A stretch of 64,000 nt of DNA from Verrucomicrobiia bacterium (GTDB lineage Bacteria; Verrucomicrobiota; Verrucomicrobiia; Limisphaerales; DASXHY01), in contig DASTXC010000123.1 in assembly GCA_035765675.1 (NCBI GenBank), positions 11,180 through 75,179 of the forward strand, in the 5' to 3' direction. The notes under the pieces are model-generated. The model was not told the origin of the DNA and did no database searches. It was given only the letters and a program-made list of their open reading frames with translations. This document shows positions 1-64,000 of the stretch, piece after piece. The position numbers were made by a program, and so were the translations under genes. How positions within the stretch are numbered: the first letter of the stretch is position 1; every line of letters begins with the position of its first letter.

Positions 1-1
1 C

Positions 2-847
2 GCGAAATCGTTTCGCCTGCAAATGCGCAACGCCGCTGATGTGACTTTAATTCAATCGCCTTCGTGGTGGACGTTGCGGCGCGTCTTGTGGATTGCCGCC
101 GCCGTCGGTGTGGCGGCGTTATGCGCGTTCGGCTGGGTCGGAGTTCTCCGTCGCCAGGTTGCCGAACGCACCCGCGAACTGGACGTCGAAATTCAAGTGC
201 GTCAGCGCGCTGAACGGCGCCGTGAAATCGAACAGGAACGCACGCGCGTCGCGCAGGATCTTCACGATGAATTGGGCGCGACGCTCACTGAAGTCAGCAT
301 GCTCGGCGCGCTGGCCAGAACGCCGTCGATTCCGCCAACCGAACGCGACCGTTATCTGGAAAAGCTGACCACTGCATCCCGCGCGGTAGTTGCCACGCTG
401 GATGAAATCGTTTGGGCGGTGAATCCGAAATACGATTCCGTCGCGTCGCTCGCCAGTTATTACTCGTTGTTTGCGCAACGTTTTCTGAACCTTGCCGGCA
501 TTGCCTGTCGATTGCGCGTGGCGGAGACTTTTCCCGTCGCGCCGCTCGATTCGCGTTTGCGCCACGGAGTTTTTCTCGCATTCCGCGAAGCGCTGAACAA
601 CGCCGTTCGCCATTCCGGCGCATCGCAGATTCTCATCGAACTCGGCATTGTTGAGAACCAGCTCAAGATTGTTGTCGAAGACAACGGCCAGGGTTTTGAT
701 CTTTCCGCAGAGCGGCCGGGCAGCGATGGAATTGTCAGCATGACCGAACGCATGGCGAAGCTGGGCGGACGCTGTGAAATCAAAAGCCATTCCGGAAAAG
801 GCACCACCGTCGAACTGTGGCTGCCCCTCAACGATCACGCACTATGA
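2..847 (+). CDS. Sensor histidine kinase, HisKA_3 (NarX/DegS-like) type, 5'-truncated by window edge
   Basis: The frame is open from nt 2, with no stop before the listed ATG at 23. TM helix WWTLRRVLWIAAAVGVAALCAFGWVGVL. H-box QDLHDELGATLTEV, N-box REALNNAVRHSGA, G-boxes VEDNGQGF and GKGTTVELWLP. The stop overlaps the next start (ATGA, 844-847). Confidence 0.85.
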   Translation, partial: AKSFRLQMRNAADVTLIQSPSWWTLRRVLWIAAAVGVAALCAFGWVGVLRRQVAERTRELDVEIQVRQRAERRREIEQERTRVAQDLHDELGATLTEVSMLGALARTPSIPPTERDRYLEKLTTASRAVVATLDEIVWAVNPKYDSVASLASYYSLFAQRFLNLAGIACRLRVAETFPVAPLDSRLRHGVFLAFREALNNAVRHSGASQILIELGIVENQLKIVVEDNGQGFDLSAERPGSDGIVSMTERMAKLGGRCEIKSHSGKGTTVELWLPLNDHAL

Positions 848-1470
848 CCCACGTTGCCATTGTCGAAGACAACCGCACCACGCGCGAAGGACTGGAAGCA
901 ATCGTGAATCTCTCCGAAGATTTTCGCTGCGTCCGCACCTGCTCCACCGCGGAAGAAGCATTGAAAGTGCTGCCCGAAATCAAACCGGAGCTGGTGTTGA
1001 TGGACGTGCAATTGCCCAATATGTCGGGCGTGGATTGTGTCGCGCAACTCAAGGAGCTGATGCCTTCGCTCAAAGCCATCATGGTCACGGTGTATGAAGA
1101 TCCGGATCGGATTTTTCGCGCGCTGCGAGCCGGGGCTTCCGGATATTTATTGAAGCGTTCCACACCCGAAGAAGTGCTGCATGCCATGCGGGAAGTTCAG
1201 CAGGGCGGCGGCGCGATGAGTGGGGAAATTGCGCGCAAAGTGATTGGATATTTTCGCGAACAAACCGCCGCCAAAGTTGAAGTGGATGAACTCACGCAAC
1301 GCGAACGCGAAGTGCTGGAACTGGTCGTGCATGGATTGTCCAACAAGGAAATCGCGGAACGTCTCAGCGTCACCGCTGAAGGCGTGCGCTGGCATCTCAA
1401 GCGTATTTACCAGAAGCTTCACGTGCATTCGCGCACCGAGGCCGCGTTGAAATTCCGTCCGGCAAAATAG
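844..1470 (+). CDS. Response regulator, REC + LuxR/NarL-type HTH
   Basis: The ATG at 844 overlaps the kinase stop. MTHVAIVEDN...ELVLMDVQLPNMSG is a receiver domain. LTQREREVLELVVHGLSNKEIAERLSVTAEGVRWHLKRIYQKL is a GerE/LuxR HTH. The ORF-track start at 817 is an in-frame upstream extension. Confidence 0.9.
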   Translation: MTHVAIVEDNRTTREGLEAIVNLSEDFRCVRTCSTAEEALKVLPEIKPELVLMDVQLPNMSGVDCVAQLKELMPSLKAIMVTVYEDPDRIFRALRAGASGYLLKRSTPEEVLHAMREVQQGGGAMSGEIARKVIGYFREQTAAKVEVDELTQREREVLELVVHGLSNKEIAERLSVTAEGVRWHLKRIYQKLHVHSRTEAALKFRPAK

Positions 1471-1540
1471 ATTTTCACCTTCGGCACGCAGGAAAATTTC
1501 CCGCGCATTTACTTCCACAAGCTGGCTTTGCGCGCTCGAC

Positions 1541-1565
1541 TTCTACCCACTTGGGGAGCTAGGCG
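1541..1565 (+). promoter_or_regulatory. Conserved 25-nt box TTCTACCCACTTGGGGAGCTAGGCG, copy 1 (function unknown)
   Basis: Identical 25-mer recurs at 5401-5425. Both copies lie 110-180 nt upstream of paralogous giant secreted-protein genes, and both are preceded by AAGCTGG (1519-1525 and 5389-5395). Confidence 0.6.
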
Positions 1566-1673
1566 GCAAACCGGCAATCGTTATGATCTGGCCATAGCCG
1601 ATCAGAAAAAAAGAGCGCGCGAGTCGCATTGAATCGGCCCGCCGAAACCCGCAAAACCAAAAGACCTGCCTGT

Positions 1674-4403
1674 ATGAAAAGCACGATCCTCTGTCTTGCA
1701 GCGTTCGCGACCCTGACCCTTGCCAATGCTGCCAGCGTAACGAATTTGTTTCCGAACGGAGATTTTGAAGCGGGCGGCGCGGGTGATTGGGTGGAAGGCG
1801 GCTGTGATTTTTTCAGTTATCCCGACAGCGGCGGCAACTCCGGCGGCTATGGAATCATTGACGACACCTCGCCGTGCTGGGGCATCTGGGTGGGCGGCGA
1901 CACAACTCCGCTCTCGCTTGAATCGCTGGGACTGAAAGCCGGCCAGACCTACACCTTTGTTCAGGACATGAAGATCATTTCCGGAACGAGCATCGGTGGA
2001 ATCAAGATCGAATCCTGGACGACCAATAATCTCGGCGAGCCCATCTATGTGAGCGACAGCCATGACATGCGCCCGCTGTCCGGAACTGCCGAATGGGCGA
2101 CCTACACCTTTACTTACACGATCGCGCCGAACGCCACCGGACTGAAAGTCGTGCCGCTTTGGGGACCGGGTTCTGCGGTTGGCTTCGATAATCTTGGCGT
2201 GGTCGTGGTTGGCGCGACACCGGCGTCCGTCTCGATTACGAGCCCGACCAACAATCAAGTCGTCCATTCCGATTTCACAATCACTGCGACCGCGAGCGTC
2301 AGTCCCGGCACGATTACAAACGTCAATTTCTACGTGGACAATGTACTGGCAGGCACGGCCACGAATGCTCCGTTCGGTTATATCGCAACGAGCGTCGCGG
2401 TCGGCGCTCATGCGTTGAAAGCCGTCGCCATGGACAGTAACGGCAATTCCGCCACGTCGTCCGTCGTCAACGTCACTGTGACCGATGAATCTCCGACGGA
2501 GTTCGGCGCGTACGAGCCGTTCAATTACGATTCACTGGCGGATCAAACTCCCACGACCGCAACCGGATTCACCAGCAATTGGATTTGCGGAGCCGCCGGC
2601 ACAATTGTTCCGGGGTTGACGTATCCTGGCCTGGCGACGGCGAACGGCGCTTTGCAATCCGCCAGCTCGCATCAATTGACAAGTCTGGCGAGCGTGCCTT
2701 CGGGAATCGGAACGATCTGGGTGAGTTTTCTGTTCAAGCAGGTTGGCGACAACGGCGGCAATCGTGATGGCTTCGTGATCGAAGACGGCACCGGCAAGGG
2801 AATCATGTTTGCCTATTTCCAGAATCAAGCCGCGATTGGAAATCCGGCGATTGTGAACGTCAGCAGTTTCACGACGGTTGGGTCCACTTTGAGTCCGCAC
2901 AGCGCCACTGCTCAAACCTACAACGCGAACAATTTTTATGTGCTGAAGCTTGCCTACAGCGGCGGATCGCTGAGCAGCGTCGCCGTTTATTCCAATCCGA
3001 CTGCCGGCCAGGACACGGCACCTGCGCCGGACTTCACGGTCAGTTCGGGCTTGAGCGGCATCGGCCTTCCCAACTGGCTCGGCGTGGCTCATCAGGGCGC
3101 TGTCAGCATCACGGTCGATGAAGTGCGAGTCGGCAGCACGTTCGCCGATGTGGTGGGCGGAAATCTGAATCCGACGATTTCAACCACCTTGGCGCTTTCA
3201 ATTTCCGAGAGCAAAAAACTGAGTTGGAGCGGTTACAGCACGAATTATTATCAACCGCAAAAATCGTCCGACAACAGCAGTTGGACGGATGTGGGCGGAC
3301 TCATCTCCGGCACGAATTCGACCTCGGCTTATGATCTTGCGCCGGAGTCTTTTTATCAGGTTCTCGAAATTGGCCCGGTGCTTTCGGAACGGATCGTCGA
3401 TGGCGGTTTCGAAGTGGATGGCGGTTTGGACACCGCGTTCTATTGGAATGGATACGGAACTCAAAAGCCCATGCGCATCACTTCGGATTTCCACAGCGGG
3501 ACAGCGAGCATGTCTTTAATGGTGACCAATGTTGATCAAGCTGCGCAGACCTCCGATCTCCAACAGGACCTGCTCTACGCGGGCGACTCAGGAATCGTCG
3601 AAGGAAAAACTTACAGTCTTTCATTCTGGGCCAAGTCACTGGGCAAAAATCCCGCGGGCGGTTACGTGCAGCAATATCGCGTGGCGTGGTTGAAGACGGA
3701 TGGCGGCATTGTCGGAACGGTCGGCTGGACCGGTTTCACCAGCGCCACCGATAGCTGGACGCAAGTCAGCTCCGGTCCAGTCGTGGCTCCGGCGGGCGCG
3801 GTCAATGCCTTGATCGAAGTGTTTGTTGCGACCGGCGGAATCCTGAATGACTACGGCGGCGTGCTGGTCGATGATATGTCGTTGAGCAGCTTCGATCCGG
3901 GAAGCGTGATCAATGTATTGTCGCCCACAGTGGAATCGGGAGCGGCTTTCACAGCAACGGTGCAAACTGGCGGAACCACAGCCACGGCAGCGTCCGGGAA
4001 TGTTGCTTTCAAAATCAATGGCGTGGCACAAAGCTCCGTGCTTCTGACTGACGGCGTCGCAATCAGCGATCCCGCGATTGTTCCGGCCTCGTACACCGTC
4101 ACCGCCACGTATTCCGGTGACGCCACCTACATCGGCAGTTCCGCGACGCAAATTGTCGGTGACGGCGGCGGCGTAAATCCATCGCCAACCAATCTGGCGG
4201 CGACAGTTTCCGGTAATCAACTCACGCTCTCCTGGCCAGCGGATCACACAGGCTGGAGTTTGCAGACTCAGACCAATTCGACCAGCGCGGGCCTCAGCGC
4301 GAATTGGTTCGAAGTCAGCGGCTCCACCGTGACGAACAAAATGACGATCACGGTTGATCCCAAAAATCCGACGGTGTTTTACCGGCTGAAATACACTCCG
4401 TGA
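1674..4403 (+). CDS. Secreted multidomain surface protein (CBM4_9-like, Ig-like, ~215-aa YEPFNY module, C-terminal LSWP...FYRL domain)
   Basis: Signal peptide MKSTILCLAAFATLTLANA starts at ATG 1674 (the ORF track starts at 1629). NLFPNGDFEAGG and RIVDGGFEVDGG begin jelly-roll CBM-like domains. Ig-like unit SITSPTNNQVV...NFYVDNVLAG. Module AYEPFNY...FKQVGDNGGNR...VYSNPTAG...APAPDFTV. C-terminus GNQLTLSWPADHTGWSLQTQTN...FYRLKYTP. Confidence 0.85.
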   Translation: MKSTILCLAAFATLTLANAASVTNLFPNGDFEAGGAGDWVEGGCDFFSYPDSGGNSGGYGIIDDTSPCWGIWVGGDTTPLSLESLGLKAGQTYTFVQDMKIISGTSIGGIKIESWTTNNLGEPIYVSDSHDMRPLSGTAEWATYTFTYTIAPNATGLKVVPLWGPGSAVGFDNLGVVVVGATPASVSITSPTNNQVVHSDFTITATASVSPGTITNVNFYVDNVLAGTATNAPFGYIATSVAVGAHALKAVAMDSNGNSATSSVVNVTVTDESPTEFGAYEPFNYDSLADQTPTTATGFTSNWICGAAGTIVPGLTYPGLATANGALQSASSHQLTSLASVPSGIGTIWVSFLFKQVGDNGGNRDGFVIEDGTGKGIMFAYFQNQAAIGNPAIVNVSSFTTVGSTLSPHSATAQTYNANNFYVLKLAYSGGSLSSVAVYSNPTAGQDTAPAPDFTVSSGLSGIGLPNWLGVAHQGAVSITVDEVRVGSTFADVVGGNLNPTISTTLALSISESKKLSWSGYSTNYYQPQKSSDNSSWTDVGGLISGTNSTSAYDLAPESFYQVLEIGPVLSERIVDGGFEVDGGLDTAFYWNGYGTQKPMRITSDFHSGTASMSLMVTNVDQAAQTSDLQQDLLYAGDSGIVEGKTYSLSFWAKSLGKNPAGGYVQQYRVAWLKTDGGIVGTVGWTGFTSATDSWTQVSSGPVVAPAGAVNALIEVFVATGGILNDYGGVLVDDMSLSSFDPGSVINVLSPTVESGAAFTATVQTGGTTATAASGNVAFKINGVAQSSVLLTDGVAISDPAIVPASYTVTATYSGDATYIGSSATQIVGDGGGVNPSPTNLAATVSGNQLTLSWPADHTGWSLQTQTNSTSAGLSANWFEVSGSTVTNKMTITVDPKNPTVFYRLKYTP

Positions 4404-4484
4404 CGCTGGCCGGCAATTGATCGCAAGCGGTAATCAACTTCGCATCAGCCGTCATCAGCGCCAGACCGTCCGCACATCCGAAAC

Positions 4485-5312
4485 ATGAAAAAGAATCATT
4501 ACCCGGCTCGCCGAGGATTTACTTTGATCGAGTTGTTGGTGGTCATCGCGATCATCGCGATTCTCGCCGCCATGTTGCTCCCGGCATTGTCGAAAGCCAA
4601 AGCCAAGGCGCTCGCGATCAAATGCATGAGCAACCTCAAACAGCTTCAAGTCGGCTGGGTAATGTATTCGGGCGATTACTCGGATAAAATTGTACGCAAC
4701 GGCGAAGAAGGCGGCGGGGCGACAGTTCCAGTCAATGCCATTTATCGCGAAGGTGGCGCAAACTCAACCTGGGCGCTCGGTTCCGTGGCAGCCACCGCTG
4801 GGGCAAGTGCGAGCCGACGCGAATTGATTGAGCAAGGACTGCTTTATCCATTCATCGGAAATGCGGACATTTACAAATGTCCGTCGGACCGGAAGCAGGT
4901 GAACGGAAAGGACACGATTCGCAGCATGTCCATGAACTCGTGGATGAATTCCATAACGAGCTGGAATGATTTGGTCCATTACAGTGGAACCACGCGGCTT
5001 CGCGATTTCCGAAAGCAGAGCGACATCACCTCCCCTGCTCCATCCGACTGTTGGGTGTTCATCGACGAAAATCCCAACAGCATCAACGACGGTTGGTTCG
5101 CGACGGATCCAAATCAACCGAACAAGTGGGTCGATATTCCCGCGACGTATCACAACGACGCGAGCGGAATTTCGTATGCGGACGGTCATGCGGAGATCAA
5201 GAAATGGCACGACTCCAAAATGATCAATGCCACAAAGACCGACATTCTACGCGATCCAAATTCGGGCGATTTGAAATGGTTCAACGATCACAGCACTTCG
5301 CGCGTTCAGTAA
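4485..5312 (+). CDS. Prepilin-type N-terminal cleavage/methylation domain protein, H-X9-DG class
   Basis: N-terminus [34 protein letters not shown] is a prepilin methylation motif. Near the C-terminus [14 protein letters not shown] fits H-X9-DG exactly. Confidence 0.9.
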
Positions 5313-5321
5313 AGTTTCTGC

Positions 5322-5351
5322 GAAATTCGCGTTGATTGTTGAAATTCGCGT
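5322..5351 (+). repeat. Direct repeat GAAATTCGCGT x2 in 19-nt register
   Basis: GAAATTCGCGT occurs at 5322-5332 and 5341-5351, about 50 nt upstream of the second 25-nt box. A looser relative, GAAAATTTCCCGCGC, lies upstream of the first box (~1491-1505). Confidence 0.7.
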
Positions 5352-5400
5352 AACACGGTTTCCGTTCGATCTCTTTTTCGCTCCTCCGAAGCTGGATGTT

Positions 5401-5425
5401 TTCTACCCACTTGGGGAGCTAGGCG
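5401..5425 (+). promoter_or_regulatory. Conserved 25-nt box TTCTACCCACTTGGGGAGCTAGGCG, copy 2
   Basis: Perfect identity with 1541-1565. Located upstream of the 1619-aa surface protein gene. Confidence 0.6.
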
Positions 5426-5564
5426 CGGCGCGGGATTGATTTAAAGTGAGCGACAGCATCCCGTCGAACAGCCCGTAACGCACGCAATCGATCCATTAAT
5501 CTCATGCGGTGAACAAACAGCCGCCGCGATCATCCTGAACCAACTGTTTCCCTTCGCGTCCGAA

Positions 5565-8500
5565 GTGAAACGAACTTCGCCAACCCTAAATCAAAGCACC
5601 GAAATGAAAATCAATCGTCCTCAGATGGTCCCGTGGTTTGAACGGCTCCGCGCGTTTCAGCTTCTTCCCATCGCGGCCATTTTCCTGGCGCTGTCCGCGA
5701 TCAACGTTGGCGCGGCGCTCATCGCGTACGATCCGATGAATTATTCGGGCGCGCAGGTGAACGTCGGCACCGCCGCGCCTTCCGGTGCTCCGACGCAATC
5801 CACCGGCGGCGGCTGGACGGGCAATTGGAGCGGCGGCGCTTTGACGTTGAATTCGTTCGGCCTGACGTATCCGAATCTGCCGACGACTCAAAAATCCATT
5901 ACGACCCTCGGCGCGAATATTTTGTACAATCACATCGCCAGCGCGCCGACTTCTGGCAGCGTTTGGGTGAGCGTTCTGTTCAAGCAAGTCGGCGACATCG
6001 GCGGCAATCGATCCGGGGTGATTCTGGAAAGCGGCACAGGCGCGGGCGTGATGCTCGCTTACCAACAGTTCAGCGGCAGCCAGGGAAAACCGTGTTTGAT
6101 GGCGGTGACCGGCACGACAACGGTCGGTGCTCAAATCGGAACCAGCGCAACGGCGCAAACGTACGCCAACACCAATTTCTACGTGCTCGAATTTGTTTAC
6201 ACGGACGGAACCGTTTCCAGCGTTCGCATTTATTCCAATCCAACTGCGGGACAAACCACCGCGCCCGCGCCGGATTTCACGGTCTCCACCGGTTTGCCCA
6301 GCATCGGCGCGCTGGTGAATTTCGGACTCATCAATCCGTCCGGCGCAGGCAATATCACGCTGGATGAATTTCGCGTGGCCGACGCGTATGCCGATGTTGT
6401 CGGCCTGTCCGTTATTCCCGTTTCAGTTTCAATCACCAGTCCGACCAACAACGCGACGGTGAGCACTTACAATTACACCATGAATGCCAATGCAACCGTG
6501 TTGCCGGGCACGGTCACCAACGTGGACTTCTATGTGGATGGCATCCTGGCCGGCAATGATACGGATTCGCCTTTCAGTTTGCTCGTCAGCGGTGCAGCGG
6601 CGGGAGCACATTCATTACAGGCGATTGCGATGGATGGCGAGGGAAATTCCGCAACGTCCTCCGTGGTCAATGTCACTGCGGCCAATCTTTCGCCATCGGT
6701 TACGATAACAAATCCGGCGAATGGAAATCAGATTCTCACCGGATCAAGCGTTTCAGTTGGAGCCGACGCGACCGACGATGGAACGATTGCGAACGTAAGT
6801 TTTTATGTGGACGGCGAACTGGCCGGCAGCGCCAAATCGAGTCCGTATTCGATCGATTGGATTGCCACCGCGGGCGTTCATGCACTGACGGCTGTGGCAC
6901 AAGACAACGATGGTTTGAGCGCCACCTCGGTAGTGGTGACTGTCACGGGAACGCTTCCGGTCGTGTCCATCACGAGTCCAACTGATATGCAGACGGTGAG
7001 CAGTTACAGCTTTTCAATCGATGCGAATGCGACGGTCAATCCCGGCACAATCACCAACGTGGATTTTTATCTCGATGACGCATTGATCGGCAATGACATC
7101 GCTTCACCGTTCAATTTCATCGTGAACGGCGCATCGCCCGGCGCGCATACGTTAAAAGCCCTCGCCAGCGACAGCAACGGCAACACGGTTGAGTCCTCCG
7201 TAATTAACGTTCTCGCGGCCAATCTCTCGCCCTCGGTGACGATAACCAATCCAGCCAACGGAAGTCAGATTCTTGTGGGTTCGACTGTGGCGATTGGCGC
7301 TTCAGCAACGGACGACAGCGCCGTGACGAATGTTGATTTCTATGTGGACGAAGTGTTGGTTGGAAATTCCATAGCTGCGCCGTACGCCGCAAATTGGATC
7401 GCGACAGCCGGCGCTCATCTGCTCACGGCAGTGGCGCAGGACAATGATGGATTGAGCACAACGTCAGCAGTGGTGAACGTCACCGGCACCTTGCCAATCG
7501 TCTCCATCACCAGCCCGACCAATTCTCAGCTCGTGAGCATTTACAATTATACGATCAATGCCGCCGCGACCGTTACGCCCGGCACGATCACGAACGTGGA
7601 TTTCTACATTGATGCAGCGCTCGTCGGCAATGACATCGCTTCACCTTTCAACTACGTCGTCAGCGGCGCGCTGGCCGGCGATCACTCGCTCCAGGTTGTC
7701 GCCTCCGACAGCAACGGAAATTCAGTTACATCCGCCGTTGTCAATGTCACCGCGGCCAATCTCGCGCCTTCGATTTCCGTTACCAATCCTGCCGCGGGCA
7801 GCGTGTACCTGATTGGCGCAAACGTTCCGATTGGCGCTTCGGCGACGGACGACAGCGCGGTCACGAATGTGGATTTTTACGTGGACGGCACGTTCGTCGC
7901 CAGCGCTGATGCCGCTCCGTACGCCACCAGCTGGACAACAACGGCGGGCGTTCATGCGTTGACGGCGGTGGCGCAGGACAACGACGGTTTAAGCACGACG
8001 TCGGCGGTGGTGAACATTACCGGCGTGCTCAATTACAATGCTTACGAGCCGTTCAATTACGCGCTCGGAACTTTCACGAACAACACGCCGAGCAGCGCCG
8101 CTGGATTCAGTGGCAACTGGACGTGTGGATCGGCTGGCACAATTGTCGCCGGACTCACTTACTCTGGCTTGCCTGTGAGCGCCAACGCGTTGAGTTCAAC
8201 CGCTGGCCGGCAGTTTGCAAATTTCTCCGGCCCACTTTCCAGCGGCACGGAATACATCAGCTTTCTGTTTACCCAGGTTGGAAACAACGGCGGAAACAAA
8301 GCGGGCGTTTATTTTCCCAACGGCGGCGCGGGTCTGTTTTTCGGTTACGGATTCGCGCCGGGTGGAACTTCCGGCGCGTTGGGATTGGGTTCCATGAATA
8401 CGGTTGGCACCGACGTTCAAGGAACAACTTCGACGCTGGCAAGTTCGTTTGTCGGAACTTACGGGACGACTTATTTCATCGTGTTGAAAATTGATTTCAA

Positions 8501-10424
8501 CACTTCGGGAGTGAACGACACCGTCACGGTTTATATCAACCCCACGGCCAATTCTTCCGAGCCTGGCGTCGCTGCGACTTACACGGTCAGCTCATTCGAT
8601 GTCGGAACGATCATCGGAATCGGGTTGAACAATCAAGGTGGCGGGCAGGCGATCAAGATCGATGAGATTCGCCGCGGCACGACCTACGCTGAAGCAGTTG
8701 GTTTCAATCCGCCTTCCGCTCCCATCAACTTTGCTGCCGATGCGGGCGTTAATTCGGTCAGCCTGACGTGGGATGTTGTCAGCGGCGCCACCGGCTACAA
8801 AGTCTTGCGCGGAACCAGCTCCGGTGTTTACGACCTGACGAACACTGTAATGGCCAACGCATACTTCGACGCGACGGCTGTTGGCGGAACCGAATACTTC
8901 TACGTTGTGCAAGCGACGAATGCTTCCGGATCGAGCGCGTTTTCAACTGAAGTTATGGCAACGCCTACGATTGCCGCGCCGGAGGTGCCGACGGGATTGA
9001 CCGCCATTGGAACCAATGGCGCAGTGCATCTGAGTTGGAATGTTGCGGTCGGCGCAACGGGTTACAATATCAAGCGCTCGACCACGAGCGGAACGGAACT
9101 CACGATTGCCCGCGTGAATGCGACGGCTTACATCGACACCGAGGTCGCAAATGGTCAGCAATATTTCTACACCGTTTCTTCAACCAACAGCGCGGGTGAA
9201 AGCGCCGATTCTCTGGAAGTGAACGCCACGCCGGATGTTCCGCCTGCGACACCTGCCGACGTCGTCGCGGTCGCGGGAACGAATCACGTCACGTTGTCCT
9301 GGACGGAATCTGCGGGTGCGATCAGCTACAACATCAAGCGTTCGACCACCAGCGGTTCAGGCTTTGTCACGATCGGCAGCGTGACGGCGCCGACGGTGAC
9401 ATTCACGGATTCAACGGCTGTGAAATTCACGGAATATTTTTATGTCGTCTCCGCAGTGAATGCCAATGGCGAAAGTATCGATTCCAATGAAGTGAACGCC
9501 ACGCCGCTCGGAACGTATGGTCCGCTCGCTTATGAATCGTTCGATTATCCGTTGGATGCGTTGACGAATGACACGCCCAGCACGGGAGTTGGATTCACCG
9601 GCAATTGGACCGTATCGGGCGGCGCGACGATTGTCGCTGGTCTCGCTTATCCTGAACTCTCCGTGAGCAACAACGCTCTGAGTTCGTCGTCCGTGACGCA
9701 TCAATTCCAAAGCCTGGCCACTCCGCAAGGCAGCGGCAGCGTTTGGGTCAGCGCGCTGTTTCAACAACTTGGCGACAACGGTGGCAATCGGGATGGCTTC
9801 GTTCTCGCGGATGCGAATGGCAACGGAATCGAGTTTGCCTATCAGCAATTCAGCGGCGCGCAAGGTCTGCCGGCGTTGATGACGATCAACGGCTTCTTCA
9901 ATTACGCGGGACAATTAAGTCCGGTCAGCAGCACGCCGCAGACTTACAACACCGCTAATCTCTACGTGTTCGAACTGACTTACAGCGAAGGCACGCTGGC
10001 GAGTGTCGCGGTTTATTCCAATCCACCGCTCGGCGTGAATGTTCCGCCTGCGCCGGACTTCACGGTCAGCTCGGGATTGAGCGGCATTGGAGCGCTCAGC
10101 GTTTTAGGTGTGGCCCATCAGTCCGGCATCGGCATCACAGTTGACGAATGGAAAACCGGTCAGGTTTATGGCGATGTGACAGGTTACAACGACAGCAGCG
10201 TGAGCAACGCGACGAACATCGTTGCGAGTGTTTCCGGAAATCAGCTTACAGTTTCCTGGCCGGCGGATCACACCGGCTGGATTCTGCAATCGCAGACGAA
10301 CAGTCTGGATGTGGGAATCACCAGCGATTGGACGGACATTTCCGGCAGTGAAACGAACAATGAATCGGTGATAACCATCGATCCCGCGAATCCGGCAATG
10401 TTCTTCCGCTTGCGTTCGCCGTAA
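5565..10424 (+). CDS. Giant secreted surface protein (3x YEPFNY module, 6 Ig-like units, 3 FN3, C-terminal LSWP...FFRL domain)
   Basis: GTG at 5565 (alternative ATG at 5604, MKINRPQ). Signal/anchor LLPIAAIFLALSAINVGAA. ~215-aa modules at ~5724-6404, 8040-8703 and 9527-10186. Alternating Ig-like units from 6417 to 8030. FN3 units (SLTWDVVSGATGYKVLRG, HLSWNVAVGATGYNIKRS, TLSWTESAGAISYNIKRS) at ~8700-9510. C-terminus GNQLTVSWPADHTGWILQSQTN...FFRLRSP. Confidence 0.85.
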   Translation: MKRTSPTLNQSTEMKINRPQMVPWFERLRAFQLLPIAAIFLALSAINVGAALIAYDPMNYSGAQVNVGTAAPSGAPTQSTGGGWTGNWSGGALTLNSFGLTYPNLPTTQKSITTLGANILYNHIASAPTSGSVWVSVLFKQVGDIGGNRSGVILESGTGAGVMLAYQQFSGSQGKPCLMAVTGTTTVGAQIGTSATAQTYANTNFYVLEFVYTDGTVSSVRIYSNPTAGQTTAPAPDFTVSTGLPSIGALVNFGLINPSGAGNITLDEFRVADAYADVVGLSVIPVSVSITSPTNNATVSTYNYTMNANATVLPGTVTNVDFYVDGILAGNDTDSPFSLLVSGAAAGAHSLQAIAMDGEGNSATSSVVNVTAANLSPSVTITNPANGNQILTGSSVSVGADATDDGTIANVSFYVDGELAGSAKSSPYSIDWIATAGVHALTAVAQDNDGLSATSVVVTVTGTLPVVSITSPTDMQTVSSYSFSIDANATVNPGTITNVDFYLDDALIGNDIASPFNFIVNGASPGAHTLKALASDSNGNTVESSVINVLAANLSPSVTITNPANGSQILVGSTVAIGASATDDSAVTNVDFYVDEVLVGNSIAAPYAANWIATAGAHLLTAVAQDNDGLSTTSAVVNVTGTLPIVSITSPTNSQLVSIYNYTINAAATVTPGTITNVDFYIDAALVGNDIASPFNYVVSGALAGDHSLQVVASDSNGNSVTSAVVNVTAANLAPSISVTNPAAGSVYLIGANVPIGASATDDSAVTNVDFYVDGTFVASADAAPYATSWTTTAGVHALTAVAQDNDGLSTTSAVVNITGVLNYNAYEPFNYALGTFTNNTPSSAAGFSGNWTCGSAGTIVAGLTYSGLPVSANALSSTAGRQFANFSGPLSSGTEYISFLFTQVGNNGGNKAGVYFPNGGAGLFFGYGFAPGGTSGALGLGSMNTVGTDVQGTTSTLASSFVGTYGTTYFIVLKIDFNTSGVNDTVTVYINPTANSSEPGVAATYTVSSFDVGTIIGIGLNNQGGGQAIKIDEIRRGTTYAEAVGFNPPSAPINFAADAGVNSVSLTWDVVSGATGYKVLRGTSSGVYDLTNTVMANAYFDATAVGGTEYFYVVQATNASGSSAFSTEVMATPTIAAPEVPTGLTAIGTNGAVHLSWNVAVGATGYNIKRSTTSGTELTIARVNATAYIDTEVANGQQYFYTVSSTNSAGESADSLEVNATPDVPPATPADVVAVAGTNHVTLSWTESAGAISYNIKRSTTSGSGFVTIGSVTAPTVTFTDSTAVKFTEYFYVVSAVNANGESIDSNEVNATPLGTYGPLAYESFDYPLDALTNDTPSTGVGFTGNWTVSGGATIVAGLAYPELSVSNNALSSSSVTHQFQSLATPQGSGSVWVSALFQQLGDNGGNRDGFVLADANGNGIEFAYQQFSGAQGLPALMTINGFFNYAGQLSPVSSTPQTYNTANLYVFELTYSEGTLASVAVYSNPPLGVNVPPAPDFTVSSGLSGIGALSVLGVAHQSGIGITVDEWKTGQVYGDVTGYNDSSVSNATNIVASVSGNQLTVSWPADHTGWILQSQTNSLDVGITSDWTDISGSETNNESVITIDPANPAMFFRLRSP
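6417..8030 (+). repeat. Intragenic tandem repeat, 3 units of 540/537/537 bp (each = two Ig-like domains)
   Basis: Unit starts at 6417 (PVSVSITSPTNN), 6957 (PVVSITSPTDM) and 7494 (PIVSITSPTNS). Each unit also carries SPSVTITNPANG-type second domains. The high similarity is visible at the nucleotide level. Confidence 0.9.
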
Positions 10425-10436
10425 GGGTCGTGAATT

Positions 10437-10461
10437 CGGAAGGACGAGTTACGCGAGTCCC
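10437..10461 (+). repeat. Repeat family D half-element CGGAAGGACGAGTTACGCGAGTCCC
   Basis: Near-identical 25-mers occur at 18778-18802 and, as a full palindromic version, inside ileS (15578-15643). Confidence 0.85.
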
Positions 10462-10494
10462 GAAATCAATTTCAGGTTGATGGGTTGGGAGTGG

Positions 10495-10529
10495 AGCCGA
10501 TTCAGAAATGAACCGGCTCCTCTTTGGTG
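10495..10529 (+). terminator. Candidate terminator hairpin after giant surface protein gene
   Basis: GGAGCCG (10495-10501) pairs with CGGCTCC (10516-10522) around a 14-nt loop, followed by TCTTTGG. The U-tract is weak. Confidence 0.4.
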
Positions 10530-10588
10530 TCGCAAAACAGGAAAATAAAGTTGAGCCTGAAACGTGATTCGGAGTGCGGTTATTTGTG

Positions 10589-10656
10589 GCATGGGCGTCT
10601 CGCCCGTGCGGCTCTGGATTGGGAAAAGGCATCGCACAGGCGAGACGCCCGTGCCA
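10589..10656. repeat. Repeat family G inverted pair (GGCATGGGCGTCTCGCCCGTGCG / CGCACAGGCGAGACGCCCGTGCC)
   Basis: 23-nt arms at 10589-10611 and 10634-10656 are reverse complements with 2 mismatches. Each arm holds its own GGGCG-N3-CGCCC hairpin. Confidence 0.85.
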
Positions 10657-10689
10657 CTCAGCGGCTTAAATGAAATCGAATTTTACTGA

Positions 10690-13600
10690 ATGAAATGCCA
10701 AATCACCGTGCGTTGGTCGTGGATCGCGCTTTTAATATTTGTCGGCGTCGGAATCACCCACGCACAACCGGTTCTTGATATTACGACCGGAGTTGAGTTG
10801 AGCTGGCCGACAACCGCCGAGCACAATTACCAGCCGCAAAGCGCCGCCAATCCCAATGGCGACTGGACCGCGCTCGGTGCCGCTGTGCCCGGCGATGGAT
10901 CCGCGCAATCGCTTTTCGATCCGGTGGCGAGCGGCGCGCGCAGCTATCAGGTTTTGGAAATCATTCCCGGTTCCGCCCCCGTTTCCGCAATCCTCGAGAA
11001 TGGCAGTTTCGAATCCGGCGAGGGAATCACTGCGAGCAATTGGTCGGTGACGCAAGCCGCGGGTGGCCCGGTGTATGGCGTTCGCACCAACAGCAATCCG
11101 CACAATGGCTCGTCTCATTTCGAAGTTCATCTTGCCAGCACTGGCGCGGGACCCGTGGTGGCATTTGGTCAAACGGGCATTCCGGTGACAGGCGGAAACA
11201 CGTATCCGTTTTCCTTTTACGCCAACGCCCTCGCCGGCAGCGCCGGCCAAAATGTGCAATGGCGCATTCAATGGAACAGCGGCGGCGACACTGGCTTTCA
11301 CGGTTTCACTCCAGGAAACAACACCTACGCGTTCATCAGCAATTCCGTGACGGCGCCTCAGTCCGCTTCTTCCGCAACGATCTCATTTTATTGCGCCGGC
11401 AGCGCCAGTCCGAGCCAGTCCGCGACGATTCAATTTGATGACGTCACGTTTGGCTCGAGCGTCAGCGATCTCGGTGTTCCCGCTCAAACGAATATTCTTC
11501 CGGTCGCGACTCGGCCGGTTGCACGGATCAGTTGGGCAACTGTTTCCGGTGTTCAATATCAACCCGTTTCGACCACCAATCTGACTGCGGGAACGTGGAG
11601 CAACTTTGCGCCAATGATTCTGGGCGACGGCAGTTCCAAGACGATCACTGTTCCAATGACTCGGAGCGGCGAATTTATTCGCCTGCAAATTCCCGCGGCC
11701 GTCATTCTGCCGCCAGCCAATTTGCATACCATTGCCTCAGGTTTGACCAATGCGATTGGGCTGGGTTGGGTTTCCAGTTCCACTACGGGCGTCACCGGCT
11801 ATCGAATTCTTTATGGCACTGAGAGCGGAAACCTGACGAATGCGATCGACGTTGGAAATGTGACTTCTGCAATCATCTCCGATCTCACTCCCGGCCAGAC
11901 GTATTTTCTGGCCGTCGTCACGTTCACAGCGGACGGAGAAAGCGATCCTCTCGATTCCATCATTTCGGCTCAAACCGATTCGGGCCTTGGCATCATTCCG
12001 CTCTTTGATGAGAACACGCCTTTGGAGCCAGCGACTTCCATCGAGACTTCCGAGGCACTGATTACTTACGTCGCGGACCGAGTGCGTGATCGTCATGCGC
12101 GCGAAGGCAATTTCCATTTATACGATCATTATCTGAGCTGGTACTGGGAACAGCGCGTGGCGAACGTCGAAATCATTGACCGCGTCGCCAAAGGCGGATC
12201 GAGCATCACGTTCAATTACGTGACTCACGCCGAGTTGAATCCTGCCGAATTCCGCACCTTCTTCCGCGGCATCAACACCGTGGCCGAATATCACAACAAT
12301 CAGATCGCGACGCTCGTTTCCACGAATGCTTCGGCGACGCCCGGCGAAACTGATTATCACTACACCGCGACTATCAATTCGAAAGCGCCGGGGAATTTTT
12401 CGTTGCAATTGGGCGATCGCGTTGAAGTGGAAATCAGCCAGTTCCTTTTAGCGCCGCGGCATGGCCGCGCCAATTACTACGGCACCGCGATGCTCTATAT
12501 CGTTGGCCAAGGCATCGTGCCATGGGGGCAAGGAAACGATATGGGTTTCGATGGCGGCATCGTTGGCGACGTGAATCAGAGTCTTGGTTCCTACCCGCTG
12601 CCGACCAACGCGTGGCTCGGGGGGAAGACGACGTTGCCCTATCAATATTCCAACGAGCCGGAGCAGCGTTTCAAGGAAACCGCCGGAAACATCGCGCCCA
12701 CTAACGGTCTGCGTTTCATGCTCGGACGCCGCTTGCATCACACGGATTTCGGCGACGGCACGCATTCGGAGCCGGACAATCCGATCTTCTCGCAACAGAT
12801 CGGAAAACTCGGACCGAAGTTTGCCAATCGCAGTTGCGTTGCCTGTCACGTGAATAATGGCCGCGCGCTGCCACCGGTCATTGGCGCGCCAATGCTGCAA
12901 TCGATTGTGAAAGTGGGCAGCGATGCGAACGATTCGCCGCATCCGATTCTCGGCTCCGTGCTGCAATCGCAGTCAATCAGCGGTCCGGCCGAAGGCAGCG
13001 CCACGATTGCGAGTTACACGATCATCAACGGACAATACGCCGATGGAACTCCTTACTCGTTGCGCAAACCGAACTACGCGTTTCAAGGCGTCACGCCGAC
13101 TTATTTCTCGGTGCGCCTCGCGCCGCAACTCGTGGGTCTTGGTCTGCTCGAAGCCGTCAGTGAAAGCACAATCATGGCGCTCGCGGATCCGAGTGACGCC
13201 AATCAAGATGGCATTTCTGGTCGGATTCAAACGGTTATTGATCCGCAGACTGGTCAGCAGCGGCTCGGACGCTTCAATTACAAAGCCGGCAAAGCGCGGC
13301 TCAGTCATCAGGTCGCCGGCGCGTTGAACAATGACATGGGCGTGACAACTTCAGTATTTCCTGTTCTGGATGGTGAGAGCAGCAGTGGACCGATCGAAAT
13401 AAGCGACCTCGATCTTGATGAGTTGACCCGTTACATCGCTCTGCTGGGAGTCGGCGCGCGCCGCGATTTATCCGACACTCAGGCGTTACGAGGAGAACAG
13501 CTTTTCGCCAGCGCCAGTTGCGTGAAGTGTCACACGCCGACGCTCACAACCAGTGCGTATTCTCCCATGGCCGAACTTCGCAGTCAGACGATTCATCCCT

Positions 13601-13878
13601 ACACAGATTTGTTGTTGCACGACCTGGGAAATGGTCTTGCGGACAACATGGGTGAAGCAGATGCGACCGGCTCGGAATGGCGCACGCCGCCGCTCTGGAG
13701 CATTGGCCTGACTGCTGGAGTCAGTGGCGGCGAAGCGTATCTTCACGATGGCCGCGCCCGAAGTCTGGAAGAAGCAATTCTTTGGCACGGTGGCGAAGCT
13801 GAATCCGCAAAGGAATCGTTTCGAACCATGACCGCCTCCGATCGCGCCGCCTTGATCAAGTTCTTGAAATCGTTGTGA
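10690..13878 (+). CDS. Secreted CBM/FN3-fused DUF1111-type di-haem cytochrome c (peroxidase-like) protein
   Basis: Signal peptide WSWIALLIFVGVGITHA. LENGSFESGEG begins a CBM-like domain. Two small SW...YQP...W...(Y/F)xxL(E/Q)I beta modules and an FN3 (GLGWVSSSTTGVTGYRILYG). The C-terminal ~620 aa carry CVACH (12835-12849), CVKCH (13519-13533), EWRTPPLWSIG and YLHDGRARSLEEAILWHGGEA, which are typical of DUF1111. Confidence 0.8.
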   Translation: MKCQITVRWSWIALLIFVGVGITHAQPVLDITTGVELSWPTTAEHNYQPQSAANPNGDWTALGAAVPGDGSAQSLFDPVASGARSYQVLEIIPGSAPVSAILENGSFESGEGITASNWSVTQAAGGPVYGVRTNSNPHNGSSHFEVHLASTGAGPVVAFGQTGIPVTGGNTYPFSFYANALAGSAGQNVQWRIQWNSGGDTGFHGFTPGNNTYAFISNSVTAPQSASSATISFYCAGSASPSQSATIQFDDVTFGSSVSDLGVPAQTNILPVATRPVARISWATVSGVQYQPVSTTNLTAGTWSNFAPMILGDGSSKTITVPMTRSGEFIRLQIPAAVILPPANLHTIASGLTNAIGLGWVSSSTTGVTGYRILYGTESGNLTNAIDVGNVTSAIISDLTPGQTYFLAVVTFTADGESDPLDSIISAQTDSGLGIIPLFDENTPLEPATSIETSEALITYVADRVRDRHAREGNFHLYDHYLSWYWEQRVANVEIIDRVAKGGSSITFNYVTHAELNPAEFRTFFRGINTVAEYHNNQIATLVSTNASATPGETDYHYTATINSKAPGNFSLQLGDRVEVEISQFLLAPRHGRANYYGTAMLYIVGQGIVPWGQGNDMGFDGGIVGDVNQSLGSYPLPTNAWLGGKTTLPYQYSNEPEQRFKETAGNIAPTNGLRFMLGRRLHHTDFGDGTHSEPDNPIFSQQIGKLGPKFANRSCVACHVNNGRALPPVIGAPMLQSIVKVGSDANDSPHPILGSVLQSQSISGPAEGSATIASYTIINGQYADGTPYSLRKPNYAFQGVTPTYFSVRLAPQLVGLGLLEAVSESTIMALADPSDANQDGISGRIQTVIDPQTGQQRLGRFNYKAGKARLSHQVAGALNNDMGVTTSVFPVLDGESSSGPIEISDLDLDELTRYIALLGVGARRDLSDTQALRGEQLFASASCVKCHTPTLTTSAYSPMAELRSQTIHPYTDLLLHDLGNGLADNMGEADATGSEWRTPPLWSIGLTAGVSGGEAYLHDGRARSLEEAILWHGGEAESAKESFRTMTASDRAALIKFLKSL

Positions 13879-13912
13879 CGATTTCAGATGCGAGAGAAAC
13901 CAGGCGTTCATT

Positions 13913-13989
13913 GGTAGCAGCCGACGTGGGTCGGCTCCATCTCTCCATCGCTTTCAAAAAAGATAAAGCGGACTCACGTCCGCTGCTAC
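13913..13989. repeat. Repeat family H inverted pair (GGTAGCAGCCGACGTGGGTCGGCTCC ... GCGGACTCACGTCCGCTGCTAC)
   Basis: GTAGCAGC and GCTGCTAC form the outer arms. Inner hairpins are AGCCGAC-GTGG-GTCGGCT and GCGGAC-TCAC-GTCCGC. Located between the convergent DUF1111 and ileS genes. Confidence 0.75.
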
Positions 13990-14033
13990 GAGCGGGATCA
14001 ATTTCTTTATCGCTATGCGAGATCGGAATGCGA

Positions 14034-16934
14034 TCAGCTCTTGGCCTGCTGCACTGCTTCCACGCAGCGACCGCAGATTGTCGGATGCTCCGCGTTCTGG
14101 CCGATGTCCGTTTCCCAATGCCAGCAGCGTTCGCATTTCTGGCCATCGGCTTTGCTCACCGTTGCGGTGACGACAGCTTCCGGAACTTCCGTCAGCGCGA
14201 CTTGCGAAACATTCAACAACTCTCGCAATGATTCGAGGTTCGCCTTCGCGTCGTTCAGCAGTGGCCCTGACCCGCTGATCGTCAGTTTCGCTTCCAAAGA
14301 TTTTCCGATTGATTTCGCCTGACGCTCTTTTTCCAAGGCCGGCAATGCAAGTTCGCGCAGAACGAAGAGACTCTTCCATGCTTCCGCTTCCGAAGACGAA
14401 AGTTTCAATTCGCCAGCCAGCCAGCCCGTCCGATGAATCGATTCCACTGTTTTGCCGGGAACAAATTCCCACGCCTCATCCGAGGTGTAAGCCAGGATTG
14501 GCGCGAGCATTTTGCAAAGGCCGGTCAGCAGACGATGCAACGCGGTCTGAGTCGAACGCCGACGATGCGAATTCGCCGCGTCCGTGTACATGCGATCCTT
14601 GATGACGTCGTGGTAGATCGACGAAAGTTCGACCGCGATGAATTGGCTGACCTTCTGATAAACGACGTGGAATTCAAACTTGTCGTATGCTTCGATGACT
14701 TCCTGTTCGAGCTTCGAAAACTCGGCGAGAATCCAGCGATCCAATCCGGTGAGTTGATCGTCGGCGACGGTGTGCTTTGCCGGATCGAAGTCGTAAAGAT
14801 TCGAAAGCTGATAGCGCAGCGCGTTGCGAATGCCGCGATAGGTCTCGCCGACTTTGTTGATGCGTTCTTCGCTGACAACAATGTCGTTGCGAAAATCCTG
14901 TGACGCCACCCAGAGCCGAACCACATCCGCGCCCCATTTCTTCACGTAGGCTTCAGCGGTCTGCGGTTTCTCGTAAGAACCTTGTTTGCTCTTGGAGATT
15001 TTTTCGCGATCGGCATCTACCATGAATCCGTGTGTCAGAACCGTCTTGAACGGCGCCGCGCCATTTCCAGCGAGCGACAGCAACAGCGAAGACTGAAACC
15101 AGCCGCGATGCTGATCCGAGCCTTCAAAATACATGTCGGCTTGAAACGGCTTTTCTGCTCCGGCGATTTCCTTTCGGCGCGCAATCACCGCGCGCGATGA
15201 AGAACCGGAATCAATCCACACGTCCAGCGTGTCGTTCGATTTTGCAACTGCGTCCGCGCCGTTCCAATCCGCGGGTTTCACGAGCGACCAAAGTTCAGTC
15301 ACGGATTTTTCAAACCACACGTTCGAGCCGTGTTGTTCGATTAATTTTGCCGTATTACGAACAACTTCAGCAGCGGCGGCACTCTCTAAAACCGGATCAG
15401 GCGTGGGACACCCGGTTGCATCGTAAAAAAATGGTATCGGCACGCCCCAGGTGCGCTGGCGGGAGATGCACCAGTCAGGACGCGTTTGCACTGCGCCTTT
15501 GATGCGATTCACGCCCCATTCGGGAATCCATTTCACGCGGTCGATTTCAGCAAGCGCGCGACCGCGGAATGTATCCGTCGGAGGGACGAGCTCTGAGAGT
15601 CCCTCACCGGTTTGGTCGGGGACTCGTGTAACTCGTCCCTCCGATTGATTGACATGATCAATTTTGATAAACCACTGATCCATCGCGCGGAAAATCACCG
15701 CCGTTTTGCTGCGCCAGCAATGCGGATAGCTGTGATGGTAATTCTCCTGATGCAATAATGCGTGGCGAACGCGCAGTTCATGCAGCACCGCTTCATTCGC
15801 ATCGCTCTTGCCGTGCTTTTCAAGAATGGATTTGCCGACCATCTCCGGCGGCATTTGCTGCTCGACTGGCAATTCGTTCGAATAAGCCAGCTTGCCGTCA
15901 TCATCGACCGGCGAATAAATCGGCAAACCGTTTTGGCGTCCAAGATTGTAATCGTCCAGACCGTGTCCGGGCGCGATGTGGACAAAGCCCGTTCCCGTGT
16001 CGCTCGTCACAAAATCCGCGGCAAAAGCTTTTCCGGTGCGATTGCAAAACGGATGTTGATATTGCAGCGCGGCGAGTTCTTCCATGGAAACCGGCGTTTC
16101 GGTGTAATTCGTCCAGCCACATTTCTCGGCCACGTTCGGCAACAATCCGCGGAACAGAATGAAGTTCTCATCGCCGACCGTTGCTTTCACATATTGCAAC
16201 TTCTCGTTGTAAGCCACAGCGAGATTCGCCGGCAAAGTCCAGGGCGTGGTGGTCCAGATCACCACGAACGTTTTCGGCTGGCCGACCACTTCGAACTTCA
16301 CAAACACGCTTTGGCTGACGTGATCCGCATACTCAACTTCAGCTTCAGCCAAAGCCGTGCGACACGGAATGCTCCAGTAAACCGGCTTCTTGCCGCGATA
16401 AACAAATCCCTGCGCGACGATGTCCGCGAACAAACGCAGTTCGTCCGCTTCGTATTCCTTGTTCAGCGTGAGATACGGATTTTCCCAATCGCCCAGCACG
16501 CCGAGCCGTTTGAATTGCTCGCGCTGGATGTCGATGTATTTGCGCGCGTAAGCTTCGCAGGCTTTGCGAATCGTCGCCGCGTCAGCACTCGTGTCGCCCG
16601 CTTTGCGCATGTCCTGCGAGACCTTGAATTCGATCGGTAAACCGTGGCAATCCCAGCCCGGAATGTAAGGCGCATCTTTGCCGCGCAGCGTCTGATACTT
16701 GACGATGATGTCCTTGAGAATCTTGTTCAGCGCGGTGCCGATATGGACGTCGCCGTTCGCGAAAGGCGGTCCGTCGTGCAGAACGAATTTCGCTTCGCCG
16801 GCGCGTTGCGCGCGGATCTTTCCGTAGAGATCGGTTGCCTGCCATTTTTCCAATCGCTCCGGTTCCCGCGTGACGAGGTCGGCCTTCATCGGGAAATCGG
16901 TGCGAGGCAGATTCAATGTGTCTTTGTAGTCCAT
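14034..16934 (-). CDS. ileS: Isoleucine--tRNA ligase
   Basis: MDYKDTLNLPRTDFPMKA start (the ORF-track start at 16979 is an extension). HIGH-type motif PFANGDVHIGTALNK, KISKSK (KMSKS), YPHCWR, and C-terminal zinc knuckles CERCWHW...CGRC. Confidence 0.95.
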   Translation of the reverse strand: MDYKDTLNLPRTDFPMKADLVTREPERLEKWQATDLYGKIRAQRAGEAKFVLHDGPPFANGDVHIGTALNKILKDIIVKYQTLRGKDAPYIPGWDCHGLPIEFKVSQDMRKAGDTSADAATIRKACEAYARKYIDIQREQFKRLGVLGDWENPYLTLNKEYEADELRLFADIVAQGFVYRGKKPVYWSIPCRTALAEAEVEYADHVSQSVFVKFEVVGQPKTFVVIWTTTPWTLPANLAVAYNEKLQYVKATVGDENFILFRGLLPNVAEKCGWTNYTETPVSMEELAALQYQHPFCNRTGKAFAADFVTSDTGTGFVHIAPGHGLDDYNLGRQNGLPIYSPVDDDGKLAYSNELPVEQQMPPEMVGKSILEKHGKSDANEAVLHELRVRHALLHQENYHHSYPHCWRSKTAVIFRAMDQWFIKIDHVNQSEGRVTRVPDQTGEGLSELVPPTDTFRGRALAEIDRVKWIPEWGVNRIKGAVQTRPDWCISRQRTWGVPIPFFYDATGCPTPDPVLESAAAAEVVRNTAKLIEQHGSNVWFEKSVTELWSLVKPADWNGADAVAKSNDTLDVWIDSGSSSRAVIARRKEIAGAEKPFQADMYFEGSDQHRGWFQSSLLLSLAGNGAAPFKTVLTHGFMVDADREKISKSKQGSYEKPQTAEAYVKKWGADVVRLWVASQDFRNDIVVSEERINKVGETYRGIRNALRYQLSNLYDFDPAKHTVADDQLTGLDRWILAEFSKLEQEVIEAYDKFEFHVVYQKVSQFIAVELSSIYHDVIKDRMYTDAANSHRRRSTQTALHRLLTGLCKMLAPILAYTSDEAWEFVPGKTVESIHRTGWLAGELKLSSSEAEAWKSLFVLRELALPALEKERQAKSIGKSLEAKLTISGSGPLLNDAKANLESLRELLNVSQVALTEVPEAVVTATVSKADGQKCERCWHWETDIGQNAEHPTICGRCVEAVQQAKS
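15578..15643. repeat. 66-nt palindromic family-D element embedded in frame in ileS
   Basis: CGGAGGGACGAG (15578-15589) and CTCGTCCCTCCG (15632-15643) are perfect reverse complements. There is an inner 7-bp stem GGGACTC/GAGTCCC. The element is 22 codons and encodes EGRVTRVPDQTGEGLSELVPP. Confidence 0.85.
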
Positions 16935-16999
16935 TGCAAAAAGAGGGCGCAAAGTAACAGCGGCTTCCGAGGGTGTCAACGAACGCGGGAACGCGGTAT

Positions 17000-17067
17000 C
17001 GGAGCGCGGACTTCAGTCCGCGCGTGCCGAGTAATTGCGAATCTCGCGGACTGAAGTCCGCGCTCCG
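17000..17067. repeat. Repeat family A inverted pair (CGGAGCGCGGACTTCAGTCCGCG x2, perfect 23-nt arms)
   Basis: Arms at 17000-17022 and 17045-17067 are exact reverse complements with a 22-nt spacer. Each arm contains the GCGGACT-TC-AGTCCGC hairpin. Located between the mtnA stop and the ileS start. Confidence 0.95.
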
Positions 17068-17095
17068 AAGCGGAATCGTGCGAATCAGGAATGCG

Positions 17096-18226
17096 CTACT
17101 TCCAGCCAAGCTGCTTGCGCTTCGACCACAGTTCGCGCGGCTTGAAAATTCCGACCGGCGTGATGATTCCAGTGATCAATTCCGCCGGCGTGACATCAAA
17201 ACTCGGATTCCGCGCACCGCTTGTCGGATTCGCCACGCGCACATAAGCCCGCTTCGCTGATTTGGAACTTGGAATTTGGAACTTGGAATTTCCCATCACG
17301 CCCCACGCTCCCAGCACTTCGCTCTCATGCCGCTCTTCAATCGGAATGTCGAAACCGGATTTCAGATTCCAATCAATCGTGGACAGGGGGATCGCGACGT
17401 AGAACGGAATGCTGTGGCGTTTCGCGAGAACCGCTTTCGTGTAGGTTCCGATCTTGTTCGCGACTTCGCCGGTTCGACCGAGCGTGCGATCGCTGCCGAC
17501 AATCACCAGATCAATTTCGCCGCGCTGCATCAAATGGCCCGCGGCGTTGTCTGCAATGATCGAATGCGAAATGCCCTGCTGCGCCAGTTCCCAGGCGGTC
17601 AAAGTTGCGCCCTGCGAACGCGGACGGGTTTCATCACAGAAGACGTGAAATTTTTTTCCGCGTTCCTGCGCGGCATACATCGGAGCGGTCGCGGAACCGA
17701 CATCGACAAACGCCAGCCAACCGGCGTTGCAATGCGTCAAAATTTTCATGCCGTTGCGAATCAGCTTCGCGCCGTGTTCGCCGATTTCGCGACAATGCCG
17801 GGCGTCGTCATTCGCAAATTCCTCCGCCGCCGCCAGCGCGAGGGCTTTCTGTTCTTCAACGGTTTCGCCCGAACGCATCGCGGCGCGAACGTCATTCATG
17901 GCGTTCACGGGATCGACAGCAGTGGGACGCGCGTTGGCGAGCGTTTGATAGACGGTTTCAACGTGCGCCGAGAATTTCGCGAGATCGCGTCCGCGAAACG
18001 CCAGCGCGCCCTGGACCAGTCCGTAGGCCGCCGTTGCGCCGATAGCGCCCGCGCCACGCACAATCATATCTTTGATCGCGAGCGCCGTTTCGCGGAAGTC
18101 GCGCGTGCCGATGATTTTGAATTCGTGCGGCAGCAAGCGTTGCTCGATCAGCAGCACGGAATTTTTTTCGACGTCAAAGGTAACAGTACGGTAATGGCGC
18201 GTCTGGCCGCGAACGGTGACATTCAT
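17096..18226 (-). CDS. mtnA: S-methyl-5-thioribose-1-phosphate isomerase family (eIF-2B alpha/beta/delta-related)
   Basis: LLIEQRLLPHEF, AIKDMIVRGAGAIGATAAYG, THCNAG, VFCDETRPRSQGA, VGSDR, NKIGTY, NPSFDVTPAELITGIITPVG. Confidence 0.8.
   Translation of the reverse strand: MNVTVRGQTRHYRTVTFDVEKNSVLLIEQRLLPHEFKIIGTRDFRETALAIKDMIVRGAGAIGATAAYGLVQGALAFRGRDLAKFSAHVETVYQTLANARPTAVDPVNAMNDVRAAMRSGETVEEQKALALAAAEEFANDDARHCREIGEHGAKLIRNGMKILTHCNAGWLAFVDVGSATAPMYAAQERGKKFHVFCDETRPRSQGATLTAWELAQQGISHSIIADNAAGHLMQRGEIDLVIVGSDRTLGRTGEVANKIGTYTKAVLAKRHSIPFYVAIPLSTIDWNLKSGFDIPIEERHESEVLGAWGVMGNSKFQIPSSKSAKRAYVRVANPTSGARNPSFDVTPAELITGIITPVGIFKPRELWSKRKQLGWK
17261..17293. repeat. Heptamer tandem repeat (TTGGAAC/TTGGAAT x4), family E, inside mtnA coding sequence
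   Basis: TTTGGAACTTGGAATTTGGAACTTGGAATTTCC. It translates on the minus strand as GNSKFQIPSSK. The same heptamer array occurs at 19471-19505 and 28461-28490. Confidence 0.9.
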
Positions 18227-18257
18227 GGACGGGATTAAACGGAATCCGGCAGTGCGA

Positions 18258-18674
18258 TCAAAGCACTTTCACCTTCATCCGCCGGATCTGATCGCGAATG
18301 GTGCGATAGAGCGGATGCTTGCGCAGGACGCGAAGATCGGGATCTTTCGCCAGCCAGGCGAAGTCGCGGTAGCCCAGCGAAATGGCGCGGCGCAGCGATG
18401 TGGCGGCGAGTTCGATTTCACCGGTCAGCGAATAGCTGCAGGCGAGATTGTAAAACACGAGCGGGTTGGTCGGTTCGAGGCGGGACAATTTCTCGTCCAC
18501 TTTCAAGCCTTCCTCGAATTTGCCGCGCTGGGTGTAATGATCGCCAAGCAGTTGAAGCGCTTCCACATAATCCGGATCGCGGCGAACGATTCCTTCAATG
18601 AAATCAATCTTGATATCGAGGTCCCTGGTTTCCCGGCGCGTTAATTTCTTTCTCACACTGCTCTTTTGCGGCAT
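18258..18674 (-). CDS. TPR repeat protein (small)
   Basis: TPR-like helices (ALQLLGDHYTQRGKFEEGLKVDEKL, NPLVFYNLACSYSLTGEIELAATSLRRAISLGY). The start was chosen at MPQKSS; the ORF-track start is 18725. Confidence 0.6.
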   Translation of the reverse strand: MPQKSSVRKKLTRRETRDLDIKIDFIEGIVRRDPDYVEALQLLGDHYTQRGKFEEGLKVDEKLSRLEPTNPLVFYNLACSYSLTGEIELAATSLRRAISLGYRDFAWLAKDPDLRVLRKHPLYRTIRDQIRRMKVKVL

Positions 18675-18777
18675 ACGACGGATTGGATTGTTCCGCAGCG
18701 CAATTCTCAAGTCAAGTATCGGCACAAATCGACCTCCGCTTTACGACATTTTTCCCCGTGAGCAGAAGAAAAAAGAT

Positions 18778-18802
18778 CGGAAGGACGAGTTACACGAGTG
18801 CC
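18778..18802 (+). repeat. Repeat family D half-element CGGAAGGACGAGTTACACGAGTGCC
   Basis: 23/25 identical to 10437-10461. Confidence 0.85.
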
Positions 18803-18845
18803 ATTCGAATCCGGATTTTCGGGCAATTTAATGCGAAAGAATTTC

Positions 18846-18875
18846 AACCACGGATGGACACAAATGGACATGGAT
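18846..18875 (+). repeat. Solo copy of family B arm (AACCACGGATGGACACAAATGGACATGGAT)
   Basis: Related to the 30-nt terminal inverted repeats of the element at 58040-58257 (AACCACGGATGAAAACCGATAAACACGGAT). Confidence 0.7.
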
Positions 18876-19152
18876 TTGAAACGTAGTGCAGATTTCCAAA
18901 TCTGCTGTATCGCAGGTTTCTTGACCGGCGGAGAGCTGGAATTCAACTCTCCACCCCGCTGGCGAAATTCATGCCGGAGGACCGCATTTCGGAAATCGAC
19001 GACGCCATTGAAGAATTGTGCGGGCTGCATCCACCGACGTTCTCGGACAAAACAGCCAGTACAATTTTGCGGCTGGCGGAGAATTGCAGGCGGCCTGATG
19101 AAAAAAGCTTTCGAATGACTGGGGAAAAAATTTGGAAGAATTTCCGTGGTGA

Positions 19153-19228
19153 TGGTGGAGCCGAGGGGAGTCGAACCCCTGACCTTCTCATTGCGAACGA
19201 GACGCTCTACCAACTGAGCTACGACCCC
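19153..19228 (-). tRNA. tRNA-Ala (anticodon CGC)
   Basis: Minus-strand 76-nt sequence GGGGTCGTAGCTCAGTTGGTAGAGCGTCTCGTTCGCAATGAGAAGGTCAGGGGTTCGACTCCCCTCGGCTCCACCA. The cloverleaf folds by hand. Anticodon loop TTCGCAA, G3:U70 Ala identity pair, encoded CCA. Confidence 0.95.
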
Positions 19229-19331
19229 ATTCACCAGATTCGGACGCGGCATACTCTGAAGGCAAACCGTTCTTTGCGCAACTCCGTTTTGCAGTTTCAT
19301 CCGCGACACTGCACTGAAATTTCATTTTCGT

Positions 19332-19403
19332 CGGAGCGCGGGCTTCAGTCCGCGAGTTTCACGCCGCTATTTCCGGAACACGCGGACTGAAGTCCGCGCT
19401 CCG
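19332..19403. repeat. Repeat family A inverted pair, second locus
   Basis: CGGAGCGCGGGCTTCAGTCCGCG (19332-19354, 1 mismatch) and CGCGGACTGAAGTCCGCGCTCCG (19381-19403), with a 26-nt spacer. Confidence 0.9.
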
Positions 19404-19470
19404 ATTTGTCAGCACGTACCCATTGAACCCTCTTCGCCCATGGTCTCACCTTCCCCATTCGTTTCGCTGC

Positions 19471-19505
19471 TTGGAACTTGGAACTTGGAACTTGGAACCT
19501 GGAAC
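19471..19505. repeat. Heptamer tandem repeat TTGGAAC x5 (family E)
   Basis: TTGGAAC TTGGAAC TTGGAAC TTGGAAC CTGGAAC, ending 15 nt before the gatC ATG. Confidence 0.95.
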
Positions 19506-19519
19506 TTTAATCTGCGCGC

Positions 19520-19804
19520 ATGGCTGCCGAAATTGATGTCAAATACGTCGCGCATCTGGCGCGCATTGCGCTTTCTCCGGAAGAGGAACAACAACTTTCC
19601 ACCCAGCTCGGCAACATCCTCGGCTACATCGAAAAGCTGAAGGAAGCCGATGTCAGCGGTGTGGAACCGACGGCGCACGCGTTTCCGCTGGTCAATGTCA
19701 CCCGGCCGGATGAAGTCCGCGATTCGCTTCCCACGGAAGAGGCATTGCGCAATGCGCCGGCCAAAGCCAATGGACTGTTCATGGTTCCAAAAATTGTGGA
19801 GTGA
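19520..19804 (+). CDS. gatC: Asp/Glu-tRNA(Asn/Gln) amidotransferase subunit C
   Basis: 94 aa. IDVKYVAHLARIALSPEEEQQLSTQLGNILGYIEKL...VEPTAH is a typical GatC sequence. The gene precedes gatA. Confidence 0.9.
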   Translation: MAAEIDVKYVAHLARIALSPEEEQQLSTQLGNILGYIEKLKEADVSGVEPTAHAFPLVNVTRPDEVRDSLPTEEALRNAPAKANGLFMVPKIVE

Positions 19805-19870
19805 CGTCCGGCAAGCCGCCTTTGCAGGACTGCGCGCTTTTGCGCCTTTCACGTTGAAAAACATTTCCCG

Positions 19871-21334
19871 ATGCTCAATCAACTCACCATTTCCGAACTT
19901 GCCGCCCGGCTCGCAAAACGCGAAACGTCCGCGCGCGAAATCACCTACGCGTGTCTCGATCAGATTCAACGCGTCGATGAACGCATTCACGCGTTTCTGA
20001 GTCATGATCCCGCCGACGCGCTGGCCCAGGCCGACGCTGCGGATCGCGAACTGGCCAGCGGCGTCACGCACGCGCAAAAACCGCTGCTCGGAATGCCCAT
20101 TGCGATCAAGGACGTCATCAACGTCAAAGGTCATCCGCTGACCTGCGGTTCGAAACTGCTGGGAAAATTCATTTCGCCCTACGACGCCACGGTGATTCAA
20201 AAACTGAAAGCGGCGGGCGCCATTGTTTTTGGCCGACTGAACCTGGACGAATTTGCGATGGGCAGTTCGACGGAAAATTCCGCGTTCGGATTGACGCGCA
20301 ATCCCTGGGACACCACGCGCATCCCCGGTGGTTCCTCCGGTGGTTCCGCGGCGGCGGTGGCAGCGCATGAATGCATTGCCACGCTGGGATCGGACACCGG
20401 CGGATCGATTCGCCAACCGGCCGCGCTCTGCGGTTGCGTGGGTTTGAAACCGACTTACGGCCGCGTTTCGCGTTACGGCCTCGTGGCGTTTGCATCGTCG
20501 CTGGATCAGATCGGGCCTTTCACAAAGGACGTCCGCGATGCGGCCACGCTGCTGGAAATTTTGAGTGGCGTGGATCACGCGGATTCCACCAGCGTGCCGC
20601 AGCCGGTGCCGCATTATTCCGCCGCGCTCAACGGCGAGATCAAAGGTCTGAAACTCGGCATCGCGAAAGAATATCTCGTCGGCGGTCTGGATCCGGAAGT
20701 GAAACAGGCGGTGGACGCAGCCGTGAAGCAACTGGAAAAACTCGGCGCGGAAATTGTGGAAGTTTCGCTGCCGCACACCGATTACGCGGTCGCGACGTAT
20801 TACATCATCGCCACTGCCGAAGCGTCGGCGAATCTGGCGCGTTTTGATGGCGTGCGTTATTGCGCCCGGGTGGACGGCGCGGACCCGATTGAGATGTACA
20901 GCAAAACGCGCGGCGCGGGATTTGGTCCGGAAGTGAAGCGGCGCGTGATTCTCGGCACGTATGTTCTCAGCAGCGGTTACTACGATGCTTATTATCTGCG
21001 CGCCCAGAAAGTCCGCACGCTGATCCGCAATGATTTCCTGAAAGCATTTGAAAAGGTGGACGCCATTGTGACGCCCACGACGCCGACCGCGGCATTCAAG
21101 GCGGGCGAAAAATCCGGCGATCCGTTGCAGATGTATCTTTCGGACATCTTCACCATTTCGTGCAACCTGGCGGGCATTCCGGGAATCAGCATTCCCTGCG
21201 GCTTCACGAAATTGCCGAAGCTGCCGATCGGATTGCAGCTTTTGGGAAAACCGTTCGGTGAAGAAACAATTCTGAAACTCGCGCACGCCTACGAACAAAG
21301 CACGGCCTGGCACAAGGAACGGGCGGAGTTGTAA
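19871..21334 (+). CDS. gatA: Glutamyl-tRNA(Gln) amidotransferase subunit A
   Basis: Amidase signature [13 protein letters not shown]...[13 protein letters not shown], with PIAIKD and LGMPIA context. 487 aa. Confidence 0.95.
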
Positions 21335-21391
21335 ATGCCGAACGACATTCAATGATGGCAACGCGAATAATCTTCAACTCGGCTCATTGCC

Positions 21392-21540
21392 GTAGCGCAG
21401 ATTGGCAACCTGCTGTTTCGCCGATTGGCAGCCGGCAGGTTGCGAACTTTTCGAAGCATTTAAACGTTTCACGGATGCGTTGCATCTCGCGCCCCGCGGA
21501 TTTCCAATCCGCGAAACAGCAGACTGCCAGTCTGCGCTAC
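21392..21540. repeat. Repeat family C inverted pair (bipartite GTAGCGCAGACTGGCAGTCTGCTGT-TCGCGGATTGG-AATCCGCG units)
   Basis: Unit at 21392-21436 and a reverse-oriented unit at 21495-21540. They fill the 240-nt gatA-gatB spacer. Confidence 0.9.
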
Positions 21541-21574
21541 AATCAATGTTCCCTCCCGACACTCTGGTAAATCT

Positions 21575-23056
21575 ATGGAATACGAAGCTGTCATCGGACT
21601 TGAAACCCACGTCCAGCTCAAAACCAAATCAAAAATGTGGTGCGGTTGCGCCAATGCGTTCGGCTCGGAACCCAACACCAACGTCTGCCCCGTTTGCCTC
21701 GGGCTGCCGGGCGTCCTGCCCGTGCCGAATGACGAAGCGCTGCGCCTCACGGTTTTGACCGGCTACCTGCTGAACTGCCAGATTCCGACTTTCGCGAAGT
21801 TCGACCGGAAAAGTTATTTTTATCCGGACATGCCGAAGAATTATCAGATCACCCAATACGACAAACCCTCCACGGCGAACGGCTACGTCGAATTCGAATT
21901 TCAGGGCGGCATTTCCCGGGTGCGCATCACGCGCGCGCATCTCGAAGAAGACGTCGGCAAGAGCACGCATTTCGAAAGGAACAGCGGCGTGGATTTCAAC
22001 CGCGCTGGCGTGCCGCTCATGGAAATCGTTTCCGAACCCGATCTCACCAGTTCGGACATGGCTTACGAATATCTGAATGCGCTGAAGGAAATTCTGATCC
22101 AGGGCGGCGTCAGTGATTGCGATATGGAAAAGGGCATGGTGCGTTGCGACGTGAACGTCAGCGTCCGTCCGAAAGGCAGCAAAGAACTCGGCGCAAAAAT
22201 TGAGATCAAAAACATGAACAGCTTTTCCGGTGTGCGTCGCGCGCTGGATTACGAAATTCCTCGCCAGATCGAAGCCGTTCAGCGCGGTGAAAAGCTGATC
22301 CAATCCACGCGCCGCTGGGATGACGTCACCGGCATTACGGAACAGATGCGCACGAAAGAGGACGCGCATGATTATCGCTATTTTCCCGATCCGGATCTGA
22401 TGCCGCTCGAGCCTTCGGAGAAATGGCTGGAAGAAGTTTCCAAACGCGTGATCGAACTTCCGCTCACGCGCAAGCAGCGGTTGATGAAGGATTTTGGATT
22501 GCCCGCCGGCGACGCCGAAGTTTTCAAGAGCAATGCTGCCCTGGGCAACTATTTCGAAAGCATTGCCAAAGGAGCGAAGAATCCGAAAGCCATCGCCAAC
22601 TGGCTGATCAACAATCTCCAGGCAAAACTCGCGGAAGCGAATCAAAAGGAAATCGCCGAACAATCCGCGATCGGACTCGAAACCTCGGAGATGCAACTCA
22701 CCACATTGAACGATTTGAAATTCAAACCCGAGGCGTTACTTGAACTCGTCGGGCTGGTGGACAACAAAACGATCAGCAGTTCCGCCGCGCAACAGGTTTT
22801 CGCCGAGATGTTCGAAACCGGCAAATCCCCTGCCCTGATTGTTCAGGAGAAAGGTCTGGCGCAGGTCAGCGACACCGGCGCGATTGAGAAATTCTGCGAC
22901 GAAGCGATTGCAGCGAATCCGAAGTTTGTCGCGGATTATCAGGCCGGCAAAGTCGCCGCGATCAATGCTCTGAAAGGCCAGGTAATGAAACTTTCGAAAG
23001 GGAAAGCCAATCCTGCATTGGTTGGAGAAATTCTGGAACGGAAGTTAAGAAGCTGA
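21575..23056 (+). CDS. gatB: Asp/Glu-tRNA amidotransferase subunit B
   Basis: MEYEAVIGLETHVQL...KMWCGC...CPVCLGLPGVLPV, RAHLEEDVGKS, and a C-terminal GatB/YqeY-like domain. Confidence 0.95.
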   Translation: MEYEAVIGLETHVQLKTKSKMWCGCANAFGSEPNTNVCPVCLGLPGVLPVPNDEALRLTVLTGYLLNCQIPTFAKFDRKSYFYPDMPKNYQITQYDKPSTANGYVEFEFQGGISRVRITRAHLEEDVGKSTHFERNSGVDFNRAGVPLMEIVSEPDLTSSDMAYEYLNALKEILIQGGVSDCDMEKGMVRCDVNVSVRPKGSKELGAKIEIKNMNSFSGVRRALDYEIPRQIEAVQRGEKLIQSTRRWDDVTGITEQMRTKEDAHDYRYFPDPDLMPLEPSEKWLEEVSKRVIELPLTRKQRLMKDFGLPAGDAEVFKSNAALGNYFESIAKGAKNPKAIANWLINNLQAKLAEANQKEIAEQSAIGLETSEMQLTTLNDLKFKPEALLELVGLVDNKTISSSAAQQVFAEMFETGKSPALIVQEKGLAQVSDTGAIEKFCDEAIAANPKFVADYQAGKVAAINALKGQVMKLSKGKANPALVGEILERKLRS

Positions 23057-23081
23057 ATCAGCGGAGCCATTTCAATCGGAA

Positions 23082-23109
23082 CGCGGAGTGATGCTCCGCG
23101 CTCCGTTTT
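23082..23109 (+). terminator. Hairpin + T-run after gatB
   Basis: CGCGGAG (23082-23088), loop TGATG, CTCCGCG (23094-23100), followed by CTCCGTTTTA. Confidence 0.5.
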
Positions 23110-24262
23110 ACTTCGCCACTTCCACGAAGATCGGTTCCTGAATGCCGGAGAGCTGTTCGAAATTCTGGATCTTTTCCAAGCTCATCTCGTTGATCTGATG
23201 CCCCGCCGCCAGCACGAGTGTTCCGTCCTTTGTCAGAACGTTCGTGTGCAAGACCATCCCGACATTCAAATCCCGCACTGCCATCGCGACGGTTTCCTTC
23301 ACGGCTTCCGCAGTGGCGTCCGGTCCGCCGAAACAGGCGCGAACTTCCGCAAGCAGTTTCGGATCGTACCAACCGTTGCGATGCTGCATTTCGGACAGGG
23401 CACGCAACGGCAATGCGCCCTCGGCTTCGAGTTGCGCGAGATCGGAAAGAATTTTCAACAACCGCGCGCCAATCGGAATGGCTTCGTCTTTGATGTCGTC
23501 TGGCGGAAAGCCTGTGCCATCAAAACGTTTGTTCTGGTAATGAACGATTTTCGCGACGCCTTCCAATCGGGGAATGTTGTTCAACAGCCGCGCCGCAATT
23601 TCAGGAACGTTCGCCACCATCTGCTCTTCGACTTTCGAAAGCGCATGGCTGGCTCGCGCTTTCACCATCGTCTCCGCCGGCAACGTGACATAACCAATCG
23701 GCGCCAGCATCGCGGCGACGTGCAATTCCCACGGATTGCTCACCGACATTTTCTCAACCACTTCGTTGATCATGCCGCGCAATTTTTCCGTCCGGCCAAA
23801 TGAGCGGACATCAACCATCGAAAGAATATCCGTCAGCAGCTTCACGCTTCCGCTCAGTGTTTTATTGAGCAACTCCTTCTCCGCCTGAATGAGTTGATAT
23901 TGCGCGAGGCCGTCTTCAAGTGCTTTGCCGAGAACTTCCTGCGGGCAAGGCTTGATGAGGAAACGGAAAATGCTGCCTTCGTTCACCACGCGAACCGCGT
24001 GTTCCAGATCCACATTCCCGGTGAGCATGATGCGCACAGTGTCCGGAACGCGCTGGCGAACCTGCGATAAAAACTGAATGCCATCCATGCCGGGCATCTG
24101 CCGATCCGAAATGACCACCGCGTAGGGTCCGCGTTCGGCAATTTTCGCCAGGCCCGCTTCGCCGCCTTCCGCGGTATCGAGTTGAAACCGCCGGCGATAG
24201 CTCCGTTCGCACGCGGCGAGCAGATTCGGATCGTCATCAACAAATAAAATTTTCTCACTCAT
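23108..24262 (-). CDS. Response regulator, REC + HD-GYP-like domain with degenerate HD dyad
   Basis: ATG at 24262 is preceded by GAGGAAATT. MSEKILFVDDD...VISDRQMPGMDG is a receiver domain. The C-terminal domain keeps HYQNKRFDGTGFPPDD (GYP-like) but has LAPIGY where HDIGK is expected. Confidence 0.8.
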   Translation of the reverse strand: MSEKILFVDDDPNLLAACERSYRRRFQLDTAEGGEAGLAKIAERGPYAVVISDRQMPGMDGIQFLSQVRQRVPDTVRIMLTGNVDLEHAVRVVNEGSIFRFLIKPCPQEVLGKALEDGLAQYQLIQAEKELLNKTLSGSVKLLTDILSMVDVRSFGRTEKLRGMINEVVEKMSVSNPWELHVAAMLAPIGYVTLPAETMVKARASHALSKVEEQMVANVPEIAARLLNNIPRLEGVAKIVHYQNKRFDGTGFPPDDIKDEAIPIGARLLKILSDLAQLEAEGALPLRALSEMQHRNGWYDPKLLAEVRACFGGPDATAEAVKETVAMAVRDLNVGMVLHTNVLTKDGTLVLAAGHQINEMSLEKIQNFEQLSGIQEPIFVEVAK

Positions 24263-24285
24263 AATTTCCTCAACCCCATCCTGCC

Positions 24286-25479
24286 TCACAACCCGTCATC
24301 AAAGCAATGTTCCCGCCAGCGTTCCAGCCGATCTCCCAGGCCGTGTTGCGACAGGCATTCTTCGAGTTGTTCCTTCGTGGATTCGCTCGTCGTTCCACTT
24401 TGTTCGTGCGCGAAGGCGTCGGCCACACAGACCGCGATCAATGGAGAAAACGATTTCACCGGCGAATCGGACGGTCGATGATGCAGCGCGACAGCTTCGA
24501 TAATCATATTCGGCAATCCCCACAGCCCAAGCAGATAGGCGCCTACCTCGGCGTGCGTCGCTCCGAATTCGCTTTGTTCCGCCGCCCAAAGACTGATGCC
24601 TTCCGTATTCGCTTTCGCAATCACCCGCGCATATTCCTCCGGCAAACCGGACGCCAAAATCAATTGGCCAACATCGTGCAACAGCCCGGCGAGAAAACAT
24701 TGATCGTTCACCTGCGGCCCGGCGTTTTCCAATTCCGAAATGCGCCGGGCCATCACGCCGGTCACCCAGCAATGTTGCGCCAAGGCATCAATGGAAAATC
24801 CGCGAATCAGATTCTGATCGAACTGCGAGAACACCTGGATCGACAACACCAAAGCCCGCACGGTCGCCAGTCCGAGATACATCACCGCTTCGCGCGCGCT
24901 GCTCAGCGGCTGCGGCAAACCAAAGAACGCAGAGTTCACCAGTTGCAGAATCTTGCTCGTCATGCCGATGTCCTGGGCGATGATTTTGCCGACGTTTTCC
25001 AGCGATGGTTCTTCCTTGCGCAATTCCTGCGTCAACTGCGCGTGCAAGGCCGGGAGCGTGGGCAATGAACGCAAGCGCGTGGCGAGCTGTTTCAATTGTT
25101 CATTCGTCAACAGATCGCGCAACGCAAACGCCCGGCGAATCGCAGTTCGCAATTCTTCCGCGTCGCACGGCTTGGATAAATATTGATGCGCCGGGCCCAC
25201 GAGCCGCAGCACGGATTCGCGATCCGCGTGTCCGGACAACACCACTCGAACCGTGTTCGGATGGCGTTTCATCACTTCGGTCAGCAGTTGAGCGCCGTCC
25301 ATGCCCGGCATCATCATGTCGCTGACAACCACATCGATCGGCTTTTCCGCCATGACTTTCAGCGCATTGGCGCCGCTGTCCGCAAAGCTGATATCCCATT
25401 CGCTGCGCATGCCGTAGAGCTGGCGTTGCAGGCCCTGGAGAATGCGCGGTTCGTCATCAACAAATAAAAGATTCTTCAT
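24286..25479 (-). CDS. Response regulator, REC + HDOD domain
   Basis: [14 protein letters not shown]...VVSDMMMPGMDG is a receiver domain. LPTLPALHAQL...IIAQDIGMTSKILQLVNSAFFGL...AVMYLGLATVRALVLS is HDOD. The start overlaps the upstream kinase stop (ATGA at 25476-25479). Confidence 0.85.
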   Translation of the reverse strand: MKNLLFVDDEPRILQGLQRQLYGMRSEWDISFADSGANALKVMAEKPIDVVVSDMMMPGMDGAQLLTEVMKRHPNTVRVVLSGHADRESVLRLVGPAHQYLSKPCDAEELRTAIRRAFALRDLLTNEQLKQLATRLRSLPTLPALHAQLTQELRKEEPSLENVGKIIAQDIGMTSKILQLVNSAFFGLPQPLSSAREAVMYLGLATVRALVLSIQVFSQFDQNLIRGFSIDALAQHCWVTGVMARRISELENAGPQVNDQCFLAGLLHDVGQLILASGLPEEYARVIAKANTEGISLWAAEQSEFGATHAEVGAYLLGLWGLPNMIIEAVALHHRPSDSPVKSFSPLIAVCVADAFAHEQSGTTSESTKEQLEECLSQHGLGDRLERWREHCFDDGL

Positions 25480-28109
25480 ACAACGGAAGCGGCGGGAACC
25501 AGTTTGGACAATACAAATCCAGCAGCCGAGGTGGATGACACTCGCGAATCACTGGCCGGCACAATCGGCAGGCGCAGAATGAATGTGGTGCCCTGCCCTA
25601 CTTCAGTTTCGAAATTCACCGAGCCGCCGTGCTTGTGAACCACGCTGCCGTAAACCATCGCGAGTCCCTGGCCGGAACCTTTCCCCATCGCCTTGGTTGT
25701 AAAGAATGGTTCAAAAATTCTGGGGCGCACGGCTTCACGGATACCCGCACCGGTATCGCTCACGCGCACTTCCACCCATTCGCCATCGCGTGTGGTGCGA
25801 ATCGTAATCCGGCCCTTTTCACCGCCGCGATCTTTGACGACATCACCAATCGCATGCGCGGCGTTCACAACGAGATTCAAAATCACCTGATTGAATTCCC
25901 CGATCAAACACGGCACCAGCGGCAGCGCGGGATCAAGCTGCAGATCCAGGTCCGCAACATATTTCCATTCGTTGCGCGCGACGGTGGTGGTGGTCTCAAT
26001 GGCTTTGTTCAAATCGGCGGGCGTTTTGTCGCTGCCGCCCGGATGCGAAAACTCTTTCATCGCGCGAACAATTTTCGTCACGCGCTCCACGCCTTCCAGC
26101 GTTTCGCGAATCGCGGCAGGAACCTGATCCGAAAGATAATCCAGATCGGCCGCAGCGAGCGCGGCATCCACTTTGGCGATCAGTTCGGCGCTGGCTGAAT
26201 TATGCTTCGCCGCCTGCAACAGTTCGCCGTACGCCTGCACGACTTTGAAAATGCTGTCGAAGGAATCTTTGAGAAAGCGCGTGTTGTCGCCGACGTATTG
26301 CGTGGGCGTGTTGATTTCATGAGCGATTCCCGCGGCGAGCTGGCCGATGGCTTCGAGCTTCTGCGACTGCCGCAATTGCAGTTCGGACATCTGCCGCCCC
26401 AGTTCGGCTTCCTTCAACGCGGTGATGTCTTTGGAAATGCCGAATGTGCCGATGATTTTTCCCTGCTCGTCGCGCAACGGCATTTTGTTCGTCAACACCC
26501 AGGAAACGCGCTCGTTGGATTTTAACTTTTCCTGTTCGACTTTGCCGATCAGCGGCTCACCGGTGCGCATGATTTTCTGTTCATCTTCAAACGCATCGCG
26601 CGAATGATCATCATCAAAAAAATCAACATCCCTCTTGCCGATCAGATTCTCCGGCAATTCGCCAAAGCGCCGCGCCAGCGTTCGGCTGCAACGCAGAAAC
26701 CGGCTTTCGCGATCCTTGAAATAAATGAAGTCCGGCGAATTCTCGAGCAGCGTGCGGAGCAACTCGCGCTCATACGCCAGCTTCTCTTCAAAGCGCTTGC
26801 GTTCGGTGATGTCGCGTGAAACACCCACCAGCCCGGTGAAATTTCCCTGCGCGTCGCGCAACGGAACTTTGGTTGAGGAAATCCAGATTGTTTCGCCCGC
26901 CGCGGTTTGAACCTGTTCGGTCGCATCGAGCATCGGTTCGCCTGTCGCAAAAATCCGGCGCTCGTCCACCAACGCCTGGCGCGTCAGCCGCGATGACAGA
27001 AAATTCGCATCGGTTTTTCCAATCGCCTTTTGCGGATCGCTCAGGCCCAGCATGCGCGCGTGCGCCTGATTGATGCGGGTGAAACGGGAATCCGCGTCCT
27101 TGAAAAAAATGCAGTCCGGCAGGTTGTCCATCAGCGCCTGCAGCAGATCGCGTTCGCGCGCGAGTGCTTCGGTGCGTTCAGTCACGCGTTTTTCCAGTTC
27201 CGCCTGCGACGACAATAAACTCTGCTCGGCGCGTTTCTGATCTTCAATATTGGTCGCCGTTCCCACCCATTGAATAATTTTACCGGATTGATCGCGCAGC
27301 GGATGAGCGCGACCAAGATGCCAGCGAAAAATTCCGTCGGCAGCTTTCAGGCGATATTCCGTTTCGAAAACTTCGCCGCTGGCGATGCTGCGTTGCCACT
27401 GCTCTTTTACACGCTCCGCGTCTTCCGGATGCACCAGCCCCGCCCAGTCGCCGTCCGCGATTTTGGTAGAATCAGCCCCAAAATATTCATCCGCGCGGCG
27501 ATTGGCGTAATCGATTGCCCCATCCGGGCGCGACGTCCAGACGATTCCGGGAATCGTGTTGGTCAGAAATTCGTAACGATGTTCGCTCTCCTGCAGGCGC
27601 TGCATGTGCAGTTTCGTTTCCTGCGCGAGATTCCATTTGGCGGTGAACGCGTTGGCAAGCTGCAACACTTCCACCACTTCAAACGGTTTTTTCAGAATGA
27701 CGAAGCTGTCCATGTTGCCGAGCTTGGCGGACATGGCTTCCCAGGAATAATCAGCATACGCGGTGCAGAACGCGATCTGGAGCTGCGGATCGACTTCCCA
27801 GATTTTCGCGGTGGTCTCAATGCCGTCCCAGCCCGGCGGCATGCGCACATCCATGAACGCCATCGCGTACGGACGTCCTTCGGATTGCGCGCGCTGAGCC
27901 ATCTGCAGCGCTTCCTCACCTTGAAAAGCGAAATCCATTTCGAAAGCGACATGAGCCGGGTTGACCGCGATGTCTCCGAAGAGCGCCGCTTCCGCCGCCT
28001 GGAATTCGGCTTCGGCGGACTGGTTGTTCCCGAGAATCTTGCGAAAGTCCTGATGAATCGCGGGATTGTCATCCACGATCAGAATTCTGCGGCTGCTGTT
28101 GGTCGTCAT
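25476..28109 (-). CDS. Hybrid sensor: N-terminal REC, multiple PAS domains, HisKA + HATPase_c
   Basis: [12 protein letters not shown]...[12 protein letters not shown] (REC). At least four PAS-like repeats (IVWTSRPDG..., [11 protein letters not shown]..., [11 protein letters not shown]...). H-box [12 protein letters not shown]-box [10 protein letters not shown]-boxes SDTGAGI and [11 protein letters not shown]. Confidence 0.9.
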
Positions 28110-28217
28110 TGCAAAAGCGATTTTGTTCCGGCTCTGAATCCCTTCGCGACGGAAATCAAAACAAGACTCATTGCTATCGGCAAAAATGACCGGGGATAAA
28201 ATTATTTTTGAGACCGT

Positions 28218-28252
28218 CAGTCCGTAGTCAGTAGTCAGTAGTTAATAGTCCG
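28218..28252. repeat. Heptamer microsatellite (CAGTCCG TAGTCAG TAGTCAG TAGTTAA TAGTCCG)
   Basis: Five consecutive 7-nt units read directly from the sequence. Confidence 0.85.
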
Positions 28253-28261
28253 TGGTGGAGC

Positions 28262-28291
28262 GGCTCGCGCTTGCGAGCCGCTGGCGCGAAC
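28262..28291 (+). repeat. Repeat family F (GGCTCGCGCTTGCGAGCCGCTGGCGCGAAC)
   Basis: 27/30 identical to 42679-42708 (GGCTCGCGCTTGCGAACTGTTGGCGCGAAC). Confidence 0.85.
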
Positions 28292-28416
28292 CGGTTCTTC
28301 GCGCCGCTTTCGAGATTTGAGCTTTTTCCGAACGGGCGCGGAACAGTGCGCCCGGGCTGCCGCAGCGCGGCAGCCGCTACCCGGAAATAAGCGCGCCCGA
28401 CTCGAAACAGCATCCA

Positions 28417-28490
28417 ACCCGAGACCCGAGACCCGAAACCCAAAACCCGAAATCCGAAACCTGGAGTTTGGAATTTGGACTTGGAACTTC
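28417..28490. repeat. Array of ~10.5 tandem heptamers that drifts from ACCCGAG to TTTGGAA/CTTGGAA (merges into family E)
   Basis: Units in order: ACCCGAG, ACCCGAG, ACCCGAA, ACCCAAA, ACCCGAA, ATCCGAA, ACCTGGA, GTTTGGA, ATTTGGA, CTTGGAA, CTTC. Confidence 0.9.
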
Positions 28491-28522
28491 AACGCGCCCC
28501 CGCTTCGCCCGTCCTCCATCCA

Positions 28523-28543
28523 CTATCATCTATCCTCTATCAT
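28523..28543. repeat. Heptamer microsatellite CTATCAT CTATCCT CTATCAT
   Basis: Three consecutive units read directly from the sequence. Confidence 0.8.
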
Positions 28544-28699
28544 CGTCCCCAACCTTCTCGGCAATTTTTCCCCACCCAGTCATTTTTGCCGGGTTCATCC
28601 ACCGCACATCCCTTGGCATTTTCAACGTTTCCCTCGGAAAACCAGCAGTTTCCGACGATTTTCAACTGCTGGCATGTGCGTTGCTAAACGCCCCTCGGC

Positions 28700-29128
28700 A
28701 TGAAATGCATGAACACGATTGAAACGGAAGCGCCGACGCAGATAGTCACCTGCGAGGTGCGAATGCCCATGGGCATTCTTGGCTTCGAGCAGATGAAAAA
28801 TTATCTGCTGATCGCCAATCCCGAGGAAGCGCCCTTCCGCTGGCTTCAGGTCAAAGACAATCCATCACTCGCATTCGTCGTCATCGATCCTTTTCTCGTA
28901 GTGCCGGATTATCATCCCGACATTCCGCAGAGCGACGTGGAATTTCTCGGGCTCGATAAACCCGAAGAAGCCGCCCTGCTCAACATCGTCACGCTGCACG
29001 GTTCCAATCGCGCGACCATCAATCTCAAAGGCCCGGTGGTCGTCAATCGCAATACCGGCGTCGGCAAACAGGTCATTCTCGCCAACGCCGCGGAATATTC
29101 CGTCCAGCATCCGCTGCCCCTTTCGTAA
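28700..29128 (+). CDS. fliW: Flagellar assembly factor FliW
   Basis: 142 aa. MPMGILGFEQMKNYLLI...PFRWLQ...SLAFVVIDPF...PDY...TINLKGPVVVN...GKQVIL is typical FliW/DUF180. Located directly upstream of csrA. Confidence 0.9.
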   Translation: MKCMNTIETEAPTQIVTCEVRMPMGILGFEQMKNYLLIANPEEAPFRWLQVKDNPSLAFVVIDPFLVVPDYHPDIPQSDVEFLGLDKPEEAALLNIVTLHGSNRATINLKGPVVVNRNTGVGKQVILANAAEYSVQHPLPLS

Positions 29129-29146
29129 TTTTTTCAACCTGCCACC

Positions 29147-29419
29147 ATGCTCATTCTCTCCCGCAAATCCGGCGAAAGCATCGTGATCGACGGCCGCATC
29201 CATTTGAAGATCGTGCGCGTCGAAGGTGATGTCGTGAAGGTCGGCATTGAAGCCCCGTCCGACGTGCCGGTGCATCGGCAGGAAGTTTACGACGAAATCC
29301 AGCGCAACAACAAACAAGCGCTCACCACACAAAAAGCGCCGCTGCCCCGGATTCCGCTCGCAAAAATCAAATCTCCGGCCGCCGCCGCATCTCCGGCCGC
29401 TCCCTCGAAAAGCCTATGA
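29147..29419 (+). CDS. csrA: Carbon storage regulator CsrA (flagellar type, Pro/Ala-rich C-terminal tail)
   Basis: MLILSRKSGESIVIDGRIHLKIVRVEGDVVKVGIEAPSDVPVHRQEVYDEI, followed by a ~35-aa tail. The stop overlaps the flagellin ATG (ATGA, 29416-29419). Confidence 0.95.
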   Translation: MLILSRKSGESIVIDGRIHLKIVRVEGDVVKVGIEAPSDVPVHRQEVYDEIQRNNKQALTTQKAPLPRIPLAKIKSPAAAASPAAPSKSL

Positions 29420-30219
29420 TCATCAGCACCAACATCAGCTCGCAGCTCTCCGCCAACAATCTGGAGGCCAGCCAAACCCTGCTCAGCAAGTCGCTCTCGC
29501 GCCTCAGCTCCGGCAGCAAAATTGTCAGCCCGGCCGATGACGCCGCGGGCATGGCGGTGGGTTCGCGATTGACCGCGCAGATTCGCCGCGTTGATGCCGC
29601 GCGCGGCAATGTAGGCAATGCGATTTCCTTTACCCAGACGCAGGACGGTTATCTCAAGAAGATTGCCGACGCCCTCACCCGCATGAGCGAACTTTCGCTC
29701 CAGGCGCAGGACGTGACCAAGTCCGACGCGGACCGCACTTTGTATCAAAGCGAATATTCGCAGCTCAGCGAATTCATCAGCACGTCGGCCACAACCGATT
29801 TCAACGGCGTGAGTTTGTTCTCCGGAGCGACCATTGACGTGACGCTCGATTCCGAAGGCAACACGCTCACGATGAATGGCATCAGCCTCAGCTCACAGAT
29901 TTACAACGACGTTCTCGGCGCAGATCTCAACACCGTCGCTGACGCCCGCCTGGCGCTCGACAAAGTGAAGCTCGCGATCACGCAGCTTTCGCAGGATCGC
30001 GCCGGCATTGGCGCCTATCAATCGCGCCTGAACTACACGTCCGATCAATTGACCGTCAGCAAAGAAAACCTGACCGCCGCGAATTCGCGGATTCAGGACG
30101 TGGATGTCGCCGAGGAATCCACGGAATTTGCGAAGCAGAATATTTTGGTGCAATCCGGCACCGCGATGCTGGCCCAGGCGAACAGCCTGCCGCAGAGCGT
30201 GCTGAAGTTATTGCAATAA
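29416..30219 (+). CDS. Flagellin (short, 267 aa)
   Basis: MIISTNISSQLSANNL...LSRLSSGSKIVSPADDAAGMAV (N-terminal D0/D1). C-terminal NSRIQDVDVAEESTEFAKQNILVQSGTAMLAQANSLPQSVLKLLQ. Confidence 0.95.
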   Translation: MIISTNISSQLSANNLEASQTLLSKSLSRLSSGSKIVSPADDAAGMAVGSRLTAQIRRVDAARGNVGNAISFTQTQDGYLKKIADALTRMSELSLQAQDVTKSDADRTLYQSEYSQLSEFISTSATTDFNGVSLFSGATIDVTLDSEGNTLTMNGISLSSQIYNDVLGADLNTVADARLALDKVKLAITQLSQDRAGIGAYQSRLNYTSDQLTVSKENLTAANSRIQDVDVAEESTEFAKQNILVQSGTAMLAQANSLPQSVLKLLQ

Positions 30220-30275
30220 CAAGTGTCCAGCGAATTTCGTCGGTCGCCGATTGACGGGACCGCTGGCTCCTTCCT

Positions 30276-30312
30276 CGGGCGGGTCCCCATCACAGACCCG
30301 CCCGGTTTTTTT
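30276..30312 (+). terminator. Rho-independent terminator after flagellin
   Basis: CGGGCGGGTC (30276-30285), loop CCCATCACA, GACCCGCCCG (30295-30304), followed by GTTTTTTT. Confidence 0.9.
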
Positions 30313-30326
30313 AAACGCGGAAAAAC

Positions 30327-31052
30327 ATGGAACAACACAGGCAACTGAGTTCAGCCCGACGCCGGTTCACTTTTGAAACCGCCGCTCGTCCCGCCGCCAC
30401 GATCGCGACTGCGGCTGCAGTCAATCAACCGCGTTGCGTTCCGCCGAAATCCACCGACCTCGCCGATCTCAAAGACTGGTGCCTCACGCGCGCCGACGAG
30501 TGGTACGCGCAAAAGGAATTCGGATTCGCCCGCGACTTTCTGCAACACGCCCTCGACCTCGATCCGTTCGACGTCGAAATCTGGATCGCGCTCGGCAGCC
30601 TGCATTTCACTTCGAACAATCTCGATGCCGCGCTGTTTGCTTTCACACAAGCTGATGAACTGCGTCCCGACAATGCGACGCTCCAGCTTCATCTCGCCGT
30701 GGTGCAGCAACACCGCCAAAGCTGGGCAAACGCTGAAACCCATTTCCGCAACTCACTCGACCTGCAACCCGAGAACCTCGGTGCGCTGAAACTTTTTGCC
30801 GGTTTCCTGATGGCCGGCGAACGCTTCGCCGAAGCCCGCGAAATTCTTGAACGCGCGCTGATGCTGGATCTGGATGATATGGAGATATTCCTGAGCCTTG
30901 GGGTTTGTTGGTATCGATTGAAGCGATATCATGCCGCGAGATCGTGCTTCAACCGAATCCTGACACTTAGCCCCCACGATCCGATCGCTCAGGGAAACCT
31001 GAACGCAGCCGAACGCGAAATACTCAACCAGCAAAACGAATTCAAACCATGA
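30327..31052 (+). CDS. TPR repeat protein
   Basis: Several TPR units (WYAQKEFGFARDFLQHALDLDP, IWIALGSLHFTSNNLDAALFAFTQADELRP, ...). The stop overlaps the next start (ATGA, 31049-31052). Confidence 0.75.
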   Translation: MEQHRQLSSARRRFTFETAARPAATIATAAAVNQPRCVPPKSTDLADLKDWCLTRADEWYAQKEFGFARDFLQHALDLDPFDVEIWIALGSLHFTSNNLDAALFAFTQADELRPDNATLQLHLAVVQQHRQSWANAETHFRNSLDLQPENLGALKLFAGFLMAGERFAEAREILERALMLDLDDMEIFLSLGVCWYRLKRYHAARSCFNRILTLSPHDPIAQGNLNAAEREILNQQNEFKP

Positions 31053-31915
31053 ATGTCTCCACCGCTTCATCCACCACTGATACAATTTCAGGCCCCGAGT
31101 CGCTCCCCCTGCTGCCGGGAAGCAAGGCAGCTTCGCTCTTCGCCAGCATCCGGCCGCCACACAACAAACTGTTCAGCCGTTATCAGGCGATGTTTCCCTC
31201 GATTGAAGGCTGGCTCTTCTGGGAAGCCGTGCTGCTGCTGCAGCATCTTAACCGCGCTCAAGTGGCGGAAGGCATTGTCGGAAACTTCGCCGAAATCGGG
31301 GCGTATCGTGGCAAGCTGAGCCTGGCAATGGCCACATTCCTGAACCCCGACCGGGAACTGCTGATTGTCAATGACATCTTCGACATGCCCGAACTCAACA
31401 CTTCCTGTTCGGGAATGGGCGCCACCGTTTCCGCCTTCGCTCAGAACTTTCGCAAACTCGATCCCGATCCAAAATATGTCCGGCTGCTGATCAAACGCAG
31501 CGACGCCGTTACGCCGGAGGAGATCGGCTCCGGAATCCGGTTCTTCAGCGTGGATGGCGGCCATTCAGCCGATGAAACCCGGAACGACATGCGCGTCGCG
31601 GCACTCACACTGCATGATCGCGGAATGATTGTTCTCGACGACTATTTCAATCAAGAATGGCCCGGCGTTGCTGAGGGCGTGGACGATTATTTCAAACAGC
31701 ATGACGATCTCGCGCCGCTGGCGGCGTTCTATAACAAGTTCGTTTTCGTGAAACGGTCTTCGCTGGAATGGTTCAGAAATCTCCTTCAGAAGCATGCATT
31801 CGATGCGTTCTGCCAGAGCAACAACTGGCTGGTGCGCGCCCGAACGCTTCATGGCTTCGACTACCGTCTGGTGTCAACGGCAAAGGCGGTTCGCCCTGCG
31901 CCGCCCGTTCAGTAG
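31049..31915 (+). CDS. Class I SAM-dependent methyltransferase-like protein (Methyltransf_24/TylF-like, by eye)
   Basis: GNFAEIGAYRGKLSLAMATFL...LLIVNDIFD and FFSVDGGHSADETRNDM...GMIVLDDYFNQEWPGV resemble glycan/macrolide O-methyltransferase folds. Confidence 0.55.
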   Translation: MNVSTASSTTDTISGPESLPLLPGSKAASLFASIRPPHNKLFSRYQAMFPSIEGWLFWEAVLLLQHLNRAQVAEGIVGNFAEIGAYRGKLSLAMATFLNPDRELLIVNDIFDMPELNTSCSGMGATVSAFAQNFRKLDPDPKYVRLLIKRSDAVTPEEIGSGIRFFSVDGGHSADETRNDMRVAALTLHDRGMIVLDDYFNQEWPGVAEGVDDYFKQHDDLAPLAAFYNKFVFVKRSSLEWFRNLLQKHAFDAFCQSNNWLVRARTLHGFDYRLVSTAKAVRPAPPVQ

Positions 31916-31934
31916 TCATAGCCGACCGAACCTC

Positions 31935-34900
31935 ATGAATCCCGCCACTTTCATCAGCTCAAACGCCGCGGTTCGTGAAAGCCAATCCACGCCGTTCGTG
32001 GCGCTGTTCAATGACACGGGACGGACCGCGCATGTTGGATGTCGGGGAGTCTCGCTCGCCCACGACACAATGCTGGCAGCAGCCGGTTTCAAAATTGCGG
32101 TCCGCAGTTTTCTCGGCGAATGGCATGAACTCTGGCAAGGAAATCCGGAAAACTCTCTCCGCGCTTTTCGCAATTCCAGGCTCGCCCGCGATTTGCGGAG
32201 AGTGGATGCCGTGATTGTCAATGGCGAGGGCACCATCCATCACGGCGGCGGGCTGCATCTGCTCACGATTCTCGCGGGCGCACAGGAAATGGGATTGCCC
32301 ACGTTCCTGGTGAATGCGGTTTTTCAAGAGTGCGAGTGTTATGCCGATACACTTCGGAAGCTCACCGATTTCACGGTTCGGGACGCAGCTTCATCGGCTT
32401 ATCTGAAACAACTCGGCATTCCCCATCGCATTGTTCTGGATTCCATCTTTGATGCTCCTTTTGATTCCAATCCGCTGAATGATTTCAAAGGCAAAGTGGT
32501 GATCACGGACTGGCATCCGACCCGCGAGGGCGACGTGGGTTGCGCGCTGAAACAACTGCTTCGCGAGTTGGGCACTGAAGCCGTTTTCTACCCGTTGGAG
32601 GATCCGCAGCGGGAACGAGACTGGCGCCACGCGGTCGCGGACCTCGCCCAGGCAAAGCTCGTAATTACGGCCCGTCACCACGGCGTTTGCCTTGCTGCGC
32701 TGGCGGGCGTACCGTTTGTTGCTCTGGGATCGAACACCTGGAAAGTCGAGGGAATGTTAGAACTGCTTCCCGGAAATCTGAAAGTGTGTTCAGACCTCCC
32801 TATGTTGCGCCAGGAGTGCGAACGCGCCGCGTTAAACCGGAAACTTTTTAAGGAAATTCAAAGACATGTTCTCGGCCAACGCCCACTTTCCACCTTTGAG
32901 AAACTGGCGTGCCTTCCCCCGAACAAACCGTTGGCCACCCGGCGATTAAAAATCGATTTAAACAAACCCATGAAGACCAGCACATCGGGCATCCTGCTGC
33001 TGCCTACCGGCATTTCGCAGTTAGCGACAATGATCGCAGCACTGCGCCAGATGAACATCGAGACCGGAGACCTGCGCGTGCTTTCAATCATCTCCTGTTT
33101 CAACGCCGCCATGGAAACCGCCCTGCGCGCGGCCTGCGAGATTTGGGGAGCGCGTTACTGCGGAAACATTTCCAGGGTTGTTCGAAACTGGCGGCTCGAT
33201 CCTGACCAACTCAGCCCTGCGGAAGCTCAATCATGGCGGAGCCATCCGGAAGAAGTGATCAGTGAACGCCTGCTTCAAATAGTTCCCGAACTCCGCGAGC
33301 ACTGCGGTTTGCGAACGCTCGTGCCGGCGCGTCCTAATATGCCGGAAGATTTTTACTTTTTATCCGCGCTCAAACCTTCCTCGGTGCATCTGGTTGCCGA
33401 TGGAATCCAGAACGAACTTATTCTCCGCGACTGGACCACGCCCGATTGGCGCGGGTTCAATTCAACTTTGGCTGTCTTTCCCGCCAAAGCCGATATCTGG
33501 TGCCCGGATTATTTGGCTTTGGACAGCGCCGAAATTGGAAACGCAAAGGTGATTGAACCGGCTATCATGTCTGCGGTTTACCGCGAACTGGCCGCCAGTT
33601 CCCTCGGCAAGCACCTTGAACAGCAGATCCGAAGTTGCGGCACGCTTCCCCCGGCGATTGTTCTCAGCCAGCATTTGGGGCTCAGCAAGCTATGCACCGA
33701 GACTGAAGAACTGGATTATTATTCGGCCATTCTTTCGCACCTGGAAAAGGAAGGACTTTCTCCTGTTCTGTTCAAACGTCATCCGCGTGATCCCGGCGCC
33801 AAGACTCAGCGTTTGCTGACAGAATTCCCCAAGGACCGCCTGCCGGTTGTGTTCACGGATGACCTGGCGGCTTGCGTTCCAATTGAATGCCTTCTCCCAT
33901 TGTGGGCAGGGCAGGAACTGACAGTGATTGGCTCATCCTCCTCCGCACTCCTCGGATTACGTAATGACGCATGCGTCACCAGCCTCTGCGCCGACGCGGA
34001 TTTTGTATCCGAACCGCTCCGACAGCAGGTTCTCCAATTTTCCGCAAAACACGGTTTAAAACAATTGCGGCTCGAGAATCCGGCCGTTTCAAATCCGATT
34101 CTGCCGGCCGAAATCGCGGTCCCGCAGACACAGAAACACATTCTGTTCGTCTCGCACGATGCTTCCCGCAGCGGCGCGCCGATGTTTCTTTTGAACCTGC
34201 TGCGCTGGCTGAAGGCGAACACGTCCGCATCCTTCAAAGTTCTCCTCCGCAACGGCGGCCCGCTTGAACCCGAATTCCGCACATTGGCCGAGACTTTCAC
34301 GCCGGAAACATTTGGACGCCATGGCCGCAACCTGGCTGGCGTGAATCTGATTTATTCCAACACCTGCACCAACGGCGAGTTGATCGATTCGCTCGGGCGG
34401 GGCTCCATTCCAGTGCTGACGCACATGCACGAACTGGATTACGCCATTTCGTATTTCGGAGAGAAAAGCTGGATGGCTGCCACGCGCCAGACGTCGCATT
34501 ACTTTGGCTGTGCCGAAGCTGTCGTTCAGACGCTCGCGCAACGCGGAATTTCTGGAAATGTTTCCCGTCATTACGAAGCCATTTCGGTGCAAGAGGTACA
34601 AGCCCGGGCTGCATTGACTCCGCGCGTCGAGGCGAAAAAGAACAACCAGATTCCTGAAAACGCTTTCGTCGTTGCAGCCTGCGGTTCGGCCGACTGGCGA
34701 AAAGGCACCGACCTTTTCATCGAACTCGCTCAAGTGTTGAAGCAGTCGAAAACCAGCCGCCCGGTTCATCTCGTTTGGATCGGACGCTTTCCCGATGACA
34801 ACCATCGCCAACAATACCTTGCAGCCGTTGCGAAAGCGGGCGTGCCGGACCGTCTGCATTTTGCCGGCGAACAAGCGAATCCCTGTCCCTTGCTGAATGC

Positions 34901-37900
34901 GTGCGATCTGTTTGTTCTGACTTCACGCGAAGATCCGTTTCCGCTGGTGATGCTTGAAGCCGCCGCGCTCGGAAAACCGCTGGTGTGCTTCGAACAGTCC
35001 GGCGGCGCTCCGGAATTCTGCACCATGGGCGCTGGAATCGCCGTGCCGCATCTCGACGTTCAAGCAATGGCGAAGGCCTGCGCCGAACTGCTCGAAGATG
35101 AAGTTCGTCGAAATCAAATCGGTGAACGCGCGGCTCAACTCACGCAGGAACATTTCGATATCAACGTCATTGCACCGGCCATCTGGAACGAACTTCAGGA
35201 ACTGCGGAAACACGGCTTGGCCACGAATTCTCGTTCCGTCGTTGAAGCGACACAATCCTCCGCGCAGGAATCCGGTTCCCAGTCAAAAGTTTCGATTGTC
35301 ATTCCCGTTCACAATAATCTCAAGCTGACTGCGGAATGCCTGAACGCCATCCACCGCAATACTTCCGAACAGTCGGATTATGAAATCATTGTGGTTGATG
35401 ACGCGTCCGATGATGGCACGTTCGAATTCCTTCGGAATGCCCGGAAGTTTTATCCGCGATTGCGAACCGTTCAGCTCGGCAGCAATTCCGGATTTTCGCG
35501 CGCCTGCAATGCCGGTGCGCGAGCCGCGCGGGGTGAATTTGTTCTGTTCCTCAACAACGACACGCAACCGGAAGCGGGCTGGTTGGAAGCGTTGCTGTGC
35601 GCCTTTGATCAGGATTCACAGCTTGGCATCGCGGGCAGCCTGTTGCTTTTCCCAAAACGCACAGCAAACGAAAACGAACCCGACCGCGTTCAGCATTGCG
35701 GCATAGCATTCAATTCACGCAAGGAATCACTTCATCTCTACAAATTCTGCCTCGCGGATCAGCCGTTCGTTCGGCAGACCCGTGAGTATCAGGCGGTGAC
35801 TGCCGCAAGCATGATGATTCCGCGCGACCTGTTCAATCAGGTGGGTGGCTTTGATGAAGGCTATCTCAACGGCGGCGAAGACCTGGACCTGTGCTTCAAA
35901 ATCCGCGCCCTCGGCCGCAAGATCATCTGCTGCGCGGAAAGCGTGATCCGCCATTTCGAATCCGCATCCGTCAAGAGCGGACACAGCTCCAGCAACGCGA
36001 ACTATCGACGCTTCCTCGAACGCTGGCAAAATCAGATTCAAGCCGACGAAGAACAATTCTATCAAAACGACGGAATATCCACGCAACGCGGAATGCGCAT
36101 TGCGATGGTCACTCCGCTGCGGCCCCTCAAGACCGGTGTGGCCGATTACGTCGAGGAACTGCTGCCCGAACTCAGCAAACACGCGCGAATCGATTTCTTT
36201 GTCGATGATTTCGTTCCTTCCAGTCGCGAGGTGTTAAAGCATTGCCTTGTTCACTCCATCAGCGACATCGACGGCGCGGACTGGACCTATCGTTACGACG
36301 CCGTGGTGTACCACCTCGGCAACAACCGATTTCACGGCGAGATTTACAAGCTGGCTGCAAATCGTCCGGGCATTGTCGTTCTCCATGAATACGACTGCCG
36401 CGGATGCGCGAATGAACCATCGAGCCGATTGCATTTGCGCGGTGTGTTGAACCGCTCGCAGGCCGTCATCGTTCACAACGAACACTCCCGCCGCCTGCTG
36501 CATCAGGAATTTCCCAGTCTGCCCATCAGCGTCATTCCGCATCTGCTTTCAGAAAAGGCGATGCATGTGGACGCTGCCGCGTCGGCGCGTGAAAGGGTGC
36601 AGCTTCCGAAAAACGCCTTCGTCATTACCTCGCTCGGCCTCGTCCAGCTTCACAAGCGCAATCACATAACGCTCGAAGCGTTTGCCCGTTTCGCGAAACG
36701 CAATCCGCAGGCGCTGCTCGTTCTGGCCGGCGAAGCGCCCGACTCTCAGTTCCGCGCGCTGCTCAATAAACGCATTCAGGACGAATCATTGCAGAACCGT
36801 GTTCGAATCACCGGCTGGGTCACTGACGAACAGTTCTTCGATTACCTCAGTGCGGCTGATGTGACGGTCAATCTCCGTTATCCCGCGCGCGGCGAAGAAT
36901 CCGGCAGCCTCACGCGCATTCTCGGCTGCGGCAAACCCGCCATCGTTTCCAACTTCGCTCAGTTCGCCGACATCCCGGACGAATGCGTGATCAAGCTCGA
37001 TTTTGACAATGAGGTGAATGATCTCGTTGCGATCTGGGAAAACCTGATCAAGAACCCGGGCGAACGTGAAAAACGCGCCACTGCTGCGCGAAACTATTAC
37101 CGGACGCGCAATGACGCACGACAGGTCGCCGCGCTCTATGCCCAAACCTGCCGCGAAGCCGGCCGGATCTCCGAAGGCGATCTGCAACTGCGCCGTCCGC
37201 GCTACCAGTTCCCGTCCGACAAACGCGCAAAACTTCTCTGGCAGGCACCGGTGTTCGATTCTCATGACCGCAACCGTGGAATCATTCTCGCGCTCGACCG
37301 CTTGAAGGTTCCAATTCGGGTTCAATCCAATGCATCTCTGAATTCCAGCTCCGCGTTGCTCAATCCCGAAGACTTCGAACGGTTGAATGAACTTTCCACA
37401 CTGGAAACCTCGGAGCAGGTCATTCAGGTCTTCAGCGGCGATCCAACCGCATTCCGCCGCGCCTCAAATGCATTCGCGACGGTTGCCTTCGTCCGCTCTT
37501 TGGACGCTGTTGAAATCCGTCGCTGGATTCAAACCCGCGCAGACGAATTCTGGGCGGGTTCGGAAGCCATTCGACAAGCATTGATCCAGGCCGGCGTTGC
37601 GGAAACACAGGTGGCGCTCGTTCCACCCGGCGTCTCCGCTCTGGCTTACGGCGCCACGGTCAACGAACTGCGCCCGAATGGATTGTTTCGTTTTCTATGT
37701 GTCACCGACTGGAGTCCGGGCAGCGGCTGGGAAACTGTGGCACGAGCTTTCCTGCGCGAATTCCGGAATCCCGCCGAAGCGCAGTTGGTGATCAAATGTT
37801 CCCTGACCCATTTGAGTCACGCAGAAAAGGTTGCGCTTTACCAACAGACCTTGTCTCGGTTCTCTCGCGAGAACCCGGAGTTCTCGCCGGAACAATTTCG

Positions 37901-40900
37901 AATGATCAGCGGCGACACGCATTGCCGCGGCGAAGACATCATGCCCGCCTTCTATTCGTCCGGGAGTGCATTGATCCACGTTCCGACAAATCCATCCACT
38001 GGACGCGCCGTGATCGAAGCACTCGCGCTGGGACTGCCCGTGATCGCGGGCGAAGCCGTTAACGCCGCATATCCCGACCTGGGCAAATTCCTGAAGATCG
38101 TCCGGCGCAAACCCAATCAATCCGTCGCGGATGAAACACATTTGAGACAATTGATGCGTGCGCTCGTGGCCGACCGTTTGGGTTCACAACTTCCTGCGAT
38201 CAAAGCGCGCCAGCATTGCCTCTCGCACCTGACGTGGGAAAGCATTGCTGAATTCGCAGCCGCGCGGCTTGCCAATCTGATGGATCGCGAGACCACTTCG
38301 ACAACGCAGCCGGATCTCGAAAAGAAATCCGCGCCATCAACGACCGTTGACAAACCTGCTACTTACCTGCCCCCGTCCGAACTTCTGAGCGCCCGGCAGG
38401 TTCGCTGGCAGTCACCGGTCTTCGATCCCAGCGGCTATGCGGATGAATCCCGTTATCTGATCCGCCACCTCAAGGATCAGGTTCCAATGCGGCTCGAATC
38501 GATTGGCCGCATGTCGAAGCAATTTCGCGAGGCGATGGAGCAAACCGAACGGCGCGATCTGGAGAAGCTGCTTGCAAACCCCGTTGCTTCAGAACATATC
38601 CAGGTCACTGTCGCTCCCGCGTACGCCTTGCGACGTGATCCTCAGGCGCGCTATGCGGTGGGAAGAACAACGTTCGAAACCGACCGTCTCCCGGCCGACT
38701 GGGTCGCCGCCTGTAACGGGATGGATGAAATCTGGGTTCCAGGAAATTTCAATGCGGACACTTTCCGAAAAGCGGGCGTCACGGTGCCGATACACATTGT
38801 TCCGCAGGGAGTGGATACAGAACGCTTTCGCCCAGGATTGAAGCCGCTTCAGATTCAAGGCCGCCGCGGCTTTGCATTCCTTTCTGTCTTTGAATGGATC
38901 CACCGCAAGGGCTGGGATGTTCTTCTTCGCGCCTGGGCGGAAGCATTCCGAGCTGACGACGATGTTTGCCTGATCATTCGCTCTTATCTGCCAAATGTCA
39001 CGGAAGGCTCGAGTTCAACAGATCAAATCAAACAGCGCATTTCAGACTTTCTGAAAAAGGAACTTGGAAGAACGCTCGACAGCGTTGCGCCGATCATTGT
39101 TCTCGGTGAACAGATCGCCCAGCTTGATATGCCCCGTCTGTATGCCAGCGCGGACGCCTTCGTGCTGCCAAGCCGGGGCGAAGGATGGGGACGCCCTTTC
39201 ATGGAAGCGATGGCCTGTGGGCTGCCGGTGATTGGAACCCGCTGGAGCGGACAGTTGGCGTTTATGAACGATGCCAGCTCGCTGCTGATTGACATCGAAG
39301 GTCTGGAAAACATCGGTAACGAGATGGAGTTCCCGATGTATCGTGGTCATCAATGGGCTTGCCCTTCCGTCAATCATCTCAAGACCCTGCTCCAGCAAGT
39401 CCTGGCTGATCCCGAATCCGCCCGAAAGAGAGGACAAGCCGCCGCCGCTGACGTCCGGGAAAACTGGTCCTGGACCAAAGCCGCCGCATTCGCGAAGTTG
39501 CGCATCGCCGCGATCAACGAACAACTCGGCGCGAAGCCAGAAGCAACAGCGTCGCAATCGATCTCCAAACACGAAGCCACAGTCGTCGCCTGGGAAGGCT
39601 CGTTCCTTGATTTCGGCAGTCTTTCGCATGTGAATCGCGCGATCACAGAATCGCTGGAAAAAGATTCTTCCATTGATCTCCGTCGAGTAAACAATGGGCA
39701 AACGCCTGGAGACATTCTTTCCAATTACAAATCCAGGCTGTCGAATACCGTTGCCAATGCTGAAATCACGGTTCGCCATTCGTGGCCGCCGAACTGGTCG
39801 AAGCCAAAGTCCGGCAAGCTCGCCGTCATCCAGCCCTGGGAATTCGGTGCGTTACCAGCCGATTGGGTGAAGCAATCCGCAAACGTGGACGAGTTCTGGG
39901 TCCCCACCGAAACCGTGCGGCGGTTCTACACCGAATCCGGTATTGATGCCGCAAAGGTTCACATTGTTCCGAACGGAATTGATCCCAGCGTGTTTCATCC
40001 GGATGCCTCCCCCCGACAACTGCCAACGAAGAAAAATTTTCGTTTCCTGTTTGTCGGCGGAACCATTGGCCGAAAAGGTCCGGATGTTCTTCTGAACGCG
40101 TATCTCAAGAACTTCACGGCAGCGGATGACGTTTGCCTCGTGATCAAGGATTTCGGCGGCAACTCGGTTTATCGCGGTCAGACCTTTGCCGAGCAGATTA
40201 AACAGGCACAGCGGATTCCAAACGCGCCGGAAATTCTCCATCTCGACGAGGAACTTTCACCGGAAGAATTGCCGGGACTTTACACTGCGTGCCAGTGTCT
40301 GGTTCATCCGTATCGCGGCGAAGGTTTCGGGTTGCCGGTTTTAGAAGCGATGGCCTGCGGCCTTCCAGTGATCGTCACCGGCGGAGGCGCTACGGACGAT
40401 TTCGCTACGGACGATTTCGCATATCGTATTCCTTCGACACGCCGCAGCATCGGCAATGAAGTTGGCGGAATGAAAACCGTTTCAGAAGCATGGTTGCTCG
40501 AACCCGACGCGAATGCTCTCGCCGATCGAATGAAATGGGCCGTGGCAAATCCAAATGAAGCTCGCCAGCAGGGAAGCGCCGCCAGCGAACATGCCCGACG
40601 CAACTGGACCTGGCAGCGCGCCGCACAAATCGCCGCTGAACGAATTCGCGCACTCACCTGTCGCGACGCCGCGAAGCCGGTTGTCGCTTCAGCCAAATCC
40701 ATTCCGGCCGTTGCGACCCTCGGTGTGCTTTCGAAGGCGCGGGAACAATACGCTCGAAAAGCATGGTCTCAGGCATGGACCGAAACGATTGTCGCTATCG
40801 GCAAGCGTCCCTTCCATCCCGAAGCGTTTCTGCTGCTCGCTGAAATTGCCCTCGCCGCGGGTGATGGTGACAGCGCAAAAAAACTGGCGCAGCATGCGCG

Positions 40901-42632
40901 TGTTCTCGCGCCCGGCTGGAAAGCTGCGAAACAGTTTCTGCAAAAGCCGCTGAAGGGTAATGCAACGCCCGACTGGCTCGTGTTGCCCGAATCCATCAGC
41001 AATTCACCATCAGCCATCAACCATCGCCTCTCCGTCTGCGTCATCACGAAAAACGAAGAACGCTTCATTGAACAATGTCTGAAGTCGATCAAGCCGATTG
41101 CACATCAGATCGTCGTGGTGGATACCGGCTCGACGGATCGCACGGTGGAGATTGCGAAAAGTCTCGGTGCGGAAGTTCATGCGTTCACCTGGTGCGATGA
41201 TTTCAGCGCGGCGCGCAATGCCGCGCTGGAACATGCGACAGGCGATTGGGTTTTGATGCTGGACGCTGACGAAGAACTGCCTGCCGATCAGCACGCGAAT
41301 TTGTTGAAGGACATTCAGAAAAATTCCGCGATTGCCTGTCGCCTGCCGCTCGTGAATATCGGTCAAAACGACGGTCGCAGTTTTGTGCCGCGTTTGTTCC
41401 GCAACGCGCCGGGCGCGCATTTCTACGGGCGCATTCACGAACAGGTTTTTCCAAGTCTGATCCCTTATTGCAAACCCTGGGGATTGGAAACGCTGCTCGG
41501 CTCCGCACAGTTGCTGCATCACGGTTACACGAAAGAACTCGTGAAAGATCGCAACAAGATTGAGCGCAATCTGCGTTTGCTGGAACAGGCTGTTGTGGAA
41601 CGTCCGAACGATCCGAACCTGATCATGAATTTTGGATTGGAACTGGTTCGCTCCGGCGAACTGACCCAAGGTTTGGAGAAATATCGCCAAGCGTTTCAAT
41701 TGATGTCCGCGCAACCATCGTCGGATGTGGTTCCCGAATTGCGCGAAGTGCTGCTCACGCAGATCACGGCGCATCTTTACAAGGAACGCCAGCACGATGA
41801 AATCGTTCGCATCCTGGCTTCGCCGCTGGCGAAAAACGGCGGATTGACCGCATCGCTGCATTTCGCACTCGGCCTCGCGCTGTTTGAGTTGAAGCAGCCA
41901 CGCGAAGCGGCGGAGCAAATGCGTCAATGCGTGGCAAAACGAAATCAGCCCGCGCTGGCTCCCATCAACACGGACATTCTCACTGCCGCGCCGAATCATT
42001 GTCTCGCATTGAGCCTCGCGCAGACCGGCGATGTAGCGGGAGCCAAAGAAGCTTTTAAAACTGCGCTCACGGAATCCGGCAGGCTGGAGAATGTGAAATT
42101 CGATTTCGCAAAGTTGCTGGCTTCACAGAATGAACCGGTCGAAGCGTTGCACAAATTGCATGAAGTGGTTGCGCAGGATCCAACTCATGTGAACGCGTGG
42201 AAACTCGGCGCGGAGATTGCCTTGAAGCAGCGGGAGTTTCTGGAATTCGCCTGCGACTGGACCAGCGAAGCGATTCGCGCGCTGCCGAACGATCCGACGA
42301 TCATCGCGTTTCGCGCGGAAGCATTGCTGCTCAGCCAGCAGACGCAACACGCGCGGCCGCTTTGGGAAAAAGCGTGCAACTGCGTTCGTCCGCCCAATGC
42401 GCTTGCAGCATTCATTCTCTGTTCGGCAGTGGAATCGCAACCGATTCCCGAAACGCGCAATGCCGATGAAGAACTCGCGGCCAGCAAAGCGTTCGTGGGA
42501 TGGTATCAACGGCTCGTTAATGCCGGCGCAAAGGAAACGGTGATTCGCTTGAATTCACGGGTGGATGCATTGCGAACTTCATTGCCGACCGCAGCTCGGC
42601 TGCTGGATTCAGCACTGGCGGAAGCGAAGTAA
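31935..42632 (+). CDS. 3565-aa multi-module glycosyltransferase megaprotein (pyruvyl-transferase-like, sialyltransferase-like, 5x GT4(-like), 2x GT2, TPR)
   Basis: Single uninterrupted frame. The first ATG after the upstream stop is at 31935; the ORF-track start at 31794 overlaps the methyltransferase gene. Module motifs are listed in the findings. Ser/Thr/Gln/Pro-rich linkers separate the modules. Confidence 0.85.
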   Translation: MNPATFISSNAAVRESQSTPFVALFNDTGRTAHVGCRGVSLAHDTMLAAAGFKIAVRSFLGEWHELWQGNPENSLRAFRNSRLARDLRRVDAVIVNGEGTIHHGGGLHLLTILAGAQEMGLPTFLVNAVFQECECYADTLRKLTDFTVRDAASSAYLKQLGIPHRIVLDSIFDAPFDSNPLNDFKGKVVITDWHPTREGDVGCALKQLLRELGTEAVFYPLEDPQRERDWRHAVADLAQAKLVITARHHGVCLAALAGVPFVALGSNTWKVEGMLELLPGNLKVCSDLPMLRQECERAALNRKLFKEIQRHVLGQRPLSTFEKLACLPPNKPLATRRLKIDLNKPMKTSTSGILLLPTGISQLATMIAALRQMNIETGDLRVLSIISCFNAAMETALRAACEIWGARYCGNISRVVRNWRLDPDQLSPAEAQSWRSHPEEVISERLLQIVPELREHCGLRTLVPARPNMPEDFYFLSALKPSSVHLVADGIQNELILRDWTTPDWRGFNSTLAVFPAKADIWCPDYLALDSAEIGNAKVIEPAIMSAVYRELAASSLGKHLEQQIRSCGTLPPAIVLSQHLGLSKLCTETEELDYYSAILSHLEKEGLSPVLFKRHPRDPGAKTQRLLTEFPKDRLPVVFTDDLAACVPIECLLPLWAGQELTVIGSSSSALLGLRNDACVTSLCADADFVSEPLRQQVLQFSAKHGLKQLRLENPAVSNPILPAEIAVPQTQKHILFVSHDASRSGAPMFLLNLLRWLKANTSASFKVLLRNGGPLEPEFRTLAETFTPETFGRHGRNLAGVNLIYSNTCTNGELIDSLGRGSIPVLTHMHELDYAISYFGEKSWMAATRQTSHYFGCAEAVVQTLAQRGISGNVSRHYEAISVQEVQARAALTPRVEAKKNNQIPENAFVVAACGSADWRKGTDLFIELAQVLKQSKTSRPVHLVWIGRFPDDNHRQQYLAAVAKAGVPDRLHFAGEQANPCPLLNACDLFVLTSREDPFPLVMLEAAALGKPLVCFEQSGGAPEFCTMGAGIAVPHLDVQAMAKACAELLEDEVRRNQIGERAAQLTQEHFDINVIAPAIWNELQELRKHGLATNSRSVVEATQSSAQESGSQSKVSIVIPVHNNLKLTAECLNAIHRNTSEQSDYEIIVVDDASDDGTFEFLRNARKFYPRLRTVQLGSNSGFSRACNAGARAARGEFVLFLNNDTQPEAGWLEALLCAFDQDSQLGIAGSLLLFPKRTANENEPDRVQHCGIAFNSRKESLHLYKFCLADQPFVRQTREYQAVTAASMMIPRDLFNQVGGFDEGYLNGGEDLDLCFKIRALGRKIICCAESVIRHFESASVKSGHSSSNANYRRFLERWQNQIQADEEQFYQNDGISTQRGMRIAMVTPLRPLKTGVADYVEELLPELSKHARIDFFVDDFVPSSREVLKHCLVHSISDIDGADWTYRYDAVVYHLGNNRFHGEIYKLAANRPGIVVLHEYDCRGCANEPSSRLHLRGVLNRSQAVIVHNEHSRRLLHQEFPSLPISVIPHLLSEKAMHVDAAASARERVQLPKNAFVITSLGLVQLHKRNHITLEAFARFAKRNPQALLVLAGEAPDSQFRALLNKRIQDESLQNRVRITGWVTDEQFFDYLSAADVTVNLRYPARGEESGSLTRILGCGKPAIVSNFAQFADIPDECVIKLDFDNEVNDLVAIWENLIKNPGEREKRATAARNYYRTRNDARQVAALYAQTCREAGRISEGDLQLRRPRYQFPSDKRAKLLWQAPVFDSHDRNRGIILALDRLKVPIRVQSNASLNSSSALLNPEDFERLNELSTLETSEQVIQVFSGDPTAFRRASNAFATVAFVRSLDAVEIRRWIQTRADEFWAGSEAIRQALIQAGVAETQVALVPPGVSALAYGATVNELRPNGLFRFLCVTDWSPGSGWETVARAFLREFRNPAEAQLVIKCSLTHLSHAEKVALYQQTLSRFSRENPEFSPEQFRMISGDTHCRGEDIMPAFYSSGSALIHVPTNPSTGRAVIEALALGLPVIAGEAVNAAYPDLGKFLKIVRRKPNQSVADETHLRQLMRALVADRLGSQLPAIKARQHCLSHLTWESIAEFAAARLANLMDRETTSTTQPDLEKKSAPSTTVDKPATYLPPSELLSARQVRWQSPVFDPSGYADESRYLIRHLKDQVPMRLESIGRMSKQFREAMEQTERRDLEKLLANPVASEHIQVTVAPAYALRRDPQARYAVGRTTFETDRLPADWVAACNGMDEIWVPGNFNADTFRKAGVTVPIHIVPQGVDTERFRPGLKPLQIQGRRGFAFLSVFEWIHRKGWDVLLRAWAEAFRADDDVCLIIRSYLPNVTEGSSSTDQIKQRISDFLKKELGRTLDSVAPIIVLGEQIAQLDMPRLYASADAFVLPSRGEGWGRPFMEAMACGLPVIGTRWSGQLAFMNDASSLLIDIEGLENIGNEMEFPMYRGHQWACPSVNHLKTLLQQVLADPESARKRGQAAAADVRENWSWTKAAAFAKLRIAAINEQLGAKPEATASQSISKHEATVVAWEGSFLDFGSLSHVNRAITESLEKDSSIDLRRVNNGQTPGDILSNYKSRLSNTVANAEITVRHSWPPNWSKPKSGKLAVIQPWEFGALPADWVKQSANVDEFWVPTETVRRFYTESGIDAAKVHIVPNGIDPSVFHPDASPRQLPTKKNFRFLFVGGTIGRKGPDVLLNAYLKNFTAADDVCLVIKDFGGNSVYRGQTFAEQIKQAQRIPNAPEILHLDEELSPEELPGLYTACQCLVHPYRGEGFGLPVLEAMACGLPVIVTGGGATDDFATDDFAYRIPSTRRSIGNEVGGMKTVSEAWLLEPDANALADRMKWAVANPNEARQQGSAASEHARRNWTWQRAAQIAAERIRALTCRDAAKPVVASAKSIPAVATLGVLSKAREQYARKAWSQAWTETIVAIGKRPFHPEAFLLLAEIALAAGDGDSAKKLAQHARVLAPGWKAAKQFLQKPLKGNATPDWLVLPESISNSPSAINHRLSVCVITKNEERFIEQCLKSIKPIAHQIVVVDTGSTDRTVEIAKSLGAEVHAFTWCDDFSAARNAALEHATGDWVLMLDADEELPADQHANLLKDIQKNSAIACRLPLVNIGQNDGRSFVPRLFRNAPGAHFYGRIHEQVFPSLIPYCKPWGLETLLGSAQLLHHGYTKELVKDRNKIERNLRLLEQAVVERPNDPNLIMNFGLELVRSGELTQGLEKYRQAFQLMSAQPSSDVVPELREVLLTQITAHLYKERQHDEIVRILASPLAKNGGLTASLHFALGLALFELKQPREAAEQMRQCVAKRNQPALAPINTDILTAAPNHCLALSLAQTGDVAGAKEAFKTALTESGRLENVKFDFAKLLASQNEPVEALHKLHEVVAQDPTHVNAWKLGAEIALKQREFLEFACDWTSEAIRALPNDPTIIAFRAEALLLSQQTQHARPLWEKACNCVRPPNALAAFILCSAVESQPIPETRNADEELAASKAFVGWYQRLVNAGAKETVIRLNSRVDALRTSLPTAARLLDSALAEAK

Positions 42633-42638
42633 CTGACG

Positions 42639-42668
42639 TAGCGGCGTCTCGTAAGAGCGCCGCATTTT
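42639..42668 (+). terminator. Rho-independent terminator after megaprotein gene
   Basis: GCGGCG (42639-42644), 11-nt loop, CGCCGC (42656-42661), followed by ATTTTTT. Confidence 0.75.
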
Positions 42669-42678
42669 TTCAGATCGC

Positions 42679-42708
42679 ATGGCTCGCGCTTGCGAACTGT
42701 TGGCGCGA
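42679..42708 (+). repeat. Repeat family F, second copy
   Basis: GGCTCGCGCTTGCGAACTGTTGGCGCGAAC. Compare 28262-28291. Confidence 0.85.
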
Positions 42709-42736
42709 ACGAGAGTTGCTAACGTTCCTCAGAAAA

Positions 42737-42794
42737 CCCTCACCCCGTCCCTCTCCCATCCGATGGGAGAGGGTGTCCGAAGGACGGGTGAGGG
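42737..42794. repeat. Compound (nested) palindromic element
   Basis: Outer arms CCCTCACCCCGTCC / GGACGGGTGAGGG. Inner perfect 10-bp palindrome CTCTCCCATC-C-GATGGGAGAG. Located between convergent genes. Confidence 0.85.
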
Positions 42795-42875
42795 CTTCGT
42801 TTAATCCTTAAGCTCTCTGAAACGCTTCCTGATGTTTCGGAAAAATTTGCGGCGTTCTCAAAGCGCCGGCGCCGA

Positions 42876-43361
42876 TTACAGTTTCATGATTCGTTCCAAC
42901 AATCCGGTCGTTGATTTTCCTGGAACGAATTGGATCAACACAATTTTTCCACCGGCATTTTCCACAATGCGGCGTTCTTCCTGATTCAAGGTTTCAAGCG
43001 TGTAATCGCCGCCTTTGACATAGATGTCCGGTTGCGCCACGGCCAGAAAACCGGCGGCGCTTTTGTCATCGAAAATGCAAACGCCGTTCACGCTTTCCAA
43101 CGCGGCCAGAACGCCGGCGCGATCTTCCTGGCTGTTCACTGGGCGACCTTCGCCTTTCAAACCGCGCACCGCTGCGTCGCTGTTCATGCCGACCAACAGG
43201 GCGTCACCTTCGTTGCGCGCCCTCTCTAGATACGTGACGTGGCCGAGATGCAAAATGTCGAAACAGCCGTTGGTCACGACGAGTTTCCGTCCGCTGTCGC
43301 GCATCTGTTTGCGCCAGGCGGGAAGATTTTCCAGGGAGATGATTTTGCTTCGGAAATTCAT
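42876..43361 (-). CDS. hldC: D-glycero-beta-D-manno-heptose 1-phosphate adenylyltransferase-like (RfaE domain II / cytidylyltransferase fold)
   Basis: KLVVTNGCFDILHLGHVTYLERARNEGDALLVGMNSDAAVRGLKGEGRPVNSQEDRAGVLAALESV...VKGGDY is the typical HldE C-terminal domain. 161 aa. Confidence 0.8.
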   Translation of the reverse strand: MNFRSKIISLENLPAWRKQMRDSGRKLVVTNGCFDILHLGHVTYLERARNEGDALLVGMNSDAAVRGLKGEGRPVNSQEDRAGVLAALESVNGVCIFDDKSAAGFLAVAQPDIYVKGGDYTLETLNQEERRIVENAGGKIVLIQFVPGKSTTGLLERIMKL

Positions 43362-43548
43362 CGTCGGACTCTGGCGAGTCTCGAATGAGTTTTCAATGTG
43401 AAATGATGAATGTGAATGACAAATGGCAGAGGATTCGCAGGTGTAGCGTTGAGCCTGTGGCCCAACCGAGAATCAAAAAATCGGCGTGCCGCGCGATGCG
43501 AATTCAATTATCGCGAATTTTTAGTAATCCTTTGAAATCGTCATACTC

Positions 43549-43593
43549 GCCGGCTGCCAGCCGGCGACACAGCAGACTGTCAGTCTGCGCTAC
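43549..43593. repeat. Repeat family C, solo unit
   Basis: GCCGGCTGCCAGCCGGCGACACAGCAGACTGTCAGTCTGCGCTAC. It lies inside the spurious N-terminal extension of ORF 43385. Confidence 0.85.
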
Positions 43594-43666
43594 GCGCTAC
43601 CCGTCGCCAGTGCACCACGCACCACGATCATTCCCGGCTTGCCTTTCGAGTGATTCAGTAGAGAAG

Positions 43667-45688
43667 ATGCCGCGCATGAAAAACCGGTTGCTTCTTTCAA
43701 CCCTTGCCACCCTCACCCTGCTCTGCTGTTCGCCACGCATTTCAGCCGAGGAAATCCAACTCTCGACGATCGATCTTTTCCAGGTCGAACAGAGCTGGGG
43801 CGAGGCACGCGCCAACAAATCCGTCGAACGTCATCCCCTGCGGATCGCCGGGAAAACCTTCGAACACGGCATCGGCACGCACGCGGAGTCAACAATTCCT
43901 GTTGATCTCCAGGGAAAAGCGCGACGCCTGTCCGGCTCGGTCGGCGTCGATGATGAAACTGAAAACCGCGGCTCGGTTATTTTTCACGTTGAGGCGGATG
44001 GAAAAGAAATCTGGAGCAGCGGCGTGATGCGCGCCGGGGATTCGGCGAAGGAATTTTCACTTGATCTCACCGGGGTCAAAACACTCGTGCTGCACGTGAG
44101 CGACGCAAACGATGGCTTTGATTACGATCACGCGGATTGGGCGGATCTGAAGGTCGATATGATTGAAGGCAAACCGCGCTCGATAACAGCGCCGGTCGAG
44201 GCCGCCGTGATTCTCACGCCAAAACCTTCACCCAAGCCCCGCATCACCGGCGCAAAAGTTTTTGGCGTGCGGCCAGGGAATCCGTTTCTTTTTACCGTCA
44301 CTGCAACCGGTGATCGTCCGATGACTTTTTCCGCAAAGAAACTGCCGAAAGGTTTGCAGCTTGATGAAAATACCGGACGCATTACCGGCACCTTGAAAGA
44401 TCGCGGCGAATTCACCGTCACGCTGCGCGCGAAAAACAAACGCGGCACCGCAGAACGAAAATTCAAAATCATCTGCGGCGATCAGATCGGCCTCACGCCC
44501 GCGATGGGCTGGAACAGTTGGAATTGTTTCGCGAGCGCCGTTACCGAGGAAAAAGTCAAAGCCGCCGCAGACGCGATGGTGAAGAGCGGCTTGATCAATC
44601 ATGGTTGGACGTACATCAACATCGATGATTACTGGCAGGTGCATCGCGATTCGAAAGACCCGACACTGCAAGGACCGCATCGTGATTCGCAGGGCCGCAT
44701 TCTGCCGAATCCGCGTTTTCCCGATATGAACGGCCTGACGAAATACGTTCATGAAAAGGGATTGAAGATCGGGCTTTATTCCTCGCCCGGACCGTGGACA
44801 TGCGGCGGTTGCGTTGGGAGTTTCGATCACGAAATGCTTGATGCCCAACAATACGCCGAATGGGGATTTGATTATTTGAAATATGATTGGTGTTCCTACA
44901 GCCCGGACCTGGAAAAGCAGCGCGGGAATTCGGAAGCCGCGTCGATGGCGAAGAATTTCAGTGGTTCCTCTCCCAACGATCTCACCGCGCTCAAGCTGCC
45001 TTACGCGATGATGCAGAAAGCGCTGGCGCAACAGCCGCGCGATATCATTTACAGCCTTTGCCAATACGGCATGGGCGACGTCTGGAAATGGGGCGCGAAA
45101 GTCGGCGGCAATTCGTGGCGCACAACCGGCGACATCGTTGATACCTGGGGCAGCATGTCGAGAATCGGTTTCGGTCAAAACGGCGAAGAACCGTTCGCAG
45201 GCCCCGGACATTTCAACGATCCGGACATGCTCGTCGTAGGAAAAGTCGGCTGGGGCCCGAAGCTGCATCCGACGCGATTGACGCCAAACGAACAGTACAC
45301 GCACATCAGCCTGTGGTGCCTGCTGTCCGCGCCGTTGCTGATCGGCTGCGACATGACCCAGCTTGATGATTTCACGTTAGGACTTTTGACGAACGATGAA
45401 GTGCTGGATGTGAATCAGGATCCGCTCGGTCAACAGGCGAAACGCATTTCGAAAAATGGTTCGCTGGAAGTTTGGGCGAAGGATTTGGAAGACGGCTCGA
45501 AAGCAGTTGGCCTGTTCAATCGCGGTCCGAGCGAACAGACCGTTCAAGTGAGTTGGAGTGACCTGGAAATTCGCGGCAAACAAACCGTTCGCGATCTCTG
45601 GCGTCAGCAGAACTTGGGAAAATTCGCGGAACAATTCCAAACCAGCGTTCCACGCCACGGTGTGGTGTTGGTGAAGATCAGTCGATAA
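43667..45688 (+). CDS. Secreted alpha-galactosidase (NPCBM + Ig-like + GH27 catalytic domain)
   Basis: Signal peptide MPRMKNRLLLSTLATLTLLCCSPRISA. NPCBM-like segment (GKTFEHGIGTHAES...DYDHADWADLK). GH27 motifs TPAMGWNSWNCF, YINIDDYW, LKYDWC, NDPDML. Confidence 0.85.
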   Translation: MPRMKNRLLLSTLATLTLLCCSPRISAEEIQLSTIDLFQVEQSWGEARANKSVERHPLRIAGKTFEHGIGTHAESTIPVDLQGKARRLSGSVGVDDETENRGSVIFHVEADGKEIWSSGVMRAGDSAKEFSLDLTGVKTLVLHVSDANDGFDYDHADWADLKVDMIEGKPRSITAPVEAAVILTPKPSPKPRITGAKVFGVRPGNPFLFTVTATGDRPMTFSAKKLPKGLQLDENTGRITGTLKDRGEFTVTLRAKNKRGTAERKFKIICGDQIGLTPAMGWNSWNCFASAVTEEKVKAAADAMVKSGLINHGWTYINIDDYWQVHRDSKDPTLQGPHRDSQGRILPNPRFPDMNGLTKYVHEKGLKIGLYSSPGPWTCGGCVGSFDHEMLDAQQYAEWGFDYLKYDWCSYSPDLEKQRGNSEAASMAKNFSGSSPNDLTALKLPYAMMQKALAQQPRDIIYSLCQYGMGDVWKWGAKVGGNSWRTTGDIVDTWGSMSRIGFGQNGEEPFAGPGHFNDPDMLVVGKVGWGPKLHPTRLTPNEQYTHISLWCLLSAPLLIGCDMTQLDDFTLGLLTNDEVLDVNQDPLGQQAKRISKNGSLEVWAKDLEDGSKAVGLFNRGPSEQTVQVSWSDLEIRGKQTVRDLWRQQNLGKFAEQFQTSVPRHGVVLVKISR

Positions 45689-45696
45689 GGACGCTC

Positions 45697-45724
45697 GAAG
45701 CGCGGGCAAGCGGGCCCGCGCTTC
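45697..45724. terminator. GC-rich hairpin between convergent genes (no U-tract)
   Basis: GAAGCGCGGGC (45697-45707), loop AAGCGG, GCCCGCGCTTC (45714-45724). Confidence 0.45.
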
Positions 45725-45797
45725 AGCTTCGGAAATTGCCAAAAGATCAGGAAACAGCAGGAAGGTCGTTCCGAATCCGCGAAGAGTTCAGCGATCG

Positions 45798-48122
45798 CTA
45801 ATTCGTCTTCGATGGCGAGTCTGACGCAGTTTTATCCGCGAGCAAACCAATGATCAGCTCCGCGCCGTCGCGCATGTCGTAAGGTTTGCAAAGCACGCTG
45901 ACCTTTAACACTTCAAGCCGCGCGCGCGCTTCTTCATCCAGATAGCCGGACGCCAGCACGAGTTTCATTTCCGGCCATTTCACCGCCACGCGTTCGATCA
46001 GTTCGATGCCGTTCATGCCCGGCATGTTGTAATCGGTGAACAGCAAATCAACCGGCTCGGCGGTTTCTTCCAGCACTTTCAAAGCTTCCATCGCGCTGCT
46101 CGCGACCAGCACAGTAAAGCCCGCCGCTTCCAAAAAACTGCGGGTGAAATCGCGCAACAGATCAAGATCGTCCACGACCAGCACACGGCCGCTGCCCTGG
46201 GCGAGCTGTTGATTTTCTTCGGTCGGCAAATCGGTCAATGCTTCACGCACGATTGGAAAATGCAGATGAAACGTGGTGCCGTGGCCGGGTACGCTGTCCA
46301 CTTCCACAAACCCGCCCGCCTCTTTCAAAACGCGTTGCACAATCGGCAGACCCAGGCCGGTGCCCTTTCCTTTTTCCTTCGTGGTAAAAAAGGGTTCGAA
46401 CACGCGCGCGATCAATTCCTGTGGAATGCCGCAGCCGGTGTCGCTGATATTGCAGCAGACAAATTCCACTGTCGGATCGATGCCGTGTTTCGCCAACTGT
46501 TCCGGCGACAGTTTGACCAGCGTGTTGGTGATCGTCAGGCGTCCGCCATTGGGCATCGCATCCTGCGCGTTCACGCACAAGTTGAGCAATGCCTGATTCG
46601 CGCGGGTCGGGTCCACTTTGACGCGAATCGGTTCCGAAGTTGGAACCAGGTCCAGCGTCACGTTCCCGCGCAACGTGCGGCGCGCCAATTGGCCGGCTTC
46701 CTGAATGACTTCGTTCAGATCGAGCACCGAATGTTTTTCTTCCGATGCGCGGCTGAACGTGAGCAGTTGCTGAGTGATTTCCGCAGCCCGCGCGGCGGCC
46801 ACGCTGATCTGTGCAGCGCAATGATGCAGCGCGGGATTCTCGTGCGATTGCAGAAGCACGAGACTGACATTGCCGCGAATCGCCTGGAGCAAATTATTGA
46901 AATCATGCGCGACACCGGCGGCAAGCGTGCCGATGATTTCCATTTTCTGCGATTGAAACAACTGGCTCTGAAGCTGGTGATATTGCGTCTGGTCGGAAAT
47001 GCTGCAGATCAGGCCGCGCACATCCTGGCCGTGAACCCACGGTGAAACTTTGACCAGCCATCGCCGTTCGTCAGGCGAGGCGTATTGACTTTCCTGCGCG
47101 TCGCCAGTGGCAAGCACTTCCTGAAACACGCGTTCCAGTTCCGCGCGGCGTTGTGGATTCGGAACGTAGTCCAGCAGCAAGCGTCCCGGTTCCGGCGCGC
47201 CGTCAAGTTGAATGCCGCCATGTTCTGCTGGCATGCGCCGCCAGCCGTCGTTCGCGTGCGTCAGTCGAAACTGGCGATTCAACGTGTAAATCGCCGAATC
47301 CAAAGAAGTGAGAATACTGTGCGTCAGGTCGGATTCCAGCCGCAGATCATTTTCCAGACGCAAACGTTCCGTGATATCGCGTTCGCAGGCAACGTAACCC
47401 ATCAACGCGCCGGCCATGTCGAAGATCGGCGAAATCGTGGCTTCGACCTGATACAGCGTTCCGTCGCGGCGCGCATTGGTCAGTTCCCCGATCCACTCGC
47501 GGCCATTGCGAACCGCTTCGAGATAACTTTGAATTTTTTCCCGCTGTTCGGGAACGCGCAGAAACGCATCCGGCCGCCCGAGCACTTCTTCAATGGAATA
47601 GCCGGTGTCCTCTTGAAACGCCGGGTTGACGAAGCTGATGCGAAAATCGGCGTCGGTGATGAAGAAAACTTCCGGCGTGGAATCAATCGCCGTGACCAAT
47701 CGCCGAACGTGCGATTCCAAACGCAGACGACGGCTCGCGTCTTTGAACACAACCAGAAACCGTCGTTCTTCCAGCGGCGTGATTTCCAGATCGATCGGGC
47801 CGAAGGTTTCGCCGGAAAGAATCAGCGAAACAGAATAAAGCACTTCGGGCTGCGGTTTGCGGCGGCGGAGAATGGTGATGGTTTTTTCGTTTGCCGGCGC
47901 CTGCAACAGATCGAGCAGCGTGGGTTTGAAAAGATCGTCGGCGGAATTGAGTTTGAGCAGCCGGATCGCGCGCGGATTGATGTGTTCCAGGAAACCATCC
48001 GTACGGCAGATCACCTGCGCATCCTGCGACGCTTCGAAAAGCTTCTGCCACAGTTGCGCAACTTGATTCGGCCCGAGGGCGGTTTCCTCTGCCGATCCCG
48101 GTGTAGAAATGGACGCATCCAT
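45798..48122 (-). CDS. Hybrid sensor kinase: PAS domains + HisKA + HATPase_c + C-terminal REC
   Basis: PAS-like blocks (VFFITDADFRISFVNPAF...). H-box AAGVAHDFNNLL. G-boxes SDTGCGI and GKGTGLGLPIV. Receiver RVLVVDDLDLL...LFTDYNMPGMNG. Confidence 0.9.
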   Translation of the reverse strand: MDASISTPGSAEETALGPNQVAQLWQKLFEASQDAQVICRTDGFLEHINPRAIRLLKLNSADDLFKPTLLDLLQAPANEKTITILRRRKPQPEVLYSVSLILSGETFGPIDLEITPLEERRFLVVFKDASRRLRLESHVRRLVTAIDSTPEVFFITDADFRISFVNPAFQEDTGYSIEEVLGRPDAFLRVPEQREKIQSYLEAVRNGREWIGELTNARRDGTLYQVEATISPIFDMAGALMGYVACERDITERLRLENDLRLESDLTHSILTSLDSAIYTLNRQFRLTHANDGWRRMPAEHGGIQLDGAPEPGRLLLDYVPNPQRRAELERVFQEVLATGDAQESQYASPDERRWLVKVSPWVHGQDVRGLICSISDQTQYHQLQSQLFQSQKMEIIGTLAAGVAHDFNNLLQAIRGNVSLVLLQSHENPALHHCAAQISVAAARAAEITQQLLTFSRASEEKHSVLDLNEVIQEAGQLARRTLRGNVTLDLVPTSEPIRVKVDPTRANQALLNLCVNAQDAMPNGGRLTITNTLVKLSPEQLAKHGIDPTVEFVCCNISDTGCGIPQELIARVFEPFFTTKEKGKGTGLGLPIVQRVLKEAGGFVEVDSVPGHGTTFHLHFPIVREALTDLPTEENQQLAQGSGRVLVVDDLDLLRDFTRSFLEAAGFTVLVASSAMEALKVLEETAEPVDLLFTDYNMPGMNGIELIERVAVKWPEMKLVLASGYLDEEARARLEVLKVSVLCKPYDMRDGAELIIGLLADKTASDSPSKTN

Positions 48123-48127
48123 GGATC

Positions 48128-49414
48128 TTAGCAGTAAACGACCAATGATTGTGTTATCGGCTGGACCCGATTGTGGTTTAGAAGTTTTTCGATATAAGTG
48201 GCATTCAACTGCTGGCCTTCCGGCACGAGCAGCAGACCGTTTGCGGTGTAAATGCCGCGCGCCAGCACCATTCCCGGGCGCAGTTCGGAAAGCATGATTT
48301 CCTTTTCCTTGCGCGGCAGCGGCGCGAGCGGAATGGCTTTCAACAAAGCGCGGACAGCTTCCGGATCAAATGAAGTTCCGGCGCGCAACTTGATTTCCTC
48401 CACGGCATCGCCACGGCCGAGATTGCTCGATTCAAACGCAATCGCGACTGCGAGCAATCGCGCCAGCCACGGAATATTTTCACCGGCGAGTTCATCGGGA
48501 TAACCGGTGCCGTCGAACTGTTCGTGATGCGCGCGAATCACTTTGCCAATCTGATCCGAACCATTGCCGAACGCAGTCAGCTCCTGGCCGAGAATCGGAT
48601 GCTGCTGAATCAGCGCGCGCTCCGCGGGATCGAGTGCATTGGGATTATCCTGCCAGCGCCGGATCAGTTGCCGCGGCACGCCGACCATGCCGATATCGTG
48701 CAACAACGCCGCGCCATCCAGAATGCGACGTTCTTCGGGCGTGAGATTTGCCGCCTGCGCCATCGAGCGGCAAAGCTGCGCGACCCGGCGCGCCTGGTTG
48801 CCGAGCGTTGGATAAAACGTCTGCATCATGTGCAAACTGAGCTCCATCGAGCGCAGAAGATTTTCCTCGAGCGCGCGGTTCATTTCGGTCAACTGCTGGT
48901 TTTGTTGCGCGACGAGCTTGACCTGTTGTTCGAGGGAACGATTCAACTCCACGAGTTGTTCGTTCATGCTTTGCGTCGCGGCATTGAGCCGAACATTCTG
49001 CCGCGTCAGATCATAACGCTGCACGGCGTTCTTGATCGTCACGAGCAGTTCTTCGCGGAGCCAGGGTTTGACAATGAACCGGAAAATTTCGCCTTTGTTG
49101 ATCGCTTCAATCACGGTGTCGAGACTGAGAACGGCGGTAATCAGAATGCGCGAGGCAAGCGGTTGAATCTGCCGCGCCTGGGCCAGCAGTTCGAGTCCCA
49201 TCATTGTGGGCATGCGCTGATCGGAAATGATGACCGCGAATTCTTTTTTCTTCAGTTCCGCCAATGCGGTTTCCGGATCGGAAGTGGTGACGACTTCGTA
49301 GTTTTCGCGGCGCAAGGTTTCGTAAAGCGCCACGAGAATGATTTCCTCGTCATCGATGATGAGAATCCTCGGCATTTCAGCCGCAGCTTCGGGCGTTTGA
49401 ACGGGTTCATTCAT
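48128..49414 (-). CDS. Response regulator, REC + coiled coil + canonical HD-GYP phosphodiesterase domain
   Basis: RILIIDDEEIILVAL...IISDQRMPTMMG (REC). AALLHDIGMVGVP and HHEQFDGTGYPDEL (HD and GYP motifs both intact). Confidence 0.9.
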   Translation of the reverse strand: MNEPVQTPEAAAEMPRILIIDDEEIILVALYETLRRENYEVVTTSDPETALAELKKKEFAVIISDQRMPTMMGLELLAQARQIQPLASRILITAVLSLDTVIEAINKGEIFRFIVKPWLREELLVTIKNAVQRYDLTRQNVRLNAATQSMNEQLVELNRSLEQQVKLVAQQNQQLTEMNRALEENLLRSMELSLHMMQTFYPTLGNQARRVAQLCRSMAQAANLTPEERRILDGAALLHDIGMVGVPRQLIRRWQDNPNALDPAERALIQQHPILGQELTAFGNGSDQIGKVIRAHHEQFDGTGYPDELAGENIPWLARLLAVAIAFESSNLGRGDAVEEIKLRAGTSFDPEAVRALLKAIPLAPLPRKEKEIMLSELRPGMVLARGIYTANGLLLVPEGQQLNATYIEKLLNHNRVQPITQSLVVYC

Positions 49415-49426
49415 GAGAAAGATTTT

Positions 49427-51412
49427 TCAACTGCGCGCCAGCGCCGAGCGGATTCGAGAAATGATTTCTGGCGTGGGCAGATCGTGCGGCAGAATCGCAT
49501 CCACGCGTTCCAACAGGCTGGTTTCGAATTCGTCCTGATTGCAGCCGACCACGGCGAGAAAGATTTTCAATGGCAGGTTTTCCGCGCGGATGCGTTCCAG
49601 CAGCGCCGATTCCTCCGGCCGCATTCGGGAGCAGAGCAGCAGGATGCCGCTGAAATTGTAATCGGGAGAATGCAGCGCTTCGATAGCGTCGTGTTCGAGC
49701 GTCGCGGGCACGGCGTAAAAACCATTCGATCGCAGCAATTCTTTGATTCGCCGCCGCGCTTCTCCGGCTTCGCCCACCACGAGCAACGTGTGCCGCGTCG
49801 CCGGCGCGGTTTCCTGGATTTGTTGCGCTTCGGAAAAATCCGCCTGCGCAAACCATAAATTGAAAGTCGTGCCGGATTGTTCCTTGGTCTCGACGCCAAT
49901 CGCGATGCCATGATTTTCGGCAAAGAGCCGCGCGTTATACAATCCCAGCCCCGAACCTTTCCCCAGTGGTTTAGTTGTGAAAAACGGATCGAAAATGGAT
50001 CGCAGAAACGAAGCCGGAATACCGACGCCAGTGTCCTGAACCGAAAGACAGATCAGCGGCGCGCGCGGATAATTTCCCAATGCCGGTGGAACTTCAGGCG
50101 GTTGTTCGTGCCGCGATGTGCGAAACATCAGCGAACCGCCATTCGGCATCGCATCGGCGGCATTCAATGCGAGGTTCACAATCACCTGCCGCAGTTCAAC
50201 CCCATCCGCGTAGATCGGCAATTGTCCCTTTTCCAGCGATGTCTGCAAACGAACGCGTCGGCTGAGAACCTTTTGCAAAACTTCTGCAAGTTCGGCCGAA
50301 ATCTGATTGAGATCGTGATAATTTTTTTCGCCGGGCGTACCTTGATGCAACTGGCGGATGCGATGCGCGAGATCACTCGCCTGCCCTGCCGTGCTGCGAA
50401 TCAGGCTCAGTCCGCTGCGCAACGATTCGTTCGCGCCGAATTCATTTTCAAAGGTTTCACTCAACGCGACGATGCCCGCCATGATGTTGCAGAAGTCGTG
50501 CGCCAATCCCATCGTGAGCGTGCCGAGATTTTCCTTCCACGACATGTTCAGCAACCGGCGTTCGGCAATTGTCTGCCGCGTGATGTCGAGCCAGATGCCT
50601 TCAAAGCCGAGCAGCAAACCGTTTTGACTGCGCACCGGCTGGCGATGTTCCCAGAGATAAGTGACTCGACCGGTTTTGATGTGCCGAATGCGAAACGTGC
50701 TGGTGATTCCGGTCTCGGGTGGATTCGCCTGTTTCAAGCGATCCATCAATGCGTCCGCATCCGCTTCGTGAACGATCTGCCAGAAGTATTTTGTAGAACG
50801 CCGCCATTCCGCCGCTGGAATTCCAGTGAGTTCTTCAATTTTGGGACTGACAAACGCGAAGCTGAAATCCGGACGCTGGCTGAAAATAATTCCCGGCCAG
50901 CGGTGCATCAGGTTGTCGAGCTGCGCTTCGGCGCGGATCAAGCGATGAAAAATCGCATGGCTGGCGGCGCGACCCCAGAGTTCTTCGGGAAAAGCTTCCT
51001 CGAGATCGCGAACGGGAGGCAGCACGGATTCCATGCGCAGGAATTTCGTTCCGTTGTGACACGATAATTCCAGGCTCATTTTCTGCGAACCGGTTTCAGT
51101 GCGCGCAGCGAGTTCGAGCCGGTCAAAAAGCTCAGTGCATTTCAGAAATTCCTGAAGCGGTTTTACCCATTGTGCGAAGCGGGTGCCAATCAGCGTCGGA
51201 AGAAACTGGCCTTTCAATTCGTCGCCGGTTGCGCCCAGCCAAAGTGCCAGCGAATCGTTGAGCGCGATGATTTTTGAATTGGAATCAAGAACTGCGGAAC
51301 CGGCATTGAGCCATTGAGCGCCGGAAGGTGAGGCGGGCGACTCGATTGCGCGATCGGCATCGGCGTCGGTCACAACGGCTCTGGATTTTTCAGTGTCTTG
51401 GGAGACGCTCAT
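49427..51412 (-). CDS. Sensor histidine kinase (PAS + HisKA + HATPase_c + degenerate receiver-like tail)
   Basis: The start was set at MSVSQDTEK (51412), because codons upstream (to 51682) run through a family-C repeat. H-box GLAHDFCNIM, N-box NLALNAADA, G-boxes QDTGVGI and GKGSGLGLYNA. Confidence 0.85.
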   Translation of the reverse strand: MSVSQDTEKSRAVVTDADADRAIESPASPSGAQWLNAGSAVLDSNSKIIALNDSLALWLGATGDELKGQFLPTLIGTRFAQWVKPLQEFLKCTELFDRLELAARTETGSQKMSLELSCHNGTKFLRMESVLPPVRDLEEAFPEELWGRAASHAIFHRLIRAEAQLDNLMHRWPGIIFSQRPDFSFAFVSPKIEELTGIPAAEWRRSTKYFWQIVHEADADALMDRLKQANPPETGITSTFRIRHIKTGRVTYLWEHRQPVRSQNGLLLGFEGIWLDITRQTIAERRLLNMSWKENLGTLTMGLAHDFCNIMAGIVALSETFENEFGANESLRSGLSLIRSTAGQASDLAHRIRQLHQGTPGEKNYHDLNQISAELAEVLQKVLSRRVRLQTSLEKGQLPIYADGVELRQVIVNLALNAADAMPNGGSLMFRTSRHEQPPEVPPALGNYPRAPLICLSVQDTGVGIPASFLRSIFDPFFTTKPLGKGSGLGLYNARLFAENHGIAIGVETKEQSGTTFNLWFAQADFSEAQQIQETAPATRHTLLVVGEAGEARRRIKELLRSNGFYAVPATLEHDAIEALHSPDYNFSGILLLCSRMRPEESALLERIRAENLPLKIFLAVVGCNQDEFETSLLERVDAILPHDLPTPEIISRIRSALARS

Positions 51413-51627
51413 AGTTCTGCAACTTGGCCGATGCGCTGCTCCAATATAAGCAGTTTCATTACAGCGAGCTAATTCCACAAGCACCCCAGGCTGAATGGCC
51501 CGGCTGAAAACCTCGCCCGAGCGATTCTCAAACCCGGAGAAGTTGCGAATCCATATACTGTTAAAAATCCGCGCCAAGCAAGAGCAAACCCGAATTTGCG
51601 GGGGATTCCTGCGTATTAAAGAGTTTC

Positions 51628-51772
51628 GTAGCGCAGACTGGCAGTCTGCTGTATCGCGGATTGGCAATCCGCGGCGCGACATTTTCGACGCATGAAAATT
51701 TTCGAGCCGCGTTAGAAATTGCGCGCCGCCGACTGGCGGTCGGCGATACAGCAGGCTGCCAGCCTGCGCTAC
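51628..51772. repeat. Repeat family C inverted pair
   Basis: GTAGCGCAGACTGGCAGTCTGCTGTATCGCGGATTGGCAATCCGCG (51628-51673) and a reverse-oriented unit ...CCGACTGGCGGTCGGCGATACAGCAGGCTGCCAGCCTGCGCTAC (51729-51772). Confidence 0.9.
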
Positions 51773-51784
51773 TCCGAAATCAAT

Positions 51785-52186
51785 TCAGGAAAACGAACTC
51801 CACGCCGGGGCGCGGATGGGCGAATAGGAACGTTGCACCTGCCGAAGTTTCTGGCCGGATTGTTCCAACTCGGAAATCTGCGCCTGCGCAGTTTGGCGAA
51901 CGTCATTCAGCCAGGCAGCATTGCGGCGTTCAATTTCAATCAGCTCGCCAATGATCGCTCGCAAACGGTTTTCTTCCGATGACAGATCACGCCCCTGTTG
52001 CTGCCATTCCGCGCGTGCTTCCTGGGTCCAGCGGATGATCTGCGGCTGAAGATCACGAAGCGAATGCTGGCAACTTGCAACCCGCGTCCAATTGCTTTCG
52101 CGGATCGCTTTGCCTTCCGCGTCGGCGAGCTGCCGCCATTCCTGGTAAGCCTGGTGAAGTTGATCGCTGGCGTTCATGGATTTCAA
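51785..52186 (-). CDS. Helical 133-aa protein, candidate flagellar export chaperone (FlgN/FliT-like, by position)
   Basis: All-helical, Gln/Glu/Arg-rich. The start overlaps the fliS stop (ATGA, 52183-52186). It occupies the position of fliT in fliD-fliS-fliT operons. Confidence 0.4.
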   Translation of the reverse strand: MKSMNASDQLHQAYQEWRQLADAEGKAIRESNWTRVASCQHSLRDLQPQIIRWTQEARAEWQQQGRDLSSEENRLRAIIGELIEIERRNAAWLNDVRQTAQAQISELEQSGQKLRQVQRSYSPIRAPAWSSFS

Positions 52187-52623
52187 GCGGGGGCCAGGGC
52201 CATTTCCGCAAGCTGCGGCGAGGTCAGTTCCGTGTGATTGTTGCCACTGAGCATGGCGGCCCAGGCATCGCGCAGCACGGTGATGTGGCGGATGACTTCC
52301 TGCACGCCGTCCGGACGTTTCTGCATGTTGCTCTCCCAGATGCGGCGGTCGAAATATTCATACAGCCGGCGCAAAGTCGTCGCGAATTCGCCGCCCTGCT
52401 CCATGTTGAGCGAGAGGTTGAGTTCGCGAATGATATCCACGGCGCGTTGCAGATTGTTGTGCACCGCCATGTTCAATTGCGCGGGATCTTCCAGTTCAAA
52501 TCCAGCCAGTCCGCGTTCGAGAAAGCGAATGGCGCCTTCGTAAAGCATCAGGACGAGTTGTCCCGGCGGGGCGGTTTGAGTGGCGATCTGGCGGTAGGAC
52601 TTCCAGGGATTGGCTACATGCAT
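52183..52623 (-). CDS. fliS: Flagellar export chaperone FliS
   Basis: YRQIATQTAPPGQLVLMLYEGAIRFLERG...NNLQRAVDIIRELNLSLNMEQGGEFATTLRRLYEY is a typical FliS four-helix bundle sequence. Confidence 0.9.
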   Translation of the reverse strand: MHVANPWKSYRQIATQTAPPGQLVLMLYEGAIRFLERGLAGFELEDPAQLNMAVHNNLQRAVDIIRELNLSLNMEQGGEFATTLRRLYEYFDRRIWESNMQKRPDGVQEVIRHITVLRDAWAAMLSGNNHTELTSPQLAEMALAPA

Positions 52624-52653
52624 GGCAGGCGATTACGTGCGGCGGTTACGAAA

Positions 52654-52911
52654 TTACTTGAGTTCCAAAGCGAGCAAAGTGGCCAGGCTTTTTAAAACCT
52701 GTTCCGGCGGATACTGAACATTGGCGATGAGAGCGCGCGCTTCTTCCACTTTCTCGGGACGAATCTGCGGCAGCGCTTTCAATTGTGCTTCCAGAGCGTC
52801 GATTTTTTTGAACGCGGCATTCCCCTCGACCGGCGGCACAGGGTCCGGCCGAACCACGGGCTCGGCAGACTCCGGCTTGCGGATCGGCTTGGCGTTGAAG
52901 TCGATTTCCAT
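52654..52911 (-). CDS. flgM: Anti-sigma-28 factor FlgM-like protein (85 aa)
   Basis: The C-terminal IRPEKVEEARALIANVQYPPEQVLKSLATLL matches the FlgM pattern (R-x-EKV-x3-K/R-x-xI-x3-Y-x-v-x4-iA). The N-terminal part looks disordered. Confidence 0.5.
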   Translation of the reverse strand: MEIDFNAKPIRKPESAEPVVRPDPVPPVEGNAAFKKIDALEAQLKALPQIRPEKVEEARALIANVQYPPEQVLKSLATLLALELK

Positions 52912-52994
52912 ACTGACTGGCTCCCATCTGGCAGGCTGGGTTAATTGTTACCTGGAACATCGGCAGGCGGGGGAGAAAACTTAAGAAAAATTGT

Positions 52995-53669
52995 TCAGCG
53001 CGAGGGCAATGTTTCGAACAGGGTTGCGACCGTGTACTGGCCGAAATAACGAGGCGCATTTTCTACCAGCCACTGGCCGTCAGACCGGACGGATTGCAAC
53101 TGTTCCAACTGATAACGCCGCGCTCCGTTGCGGACGGTTTCCTCGCCGGCATCAAAAATTTCATCGGCGGACCAGAGAATCTGCCGCGAACGGGCATCGA
53201 CAAGTTTCATCCGCCAGCCCACGGCCAGCGGGGCGTAGGCGCGAAAGGCGGTCAATTGACAGAACATCACGGCATCGCAACCGGAAGCGTCCCGCAGTTT
53301 CTGGAAAAAATCATCTGGCAACGCTTCTTCGCCCGTCCATTCAAGCCGTCCGGTCGCGAGCCGCACCTGTTCGGGATTGATCCGTTCCACTTCAAATCGG
53401 CGCGTTTTGATCAATTCCGAATTCAGCACGGGTTCAAGGATCTCGCAGCCATCCCGCAACGCCGGAATGCGTTTGTCGGCCGCCAGAGGCAGCACCGCCA
53501 CGCGTTTTAAATCTGTTGGCAAAACCGGGCCGGCCAGAAAAATATTCTTCGGCTCAAAACCCGGCCCGATAAAAACCTGGCTGGGATGCATGAGACGGCA
53601 TCCCGAGAAAAGGACGCAAAGCAATGCGAGGCTGAGAAAGCCGGTCGAGCGAAGAATTGGATTACGCAT
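52995..53669 (-). CDS. Lipoprotein of unknown function inside the late flagellar operon
   Basis: Start MRNPILRSTGFLSLALLCVLFSGC, with lipobox LFSG-C. The VAVLPLAAD...DAVMFCQLTAF...LVDARSRQILW pattern is reminiscent of DUF799/LpoB-like lipoproteins. This is a weak, by-eye assignment. Confidence 0.6.
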   Translation of the reverse strand: MRNPILRSTGFLSLALLCVLFSGCRLMHPSQVFIGPGFEPKNIFLAGPVLPTDLKRVAVLPLAADKRIPALRDGCEILEPVLNSELIKTRRFEVERINPEQVRLATGRLEWTGEEALPDDFFQKLRDASGCDAVMFCQLTAFRAYAPLAVGWRMKLVDARSRQILWSADEIFDAGEETVRNGARRYQLEQLQSVRSDGQWLVENAPRYFGQYTVATLFETLPSR

Positions 53670-53706
53670 TGCGCAAAGTCGCATTCAATGAATGTTTTCC
53701 CAAGAT

Positions 53707-55422
53707 TTAAGAGCCAAAGGTTTTCGTCAGATACGCCAATTGCTGATTGATATTCGCCTGCGCAGTTTCCATGGCGACAAAGCTCGCGGTCATGCGCGCT
53801 TTGTCTGCCGCGATAATGCGCTCCATTTTTTCAATCTGATCATCAATGGCGTTGGCCTGTTTGGTCAGATTGTCCTGATGCGTGATCAGCGTTCCATTGT
53901 CGCCGATGGTTTTAGTGATATAAGCGTCCATCCCGACAGCCAAACCGCTCGTGGCGTTTGAGAAGAAATCTTTAACGTCCGCGAGATGATTTGCCAGGGC
54001 GTCGTTGAGCGCGGTTTCATCGCTGAGCGAAATCGTGCTGTCTTTGCCGTTGGTCTGAATGCCAAGATCGTCGAGATGATCAATCGATCCAGTCAATCCG
54101 CTGAGCGTGGTGTAAGCCAGCCGGCGCAACGAGGTGGAAATAGATTGCGCGTCGCTGTCTCCAGCCAGAATTCCCGCGCTCACTTTGCCGGAGGAATCCG
54201 TGGAGCTGGCGGTGTAGCTATCGACGAGCGACTGGACTTTATTGAAAGCGGAAATGAAATCCTGAACCGCGGTTTTGATCGCGCCGGTATTGTTTCCCAC
54301 CGTGACCGTGGTGCTGGAATCTTCTTTCAGTACCGCGACCGATAATCCGCTGATGCCGGAACTGGATTCCGTGATCGTGTTGGACTGGCTGATCAGCGGG
54401 TCGCCATCGTTGATGGTGTAAACCAGGTTGTTGCCCCGCGACAAAGTGCCGTTGGTCAATCCAGCCGCTTCCAGGAAATTTCCCGTCACGTCTTCCAGCG
54501 CAATACCCATATCGCCTGTCGCTTTGCTGGCGAGAATGAAGCGATCGTTGACCGTATCGTAACTCGCCGTCACGCCAGCCGAAGAAGCATTGATCCGCGA
54601 AATCACATTCGCGATGGAATCAGTGCCGGCATTGAAGGAAATGGAAACGCCGTTGATCTTGAACTCGCCCTCGCCGCTGCCGCCATCGGAAATCGCGGTA
54701 TTGAAATGCGTCGCGTTCAACGTGTCGGTCAGACGTACGCTGCCGAGCGCGAGGCTGCTGGAAATGGATCCCGTGCCGTTGTTGGTCAGGCGCGCGGTTT
54801 GAAGGAAATTGCTGCTGTCCGTGGCGCTGCCGAGAATGATCTCATCGCTGCTCGTCAGAACAATTTTGTCGGAGGCGGAATCGTAACTGCCGGTGACGGT
54901 GCCACCCGTGGCAGTCGAAATTTTATCAAATACACTTTGCAACGTATCGTCGGTCGCAATCGTGATCTGCTTGCCATTCACGGTGAAGGTGCCGGCGGTG
55001 ACGGTTGCGGGAAAATTGGCGTCGCTCAGCTTCAAGGCGGAAACGTCATTGGTCGTGCTCAACGGGCTGGCGACATTGGACGCGCCGCGAATCTGTGAAG
55101 CAGTCGCGAGCTGCGAAATATTGAACGTGTAAGTGCCCGCGGCGGCGCCGGTGCTGACGGAAGCGGTGGCGACGGAAGTGTCCGAGGAAGAGGAAGTGCG
55201 GCTGTCGTACAACGTTGGATCTTTGAGCGCGGCCAGCTTGGACTGGAGCGTGGTCATCAGGCTCTTGATGGTGCCGTAGGCGTTGTTCTTCGTGTTCAGC
55301 TTGCTCTGGTTGGTGAGCAAAGCCGTCTGCGGCGAACGTTCCACCGAAACCATTTGATCCACAAACGATTTCCAGTCGAACCCGGAGGCGAGTCCGGACA
55401 GTGACAGATCTGAGGTAGCCAT
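53707..55422 (-). CDS. fliD: Flagellar filament cap protein FliD
   Basis: LSLSGLASGFDWKSFVDQMVSVERSPQTALLTNQSKLNTKNNAYGTIKS is an FliD N-terminus. C-terminal ...IEKMERIIAADKARMTASFVAMETAQANINQQLAYL. Confidence 0.9.
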   Translation of the reverse strand: MATSDLSLSGLASGFDWKSFVDQMVSVERSPQTALLTNQSKLNTKNNAYGTIKSLMTTLQSKLAALKDPTLYDSRTSSSSDTSVATASVSTGAAAGTYTFNISQLATASQIRGASNVASPLSTTNDVSALKLSDANFPATVTAGTFTVNGKQITIATDDTLQSVFDKISTATGGTVTGSYDSASDKIVLTSSDEIILGSATDSSNFLQTARLTNNGTGSISSSLALGSVRLTDTLNATHFNTAISDGGSGEGEFKINGVSISFNAGTDSIANVISRINASSAGVTASYDTVNDRFILASKATGDMGIALEDVTGNFLEAAGLTNGTLSRGNNLVYTINDGDPLISQSNTITESSSGISGLSVAVLKEDSSTTVTVGNNTGAIKTAVQDFISAFNKVQSLVDSYTASSTDSSGKVSAGILAGDSDAQSISTSLRRLAYTTLSGLTGSIDHLDDLGIQTNGKDSTISLSDETALNDALANHLADVKDFFSNATSGLAVGMDAYITKTIGDNGTLITHQDNLTKQANAIDDQIEKMERIIAADKARMTASFVAMETAQANINQQLAYLTKTFGS

Positions 55423-55505
55423 ATTTTCTTCTATTTATTCTTTCTTCACCGGCGTTTCCGCCAATCCAGGCAATCCACTCCGCACCGATTTTTTCAAGGT
55501 GAAAG

Positions 55506-55533
55506 CTCGGACGACGCACCCGCGTCGTCCGAG
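55506..55533. terminator. Perfect 12-bp hairpin between flagellin and fliD
   Basis: CTCGGACGACGC, loop ACCC, GCGTCGTCCGAG. On the minus strand it is followed by CTTTCACC (weak U-tract). Confidence 0.5.
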
Positions 55534-55564
55534 GTATTCACCATTTCAACCCGACTGCGATTCC

Positions 55565-56368
55565 TTACGAGAGGAGGCGCAAAGCGGACTGAGGAGTGGC
55601 GTTTGCCTGCGCCAACATCGCTGTGCCTGCCTGGACCAGGATGTTGTATCGGGCAAATTGCGTGCTCTCTGAAGCGACATCCACATCTTTGATGCGGCTG
55701 TTCGCGGCCGAGAGGTTGTCTTTCAACACACCGAGCTGATCGCTGTGCATCGTCAGGCGCGAAACGTTCGCACCGACCGTGGCGCGATCCGTCGCCAGGG
55801 TTTCGATGGCGTTCTTCACGTTCGTCAACGCGGTTTGCGCATTCGAGAGCGTGTCCACAGTCGAGGATGTCGCCGTGGTGTAGGTTGTCGCACCGAGATC
55901 CACGCCCGACATGCTGAAGGTATTGCCTTCGCTGTCTGTCGTGATCGCATGTGAGGTGCCATCAAACAGGCTGACGCCGTTGAAGTCCTTGGTGGCCAGG
56001 TCATCAATGTAGGCGCCGAGGGTCGTGAATTCCTGGTTATACAGGGCACGATCCGTGTCCGATTTGGTGGCGTCCTGGGCGAGAACCGCCAGTTCGCTCA
56101 TACGGTTCAAACCATCCGAAACCTTCTTCAGGAACCCGTCCTGCGTCTGGTTGAACGAGATGGCGTTGCCGACGTTGGTGTTGGCCGCTTCGATGCGGTT
56201 GATCTGCGCGTCAAAGCGCATGGAGACCGCGAGACCCGCCACGTCATCTTCCGGCGAAGTGATTTTCGATCCGGAGGACAAGCGCGCGAGCGACTTGCTC
56301 AAGAGGCTGCTCGATTGTGACAGCAAGCGAGAGCTGGTTTGTGCCGATATGTTAGTATTAATGACCAT
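55565..56368 (-). CDS. Flagellin (267 aa)
   Basis: MVINTNISAQTSSRLL...LARLSSGSKITSPEDDVAGLAV. C-terminal NSRIKDVDVASESTQFARYNILVQAGTAMLAQANATPQSALRLLS. Confidence 0.95.
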   Translation of the reverse strand: MVINTNISAQTSSRLLSQSSSLLSKSLARLSSGSKITSPEDDVAGLAVSMRFDAQINRIEAANTNVGNAISFNQTQDGFLKKVSDGLNRMSELAVLAQDATKSDTDRALYNQEFTTLGAYIDDLATKDFNGVSLFDGTSHAITTDSEGNTFSMSGVDLGATTYTTATSSTVDTLSNAQTALTNVKNAIETLATDRATVGANVSRLTMHSDQLGVLKDNLSAANSRIKDVDVASESTQFARYNILVQAGTAMLAQANATPQSALRLLS

Positions 56369-56375
56369 AACTACT

Positions 56376-56408
56376 GACTCCTTCCATGAGTCACCCTCTT
56401 GCGAGGGT
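56376..56408 (-). promoter_or_regulatory. Flagellin 5' leader: two hairpins, the second presenting GGA over the Shine-Dalgarno (candidate CsrA site)
   Basis: Minus-strand reading: ACCCTC-GCAA-GAGGGT, then GACTC-ATGGAAG-GAGTC, then AGTAGTT ATG. Confidence 0.6.
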
Positions 56409-56515
56409 TTTTATTGCGCGACATCCCTGCCGCGAGGCAGACCTTTAATCAAGGCGTCCACCTGTTATTCCTCCTGACTGTTTGCGGTAGCCAGAGACCG
56501 TTTCCCGACAACTCT

Positions 56516-56542
56516 GTATCGGCGGGGTGCGCCGGGACTTGA
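56516..56542 (-). promoter_or_regulatory. Sigma-28 (FliA)-type promoter
   Basis: Minus strand TCAAGTCC-N11-GCCGATAC, compared with the consensus TAAAGTTT-N11-GCCGATAA. About 150 nt upstream of the flagellin ATG. Confidence 0.7.
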
Positions 56543-56894
56543 GCGTCGAAATTCTAAAAAAATGAACGTGAGAGAGGCGGCCTGGTCGGGCGGTCGAAAA
56601 TCGGCCCGATCGGCTTGCAGTCCGTTGGGTTCTCCGCTCCAGAAGCGCGGCGATCCGGGCGACCTGCGGCGCGAAGCGGTGAACCGGGTAGAGCGGCGAG
56701 TCCATCACGATCTGCGCTCCCCTACCCGGAAAATCCAGGTTTGCGGCTTTTGCTTTGATTGAAAGACGTGGCTTCATGTTCCTTCCTCGATTTCTGTTAT
56801 CCGGTTTCGAGCAGTCTTTAATGGCAATCCGACAAACTTTTATGCGTGATTCAGTTAATTCAGGCGGGGCTTGGCGTTGTTTCCTTTTGGGGTT

Positions 56895-56921
56895 CCCCGG
56901 GCGGCTCACGACCGCCCGGGG
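56895..56921. terminator. GC hairpin after upstream flagellin gene
   Basis: CCCCGGGCGG, loop CTCACGA, CCGCCCGGGG. Located 23 nt downstream of the stop of the 56944-57753 flagellin. There is no U-tract on the minus strand. Confidence 0.5.
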
Positions 56922-56943
56922 ATTTTGCCCGCCTGCGGTTTGA

Positions 56944-57753
56944 TTAGCTGAGCAGTTTCAGCACGGACTGGGGCATCGAGTTGGCCTGAGCCAACATGGC
57001 CGTGCCGGCCTGCACCAGAATATTGAACCGTGCGTACTGCGTGCTTTCATCCGCGACATCCACATCCGTGATCCGGCTTTTTGCCGAAGTCAGATTGTCT
57101 TTCAACACACCGAGCTGGTCGGCTGTTGACGTGAGGCGTGAGACGTTGGCGCCAATCCCGGCGCGATCGGCTGACAATTGGCTGATCGCCGCTTTCACCG
57201 CGTCGAGGGCCAGTCCGGCATTGCCCACCGTAAGGATATCCACACCCGAACCAATGGCGTTCGTGTAGGTGGCAGCGCTGAGGTCGATTCCAGCCATGGT
57301 GAAGGTGTTGCCTTCGCTGTCGATGGTGACATCAAGGGCCGCTCCGTCGAAGAGGCTGACGCCGTTGAAGTCTTTCGTGGCGAGATCGCTGATGTAGTTG
57401 GCGAGCGTGGTGAACTCCTGATTGTACAATCCGCGGTCCGTGTCCGACTTGGTTGCGTCCTGAGCCAGGATGGTCAGTTCGCTCATGCGGTTTAAAGCCC
57501 CGGCGACTTTGTCCAGGAATCCATCCTGGGTCTGGCTGAACGAGATCGCATTTCCGAGGTTGCTTGAAGCGGCGTCAATGCGGCTGAGCTGAGCTTCGAA
57601 GCGGGTGGCAACGGCTTGTCCGGCCACGTCATCTTCAGGAGAAACAATCTTCGAACCGGAAGACAAACGAGCAAGAGACTTGCTGAGGTTGCTGGAGGAT
57701 TCCATAAGCAGGCGGGCGCTGCTCTGGGCCGACATATTTGTATTGATAACCAT
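56944..57753 (-). CDS. Flagellin (269 aa)
   Basis: MVINTNMSAQSSARLL...LARLSSGSKIVSPEDDVAGQAV. C-terminal KSRITDVDVADESTQYARFNILVQAGTAMLAQANSMPQSVLKLLS. Confidence 0.95.
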   Translation of the reverse strand: MVINTNMSAQSSARLLMESSSNLSKSLARLSSGSKIVSPEDDVAGQAVATRFEAQLSRIDAASSNLGNAISFSQTQDGFLDKVAGALNRMSELTILAQDATKSDTDRGLYNQEFTTLANYISDLATKDFNGVSLFDGAALDVTIDSEGNTFTMAGIDLSAATYTNAIGSGVDILTVGNAGLALDAVKAAISQLSADRAGIGANVSRLTSTADQLGVLKDNLTSAKSRITDVDVADESTQYARFNILVQAGTAMLAQANSMPQSVLKLLS

Positions 57754-57756
57754 AAT

Positions 57757-57791
57757 AACTCTTTCCGTGAGTCGCCCTCCGTGAGAAGGGC
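57757..57791 (-). promoter_or_regulatory. Flagellin 5' leader hairpins with GGA motifs (candidate CsrA sites)
   Basis: Minus-strand reading: GCCCT-TCTCACGG-AGGGC, then GACTC-ACGGAAA-GAGTT, then ATT ATG. The architecture matches 56376-56408. Confidence 0.6.
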
Positions 57792-57899
57792 ATTGATTTC
57801 GCGCAGCGTCCTTGCTGCGGGTGAACTCTTACATGGGCGGCTCACCGTTCTGCCCTGTCAGATTTTCTGGCTCTGACTACCTGTCTTGCGACACCAGAG

Positions 57900-57926
57900 C
57901 TATCGGTGCGAGGCCGGGAAACTTGA
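57900..57926 (-). promoter_or_regulatory. Sigma-28 (FliA)-type promoter
   Basis: Minus strand TCAAGTTT-N11-ACCGATAG. Spacing and core match the promoter at 56516-56542. Confidence 0.7.
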
Positions 57927-58039
57927 ATGCGATTTGAAATATTTTTTTACTGAGGCGGAGAAAAACAGCGGGACCCGGATTTCACGAATGGACAGGAGTT
58001 TCGCGGTGCAGGCTTGATTCTGTTTCAGCCGAAAAGTTT

Positions 58040-58257
58040 AACCACGGATGAAAACCGATAAACACGGATCAGAACTCATCTCCTGTATCGAATTGGAGCG
58101 CGGCATTTATGCCGCTTTAGTTTGAAATGCATCAGAAGCTCTGAGCTTTTCCGTCCGCCGATCGTGAAGCAGGCTGAAGCCCGCGCTTCCCATTCGAGAG
58201 AAGATTCCACGGACAGCTTTGGCTTTTATCCGTGTTTATCGGTGTTCATCCGTGGTT
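58040..58257. mobile_element. MITE-like 218-bp element with 30-nt terminal inverted repeats (family B) enclosing degenerate family-A hairpins
   Basis: AACCACGGATGAAAACCGATAAACACGGAT (58040-58069) versus ATCCGTGTTTATCGGTGTTCATCCGTGGTT (58228-58257): reverse complements with 1 mismatch. The interior has GGAGCGCGGCATTTATGCCGC and GAAGCAGGCTGAAGCCCGCGCTTCC. There is no ORF. Confidence 0.6.
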
Positions 58258-58341
58258 GATTCCCTTTTGGTTTCAGGTGGCCGCCGCGCCTCCACCATTT
58301 TGTGGATTCCCGAGCCGCCTTGACATCATTACGTTCTGCTC

Positions 58342-59130
58342 ATGAAAAACTTTCCTCTTCGCTTTGCGGGCCTGCTGATCACCACCGCCCTGCTCTGCTC
58401 CTGCAAGTCCACTGTGGCCGAAAAGAAAATGGCTGCGGAATCCAACTCCGCTCCAGTTGTGTTCATGATCGGCGATTCCACCATGGCAAACAAACCACTC
58501 AGCCCGGCCCAACCGGAACGCGGCTGGGGCCAGCTTCTGCCGCTTTATTTCAAACCCGAAGTGCGCGTGGAAAATCTCGCGGTGAATGGTCGCAGTTCAA
58601 AAAGTTTTCGCGATGAAGGCCGTTGGAAAGCCGTTCAGGAAAATCTCAGGCCCGGCGATTACGTGATCATTCAATTCGGTCACAACGACGAAAAAGCCGA
58701 TCCCAAACGTCACACGGACGCTTTCGGTTCCTTCAAGGAAAACCTCGAACGCTACGTTCGTGAAACGCGGGAACTGGGCGGACTTCCGCTGCTCGCAACG
58801 CCGGTGGTGCGACGCGCTTTTACGAACGGAACGGAGTTGATCGACACGCACGGCGATTACGTGATCGCCGTCCGCCAGGCCGCAGCCGAGCAGCATGTTC
58901 CGCTTCTGGATTTGCAGAAAGACACCGCGGCGCTGGTATCAAAACTTGGACCGGATCTTTCGAAGAAAATGTATATGTGGATTGAACCCGGCGAGTTCGA
59001 CAGCGTGCCAAAAGGAAAAGAAGACAACACGCATTTCAACGCTTTCGGCGCAACACGTGTGTGCGATTTAGCAGTAGAGGAAATAAAATCCGCAGTCCCT
59101 GAACTGGCGAAATGGCTGCGGGGAAAATAG
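58342..59130 (+). CDS. SGNH/GDSL hydrolase, rhamnogalacturonan acetylesterase-like (CE12-like)
   Basis: Lipoprotein-type signal LLITTALLCSC. Block I VFMIGDSTMA, block II NGRSSKSF, block III QFGHND, block V DNTHFN. Confidence 0.8.
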   Translation: MKNFPLRFAGLLITTALLCSCKSTVAEKKMAAESNSAPVVFMIGDSTMANKPLSPAQPERGWGQLLPLYFKPEVRVENLAVNGRSSKSFRDEGRWKAVQENLRPGDYVIIQFGHNDEKADPKRHTDAFGSFKENLERYVRETRELGGLPLLATPVVRRAFTNGTELIDTHGDYVIAVRQAAAEQHVPLLDLQKDTAALVSKLGPDLSKKMYMWIEPGEFDSVPKGKEDNTHFNAFGATRVCDLAVEEIKSAVPELAKWLRGK

Positions 59131-59203
59131 TTTGAACAAAGGATACAAAAGGAACGGAAACAGACCTCAAGCTATAAACTTTGAGCCCCCGAAGTACAAG
59201 TTG

Positions 59204-59488
59204 TCAGGTTTCCGAAACACGACGTTGGGAGATCGTTCGATAGCTGCGAACCAGCGCGAAACTGTTCCCGACAAACAACAAACCGAAAACACCGAAAATC
59301 CAATGCTGTTGCCGACGCGTGATTTGTCGCTGTCGTATCAATTCTGCTTCCGTTTCCGGAGAAGGCGCTGCGTGATAGGCAACCACGGCGCGCCCTAAAT
59401 CTGCCCGATCATGGAACGCCGGGCCGGCGAGCATCAAGTAGCCAAAGACAATTTCAGTGAAAATCAAAATGACCAATCGAACTCGCAT
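59204..59488 (-). CDS. Possible small two-TM membrane protein (94 aa)
   Basis: MRVRLVILIFTEIVFGYLMLAGPAF...HWIFGVFGLLFVGNSFALV. This is the only plausible part of the long ORF 59204-60304, whose remainder overlaps uppP antisense. Confidence 0.35.
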   Translation of the reverse strand: MRVRLVILIFTEIVFGYLMLAGPAFHDRADLGRAVVAYHAAPSPETEAELIRQRQITRRQQHWIFGVFGLLFVGNSFALVRSYRTISQRRVSET

Positions 59489-59613
59489 ATGAAGTGTGGT
59501 CTTTGATTTTGGCGACCCCGGGATTTCGCAAGCGGTGGCGTGCGTGTGAAGGGCCAGCGTTATTCCCCTTCTCTGTTTCCTTCGTTCCCTTCTGTTCAAT
59601 CCATTCCGGATTT

Positions 59614-60408
59614 TCAAGCCATCGTCAGCGCCAGCAGCACGATTCCCAACGCAATACGATACCAGCCGAAGCCATTGAACGTGTGCGTCTGCACAAAGCG
59701 CAACAGCCATTTCACCACAATGAACGCGGTGATCATCGCAACCAGTGAACCCAGCAAAACCATCGACCAGTTTTCCTGGTTTGTTTCGTGATGGCGGATT
59801 GCAGAAAAAATTTCGTATCCACCGGCTGACAACAGCGTGGGAATGCCGACCAGAAATGAAAATTCCGTCGCGGCTGGACGGCTCAAGCCCATGGCCATCG
59901 CAATCAGGATTGTGGCGCCGGAACGCGAGGTGCCGGGAAAAATCATCGCGAGAAGCTGTCCCATCGCCACCATGACGGCGATTCGCCACGTGATTTCGGA
60001 TGCGCCGGATTTTCCTTTCAACATTCGTTCGATTACAAGAATGGCGATTCCGCCAATCAACGTCGCCCACAACACCGGTTCGACTGCTTCCTTCTCCAGC
60101 GTCATGCCGAGCTTTTTGAGAATCAGTCCGACGAAACCGGTGATAAAAAAAGCGGTGAAAAGTTTCAGCAGATAATCGCGATTCGCCGGTTGTTTCCAGC
60201 CGAGCGCCAGGTCTTTCGCGCGCCGACAGAACACCGCGAGAACAGCGAGCACCGCGCCGCATTGGATCACCACGTTGAACAGTTCCGATTGCTTCGGCAG
60301 CCAATGAAACCGTTCCGCAATCAGCAGATGGCCGGTGGAGGAAATCGGCAGAAATTCAGTGACTCCCTCGATCATTCCCAGCAGAACAATGGCAATCCAT
60401 TCAGGCAT
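59614..60408 (-). CDS. uppP: Undecaprenyl-diphosphate phosphatase
   Basis: MPEWIAIVLLGMIEGVTEFLPISSTGHLLI..., FPGTSRSGATI, multiple TM helices. The ORF-track start at 60507 is an extension. Confidence 0.9.
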   Translation of the reverse strand: MPEWIAIVLLGMIEGVTEFLPISSTGHLLIAERFHWLPKQSELFNVVIQCGAVLAVLAVFCRRAKDLALGWKQPANRDYLLKLFTAFFITGFVGLILKKLGMTLEKEAVEPVLWATLIGGIAILVIERMLKGKSGASEITWRIAVMVAMGQLLAMIFPGTSRSGATILIAMAMGLSRPAATEFSFLVGIPTLLSAGGYEIFSAIRHHETNQENWSMVLLGSLVAMITAFIVVKWLLRFVQTHTFNGFGWYRIALGIVLLALTMA

Positions 60409-60525
60409 GCGCTGTAGAAACGGGAAAACGGCGGGAAAAACAAGGAAAGAGTAGCCGCCGAAAAAGTGGAATCGCTGCCCCGCGGCGAACGCAGGACAGC
60501 GATTCAAAGCACAGCGCGTTGTGAA

Positions 60526-60933
60526 TTACTTCTTTTTTCCAAGCAGCGAAGCAAATCCGCCTTTGGAATCTTCCTGTCCCTGGCGAACCTTCAGCTGCCC
60601 GAGAATGGAATGCCAGCCGATGTAAATCTTGTGCCACTGGCTTTCCACATTGCGCAGCGCGCCTTCGTTCATTTCGCTCAGGTAACGCAGCGACGGCGCG
60701 TTGCCGATCAATGTGTGGACTTCTTCCTTCGTGGGCGAGGCGACCTCGACGGAGGCGAGAATCAATTCCAGTTCCTGCACGATCACGCTCTTGATTTCGA
60801 GGAACTGGTTTTCGTCTTCCGGTCCGAATTTTTTTGTGCGGGCCTGATTGACGAACCCGTTGAACTGTTTCCAGCACTCCAGATAGTTTTCCATCTGCGT
60901 GATCAGTTGTTCGAGTTTTTTGGAAGTGCTCAT
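60526..60933 (-). CDS. Hypothetical 135-aa helical protein
   Basis: Compact ORF spaced 8 nt from the upstream gene. No family recognised. Confidence 0.55.
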   Translation of the reverse strand: MSTSKKLEQLITQMENYLECWKQFNGFVNQARTKKFGPEDENQFLEIKSVIVQELELILASVEVASPTKEEVHTLIGNAPSLRYLSEMNEGALRNVESQWHKIYIGWHSILGQLKVRQGQEDSKGGFASLLGKKK

Positions 60934-60941
60934 AAGCGAAA

Positions 60942-61241
60942 TCAGTTTGGCGAAGAAGTGGTTTTGGGAGAAAGAAAAACAATCGCGCCGCCGCGCAACT
61001 CACGGGCGGTAATCTGGAAGCTGGCAAAATGCAGCGTCAATTCATTCACTGAAATCTGCGCCGCGCGGGAATCGCGAAACAGCCTGAGAATTTCCTTCGC
61101 AACGTCTTCCAGCAATTCTCGCGGATACGACGATGCCACCGTCGTGGTGACGATATTGCCATCACGATCCACCGTGAAACTTCCGGAAGGCAGCTTCTGC
61201 ACCGCCGCGCCGGATCGGGAAAAGAATTTCAGGAGTCCCAT
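60942..61241 (-). CDS. Small protein, possibly Roadblock/LC7-like (99 aa)
   Basis: Start MGLLKFFSR at 61241 (13-nt overlap with the upstream regulator). GSFTVDRDGNIVTTTVASSYP...ELTLHFASFQITARELRGGAIVFLSPK has the alpha-beta-alpha pattern of Roadblock-like domains. The family assignment is by eye only. Confidence 0.5.
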   Translation of the reverse strand: MGLLKFFSRSGAAVQKLPSGSFTVDRDGNIVTTTVASSYPRELLEDVAKEILRLFRDSRAAQISVNELTLHFASFQITARELRGGAIVFLSPKTTSSPN

Positions 61242-62290
61242 GAAGCGGTGATTTTTTTGGTTTGTTCGAGAAGCCGATTGGCTTCCACTTCCAGCGGCCA
61301 CGAAACCAGGAACGACTTGTCCGGCCACGGCAGCAGCACCAGGCGCCGTTCCAGGCTGGAACATTGAACATGGGAAAGCGGCCCGGCGCCAATGCGTTCA
61401 CTCAAACGTTTGCAGGTGTCGAGCGTCTGCTGCATCCACTTGCCATACTCTTCCGCGGATTGCGTGCCCCAGCCTTCGGGTTTGTCGCCGGCCTTCACGG
61501 AAACCACCCATTCCGCGCCTTCACGTGTCAGAGCGGACAAACGCCAGACCGTTTTGCGATGTTCCGCATCTTCCGCTGCGTTCGCGTCCGGATTGGCTCC
61601 TTCATCCATTGCCTGTGCCATTTCCAGCAACAGACCATTTACGGATTTGTGAATCGTGCGTTCGTGTTCCGGTTCGGCAACAAGATTTTCGAACGTGCCG
61701 GACTTCCATTCGAGGATGCGACGAAACGCCGCTTCGCCGCGCGCGCCTTCCGCTTCGGCATCAATCAATTCTCCACCCAGAATCCAAATCTTGCCCACGA
61801 GCGATCCGCGCGTGATGCGCATTACGGTTGAACCCTGCGAGAGACATTCCATCTGGATAATGTCCATCAGACTTTTGCTTTGAACCCCGCGGAAGCCGCC
61901 CTCGTGATCGCGGCCCAGCAGCGATTCCAGGCATTCCAGGAACATCTGCATGTTCTGGTGGGTGTCCGGTTTCAGCCAAAACAAATCCACGCCCAACGCG
62001 TAAGCCCGCGAACGAAATTCTTCATCCTGCACCGAGGTCATGACCACCGTGCGCAATTCCGGAAAACGCCGACGCACGATCGCCAACACCTGAAGGCCGT
62101 CCATCTTCGGCATTTTCAGATCGCAGATCAGCAATCGAAACCGTTCCGAATCGAGCAGCGCCAACGCGCGCGTGCCGCTCGTGGAAGTATGCACCTCCGG
62201 ACGGCTCGGCAGTTGCGCGAGCATGTCCTTGTACATTTCCAGCAACGCTGGATCGTCATCCAGCAGCAGGATTTTGGGACGCGTTTCCAT
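61229..62290 (-). CDS. Response regulator, REC + PATAN (DUF4388) + C-terminal Roadblock-like segment
   Basis: KILLLDDDPALL...LICDLKMPKMDG (REC). GFRGVQSKSLMDIIQMECLSQGSTVMRITRGSLVGKIWILGGELIDAEAEGARGEAAFRRILEWKSGTFE is the DUF4388/PATAN signature. Confidence 0.8.
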   Translation of the reverse strand: METRPKILLLDDDPALLEMYKDMLAQLPSRPEVHTSTSGTRALALLDSERFRLLICDLKMPKMDGLQVLAIVRRRFPELRTVVMTSVQDEEFRSRAYALGVDLFWLKPDTHQNMQMFLECLESLLGRDHEGGFRGVQSKSLMDIIQMECLSQGSTVMRITRGSLVGKIWILGGELIDAEAEGARGEAAFRRILEWKSGTFENLVAEPEHERTIHKSVNGLLLEMAQAMDEGANPDANAAEDAEHRKTVWRLSALTREGAEWVVSVKAGDKPEGWGTQSAEEYGKWMQQTLDTCKRLSERIGAGPLSHVQCSSLERRLVLLPWPDKSFLVSWPLEVEANRLLEQTKKITASWDS

Positions 62291-62959
62291 ATCAGGCTGT
62301 TTCCGATTATCGGTTCAGATCGTTATTCCTTCCAAGCCTAGCAAGCCGTATTCCTTAACCTTAACCTGATCGGAATTTTTTGCTCACAATATAGTTTCAT
62401 CGACCAGCAATTGACCGCTCAAAACTTGCGCGCATCCGTCTAGGATAACGCGGTGCGAAAATCGGGCGCGGCAATGGACATCCAGTCCAGCGATGAGACA
62501 ACCTGACTTTCCCACGCGAATCAACCAAATCATCCTCGGCGGGAAACTCGCCAACGCTTTGAAATCCATAAATTCTTCTCCTTCGTGAGCGCACCTCAGC
62601 GCACGCGCAGCACCGTTCGCACGAACAACATCGAATCTCGCACTCGCGCGCCCTGCGTTTCTTTTCCGAGTTCAAAACGCGATCTCCGAAAAGATTCTCC
62701 TTTCAGGTTTTCCCAGCCACTCACGCGGAAACCAATCACAGAACAACAACATTCGAGCCTGTAGTGGCATGCTTCTTGCCCAATTACTCCGCGAACAAAC
62801 GAAACTCGACCAACAACAAAAAATGAATTGCGCATTGGTGAACAGCAGATCGGGCGGCTCCTTTCCGAGCGGCGCCGCGAATGCGTTTTGCGTTCCCACG
62901 CCGTCGGTCACCGACATCAGTTCAGCTTTCGTCCCGGCACGCTGAAGCATCGCACCAGT

Positions 62960-64000
62960 ATGTTTGATTTTTTCAAAAACCTGTTATCCGGCAAACAAAG
63001 TGAACAGAGCAACGCCTTCCAGGCGCCGCCCTCTGCTCCAGCCCCCGCGCCTAAAAGTTCGCCTGCGCCCGCAGTCCGCCAGCGTTATCCGCAGCCTGCC
63101 GCTGCCGCGCCTCGAATGCCGGCACCCGTGAGTCAACCCGTAGCAGACGGCAATTCAGTGGAGATCCCGGTCGGCTCCATCCTCGTCGCACTGCCGCCAG
63201 AGCTCAAAACGCGGGTGCGTCCTGCGGACATTGGCACCGCGACCTTTCCCGTTTCACTCGAACAAATTTTTTCACAGCTCGCTTCCGGATCAGTGAAGAT
63301 TTCTTTCGGCGAACTGCGTCAGGCGATGCCGCAATTGTTCACGAATGCAGCGGATTGCGATGAACTTCCGGTGGCATTGCCATTGAATGAAATTCTCGGC
63401 CGTGTCAATCCCGCCCTGCTCGTTCGTCGTCCGAACCAGAAACAGATTGAAGTTCCCGAGGAGATCAGCAGCCCGTTTGCTTCACCCGAAAACGGATTGA
63501 ATTTCAGCCGCACAACGACGGTCGATCCCGTTCCAGCTCCCGCGTCAGCACCGCGTGCGACCACACCTGCGGCTCCAGCTCCGAATCGCACGGATATTTT
63601 TCAGCGAAAACCCGCTGCTCCGGCAACTCCGGCCCGGCCGTTTGTTGCACCGTCCGCACCAGCAACGCCAGCCGCACCTGTTCCGCCGGCTCCGGCAAAA
63701 TCCGCCGCACGTCCCGCAGCGCCGGTTCGACCGCCGGTTGCACCTTACGCTTTTCAAGCACCAGCCGCCCCGGTAACGCCGCCTCAAAATCCAGCTCCGC
63801 GCGTTCCTGTGGTTCCTGCAAAGCCCGCTCCTGTGGTTCCGCCGCCCGCCGCGCCGGTTACAGAGACACCCGTTGTTGAAGAACCGACATCCATTCCGGT
63901 TTCCGCTGCCTTGCGCAGTTTGGAATCCTCGATCGGAATGCCTGCGCCGAAAATTAATTCTGCGCCTAAGGCCGCACCGGCCAGCCAAGCTGTTCCGCCC
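62960..64000 (+). CDS. Pro/Ala-rich protein with ~110-aa globular N-terminal domain, 3'-open at window end (not in ORF track)
   Basis: ATG at 62960 followed by 347 sense codons with no stop to nt 64000 (translated by hand): MFDFFKNLLSGKQSEQ...VEIPVGSILVALPPELKTRV...KISFGELRQAMPQLF..., then AP/PA-rich repeats. Confidence 0.7.
   Translation, partial: MFDFFKNLLSGKQSEQSNAFQAPPSAPAPAPKSSPAPAVRQRYPQPAAAAPRMPAPVSQPVADGNSVEIPVGSILVALPPELKTRVRPADIGTATFPVSLEQIFSQLASGSVKISFGELRQAMPQLFTNAADCDELPVALPLNEILGRVNPALLVRRPNQKQIEVPEEISSPFASPENGLNFSRTTTVDPVPAPASAPRATTPAAPAPNRTDIFQRKPAAPATPARPFVAPSAPATPAAPVPPAPAKSAARPAAPVRPPVAPYAFQAPAAPVTPPQNPAPRVPVVPAKPAPVVPPPAAPVTETPVVEEPTSIPVSAALRSLESSIGMPAPKINSAPKAAPASQAVPP

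Follow-up and report, generated by a model that had tools for sequence, protein, structure and literature searches.

Classical REP/REPIN elements are extragenic, and Y1 transposases of the IS200/IS605 kind act on single-stranded DNA hairpins, leaving no target-site duplication (TSD). The RPEs of Rickettsia are genus-specific families of about 100-150 bp, their hosts being obligate intracellular bacteria with reduced genomes, and no cognate RAYT is known to be flanked by RPEs. MITEs include, among others, Nezha in cyanobacteria. REP/REPIN-RAYT systems have been described from Escherichia and Pseudomonas (Nunvar 2010, PMC2817692; Bertels & Rainey 2011, PMC3116915; Ton-Hoang 2012; structure 4ER8), RPEs are palindromic repeats inserted in frame into conserved essential proteins (Ogata et al. 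2000, as cited in PMC3733652, where RPE-4 and RPE-6 are given as CGTC-tagged), and a report on Coxiella burnetii mentions in-frame MITE insertions (PMC5896051). Intragenic REPs tagged with GTAG or CGTC and encoding 20-30 residues were described by Di Nocera, De Gregorio & Rocco (2013, BMC Genomics 14:522, PMC3733652), mostly as dimers with variable spacers, in genes for DNA ligase, for repair and for tRNA synthetases among others, and in largest number in the verrucomicrobium Opitutus terrae. According to the same report, residues 467-488 of the 965-aa IleS of Erythrobacter litoralis (ELI_13550) derive from a 22-residue CGTC-1 dimer, and recB of two Xanthomonas species contains different REPs at about the same site.

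The palindrome that we analyzed also lies in frame in ileS, and its kind is real but has been known since 2013, the present case being a further example; the opinion in an earlier note on this DNA that such insertions had not been described for this kind of organism has to be abandoned, as the 2013 report covers both O. terrae and an IleS. When we asked whether the E. litoralis insertion occupies the same loop, a chimeric 93-aa query retrieved only unrelated short IleS fragments, and a degenerate DNA pattern for E. litoralis IleS had no match in genome contigs.

The window, a 64-kb stretch of DNA from an uncultured verrucomicrobium, contains ileS on the minus strand at 14034-16934, stop codon included, with the initial methionine at 16934-16932. 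The element-bearing ORF is intact, and its 966-aa product is a 100% match to a database protein with tRNA-synt_1, Anticodon_1 and zf-FPG_IleRS domains, with a HIGH-type motif, HIGT, at 16734-16745 and a KMSKS-type motif, KISKS, at 14988-15002. The palindrome, a REP dimer resembling a REPIN, has a 65-nt core at 15579-15643, or 67 nt (15578-15644) if a closing T/A pair is included, and reads T-CGGAGGGACGAG-TTACAC-GAGTCCC-cgaccaaaccggtga-GGGACTC-TCAGAG-CTCGTCCCTCCG-A on the coding strand. The perfect 12-bp outer stem, the 6x6 internal loop, the 7-bp inner stem and the 15-nt loop are as listed in the earlier note, but the length of 66 nt given there needs correction, so that the element does not amount to exactly 22 codons. 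In coding orientation (minus strand throughout), the element begins with a canonical arm, CGGAGGGACGAGTTACACGAGTCCC (15619-15643), which matches the consensus of its family, termed family D, exactly and is read as (S)EGRVTRVP; it is followed by the variable spacer, or apical loop, cgaccaaaccggtga (15604-15618), read as DQTGE, and by a variant arm, GGGACTCTCAGAGCTCGTCCCTCCG (15579-15603), read as GLSELVPP. The peptide predicted at the element site is VPDQTGEGLSELVPPTDTFR.

The internal loop exists because TCAGAG replaces the consensus in the 3′ arm. Comparison of the consensus with the ileS frame reveals that the consensus GTGTAA would place a TAA in that frame, which the TCAGAG variant avoids, and all seven orthologous ileS copies with the element have [G/T]C[A/G]GAG at this position. 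In addition, every indel that distinguishes these seven copies is a multiple of three; to judge by the aligned sequences, the variant arm and the pattern of indels reflect selection for an open frame. At the RNA level, the element folds with -55.2 kcal/mol over 106 nt (z = -7.5, with 0 of 200 shuffles as good), and at the DNA level with -24.4 kcal/mol (z = -6.5). A search of Rfam matched only a tRNA at the gathering threshold and, at E <= 1, yielded one chance hairpin match, mir-m107-1, whose 25 bits fall below its gathering score of 83. An AlphaFold2 model of IleS built from a 59-sequence alignment was poor (mean pLDDT 53, pTM 0.39), and in it residues 429-453 form a coil with pLDDT <50, as does much of the protein.

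Protein and DNA alignments with 120 and 76 orthologues, respectively, delimit the whole extra segment as codons V428-T455 (15570-15653, minus strand), VNQS-EGRVTRVPDQTGEGLSELVPP-TDT, located between QWFIKIDH and FRxxALAEIDRVKWIP in place of a two-residue loop. The window ileS has 28 codons there against 2 in empty alleles (H-[D/E/N/Q/A/H]-x-F-R), which makes 26 extra codons. Empty two-residue sites were found in 31 of the 120 close IleS proteins and at 28 of the 76 genome loci, i.e. in roughly a third of the close orthologues; they predominate among the more distant orthologues retrieved; the closest relatives, P0003 and P0004 (84% identity), have no insert either. Occupied sites contain 18-36 extra residues encoded by at least eight different palindromic families, some of which begin with GTAG, and in L125, L143, L172 and P0002 the site is filled by long inserts that are not palindromic. 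IleS length varies from 927 to 999 aa among proteins at 76-85% identity, and the number of residues at the insertion point ranges between 0 and about 45 in solved and orthologous IleRS. As the earlier note had stated, characterized enzymes can be shorter here, with no loop in 8C9E (QWFASIK-DFRE) and about 10 residues in 8WNF; the alignment that it proposed reveals both presence and absence of the insert, with many empty orthologues, and the peptide is not conserved over unrelated DNA in distant taxa.

The junctions suggest that the site has a longer history. The left one, GTCAATCAA (V-N-Q; 15645-15653, minus strand), compared between the window, L118 and L196-L204, has GT(A/C) right after the His codon, where GTAG-headed elements begin in other orthologues, and may be what is left of an older GTAG...CTAC element; the right one, CGGATACA, part of T-D-T (15570-15577, minus strand), ends in ...TAC plus 1 nt directly before TTC(F), as in GTAG...CTAC alleles. 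The D insertion in ileS is itself old, as gauged from its distribution, because it is common to at least seven lineages. In two near-identical genome pairs whose members contain different families, recombination tracts end at the IleS site. For the D allele, we also considered whether local recombination had spread it and rejected this, since the ratio of local to global synonymous divergence in D-D comparisons (0.93) is like that in the other classes (0.88-0.91).

Within the window, family D is present at three sites. The recurrences of the 25-mer that the earlier note had reported at 10437-10461 and 18778-18802 (both on the plus strand and intergenic) are there with two mismatches each, while shuffled sequences are expected to yield 0.00; these are solo arms without a palindrome, unlike the copy in ileS. 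Beyond the window the 25-mer is massively repeated: a 17-nt core was found at more than 115 loci among the matches listed, nearly all of them in Verrucomicrobiota/Limisphaerales/Pedosphaera MAGs, and the matches listed together with the window comprise 84 dimers and 49 solo arms (133 sites). Family D is, on the evidence of these matches, widespread in Limisphaerales-type Verrucomicrobiota. A logo of 226 arms defines a 26-nt unit, Y-CGGAGGGACGAG-YTAYRC-GAGTCCC, with sharp edges and no conservation outside them. Its head is Y-CGGAG, a terminal GTAG/GTRG or CGTC tag such as marks the classical REP superfamilies is absent, and tetranucleotides resembling GTAA, GTAG or ATAG are confined to the middle of the arm. 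The usual form is an inverted pair of arms around a spacer that varies in length and sequence; solo arms and direct arm arrays also occur (L015, L045, L102). Some arm variants are specific to one genome and recur at several of its loci, for example GGGGC/GCCCC in the MAG to which L024, L074 and L118 belong and GGGCC/GGCCC in SIBF01.

Other genes are hosts as well. Of 78 dimers, 31 by a strict rule and 41 by a lenient one are located inside ORFs, an intragenic share of about 40-53% compared with 57-68% for random positions. The lenient rule admitted false positives, namely L113, in which the element is just upstream of trpA, and L055, in which the ORF is antisense, and was replaced by a codon-usage frame check. 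Hosts confirmed by Pfam as real genes encode ArgS, LigA, Mfd and aminotransferases; intragenic copies are read in all three frames, and at the LigA zinc-finger site the element is present in two different frames. The in-frame, stop-free insertion into an essential gene that had been claimed for ileS is evident, and the occurrence of the same DNA between genes and in other frames of other proteins identifies it as a DNA element rather than a protein module. The length of the element modulo 3 is uninformative as a mark of genic copies, because the boundaries defined by the arms are not those of the inserted unit. Flanking direct repeats at the 78 dimers were no commoner than in the control, i.e. 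TSDs were not detected.

A candidate source of mobility was found in related genomes. At L048, a 163-aa protein (1724-2212, minus strand) has family-D arms on both sides and matches the NCBIfam model NF047646, ‘REP-associated tyrosine transposase’, with E = 2.7e-21 and 76 bits, the curated cut-off being 80; it also matches the TnpA-REP structure 4ER8 (E = 6.6e-5) and, weakly, Pfam Y1_Tnp, and contains the HUH motif as MPDHVHFF and the tyrosine motif as YELENPVKA. Its six closest relatives (69-100% identity; L205-L209 and L211, in six MAGs) have D arms no more than about 5-30 nt from both gene ends, in contrast to RAYTs at 55% identity or less, which have no flanking D arms. The association of one RAYT clade with family-D arms in six related genomes places the element in the REP/REPIN type, and the lack of TSDs is compatible with the action of a RAYT on single-stranded hairpins. 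The association rests on these related genomes, as tblastn with the L048 and L079 RAYTs and an E. coli YafM sequence detected no RAYT in the window. For the other families at the IleS site, SCRS-type arms around RAYTs in L228 and L223 are only hints of similar links.

Taken together, we consider it probable (at roughly 0.8) that the ileS palindrome is a non-autonomous element of the REP/REPIN type, serviced by a RAYT and translated as a tolerated extra loop of IleS. Two inverted 26-nt REP-like arms around a free spacer would constitute the mobile unit, and a dedicated RAYT of the HUH/Y1, IS200/IS605 kind would serve family D in trans. One copy would have inserted into the segment that separates the QWFIKID strand from the FRxxALAEI helix, a loop whose length varies naturally, probably by nesting within an older GTAG...CTAC palindrome already present at the site. 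Translation of the insert would then add a loop of 26 residues without disabling IleS, and the insert would persist because its length is divisible by three and it contains no stop codon.

This reading does not by itself account for the way in which the arms evolve. In the seven orthologous ileS copies, the arms show a diversity of 0.057, with no difference between codon positions, while adjacent synonymous third positions reach 0.32-0.36 and the spacer 0.24; the arms thus vary about 6-fold less than neighboring synonymous sites, which implies that they are held at the DNA level. In L118, a paired change, GGGGCGAG/CTCGCCCC, keeps the stem. Such conservation is unlike that of a dead, merely tolerated insert, so function or homogenization must act too, and the earlier interpretation as a tolerated repeat, while correct as to the tolerated in-frame insertion, is to that extent incomplete. 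The low arm diversity, the stem-preserving change and the very stable RNA hairpin (-55 kcal/mol) would all be expected if the hairpin were selected by the host, either as a protein-binding or supercoiling site in DNA or as a structure in the ileS mRNA that modulates its translation or decay. We nevertheless regard this as unlikely, given that a third of close orthologues have an empty site and others a palindrome from one of at least eight unrelated families, that the placement of copies with respect to genes follows no consistent pattern, and that arm variants specific to a genome and present at several of its loci fit concerted evolution or re-copying equally well. It partly overlaps the preferred explanation, as an element could originate by transposition and be retained for its function.

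Equal conservation of third and of first and second codon positions in the arms argues, on the other hand, against an IleS-specific accessory protein loop in which the palindromic nature of the DNA would be incidental. The loop is naturally variable, it measures 10 residues in the H. pylori-type IleRS 8WNF, and the four non-palindromic inserts mentioned above would agree with such a view; however, frame-independent reuse of the same DNA in other proteins, along with its intergenic copies, effectively refutes it, and with the insert missing from the closest relatives we assign it very little credence. The small size and the inverted-repeat architecture, and the in-frame MITEs noted in the Coxiella report, could also bring to mind a classical MITE, i.e. 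a deletion derivative of a DDE insertion sequence that moves by cut-and-paste and has terminal inverted repeats and TSDs. Yet TSDs are not above control, the spacer is conserved neither in length nor in sequence, solo arms and direct arrays exist, and the gene flanked by the arms codes for a Y1/RAYT and not for a DDE transposase, all of which makes a MITE origin extremely improbable.

Beyond the RAYT-serviced element itself, we tentatively suggest a broader possibility, that the Limisphaerales-type REPIN-RAYT system treats coding DNA almost like intergenic DNA (some 40% of copies being intragenic), that its arms are actively maintained within essential genes, and that the IleS position acts as a “cassette” site. 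Arm upkeep may then be due to hairpin selection at the host level or to homogenization driven by the RAYT or by conversion, and REP families may succeed each other inside retained GTA...TAC termini and subsequently be reshuffled among lineages through homologous recombination. If true, this would provide a natural system for studying REPIN turnover, and any function, against the neutral clock of synonymous sites. The coding hosts already supply an internal neutral standard, and the slow evolution of the arms relative to it bears on whether REPINs are parasites, are re-copied or are useful to the host. The present finding shows that selfish palindromes in essential proteins, similar to those of Rickettsia, are common in a free-living, large-genome lineage from soil and freshwater, and one intragenic palindrome family is tied to a specific RAYT clade. 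In practice, such inserts inflate and diversify the lengths of housekeeping markers, and can lead to errors when Verrucomicrobiota MAGs are annotated or their sequences aligned and placed in trees.

Comparison of family D with the known systems shows likenesses to each. With in-frame MITEs it shares the status of small non-autonomous inverted-repeat elements able to add peptide segments; in MITEs, however, the internal sequence is conserved and the terminal inverted repeats are related to insertion sequences, while family D consists of a 26-nt arm and a free spacer, with no TSD and with a Y1 RAYT. The likeness to RPEs drawn in the earlier note concerns behavior, i.e. in-frame insertion into conserved proteins (IleS, ArgS, LigA, Mfd and aminotransferases) with the frame kept open, and probably does not extend to membership in an RPE family: six related genomes have a cognate RAYT between these arms, and the hosts are free-living soil and freshwater Verrucomicrobiota. 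By host phylum, RAYT and lack of the CGTC end reported for RPE-4 and RPE-6, family D is probably distinct from the Rickettsia RPEs. It resembles REP/REPIN-RAYT systems in the short many-copy unit, the inverted pairs that form a long hairpin, the RAYT flanked by its own repeats (for family D, in related MAGs only), the absence of TSDs and the long-term, apparently vertical persistence at orthologous sites; it differs in having no GTAG head, in a spacer far more variable than that of Pseudomonas REPINs and, as opposed to classical REP/REPIN elements, in being commonly intragenic and, as predicted, translated. Like the REPs of Di Nocera and colleagues, these are short palindromic dimers with variable spacers in housekeeping genes, IleS included. 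In contrast to those REPs, the order is Limisphaerales/Pedosphaera-like and not Opitutales, the head is Y-CGGAG instead of a terminal GTAG/CGTC, the intragenic share (about 40-53% of dimers) is much higher, at least eight families replace one another at a single codon position of IleS in close relatives, and for family D the conservation of the arms has been measured against synonymous sites.

The ileS gene of the window (14034-16934, minus strand) encodes a 966-aa protein that contains both a HIGT and a KISKS motif and gives a hit to the C-terminal zinc-finger domain zf-FPG_IleRS. The imperfect palindrome within it, at 15579-15643, reads T-CGGAGGGACGAG-TTACAC-GAGTCCC-(15 nt)-GGGACTC-TCAGAG-CTCGTCCCTCCG-A on the coding strand, and inspection of the sequence confirmed the stems and loops described in the earlier note; it spans 65 nt (67 nt if the closing T/A pair is counted) rather than the 66 nt given there. 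Its predicted folding energy is -55.2 kcal/mol as RNA (z = -7.5 versus shuffled sequence) and -24.4 kcal/mol as DNA (z = -6.5). The 25-mer arm, a member of the REP-like family D, does recur at 10437 and 18778, as solo copies that each differ at two positions, where chance alone would give 0.00 matches. Read in the frame of ileS, the consensus right arm would give GGA CTC GTG TAA, with an in-frame stop; the ileS copies have [G/T]C[A/G]GAG where GTG TAA would be placed, which removes the stop and at the same time produces the 6x6 internal loop. This stop-avoiding arm variant, together with the fact that indels among seven orthologous ileS copies of D are all multiples of three, argues that the segment is translated. 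Among the 120 closest orthologues, only 6 have anything comparable to an 8-residue segment elsewhere in the window's IleS, PVLESAAA (15372-15395).

These 120 proteins are 927-999 aa long, at 76-85% identity, and the insertion site lies exactly between QWFIKIDH and FRxxALAEIDRVKWIP. The presence-absence alignment that had been proposed revealed an empty, two-residue site (H-D-K-F-R and similar) in 31 of the 120 proteins and in 28 of 76 genome loci. Empty sites make up the majority among more distant orthologues (62-75% identity), so that the empty state is probably ancestral. The window has 28 codons at this site, i.e. 26 more than empty alleles; of the solved IleRS structures, 8C9E has 0 residues there and 8WNF about 10, in line with the earlier note's statement that characterised enzymes are shorter in this segment. 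Family D accounts for only some of the filled alleles: across orthologues this position is taken by at least eight different palindromic DNA families, with hairpins of -31 to -53 kcal/mol, and many of these alleles start with GTAG directly after the His codon and end with CTAC. D alleles retain GT(A/C)... directly after His and ...TAC plus 1 nt directly before Phe, at the positions of the GTAG...CTAC termini of the other alleles, a hint that family D may have inserted into, or taken the place of, a GTAG-type element that was there before. The state of the site is highly homoplastic on a neighbour-joining tree, and within each of two pairs of nearly identical genomes the families at the site differ; both pairs display a tract of extra synonymous divergence ending at the site, indicating that its alleles are exchanged by homologous recombination. 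A second hot spot, after R-x-E-L-x-H (alignment columns 698-725, approximately window 15140-15180), is empty in the window and carries inserts of 9-27 residues in 17/120 orthologues, several of them from the palindromic families of the main site (e.g. GQASRLP..., RSTASQTS...DAVERVP, GTSCCSSQTSEAAQQ). As a separate observation, two genomes (loci L196 and L197) are ~99% identical over dnaA-glnB-ileS and completely different right after the ileS stop (from ~4438), where one has an HNH_2 gene and a PemK toxin gene and the other unrelated ORFs, marking the 3′ end of ileS as an island boundary.

In the species-representative genome collection, at least 115 loci match the 17-nt core of the D arm, and among the matches listed almost all are from Verrucomicrobiota, Limisphaerales or Pedosphaera MAGs. 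The arms at these listed loci and in the window form 84 dimers and 49 solos, inverted pairs being commonest, with short direct arrays in addition; the dimer spacer (~10-60 nt) is conserved neither in length nor in sequence. A logo of 226 arms gives a unit of 26 nt with sharp boundaries, Y-CGGAGGGACGAG-YTAYRC-GAGTCCC, which lacks a GTAG or CGTC terminus and outside which nothing is conserved; target-site duplications at dimers did not exceed the control. The window holds further repeats, including intergenic near-perfect inverted pairs of a REPIN-like family, TCGGAG-CGCGGAC-TTCA-GTCCGCG (16999-17068 and 19331-19404), which has the TCGGAG head and GGAC...GTCC mini-stem in common with family D, and one copy of which lies ~65 nt upstream of the ileS start codon. 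An intergenic GTGG-headed REP dimer (GTGGCATGGGCGTCTCGCCCGTGC...) is found at 10586-10657, and in other genomes sequence of this kind lies in frame in IleS, where it reads GQASRLS...TPVL. The motif AACCACGGATGGACAC(N2)ATGRACAYGGAT is repeated at 18846-18875, 58040-58069 and 58228-58257, the latter two copies forming an inverted pair ~190 nt apart, and similar motifs directly adjoin D arms at two related loci (L016 and L094).

Intragenic insertion is not confined to IleS. Of the listed dimers with enough flank, 41/78 lie in a long stop-free ORF (random positions, 68%), and 31/78 (40%, versus 57%) are genic under a stricter rule, which demands that codon usage favour that frame over the others in both flanks. 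Pfam searches confirmed ArgS, LigA, Mfd and two class-III aminotransferases as hosts; the element lies within their domains or between them. ArgS, the second aminoacyl-tRNA synthetase host besides IleS, has its class-I catalytic domain divided into two Pfam stretches by a dimer (SEGRVTRVPASSGEKSVGLSELVPP; L054, 3771-3844). In the NAD-dependent DNA ligase LigA the dimer lies between the OB fold and the zinc finger, at the same place in the C4 zinc-finger region of several genomes, and its frames (GGTSYTSP... in L034 and L082, RRDELHES... in L109, L061 and L019) and spacers differ. The D arm is read in all three frames (EGRVTRVP, RRDELHES, GGTSYTSP), as befits a DNA element rather than a protein module.

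When all fetched loci were searched by tblastn with a RAYT (REP-associated tyrosine transposase) sequence, a RAYT-like ORF adjoining a D arm came up at locus L048. Its 163-aa product contains HUH and Tyr motifs and matches NCBIfam NF047646, "REP-associated tyrosine transposase" (E = 2.7e-21), scoring 76 bits where the curated cut-off is 80; it also matches the E. coli TnpA-REP of known structure (4ER8; E = 6.6e-5) and, weakly, Pfam Y1_Tnp. A D dimer lies upstream of the gene and a D-arm cluster downstream, and when the genome collection was scanned with the protein, D arms were seen within ~5-30 nt of both gene ends in each of its six closest relatives (69-100% identity, six MAGs). A RAYT gene flanked by its own repeats, the arrangement that defines REP-RAYT systems, is termed a REPtron, and the D-arm-flanked genes have this arrangement. 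RAYTs at most 55% identical to that of L048 had no D arms, except for two weak 6-mismatch matches upstream in L219; a RAYT-like gene in L079 (4920-5513; NF047646, E = 6e-13) has none alongside, and those of L228 and L223 are bordered by GGGACGAGCTGCCGCTCGTCCC-type arms, a family which, where located in IleS, reads as GTSCRSSQTSEAAQQRGP. No RAYT was found within the 64-kb window. We consider it probable (about 0.8) that the ileS palindrome is a REPIN-like non-autonomous element, which a RAYT would mobilise in trans on single-stranded hairpin DNA, selection filtering its insertions to a loop of IleS that tolerates indels, where the element would be translated as an extra loop, presumably at the protein surface.

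The seven orthologous ileS copies (the window, L118 and L200-L204) are of one heterodimer type with homologous spacers, and therefore descend from one old insertion. Pairwise diversity among them is 0.057 in the arms, alike at all three codon positions, and 0.24 in the spacer, compared with 0.32-0.36 at flanking third positions and 0.06-0.07 at flanking first and second positions; the gene-wide synonymous third-position difference is 0.35, and comparison of local with gene-wide synonymous positions gave no signal of hitch-hiking. The arms are thus conserved as DNA, diverging about six-fold less than synonymous sites, which protein selection cannot explain. The earlier interpretation captured the behaviour of the element, and was incomplete as to the cause of this conservation. 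Selection on the hairpin or on a recognition sequence is one candidate cause; homogenisation against the genome's own family is another, hinted at by arm variants common to several loci of one MAG. Specifically, the partner-arm variant GGGCC...GGCCC recurs across loci of SIBF01 (L011, L038, L064, L072), and GGGGC...GCCCC across those of CAWDPX01 (L024, L074, L118), including the orthologous ileS copy in L118, which suggests concerted evolution or lineage-specific master copies.

Our literature search yielded no publication describing such elements for Limisphaerales or Pedosphaera. The in-frame, translated-looking insertion resembles Rickettsia palindromic elements in behaviour, as had been proposed, while membership in their families is not supported. 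Nor is the phenomenon undescribed, as the earlier note had supposed for this kind of organism: the closest earlier description is that of Di Nocera et al. 2013 (PMC3733652), who found GTAG- and CGTC-tagged REPs within genes, Opitutus terrae, a verrucomicrobium, and R. conorii having the most, with hosts including tRNA synthetases (the E. litoralis IleS has a 22-residue dimer) and with recB of two Xanthomonas species carrying different REPs at roughly one and the same site. Compared with those intragenic REPs, family D is distinguished by its Y-CGGAG head and a very high intragenic share, and the present case adds a multi-family hot spot in IleS and a measurement of arm conservation.

Follow-up and report, generated by a model that had tools for sequence, protein, structure and literature searches.

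Flagellin glycosylation usually depends on one protein-directed transferase aided by separate helper enzymes. In FlmG of Caulobacter crescentus, N-terminal TPRs are combined with a GT-B-type domain at the C-terminus, which transfers pseudaminic acid. In Listeria monocytogenes, the transferase is GmaR, a 637-aa flagellin O-GlcNAc transferase and MogR anti-repressor: its only catalytic domain, of the GT2 type, ~180 aa long, N-terminal and followed by TPRs, attaches a single GlcNAc to flagellin in the cytoplasm (PMC9638930). The GT2+TPR signature already serves to predict flagellin glycosyltransferases, e.g., in Clostridium (PMC13317340); these predicted enzymes and the SunS-family peptide S-glycosyltransferases are single-module proteins of ~400-800 aa. 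WbbB, KpsC and chlorovirus PBCV-1 A111/114R carry several GT modules per polypeptide and take successive steps on one glycan; the examples reported have two or three transferase modules and work on lipid-linked or viral-capsid glycans (PMC9587256, PMC10148158, PMC7826918). Giant bacterial genes otherwise mostly encode surface proteins or NRPS/PKS (Reva and Tummler 2008, cited in PMC5352709).

The gene described here, in the 64-kb window (the whole stretch of DNA analyzed, 64,000 nucleotides) from an uncultured Verrucomicrobiae bacterium, departs from each of these systems. What is new is that eight GT-fold modules and a putative pyruvyl-transferase are joined in one polypeptide to a GmaR-type flagellin-targeting unit, as opposed to the smaller module sets of WbbB, KpsC and A111/114R, from which the built-in protein-targeting unit sets it apart as well. 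The product is probably a soluble cytoplasmic multi-enzyme that O-glycosylates short flagellins with a complex oligosaccharide.

An Uninterrupted Frame in a Flagellin Locus

Upstream of the giant gene and on the same, forward strand, fliW (28700..29128; Pfam FliW, 127 bits), retained ahead of related giant genes too, is followed by csrA (29147..29419; Pfam CsrA, 80 bits), a gene for a 267-aa flagellin (29416..30219; Flagellin_N + Flagellin_C), a stand-alone 241-aa TPR protein (30327..31052; TPR families) and a 288-aa SAM methyltransferase (31049..31915; Methyltransf_24, weak TylF match). The domain scans agree with the gene order of the original prediction, and the ATGA coupling of the methyltransferase to the TPR gene at 31049 can be read directly, as can a second ATGA overlap at 29416, where the csrA stop meets the flagellin start. 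The layout from fliW through the giant gene is operon-like; a promoter/terminator scan of 28.1-43.5 kb is uninformative on operon structure because it gave no excess over shuffled controls. Downstream, the giant gene faces a convergent rfaE-domain-II gene, which answers to the heptose-1-P adenylyltransferase-like gene read there initially. The far side of the flagellin region is marked by fliD (53707..55422, reverse strand; FliD_N + FliD_C), in an arrangement that recurs in relatives. A second and a third flagellin, of 267 aa (55565..56368) and 269 aa (56944..57753), lie on the reverse strand and were identified by domain scan and paralogue alignment. Aligned with these two paralogues, the first flagellin, the proposed acceptor, comprises D0/D1 and a short Ser/Thr-containing middle.

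The giant gene runs from ATG 31935 to a stop at 42632 on the forward strand and encodes 3565 aa (395 kDa, pI 6.8) in one open frame. There is no stop anywhere in 31794..42632 (+), and the likely start, 19 nt past the TAG of the methyltransferase gene, was also picked by an independent gene caller run on another assembly (L014). The protein is predicted to be soluble: Kyte-Doolittle analysis in 19-residue windows found no membrane helix (maximum 1.67), the highest-scoring windows falling in Rossmann-core segments.

The source contig is metagenome-assembled, and the stretch from ~32734 to 36645 is backed only by the window and one near-identical assembly, so that an assembly or base-calling artefact fusing adjacent genes has to be considered. 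It is very improbable. Three other assemblies tile the giant gene with 0 indels, in line with the single uninterrupted frame first proposed: L014 differs from window 24449-39442 by 3 mismatches and no gap, L016, which spans 29718-32733, is likewise concordant, and two ~1% divergent strains span 36646-42632 (L019) and 40528-42632 (L018), each with indels in intergenic DNA only. Substitutions among strains are skewed to the third codon position, with synonymous:non-synonymous counts of 20:4 and 22:4 between the giant gene and the ~1% divergent strains, and giant ORFs of comparable kind are present in relatives. Repeat-driven misassembly was ruled out, the gene containing no direct repeats of at least 25 nt, and a chimera of patchwork composition was ruled out by an even GC3 of 0.57-0.68 over all modules. 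We conclude that this is a real gene, kept under purifying selection. Exact look-up found no second copy of the protein, which is a singleton in clustering at 90% identity.

Modules of the Giant Protein

In what follows, modules are numbered M1 to M11 from the N-terminus, module scores are Pfam profile bits, and residues are those of the 3565-aa protein; all coordinates are on the forward strand. Taken together, HMM, paralogy and fold evidence recovers a pyruvyl-transferase, a sialyltransferase-like GT-B, five GT4-type modules (one of them degenerate), two GT2 modules and two TPR blocks. Every module that had been read from the letters by eye, including the sialyltransferase-like and the eroded GT4 ones, was thus found again by at least one of these approaches, and HMM scans with structure prediction gave eight modules a GT fold. 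The count of about nine enzymes was also right as a count, but one of them, M6, has lost donor-binding residues.

M1 (31935..32963, aa 1-343) is a putative pyruvyl-transferase of PS_pyruv_trans PF04230 (58.4 bits vs GA 25.3), for which PEP-dependent ketal pyruvylation of a sugar is predicted. It is not a CsaB orthologue, because it scores 52 bits on the equivalog TIGR03609 against a cut-off of 213 bits; its homologues, at 60-69% identity, are located in other fusion proteins. Pyruvyl-transferases are known from polysaccharides and are not known from flagellin glycans, a point against the flagellin reading.

M2 (32964..34121, aa 344-729) is a sialyltransferase-like GT-B with a marginal match to A-2_8-polyST PF07388 (25.8 bits vs GA 23.3). 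The seven best PDB matches of its AF2 model (pTM 0.83) in Foldseek are all sialyltransferases, headed by 5wc6 (E 1e-7, TM 0.53), 2yk7 and 4r83. Bacterial sialyltransferases of the GT38/52/80 type carry HP and D/E-D/E-G motifs. In M2, the His-Pro of KRHPRDP is invariant in 4/4 family members, within the segment covered by the polyST profile match; where D/E-D/E-G might sit, there is only an 'ADG'. The sialyltransferase reading is weakened because no nonulosonic/ulosonic-acid (CMP-) pathway gene is found among the scanned ORFs of at least 200 aa in the window. M2 has just 3 detected homologues: the closest stand-alone one (P0038, locus L013) belongs to a glycan cluster that has no flagellar gene nearer than 10 kb, and at L012 a homologue is fused, as here, to an M3-type GT4. 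A PDB sequence search with M1-M2 returned nothing useful.

M3 (34122..35276, aa 730-1114) is a GT4 module (Glycos_transf_1, 97 bits) and M4 (35277..36083, aa 1115-1383) a GT2 module (Glycos_transf_2, 102 bits), whose PDB sequence matches are chondroitin synthase and ppGalNAc-T catalytic domains. M5 (36084..37199, aa 1384-1755) is a GT-B of the Glycos_transf_1 family (53 bits; NF038229, 77 bits); read from the translation, it has no second Glu of the EX7E motif. M7 (38370..39554, aa 2146-2540) and M8 (39555..40679, aa 2541-2915), which share 32% identity, both match the GT4 profile and have an intact EX7E. M8 opens the conserved C-terminal cassette, and its counterparts in relatives (50-64% identity) stand directly ahead of the TPR-GT2-TPR tail. 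The R/K phosphate pair, EX7E and the Glycos_transf_1 profile, i.e., the GT4 motif set, are complete in M3, M7 and M8. M9 (40680..41009, aa 2916-3025) is a short TPR block, weakly matched by TPR_19/TPR_14 and conserved in relatives.

The degenerate GT4-like M6 (37200..38369, aa 1756-2145) has sub-threshold Pfam matches only and is recognized by its paralogy to M7 and M8 (E 1e-16) and by the Foldseek matches of its model (pTM 0.78) to GT4 enzymes; a PDB sequence search with M6 alone gave only marginal WaaG matches. RKG is replaced by GSG and the first Glu of EX7E by Ser, the second Glu being retained, and with donor-binding residues lost M6 is probably inactive. It is almost without homologues.

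A GmaR-Like C-Terminal Unit

M10 (41010..41579, aa 3026-3215) is a GmaR/SunS-type GT2 with a DAD motif (PF00535, 90 bits; SunS TIGR04195, 82 bits). The GmaR chain 22ao_A matches it with E 1.2e-27, aa 3031-3220 against chain residues 10-199, and LDADEEL is aligned with IDADECV of GmaR, the DxD motif being retained. D85, A86 and D87 do not vary among 13 family members, and DTGSTD, DADE and HHGY are invariant as well; 7msp, 7msn and 7msk are further PDB matches. M11 (41580..42632, aa 3216-3565) matches TPR families and is homologous to the GmaR TPR domain: chain residues 27-236 of 7x9r (GmaR141-637) match the TPR directly after the GT with E 5e-7 to 5e-8. On these alignments, in which GT and TPR together cover aa 3031-3404 (E 1e-27, 5e-8), the C-terminal GT2+TPR is classed as a homologue of Listeria GmaR, and M10 is proposed to be the initiating, protein-directed transferase.

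Both proteins are encoded with flagellar genes, and the predicted Clostridium enzymes share the GT2+TPR signature. The giant differs from GmaR in that its GmaR-like unit forms the end of a 3565-aa protein, behind eight further enzyme-like modules, and in that an extra TPR block stands ahead of GT2. It has no match to the anti-repressor (MogR-binding) domain, the 7x9r match ending at chain residue 236 of 503, and GmaR-like regulatory moonlighting was rejected on this ground. The original prediction had pointed to FlmG as the architectural precedent. PMC7591256 presents FlmG as a modular, protein-directed flagellin glycosyltransferase whose TPRs bind flagellin, much as proposed here. The comparison fails at the protein-directed part, which in the giant is of the GmaR/SunS type (GT-A + TPR) and not TPR + GT-B as in the general description of FlmG given at the outset; FlmG-type membership was rejected accordingly.

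A Family With a Common Tail and Variable Arrays

The family was surveyed through its 150 best protein clusters at 50% identity; 4841 proteins had an E below 1e-30. Nearly all of them end in the GT4-TPR-GT2-TPR tail, and their N-terminal arrays vary from cluster to cluster; lengths range from ~500 to 5089 aa, 27/150 clusters reaching at least 3000 aa. Each of two scanned family members has at least 8 catalytic modules. Relatives always retain M10-M11, usually M9 and in about half of the cases M8, the other modules being variable. In a metagenome scan, close relatives are 1300-3500 aa long and more distant ones ~400-800 aa. By these sequence comparisons, the giant gene is a member of a large fusion family with a common C-terminal cassette. 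Related genomes hold both fused and separate forms: giant fusions recur, and some relatives divide the same module kinds differently over two to four genes. The one-polypeptide assembly had been called unusual, and against the literature this stands: searches on giant, multi-domain or fused glycosyltransferases and on flagellin 'assembly line' enzymes did not find this large, phylum-spanning family of 1000-5000-aa proteins described, an absence that refers to the searched literature only. Against sequence databases it does not stand, because comparable giants recur among the 150 best clusters.

These relatives also bear on whether the protein works as one assembly line at all. Alternatively, it may be cut at its linkers into individual enzymes, or several of its modules may be dead. 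The short Ser/Thr/Pro-rich low-complexity linkers quoted in the original prediction were located at aa 1094-1120, 2113-2149 and 2523-2552, M5 and M6 lack motif residues as described, M6 nearly lacks homologues, and the division of similar modules among genes in relatives is compatible with independent enzymes. Yet a Pfam scan of the whole protein found no protease domain, purifying selection extends over the C-terminal 6 kb, M3, M4, M7, M8 and M10 retain their catalytic motifs, and fusions of 2000-5000 aa turn up repeatedly, in many lineages, a pattern that speaks for linkage being tolerated or useful in its own right. We therefore regard a split or largely inactive protein as quite unlikely.

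Multi-GT relatives adjoin fliW/csrA/flagellin in Verrucomicrobia, Deltaproteobacteria and Chloroflexota, and flagellar genes at L001-L005, L012 and many of L020-L099. Of 80 metagenomic relatives, 28 have a flagellar marker nearby; the share is 24/51 where the flank is 5 kb or longer and 17/34 where it is 10 kb or longer. At L100, the locus of a close relative (contig ERZ27274783 k133_3872412), the flagellin shares 98.9% identity with that of the window and the flanks share 85-92%, homology stops at ~30909, inside the 241-aa TPR gene, and the island is without the window's methyltransferase gene. Sequence comparison thereby places the giant gene in a flagellin glycosylation island that is hypervariable, one set of genes replacing another from one close relative to the next. 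Flagellins that are ~99% identical next to unrelated islands offer a view on strong diversifying pressure on environmental flagellar surfaces.

Flagellin as the Likely Acceptor

A flagellin glycan, as originally suggested, is the likely product, given the GmaR homology of GT2+TPR and the flagellar neighbours of relatives in several phyla. That flagellin is glycosylated, which donor sugars are used and what each module does are inferred from these comparisons. The glycan might instead be built on another acceptor, e.g., a secreted or surface protein, a lipid or a polysaccharide, in an island that is merely common with flagellin genes. PF04230 enzymes are known from polysaccharide pyruvylation, the M2 homologue P0038 is in a non-flagellar glycan cluster, an rfaE-II gene adjoins the giant gene, and about half of the long-flank relatives have no flagellar marker, which is equally a point against the flagellin reading, as is the deviation of M5 and M6 from the GT4 motif. 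Against another acceptor, the protein has no membrane helix, and no polyprenyl-phosphate transferase, flippase, polymerase or ABC exporter family, i.e., no lipid-linked assembly or export family, is found among the scanned ORFs of at least 200 aa in the window. Further glycan genes were sought by tblastn of M1-M11, which found no relative of any GT module in the rest of the window. Among solved structures, the best relative of the conserved module is a flagellin transferase, with TPR homology alongside, and fliW-csrA-flagellin synteny occurs in at least three phyla and at 47-50% of long-flank loci, compared to ~1% expected by chance (an estimate from typical genome sizes). Together, these observations make a non-flagellin acceptor rather unlikely.

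With flagellin as the acceptor, the GmaR-like GT2 and its flanking TPR blocks would bind flagellin before export and place the first sugar onto Ser/Thr of the exposed middle. The adjacent GT4, M8, often conserved with the GmaR-like unit, would add the second sugar. The variable upstream modules, GT4-type M3, M5 and M7, GT2-type M4 and the sialyltransferase-like GT-B M2, may extend the chain, with M6 probably serving as a spacer or scaffold in view of its lost donor-binding residues. The finishing steps would fall to the pyruvyl-transferase at the N-terminus and to the methyltransferase, which has a gene of its own.

Module Order and Glycan Order

NRPS/PKS megasynthases offer an analogy only: they too are giant genes of catalytic modules that are swapped between relatives. 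A Pfam scan of the whole giant protein found no carrier/PP-binding domain and no thioester chemistry, and its growing product would be attached to the substrate protein instead of the enzyme. The family represents a set of natural experiments in joining and swapping glycan-building modules and provides candidate single-gene cassettes for cytoplasmic protein glyco-engineering.

A more speculative idea, which we think rather unlikely, is that the giants are 'reverse-colinear' assembly lines: the C-terminal GmaR-like unit would start the chain, synthesis would proceed roughly from C to N, and capping and tailoring activities (sialyltransferase-like, pyruvyl-transferase, methyltransferases) would be N-terminal or encoded upstream. 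Module order would then mirror glycan sequence, making glycan structures predictable from sequence, and shuffling would generate flagellar glycan diversity as in PKS/NRPS. Hints of such an order are that conservation drops away from the C-terminus, that the close relative L100 has a wholly different island, and that the tailoring domains of the window, L001, L004 and P0075 lie toward the N-terminus or upstream.

Frame and product

The plus strand of the window is stop-free from 31794 to the stop codon at 42630-42632; the TAG of the upstream gene occupies 31913-31915, and the next ATG, at 31935, opens a frame of 3565 aa (31935-42632), here called the giant. Gene calling done independently on a second assembly (L014) chose the same start, and translation bears out the single uninterrupted frame of the original prediction, whose three quoted linkers fall at aa 1094-1120, 2113-2149 and 2523-2552. 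The product has a mass of 395 kDa and a pI of 6.8; its Kyte-Doolittle mean peaks at 1.67 in 19-residue windows, the top windows being Rossmann-core strands, and since none is strongly hydrophobic we read the giant as a soluble, cytoplasmic protein.

An artefactual frame is very improbable. The source of the window is a 94-kb NCBI metagenome contig; the proteins neighbouring the giant have relatives at ≥90% identity named Verrucomicrobiae bacterium. Because the giant itself is a singleton at 90% identity, other assemblies were retrieved through the neighbouring genes. Four tile the gene with no indels inside the ORF: a Logan assembly of SRR25158471 (L014; window 24449-39442, 3 mismatches, 0 gaps), a JGI metagenome (L019; 36646-43408, 99.4% identity), another NCBI MAG (L018; 40528-50293, 98.9%) and a further JGI locus (L016; 29718-32733, 99.5%), with ~32.7-36.6 kb supported only by two nearly identical assemblies, the window and L014. 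L019 and L018 carry indels solely at 42799 and 42860, both intergenic, and within the giant they show 20 and 22 synonymous vs 4 non-synonymous changes each. The gene contains no direct repeats of ≥25 nt, and GC3 is even across its modules. Together, the agreement of assemblies, synonymous excess, lack of repeats and even GC3 establish a genuine gene under purifying selection.

Catalytic modules

The giant was split at the module boundaries drawn by eye in the original prediction (M1-M11, N- to C-terminal) and scanned with Pfam. M1 (aa 1-343) matches PS_pyruv_trans (58 bits), M2 (aa 344-729) A-2_8-polyST (25.8 bits; cut-off 23.3), M3 (aa 730-1114) Glycos_transf_1 (97 bits), M4 (aa 1115-1383) Glycos_transf_2 (102 bits) and M5 (aa 1384-1755) Glycos_transf_1 (53 bits). 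M6 (aa 1756-2145) yields GT4 N-domain matches, all sub-threshold; M7 (aa 2146-2540) matches GT4-type profiles (Glyco_trans_1_4, 60.7 bits), and M8 (aa 2541-2915) is a GT4 (Glycos_transf_1, 68.5 bits). M9 and M10 (aa 2916-3215) comprise a weak TPR match followed by Glycos_transf_2 (90 bits), and M11 (aa 3216-3565) matches TPR families. M7 shares 32% identity with M8, and M6 25% with each of them (E ~1e-16).

Structure models of two weak modules, M2 and M6, were compared with solved structures. The M2 model (pLDDT 78, pTM 0.83) best matches the bacterial polysialyltransferase 5wc6 (E 1e-7) and sialyltransferases from Neisseria (LOS) and Photobacterium; an invariant His-Pro lies within the stretch matching the polyST profile. 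The matches of the M6 model (pLDDT 75, pTM 0.78) are GT4 enzymes, among them HepE, PimB' and WaaG. Every module named by eye was thus recovered by Pfam, paralogy or these models.

The eroded E-x7-E anticipated in M6 is real: Ser replaces the first Glu, GSG also replaces RKG, and the module is probably inactive, judging by these residues. M5 lacks the second Glu of EX7E. Such losses favour a partly inactive giant; partial inactivity or processing into pieces, either of which is compatible with the mechanism proposed below, is on the whole quite unlikely.

The GmaR-type tail and a proposed mechanism

Among solved structures, the closest to any part of the giant is GmaR, which transfers O-GlcNAc to flagellin in Listeria, followed by SunS-type peptide S-glycosyltransferases. 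The GmaR GT domain (22ao) aligns to aa 3031-3220 (E ~1e-27) with the DxD motif retained, and the GmaR TPR domain (7x9r, GmaR141-637) to aa 3189-3404 (E 5e-8 to 5e-7). GmaR consists of GT, TPR, linker and anti-repressor parts (PMC9638930); the tail shares the GT and TPR domains, but comparison with the sequences of solved structures found no match to the anti-repressor. Flagellin glycosyltransferases are currently predicted by a GT2 + TPR signature (PMC13317340). By this signature and GmaR homology, the tail is a GmaR-type unit, and the FlmG subtype originally proposed for comparison is rejected.

The data show a genuine, soluble multi-domain protein that is under selection and ends in a GmaR-type tail; its function as a whole we infer from sequence. 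On the likeliest reading, the TPR-GT2-TPR tail would bind flagellin before export and place the first sugar on Ser/Thr of its short middle region. M8, often conserved alongside the tail, could add the second sugar, with M7, M5, M4 and M3 extending the chain. M2, which keeps its His-Pro, may transfer a CMP-activated acidic sugar, and M1, together with a separately encoded methyltransferase, would tailor the glycan.

A family of giant fusions

Searching aa 2541-3565 (M8-M11) against 1.84 billion cluster representatives gave 4841 matches below 1e-30. In nearly all of the best 150 of these 4841, which include the window protein itself (P0040), the cassette is C-terminal; they span ~500 to 5089 aa, mostly >1000 aa, and 27 reach at least 3000 aa, so that the giant architecture is not unique to this genome. 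When the modules were mapped on 32 other members, only M8-M9-M10-M11 recurred, sometimes with an M7-like GT4, and the M1-M7 order was absent from all 32. Two further giants have ≥8 catalytic modules each: P0075 combines an FkbM methyltransferase, four GT2 and several GT1-type modules, and P0176 a DUF5672, three GT2 and five GT4. A group of nine proteins (P0145, P0148, P0153, P0155, P0164, P0168, P0171, P0176 and P0186; 3100-4100 aa) carries three to five M7/M8-like GT4 modules and no clear GmaR-like GT2-TPR tail.

As to whether the modules occur fused or separately, M8-M11 are fused in relatives, and M2, for which 5.8 billion sequences yielded just three homologues, is stand-alone in one of them (389 aa) and runs on into an M3-like domain in another. 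Homologues of M1 (60-69% identical) are fused to CheR/SAM methyltransferases, TPRs or a polyST-like module; almost none were found for M6. P0030 and P0031 (827-923 aa; Cystobacterineae MAG, ENA sample) join PS_pyruv_trans to the polyST-like family, so the M1-M2 pairing recurs outside Verrucomicrobia and may be a functional couple.

The module types and a GmaR-type initiator are already known. The multi-module transferases that our search found described (WbbB, KpsC, PBCV-1 A111/114R; PMC9587256, PMC10148158, PMC7826918) have two or three modules, and giant bacterial genes usually encode surface proteins or NRPS/PKS (Reva and Tummler 2008, as cited in PMC5352709). Our literature search turned up no account of giant multi-GT proteins from flagellin loci. 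The one-polypeptide architecture predicted as unusual is thus unusual against the literature searched, but not against sequence databases; what stands out is how far fusion has gone and how large and variable the family is.

Flagellar context

The genes that precede the giant on its strand are fliW, csrA, one for a 267-aa flagellin (its ATG overlapping the csrA stop), one for a 241-aa TPR protein and one for a 288-aa methyltransferase of Methyltransf_24/TylF-like type, with ATGA coupling between the last two; profiles and the overlaps confirm the predicted layout. The heptose-1-P adenylyltransferase-like gene expected to face the giant is a convergent 3' rfaE-domain-II gene (179 bits; cut-off 181.5), beyond which come an alpha-galactosidase and signalling genes. 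Farther downstream are two conserved uncharacterised ORFs, fliD, and two further flagellins (267 and 269 aa) that share 60-65% identity with the first. No relatives of any GT module were found elsewhere in the 64 kb, and the scanned ORFs of ≥200 aa in the window include neither lipid-linked glycan assembly or export families nor a CMP-activated acidic sugar pathway gene.

Among genome-collection matches, Chloroflexota, Deltaproteobacteria and two Verrucomicrobia MAGs have multi-GT genes adjoining flagellin, fliW and csrA. At the locus of the closest M1 homologue (L001), flgK-flgL-fliW-csrA precede a 1097-aa CheR + pyruvyl-transferase protein and a 1979-aa HAD-GT4-TPR-GT2-TPR protein. Metagenomes scanned with an M10-M11 alignment yielded 565 relatives, from which 80 loci were kept. 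A flagellar marker (flagellin, FliW, CsrA or FliD) is present in 28 of the 80, in 24 of 51 with ≥5 kb of flank and in 17 of 34 with ≥10 kb, against a chance expectation of ~1% judged from genome sizes. An acceptor other than flagellin is unlikely. Close relatives (M10 identity ≥53%) have ORFs of ~690 to ~3500 aa, mostly >1700 aa, and distant ones (30-46%) mostly keep to the classical size of 340-850 aa. The arrangement that recurs is fliW-csrA-(flagellin)-giant-...-orf206-orf229-fliD-flagellin.

The giant lies in a hypervariable island within the flagellin locus. One close relative (L100, L101, L102) has a 98.9% identical flagellin and flanks with 85-92% DNA identity over window 19078-30909. 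Homology ends at ~30909, inside the TPR gene; beyond that point the relative encodes an unknown protein of 457 aa, a GT2 of 433 aa, a methyltransferase/TPR protein of 966 aa and a multi-GT protein of 2124 aa. Two unrelated sets of glycan machinery thus accompany one and the same flagellin, as in O-antigen loci and flagellin glycosylation islands.

Other features of the region

The ~9-kb block at 42876-51682 (rfaE domain II, NPCBM alpha-galactosidase, two PAS histidine kinases, an RR-HD_5 protein) seems to have been inserted into the flagellin region, because in the more distant relatives L021, L035 and L042 only a few kb separate the giant gene from orf206, orf229 and fliD downstream. These two ORFs (206 aa, 52075-52695, plus strand; 229 aa, 52995-53684, minus strand) have no Pfam or NCBIfam match, are conserved beside fliD in L020, L021, L032, L035 and L042 (34-51% identity) and are candidates for uncharacterised accessory genes of the flagellum or of glycosylation. 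In several close relatives a second GmaR-like GT2, 41-46% identical to M10, is encoded separately, downstream of the giant on the opposite strand (L020 2559-3068, L021 15359-15868, L024 13415-13948, L025 12264-12782, all minus); the 64-kb window has none. At L012 (7707-15749), the genes after the flagellin encode a methyltransferase of 784 aa, an M2-M3 fusion, apparently frameshifted in its M3 part (a 575-aa gene + a 104-aa GT1 fragment), and two radical-SAM proteins; this set points to yet another flagellin island chemistry.

Similar signalling gene sets, each comprising PAS histidine kinases and an HD_5 response regulator, flank the flagellin/glycosylation region at 23108-28109 and 45798-51682, with an RR-HDOD protein at the left only. 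Three big consecutive genes (1629-4403, 5565-10424, 10690-13878) encode Ig-like (Big_7), fn3 and CBM_4_9 repeat proteins, one with a C-terminal di-haem oxidoreductase domain, and 4485-5312 encodes a prepilin-type N-methyl protein. For 30327-31052, the JGI and Logan gene calls give the TPR protein at its full length of 241 aa; the NCBI record of the source contig has only a 117-aa product in the gene's 90% cluster (P0211), and this public annotation may be truncated.
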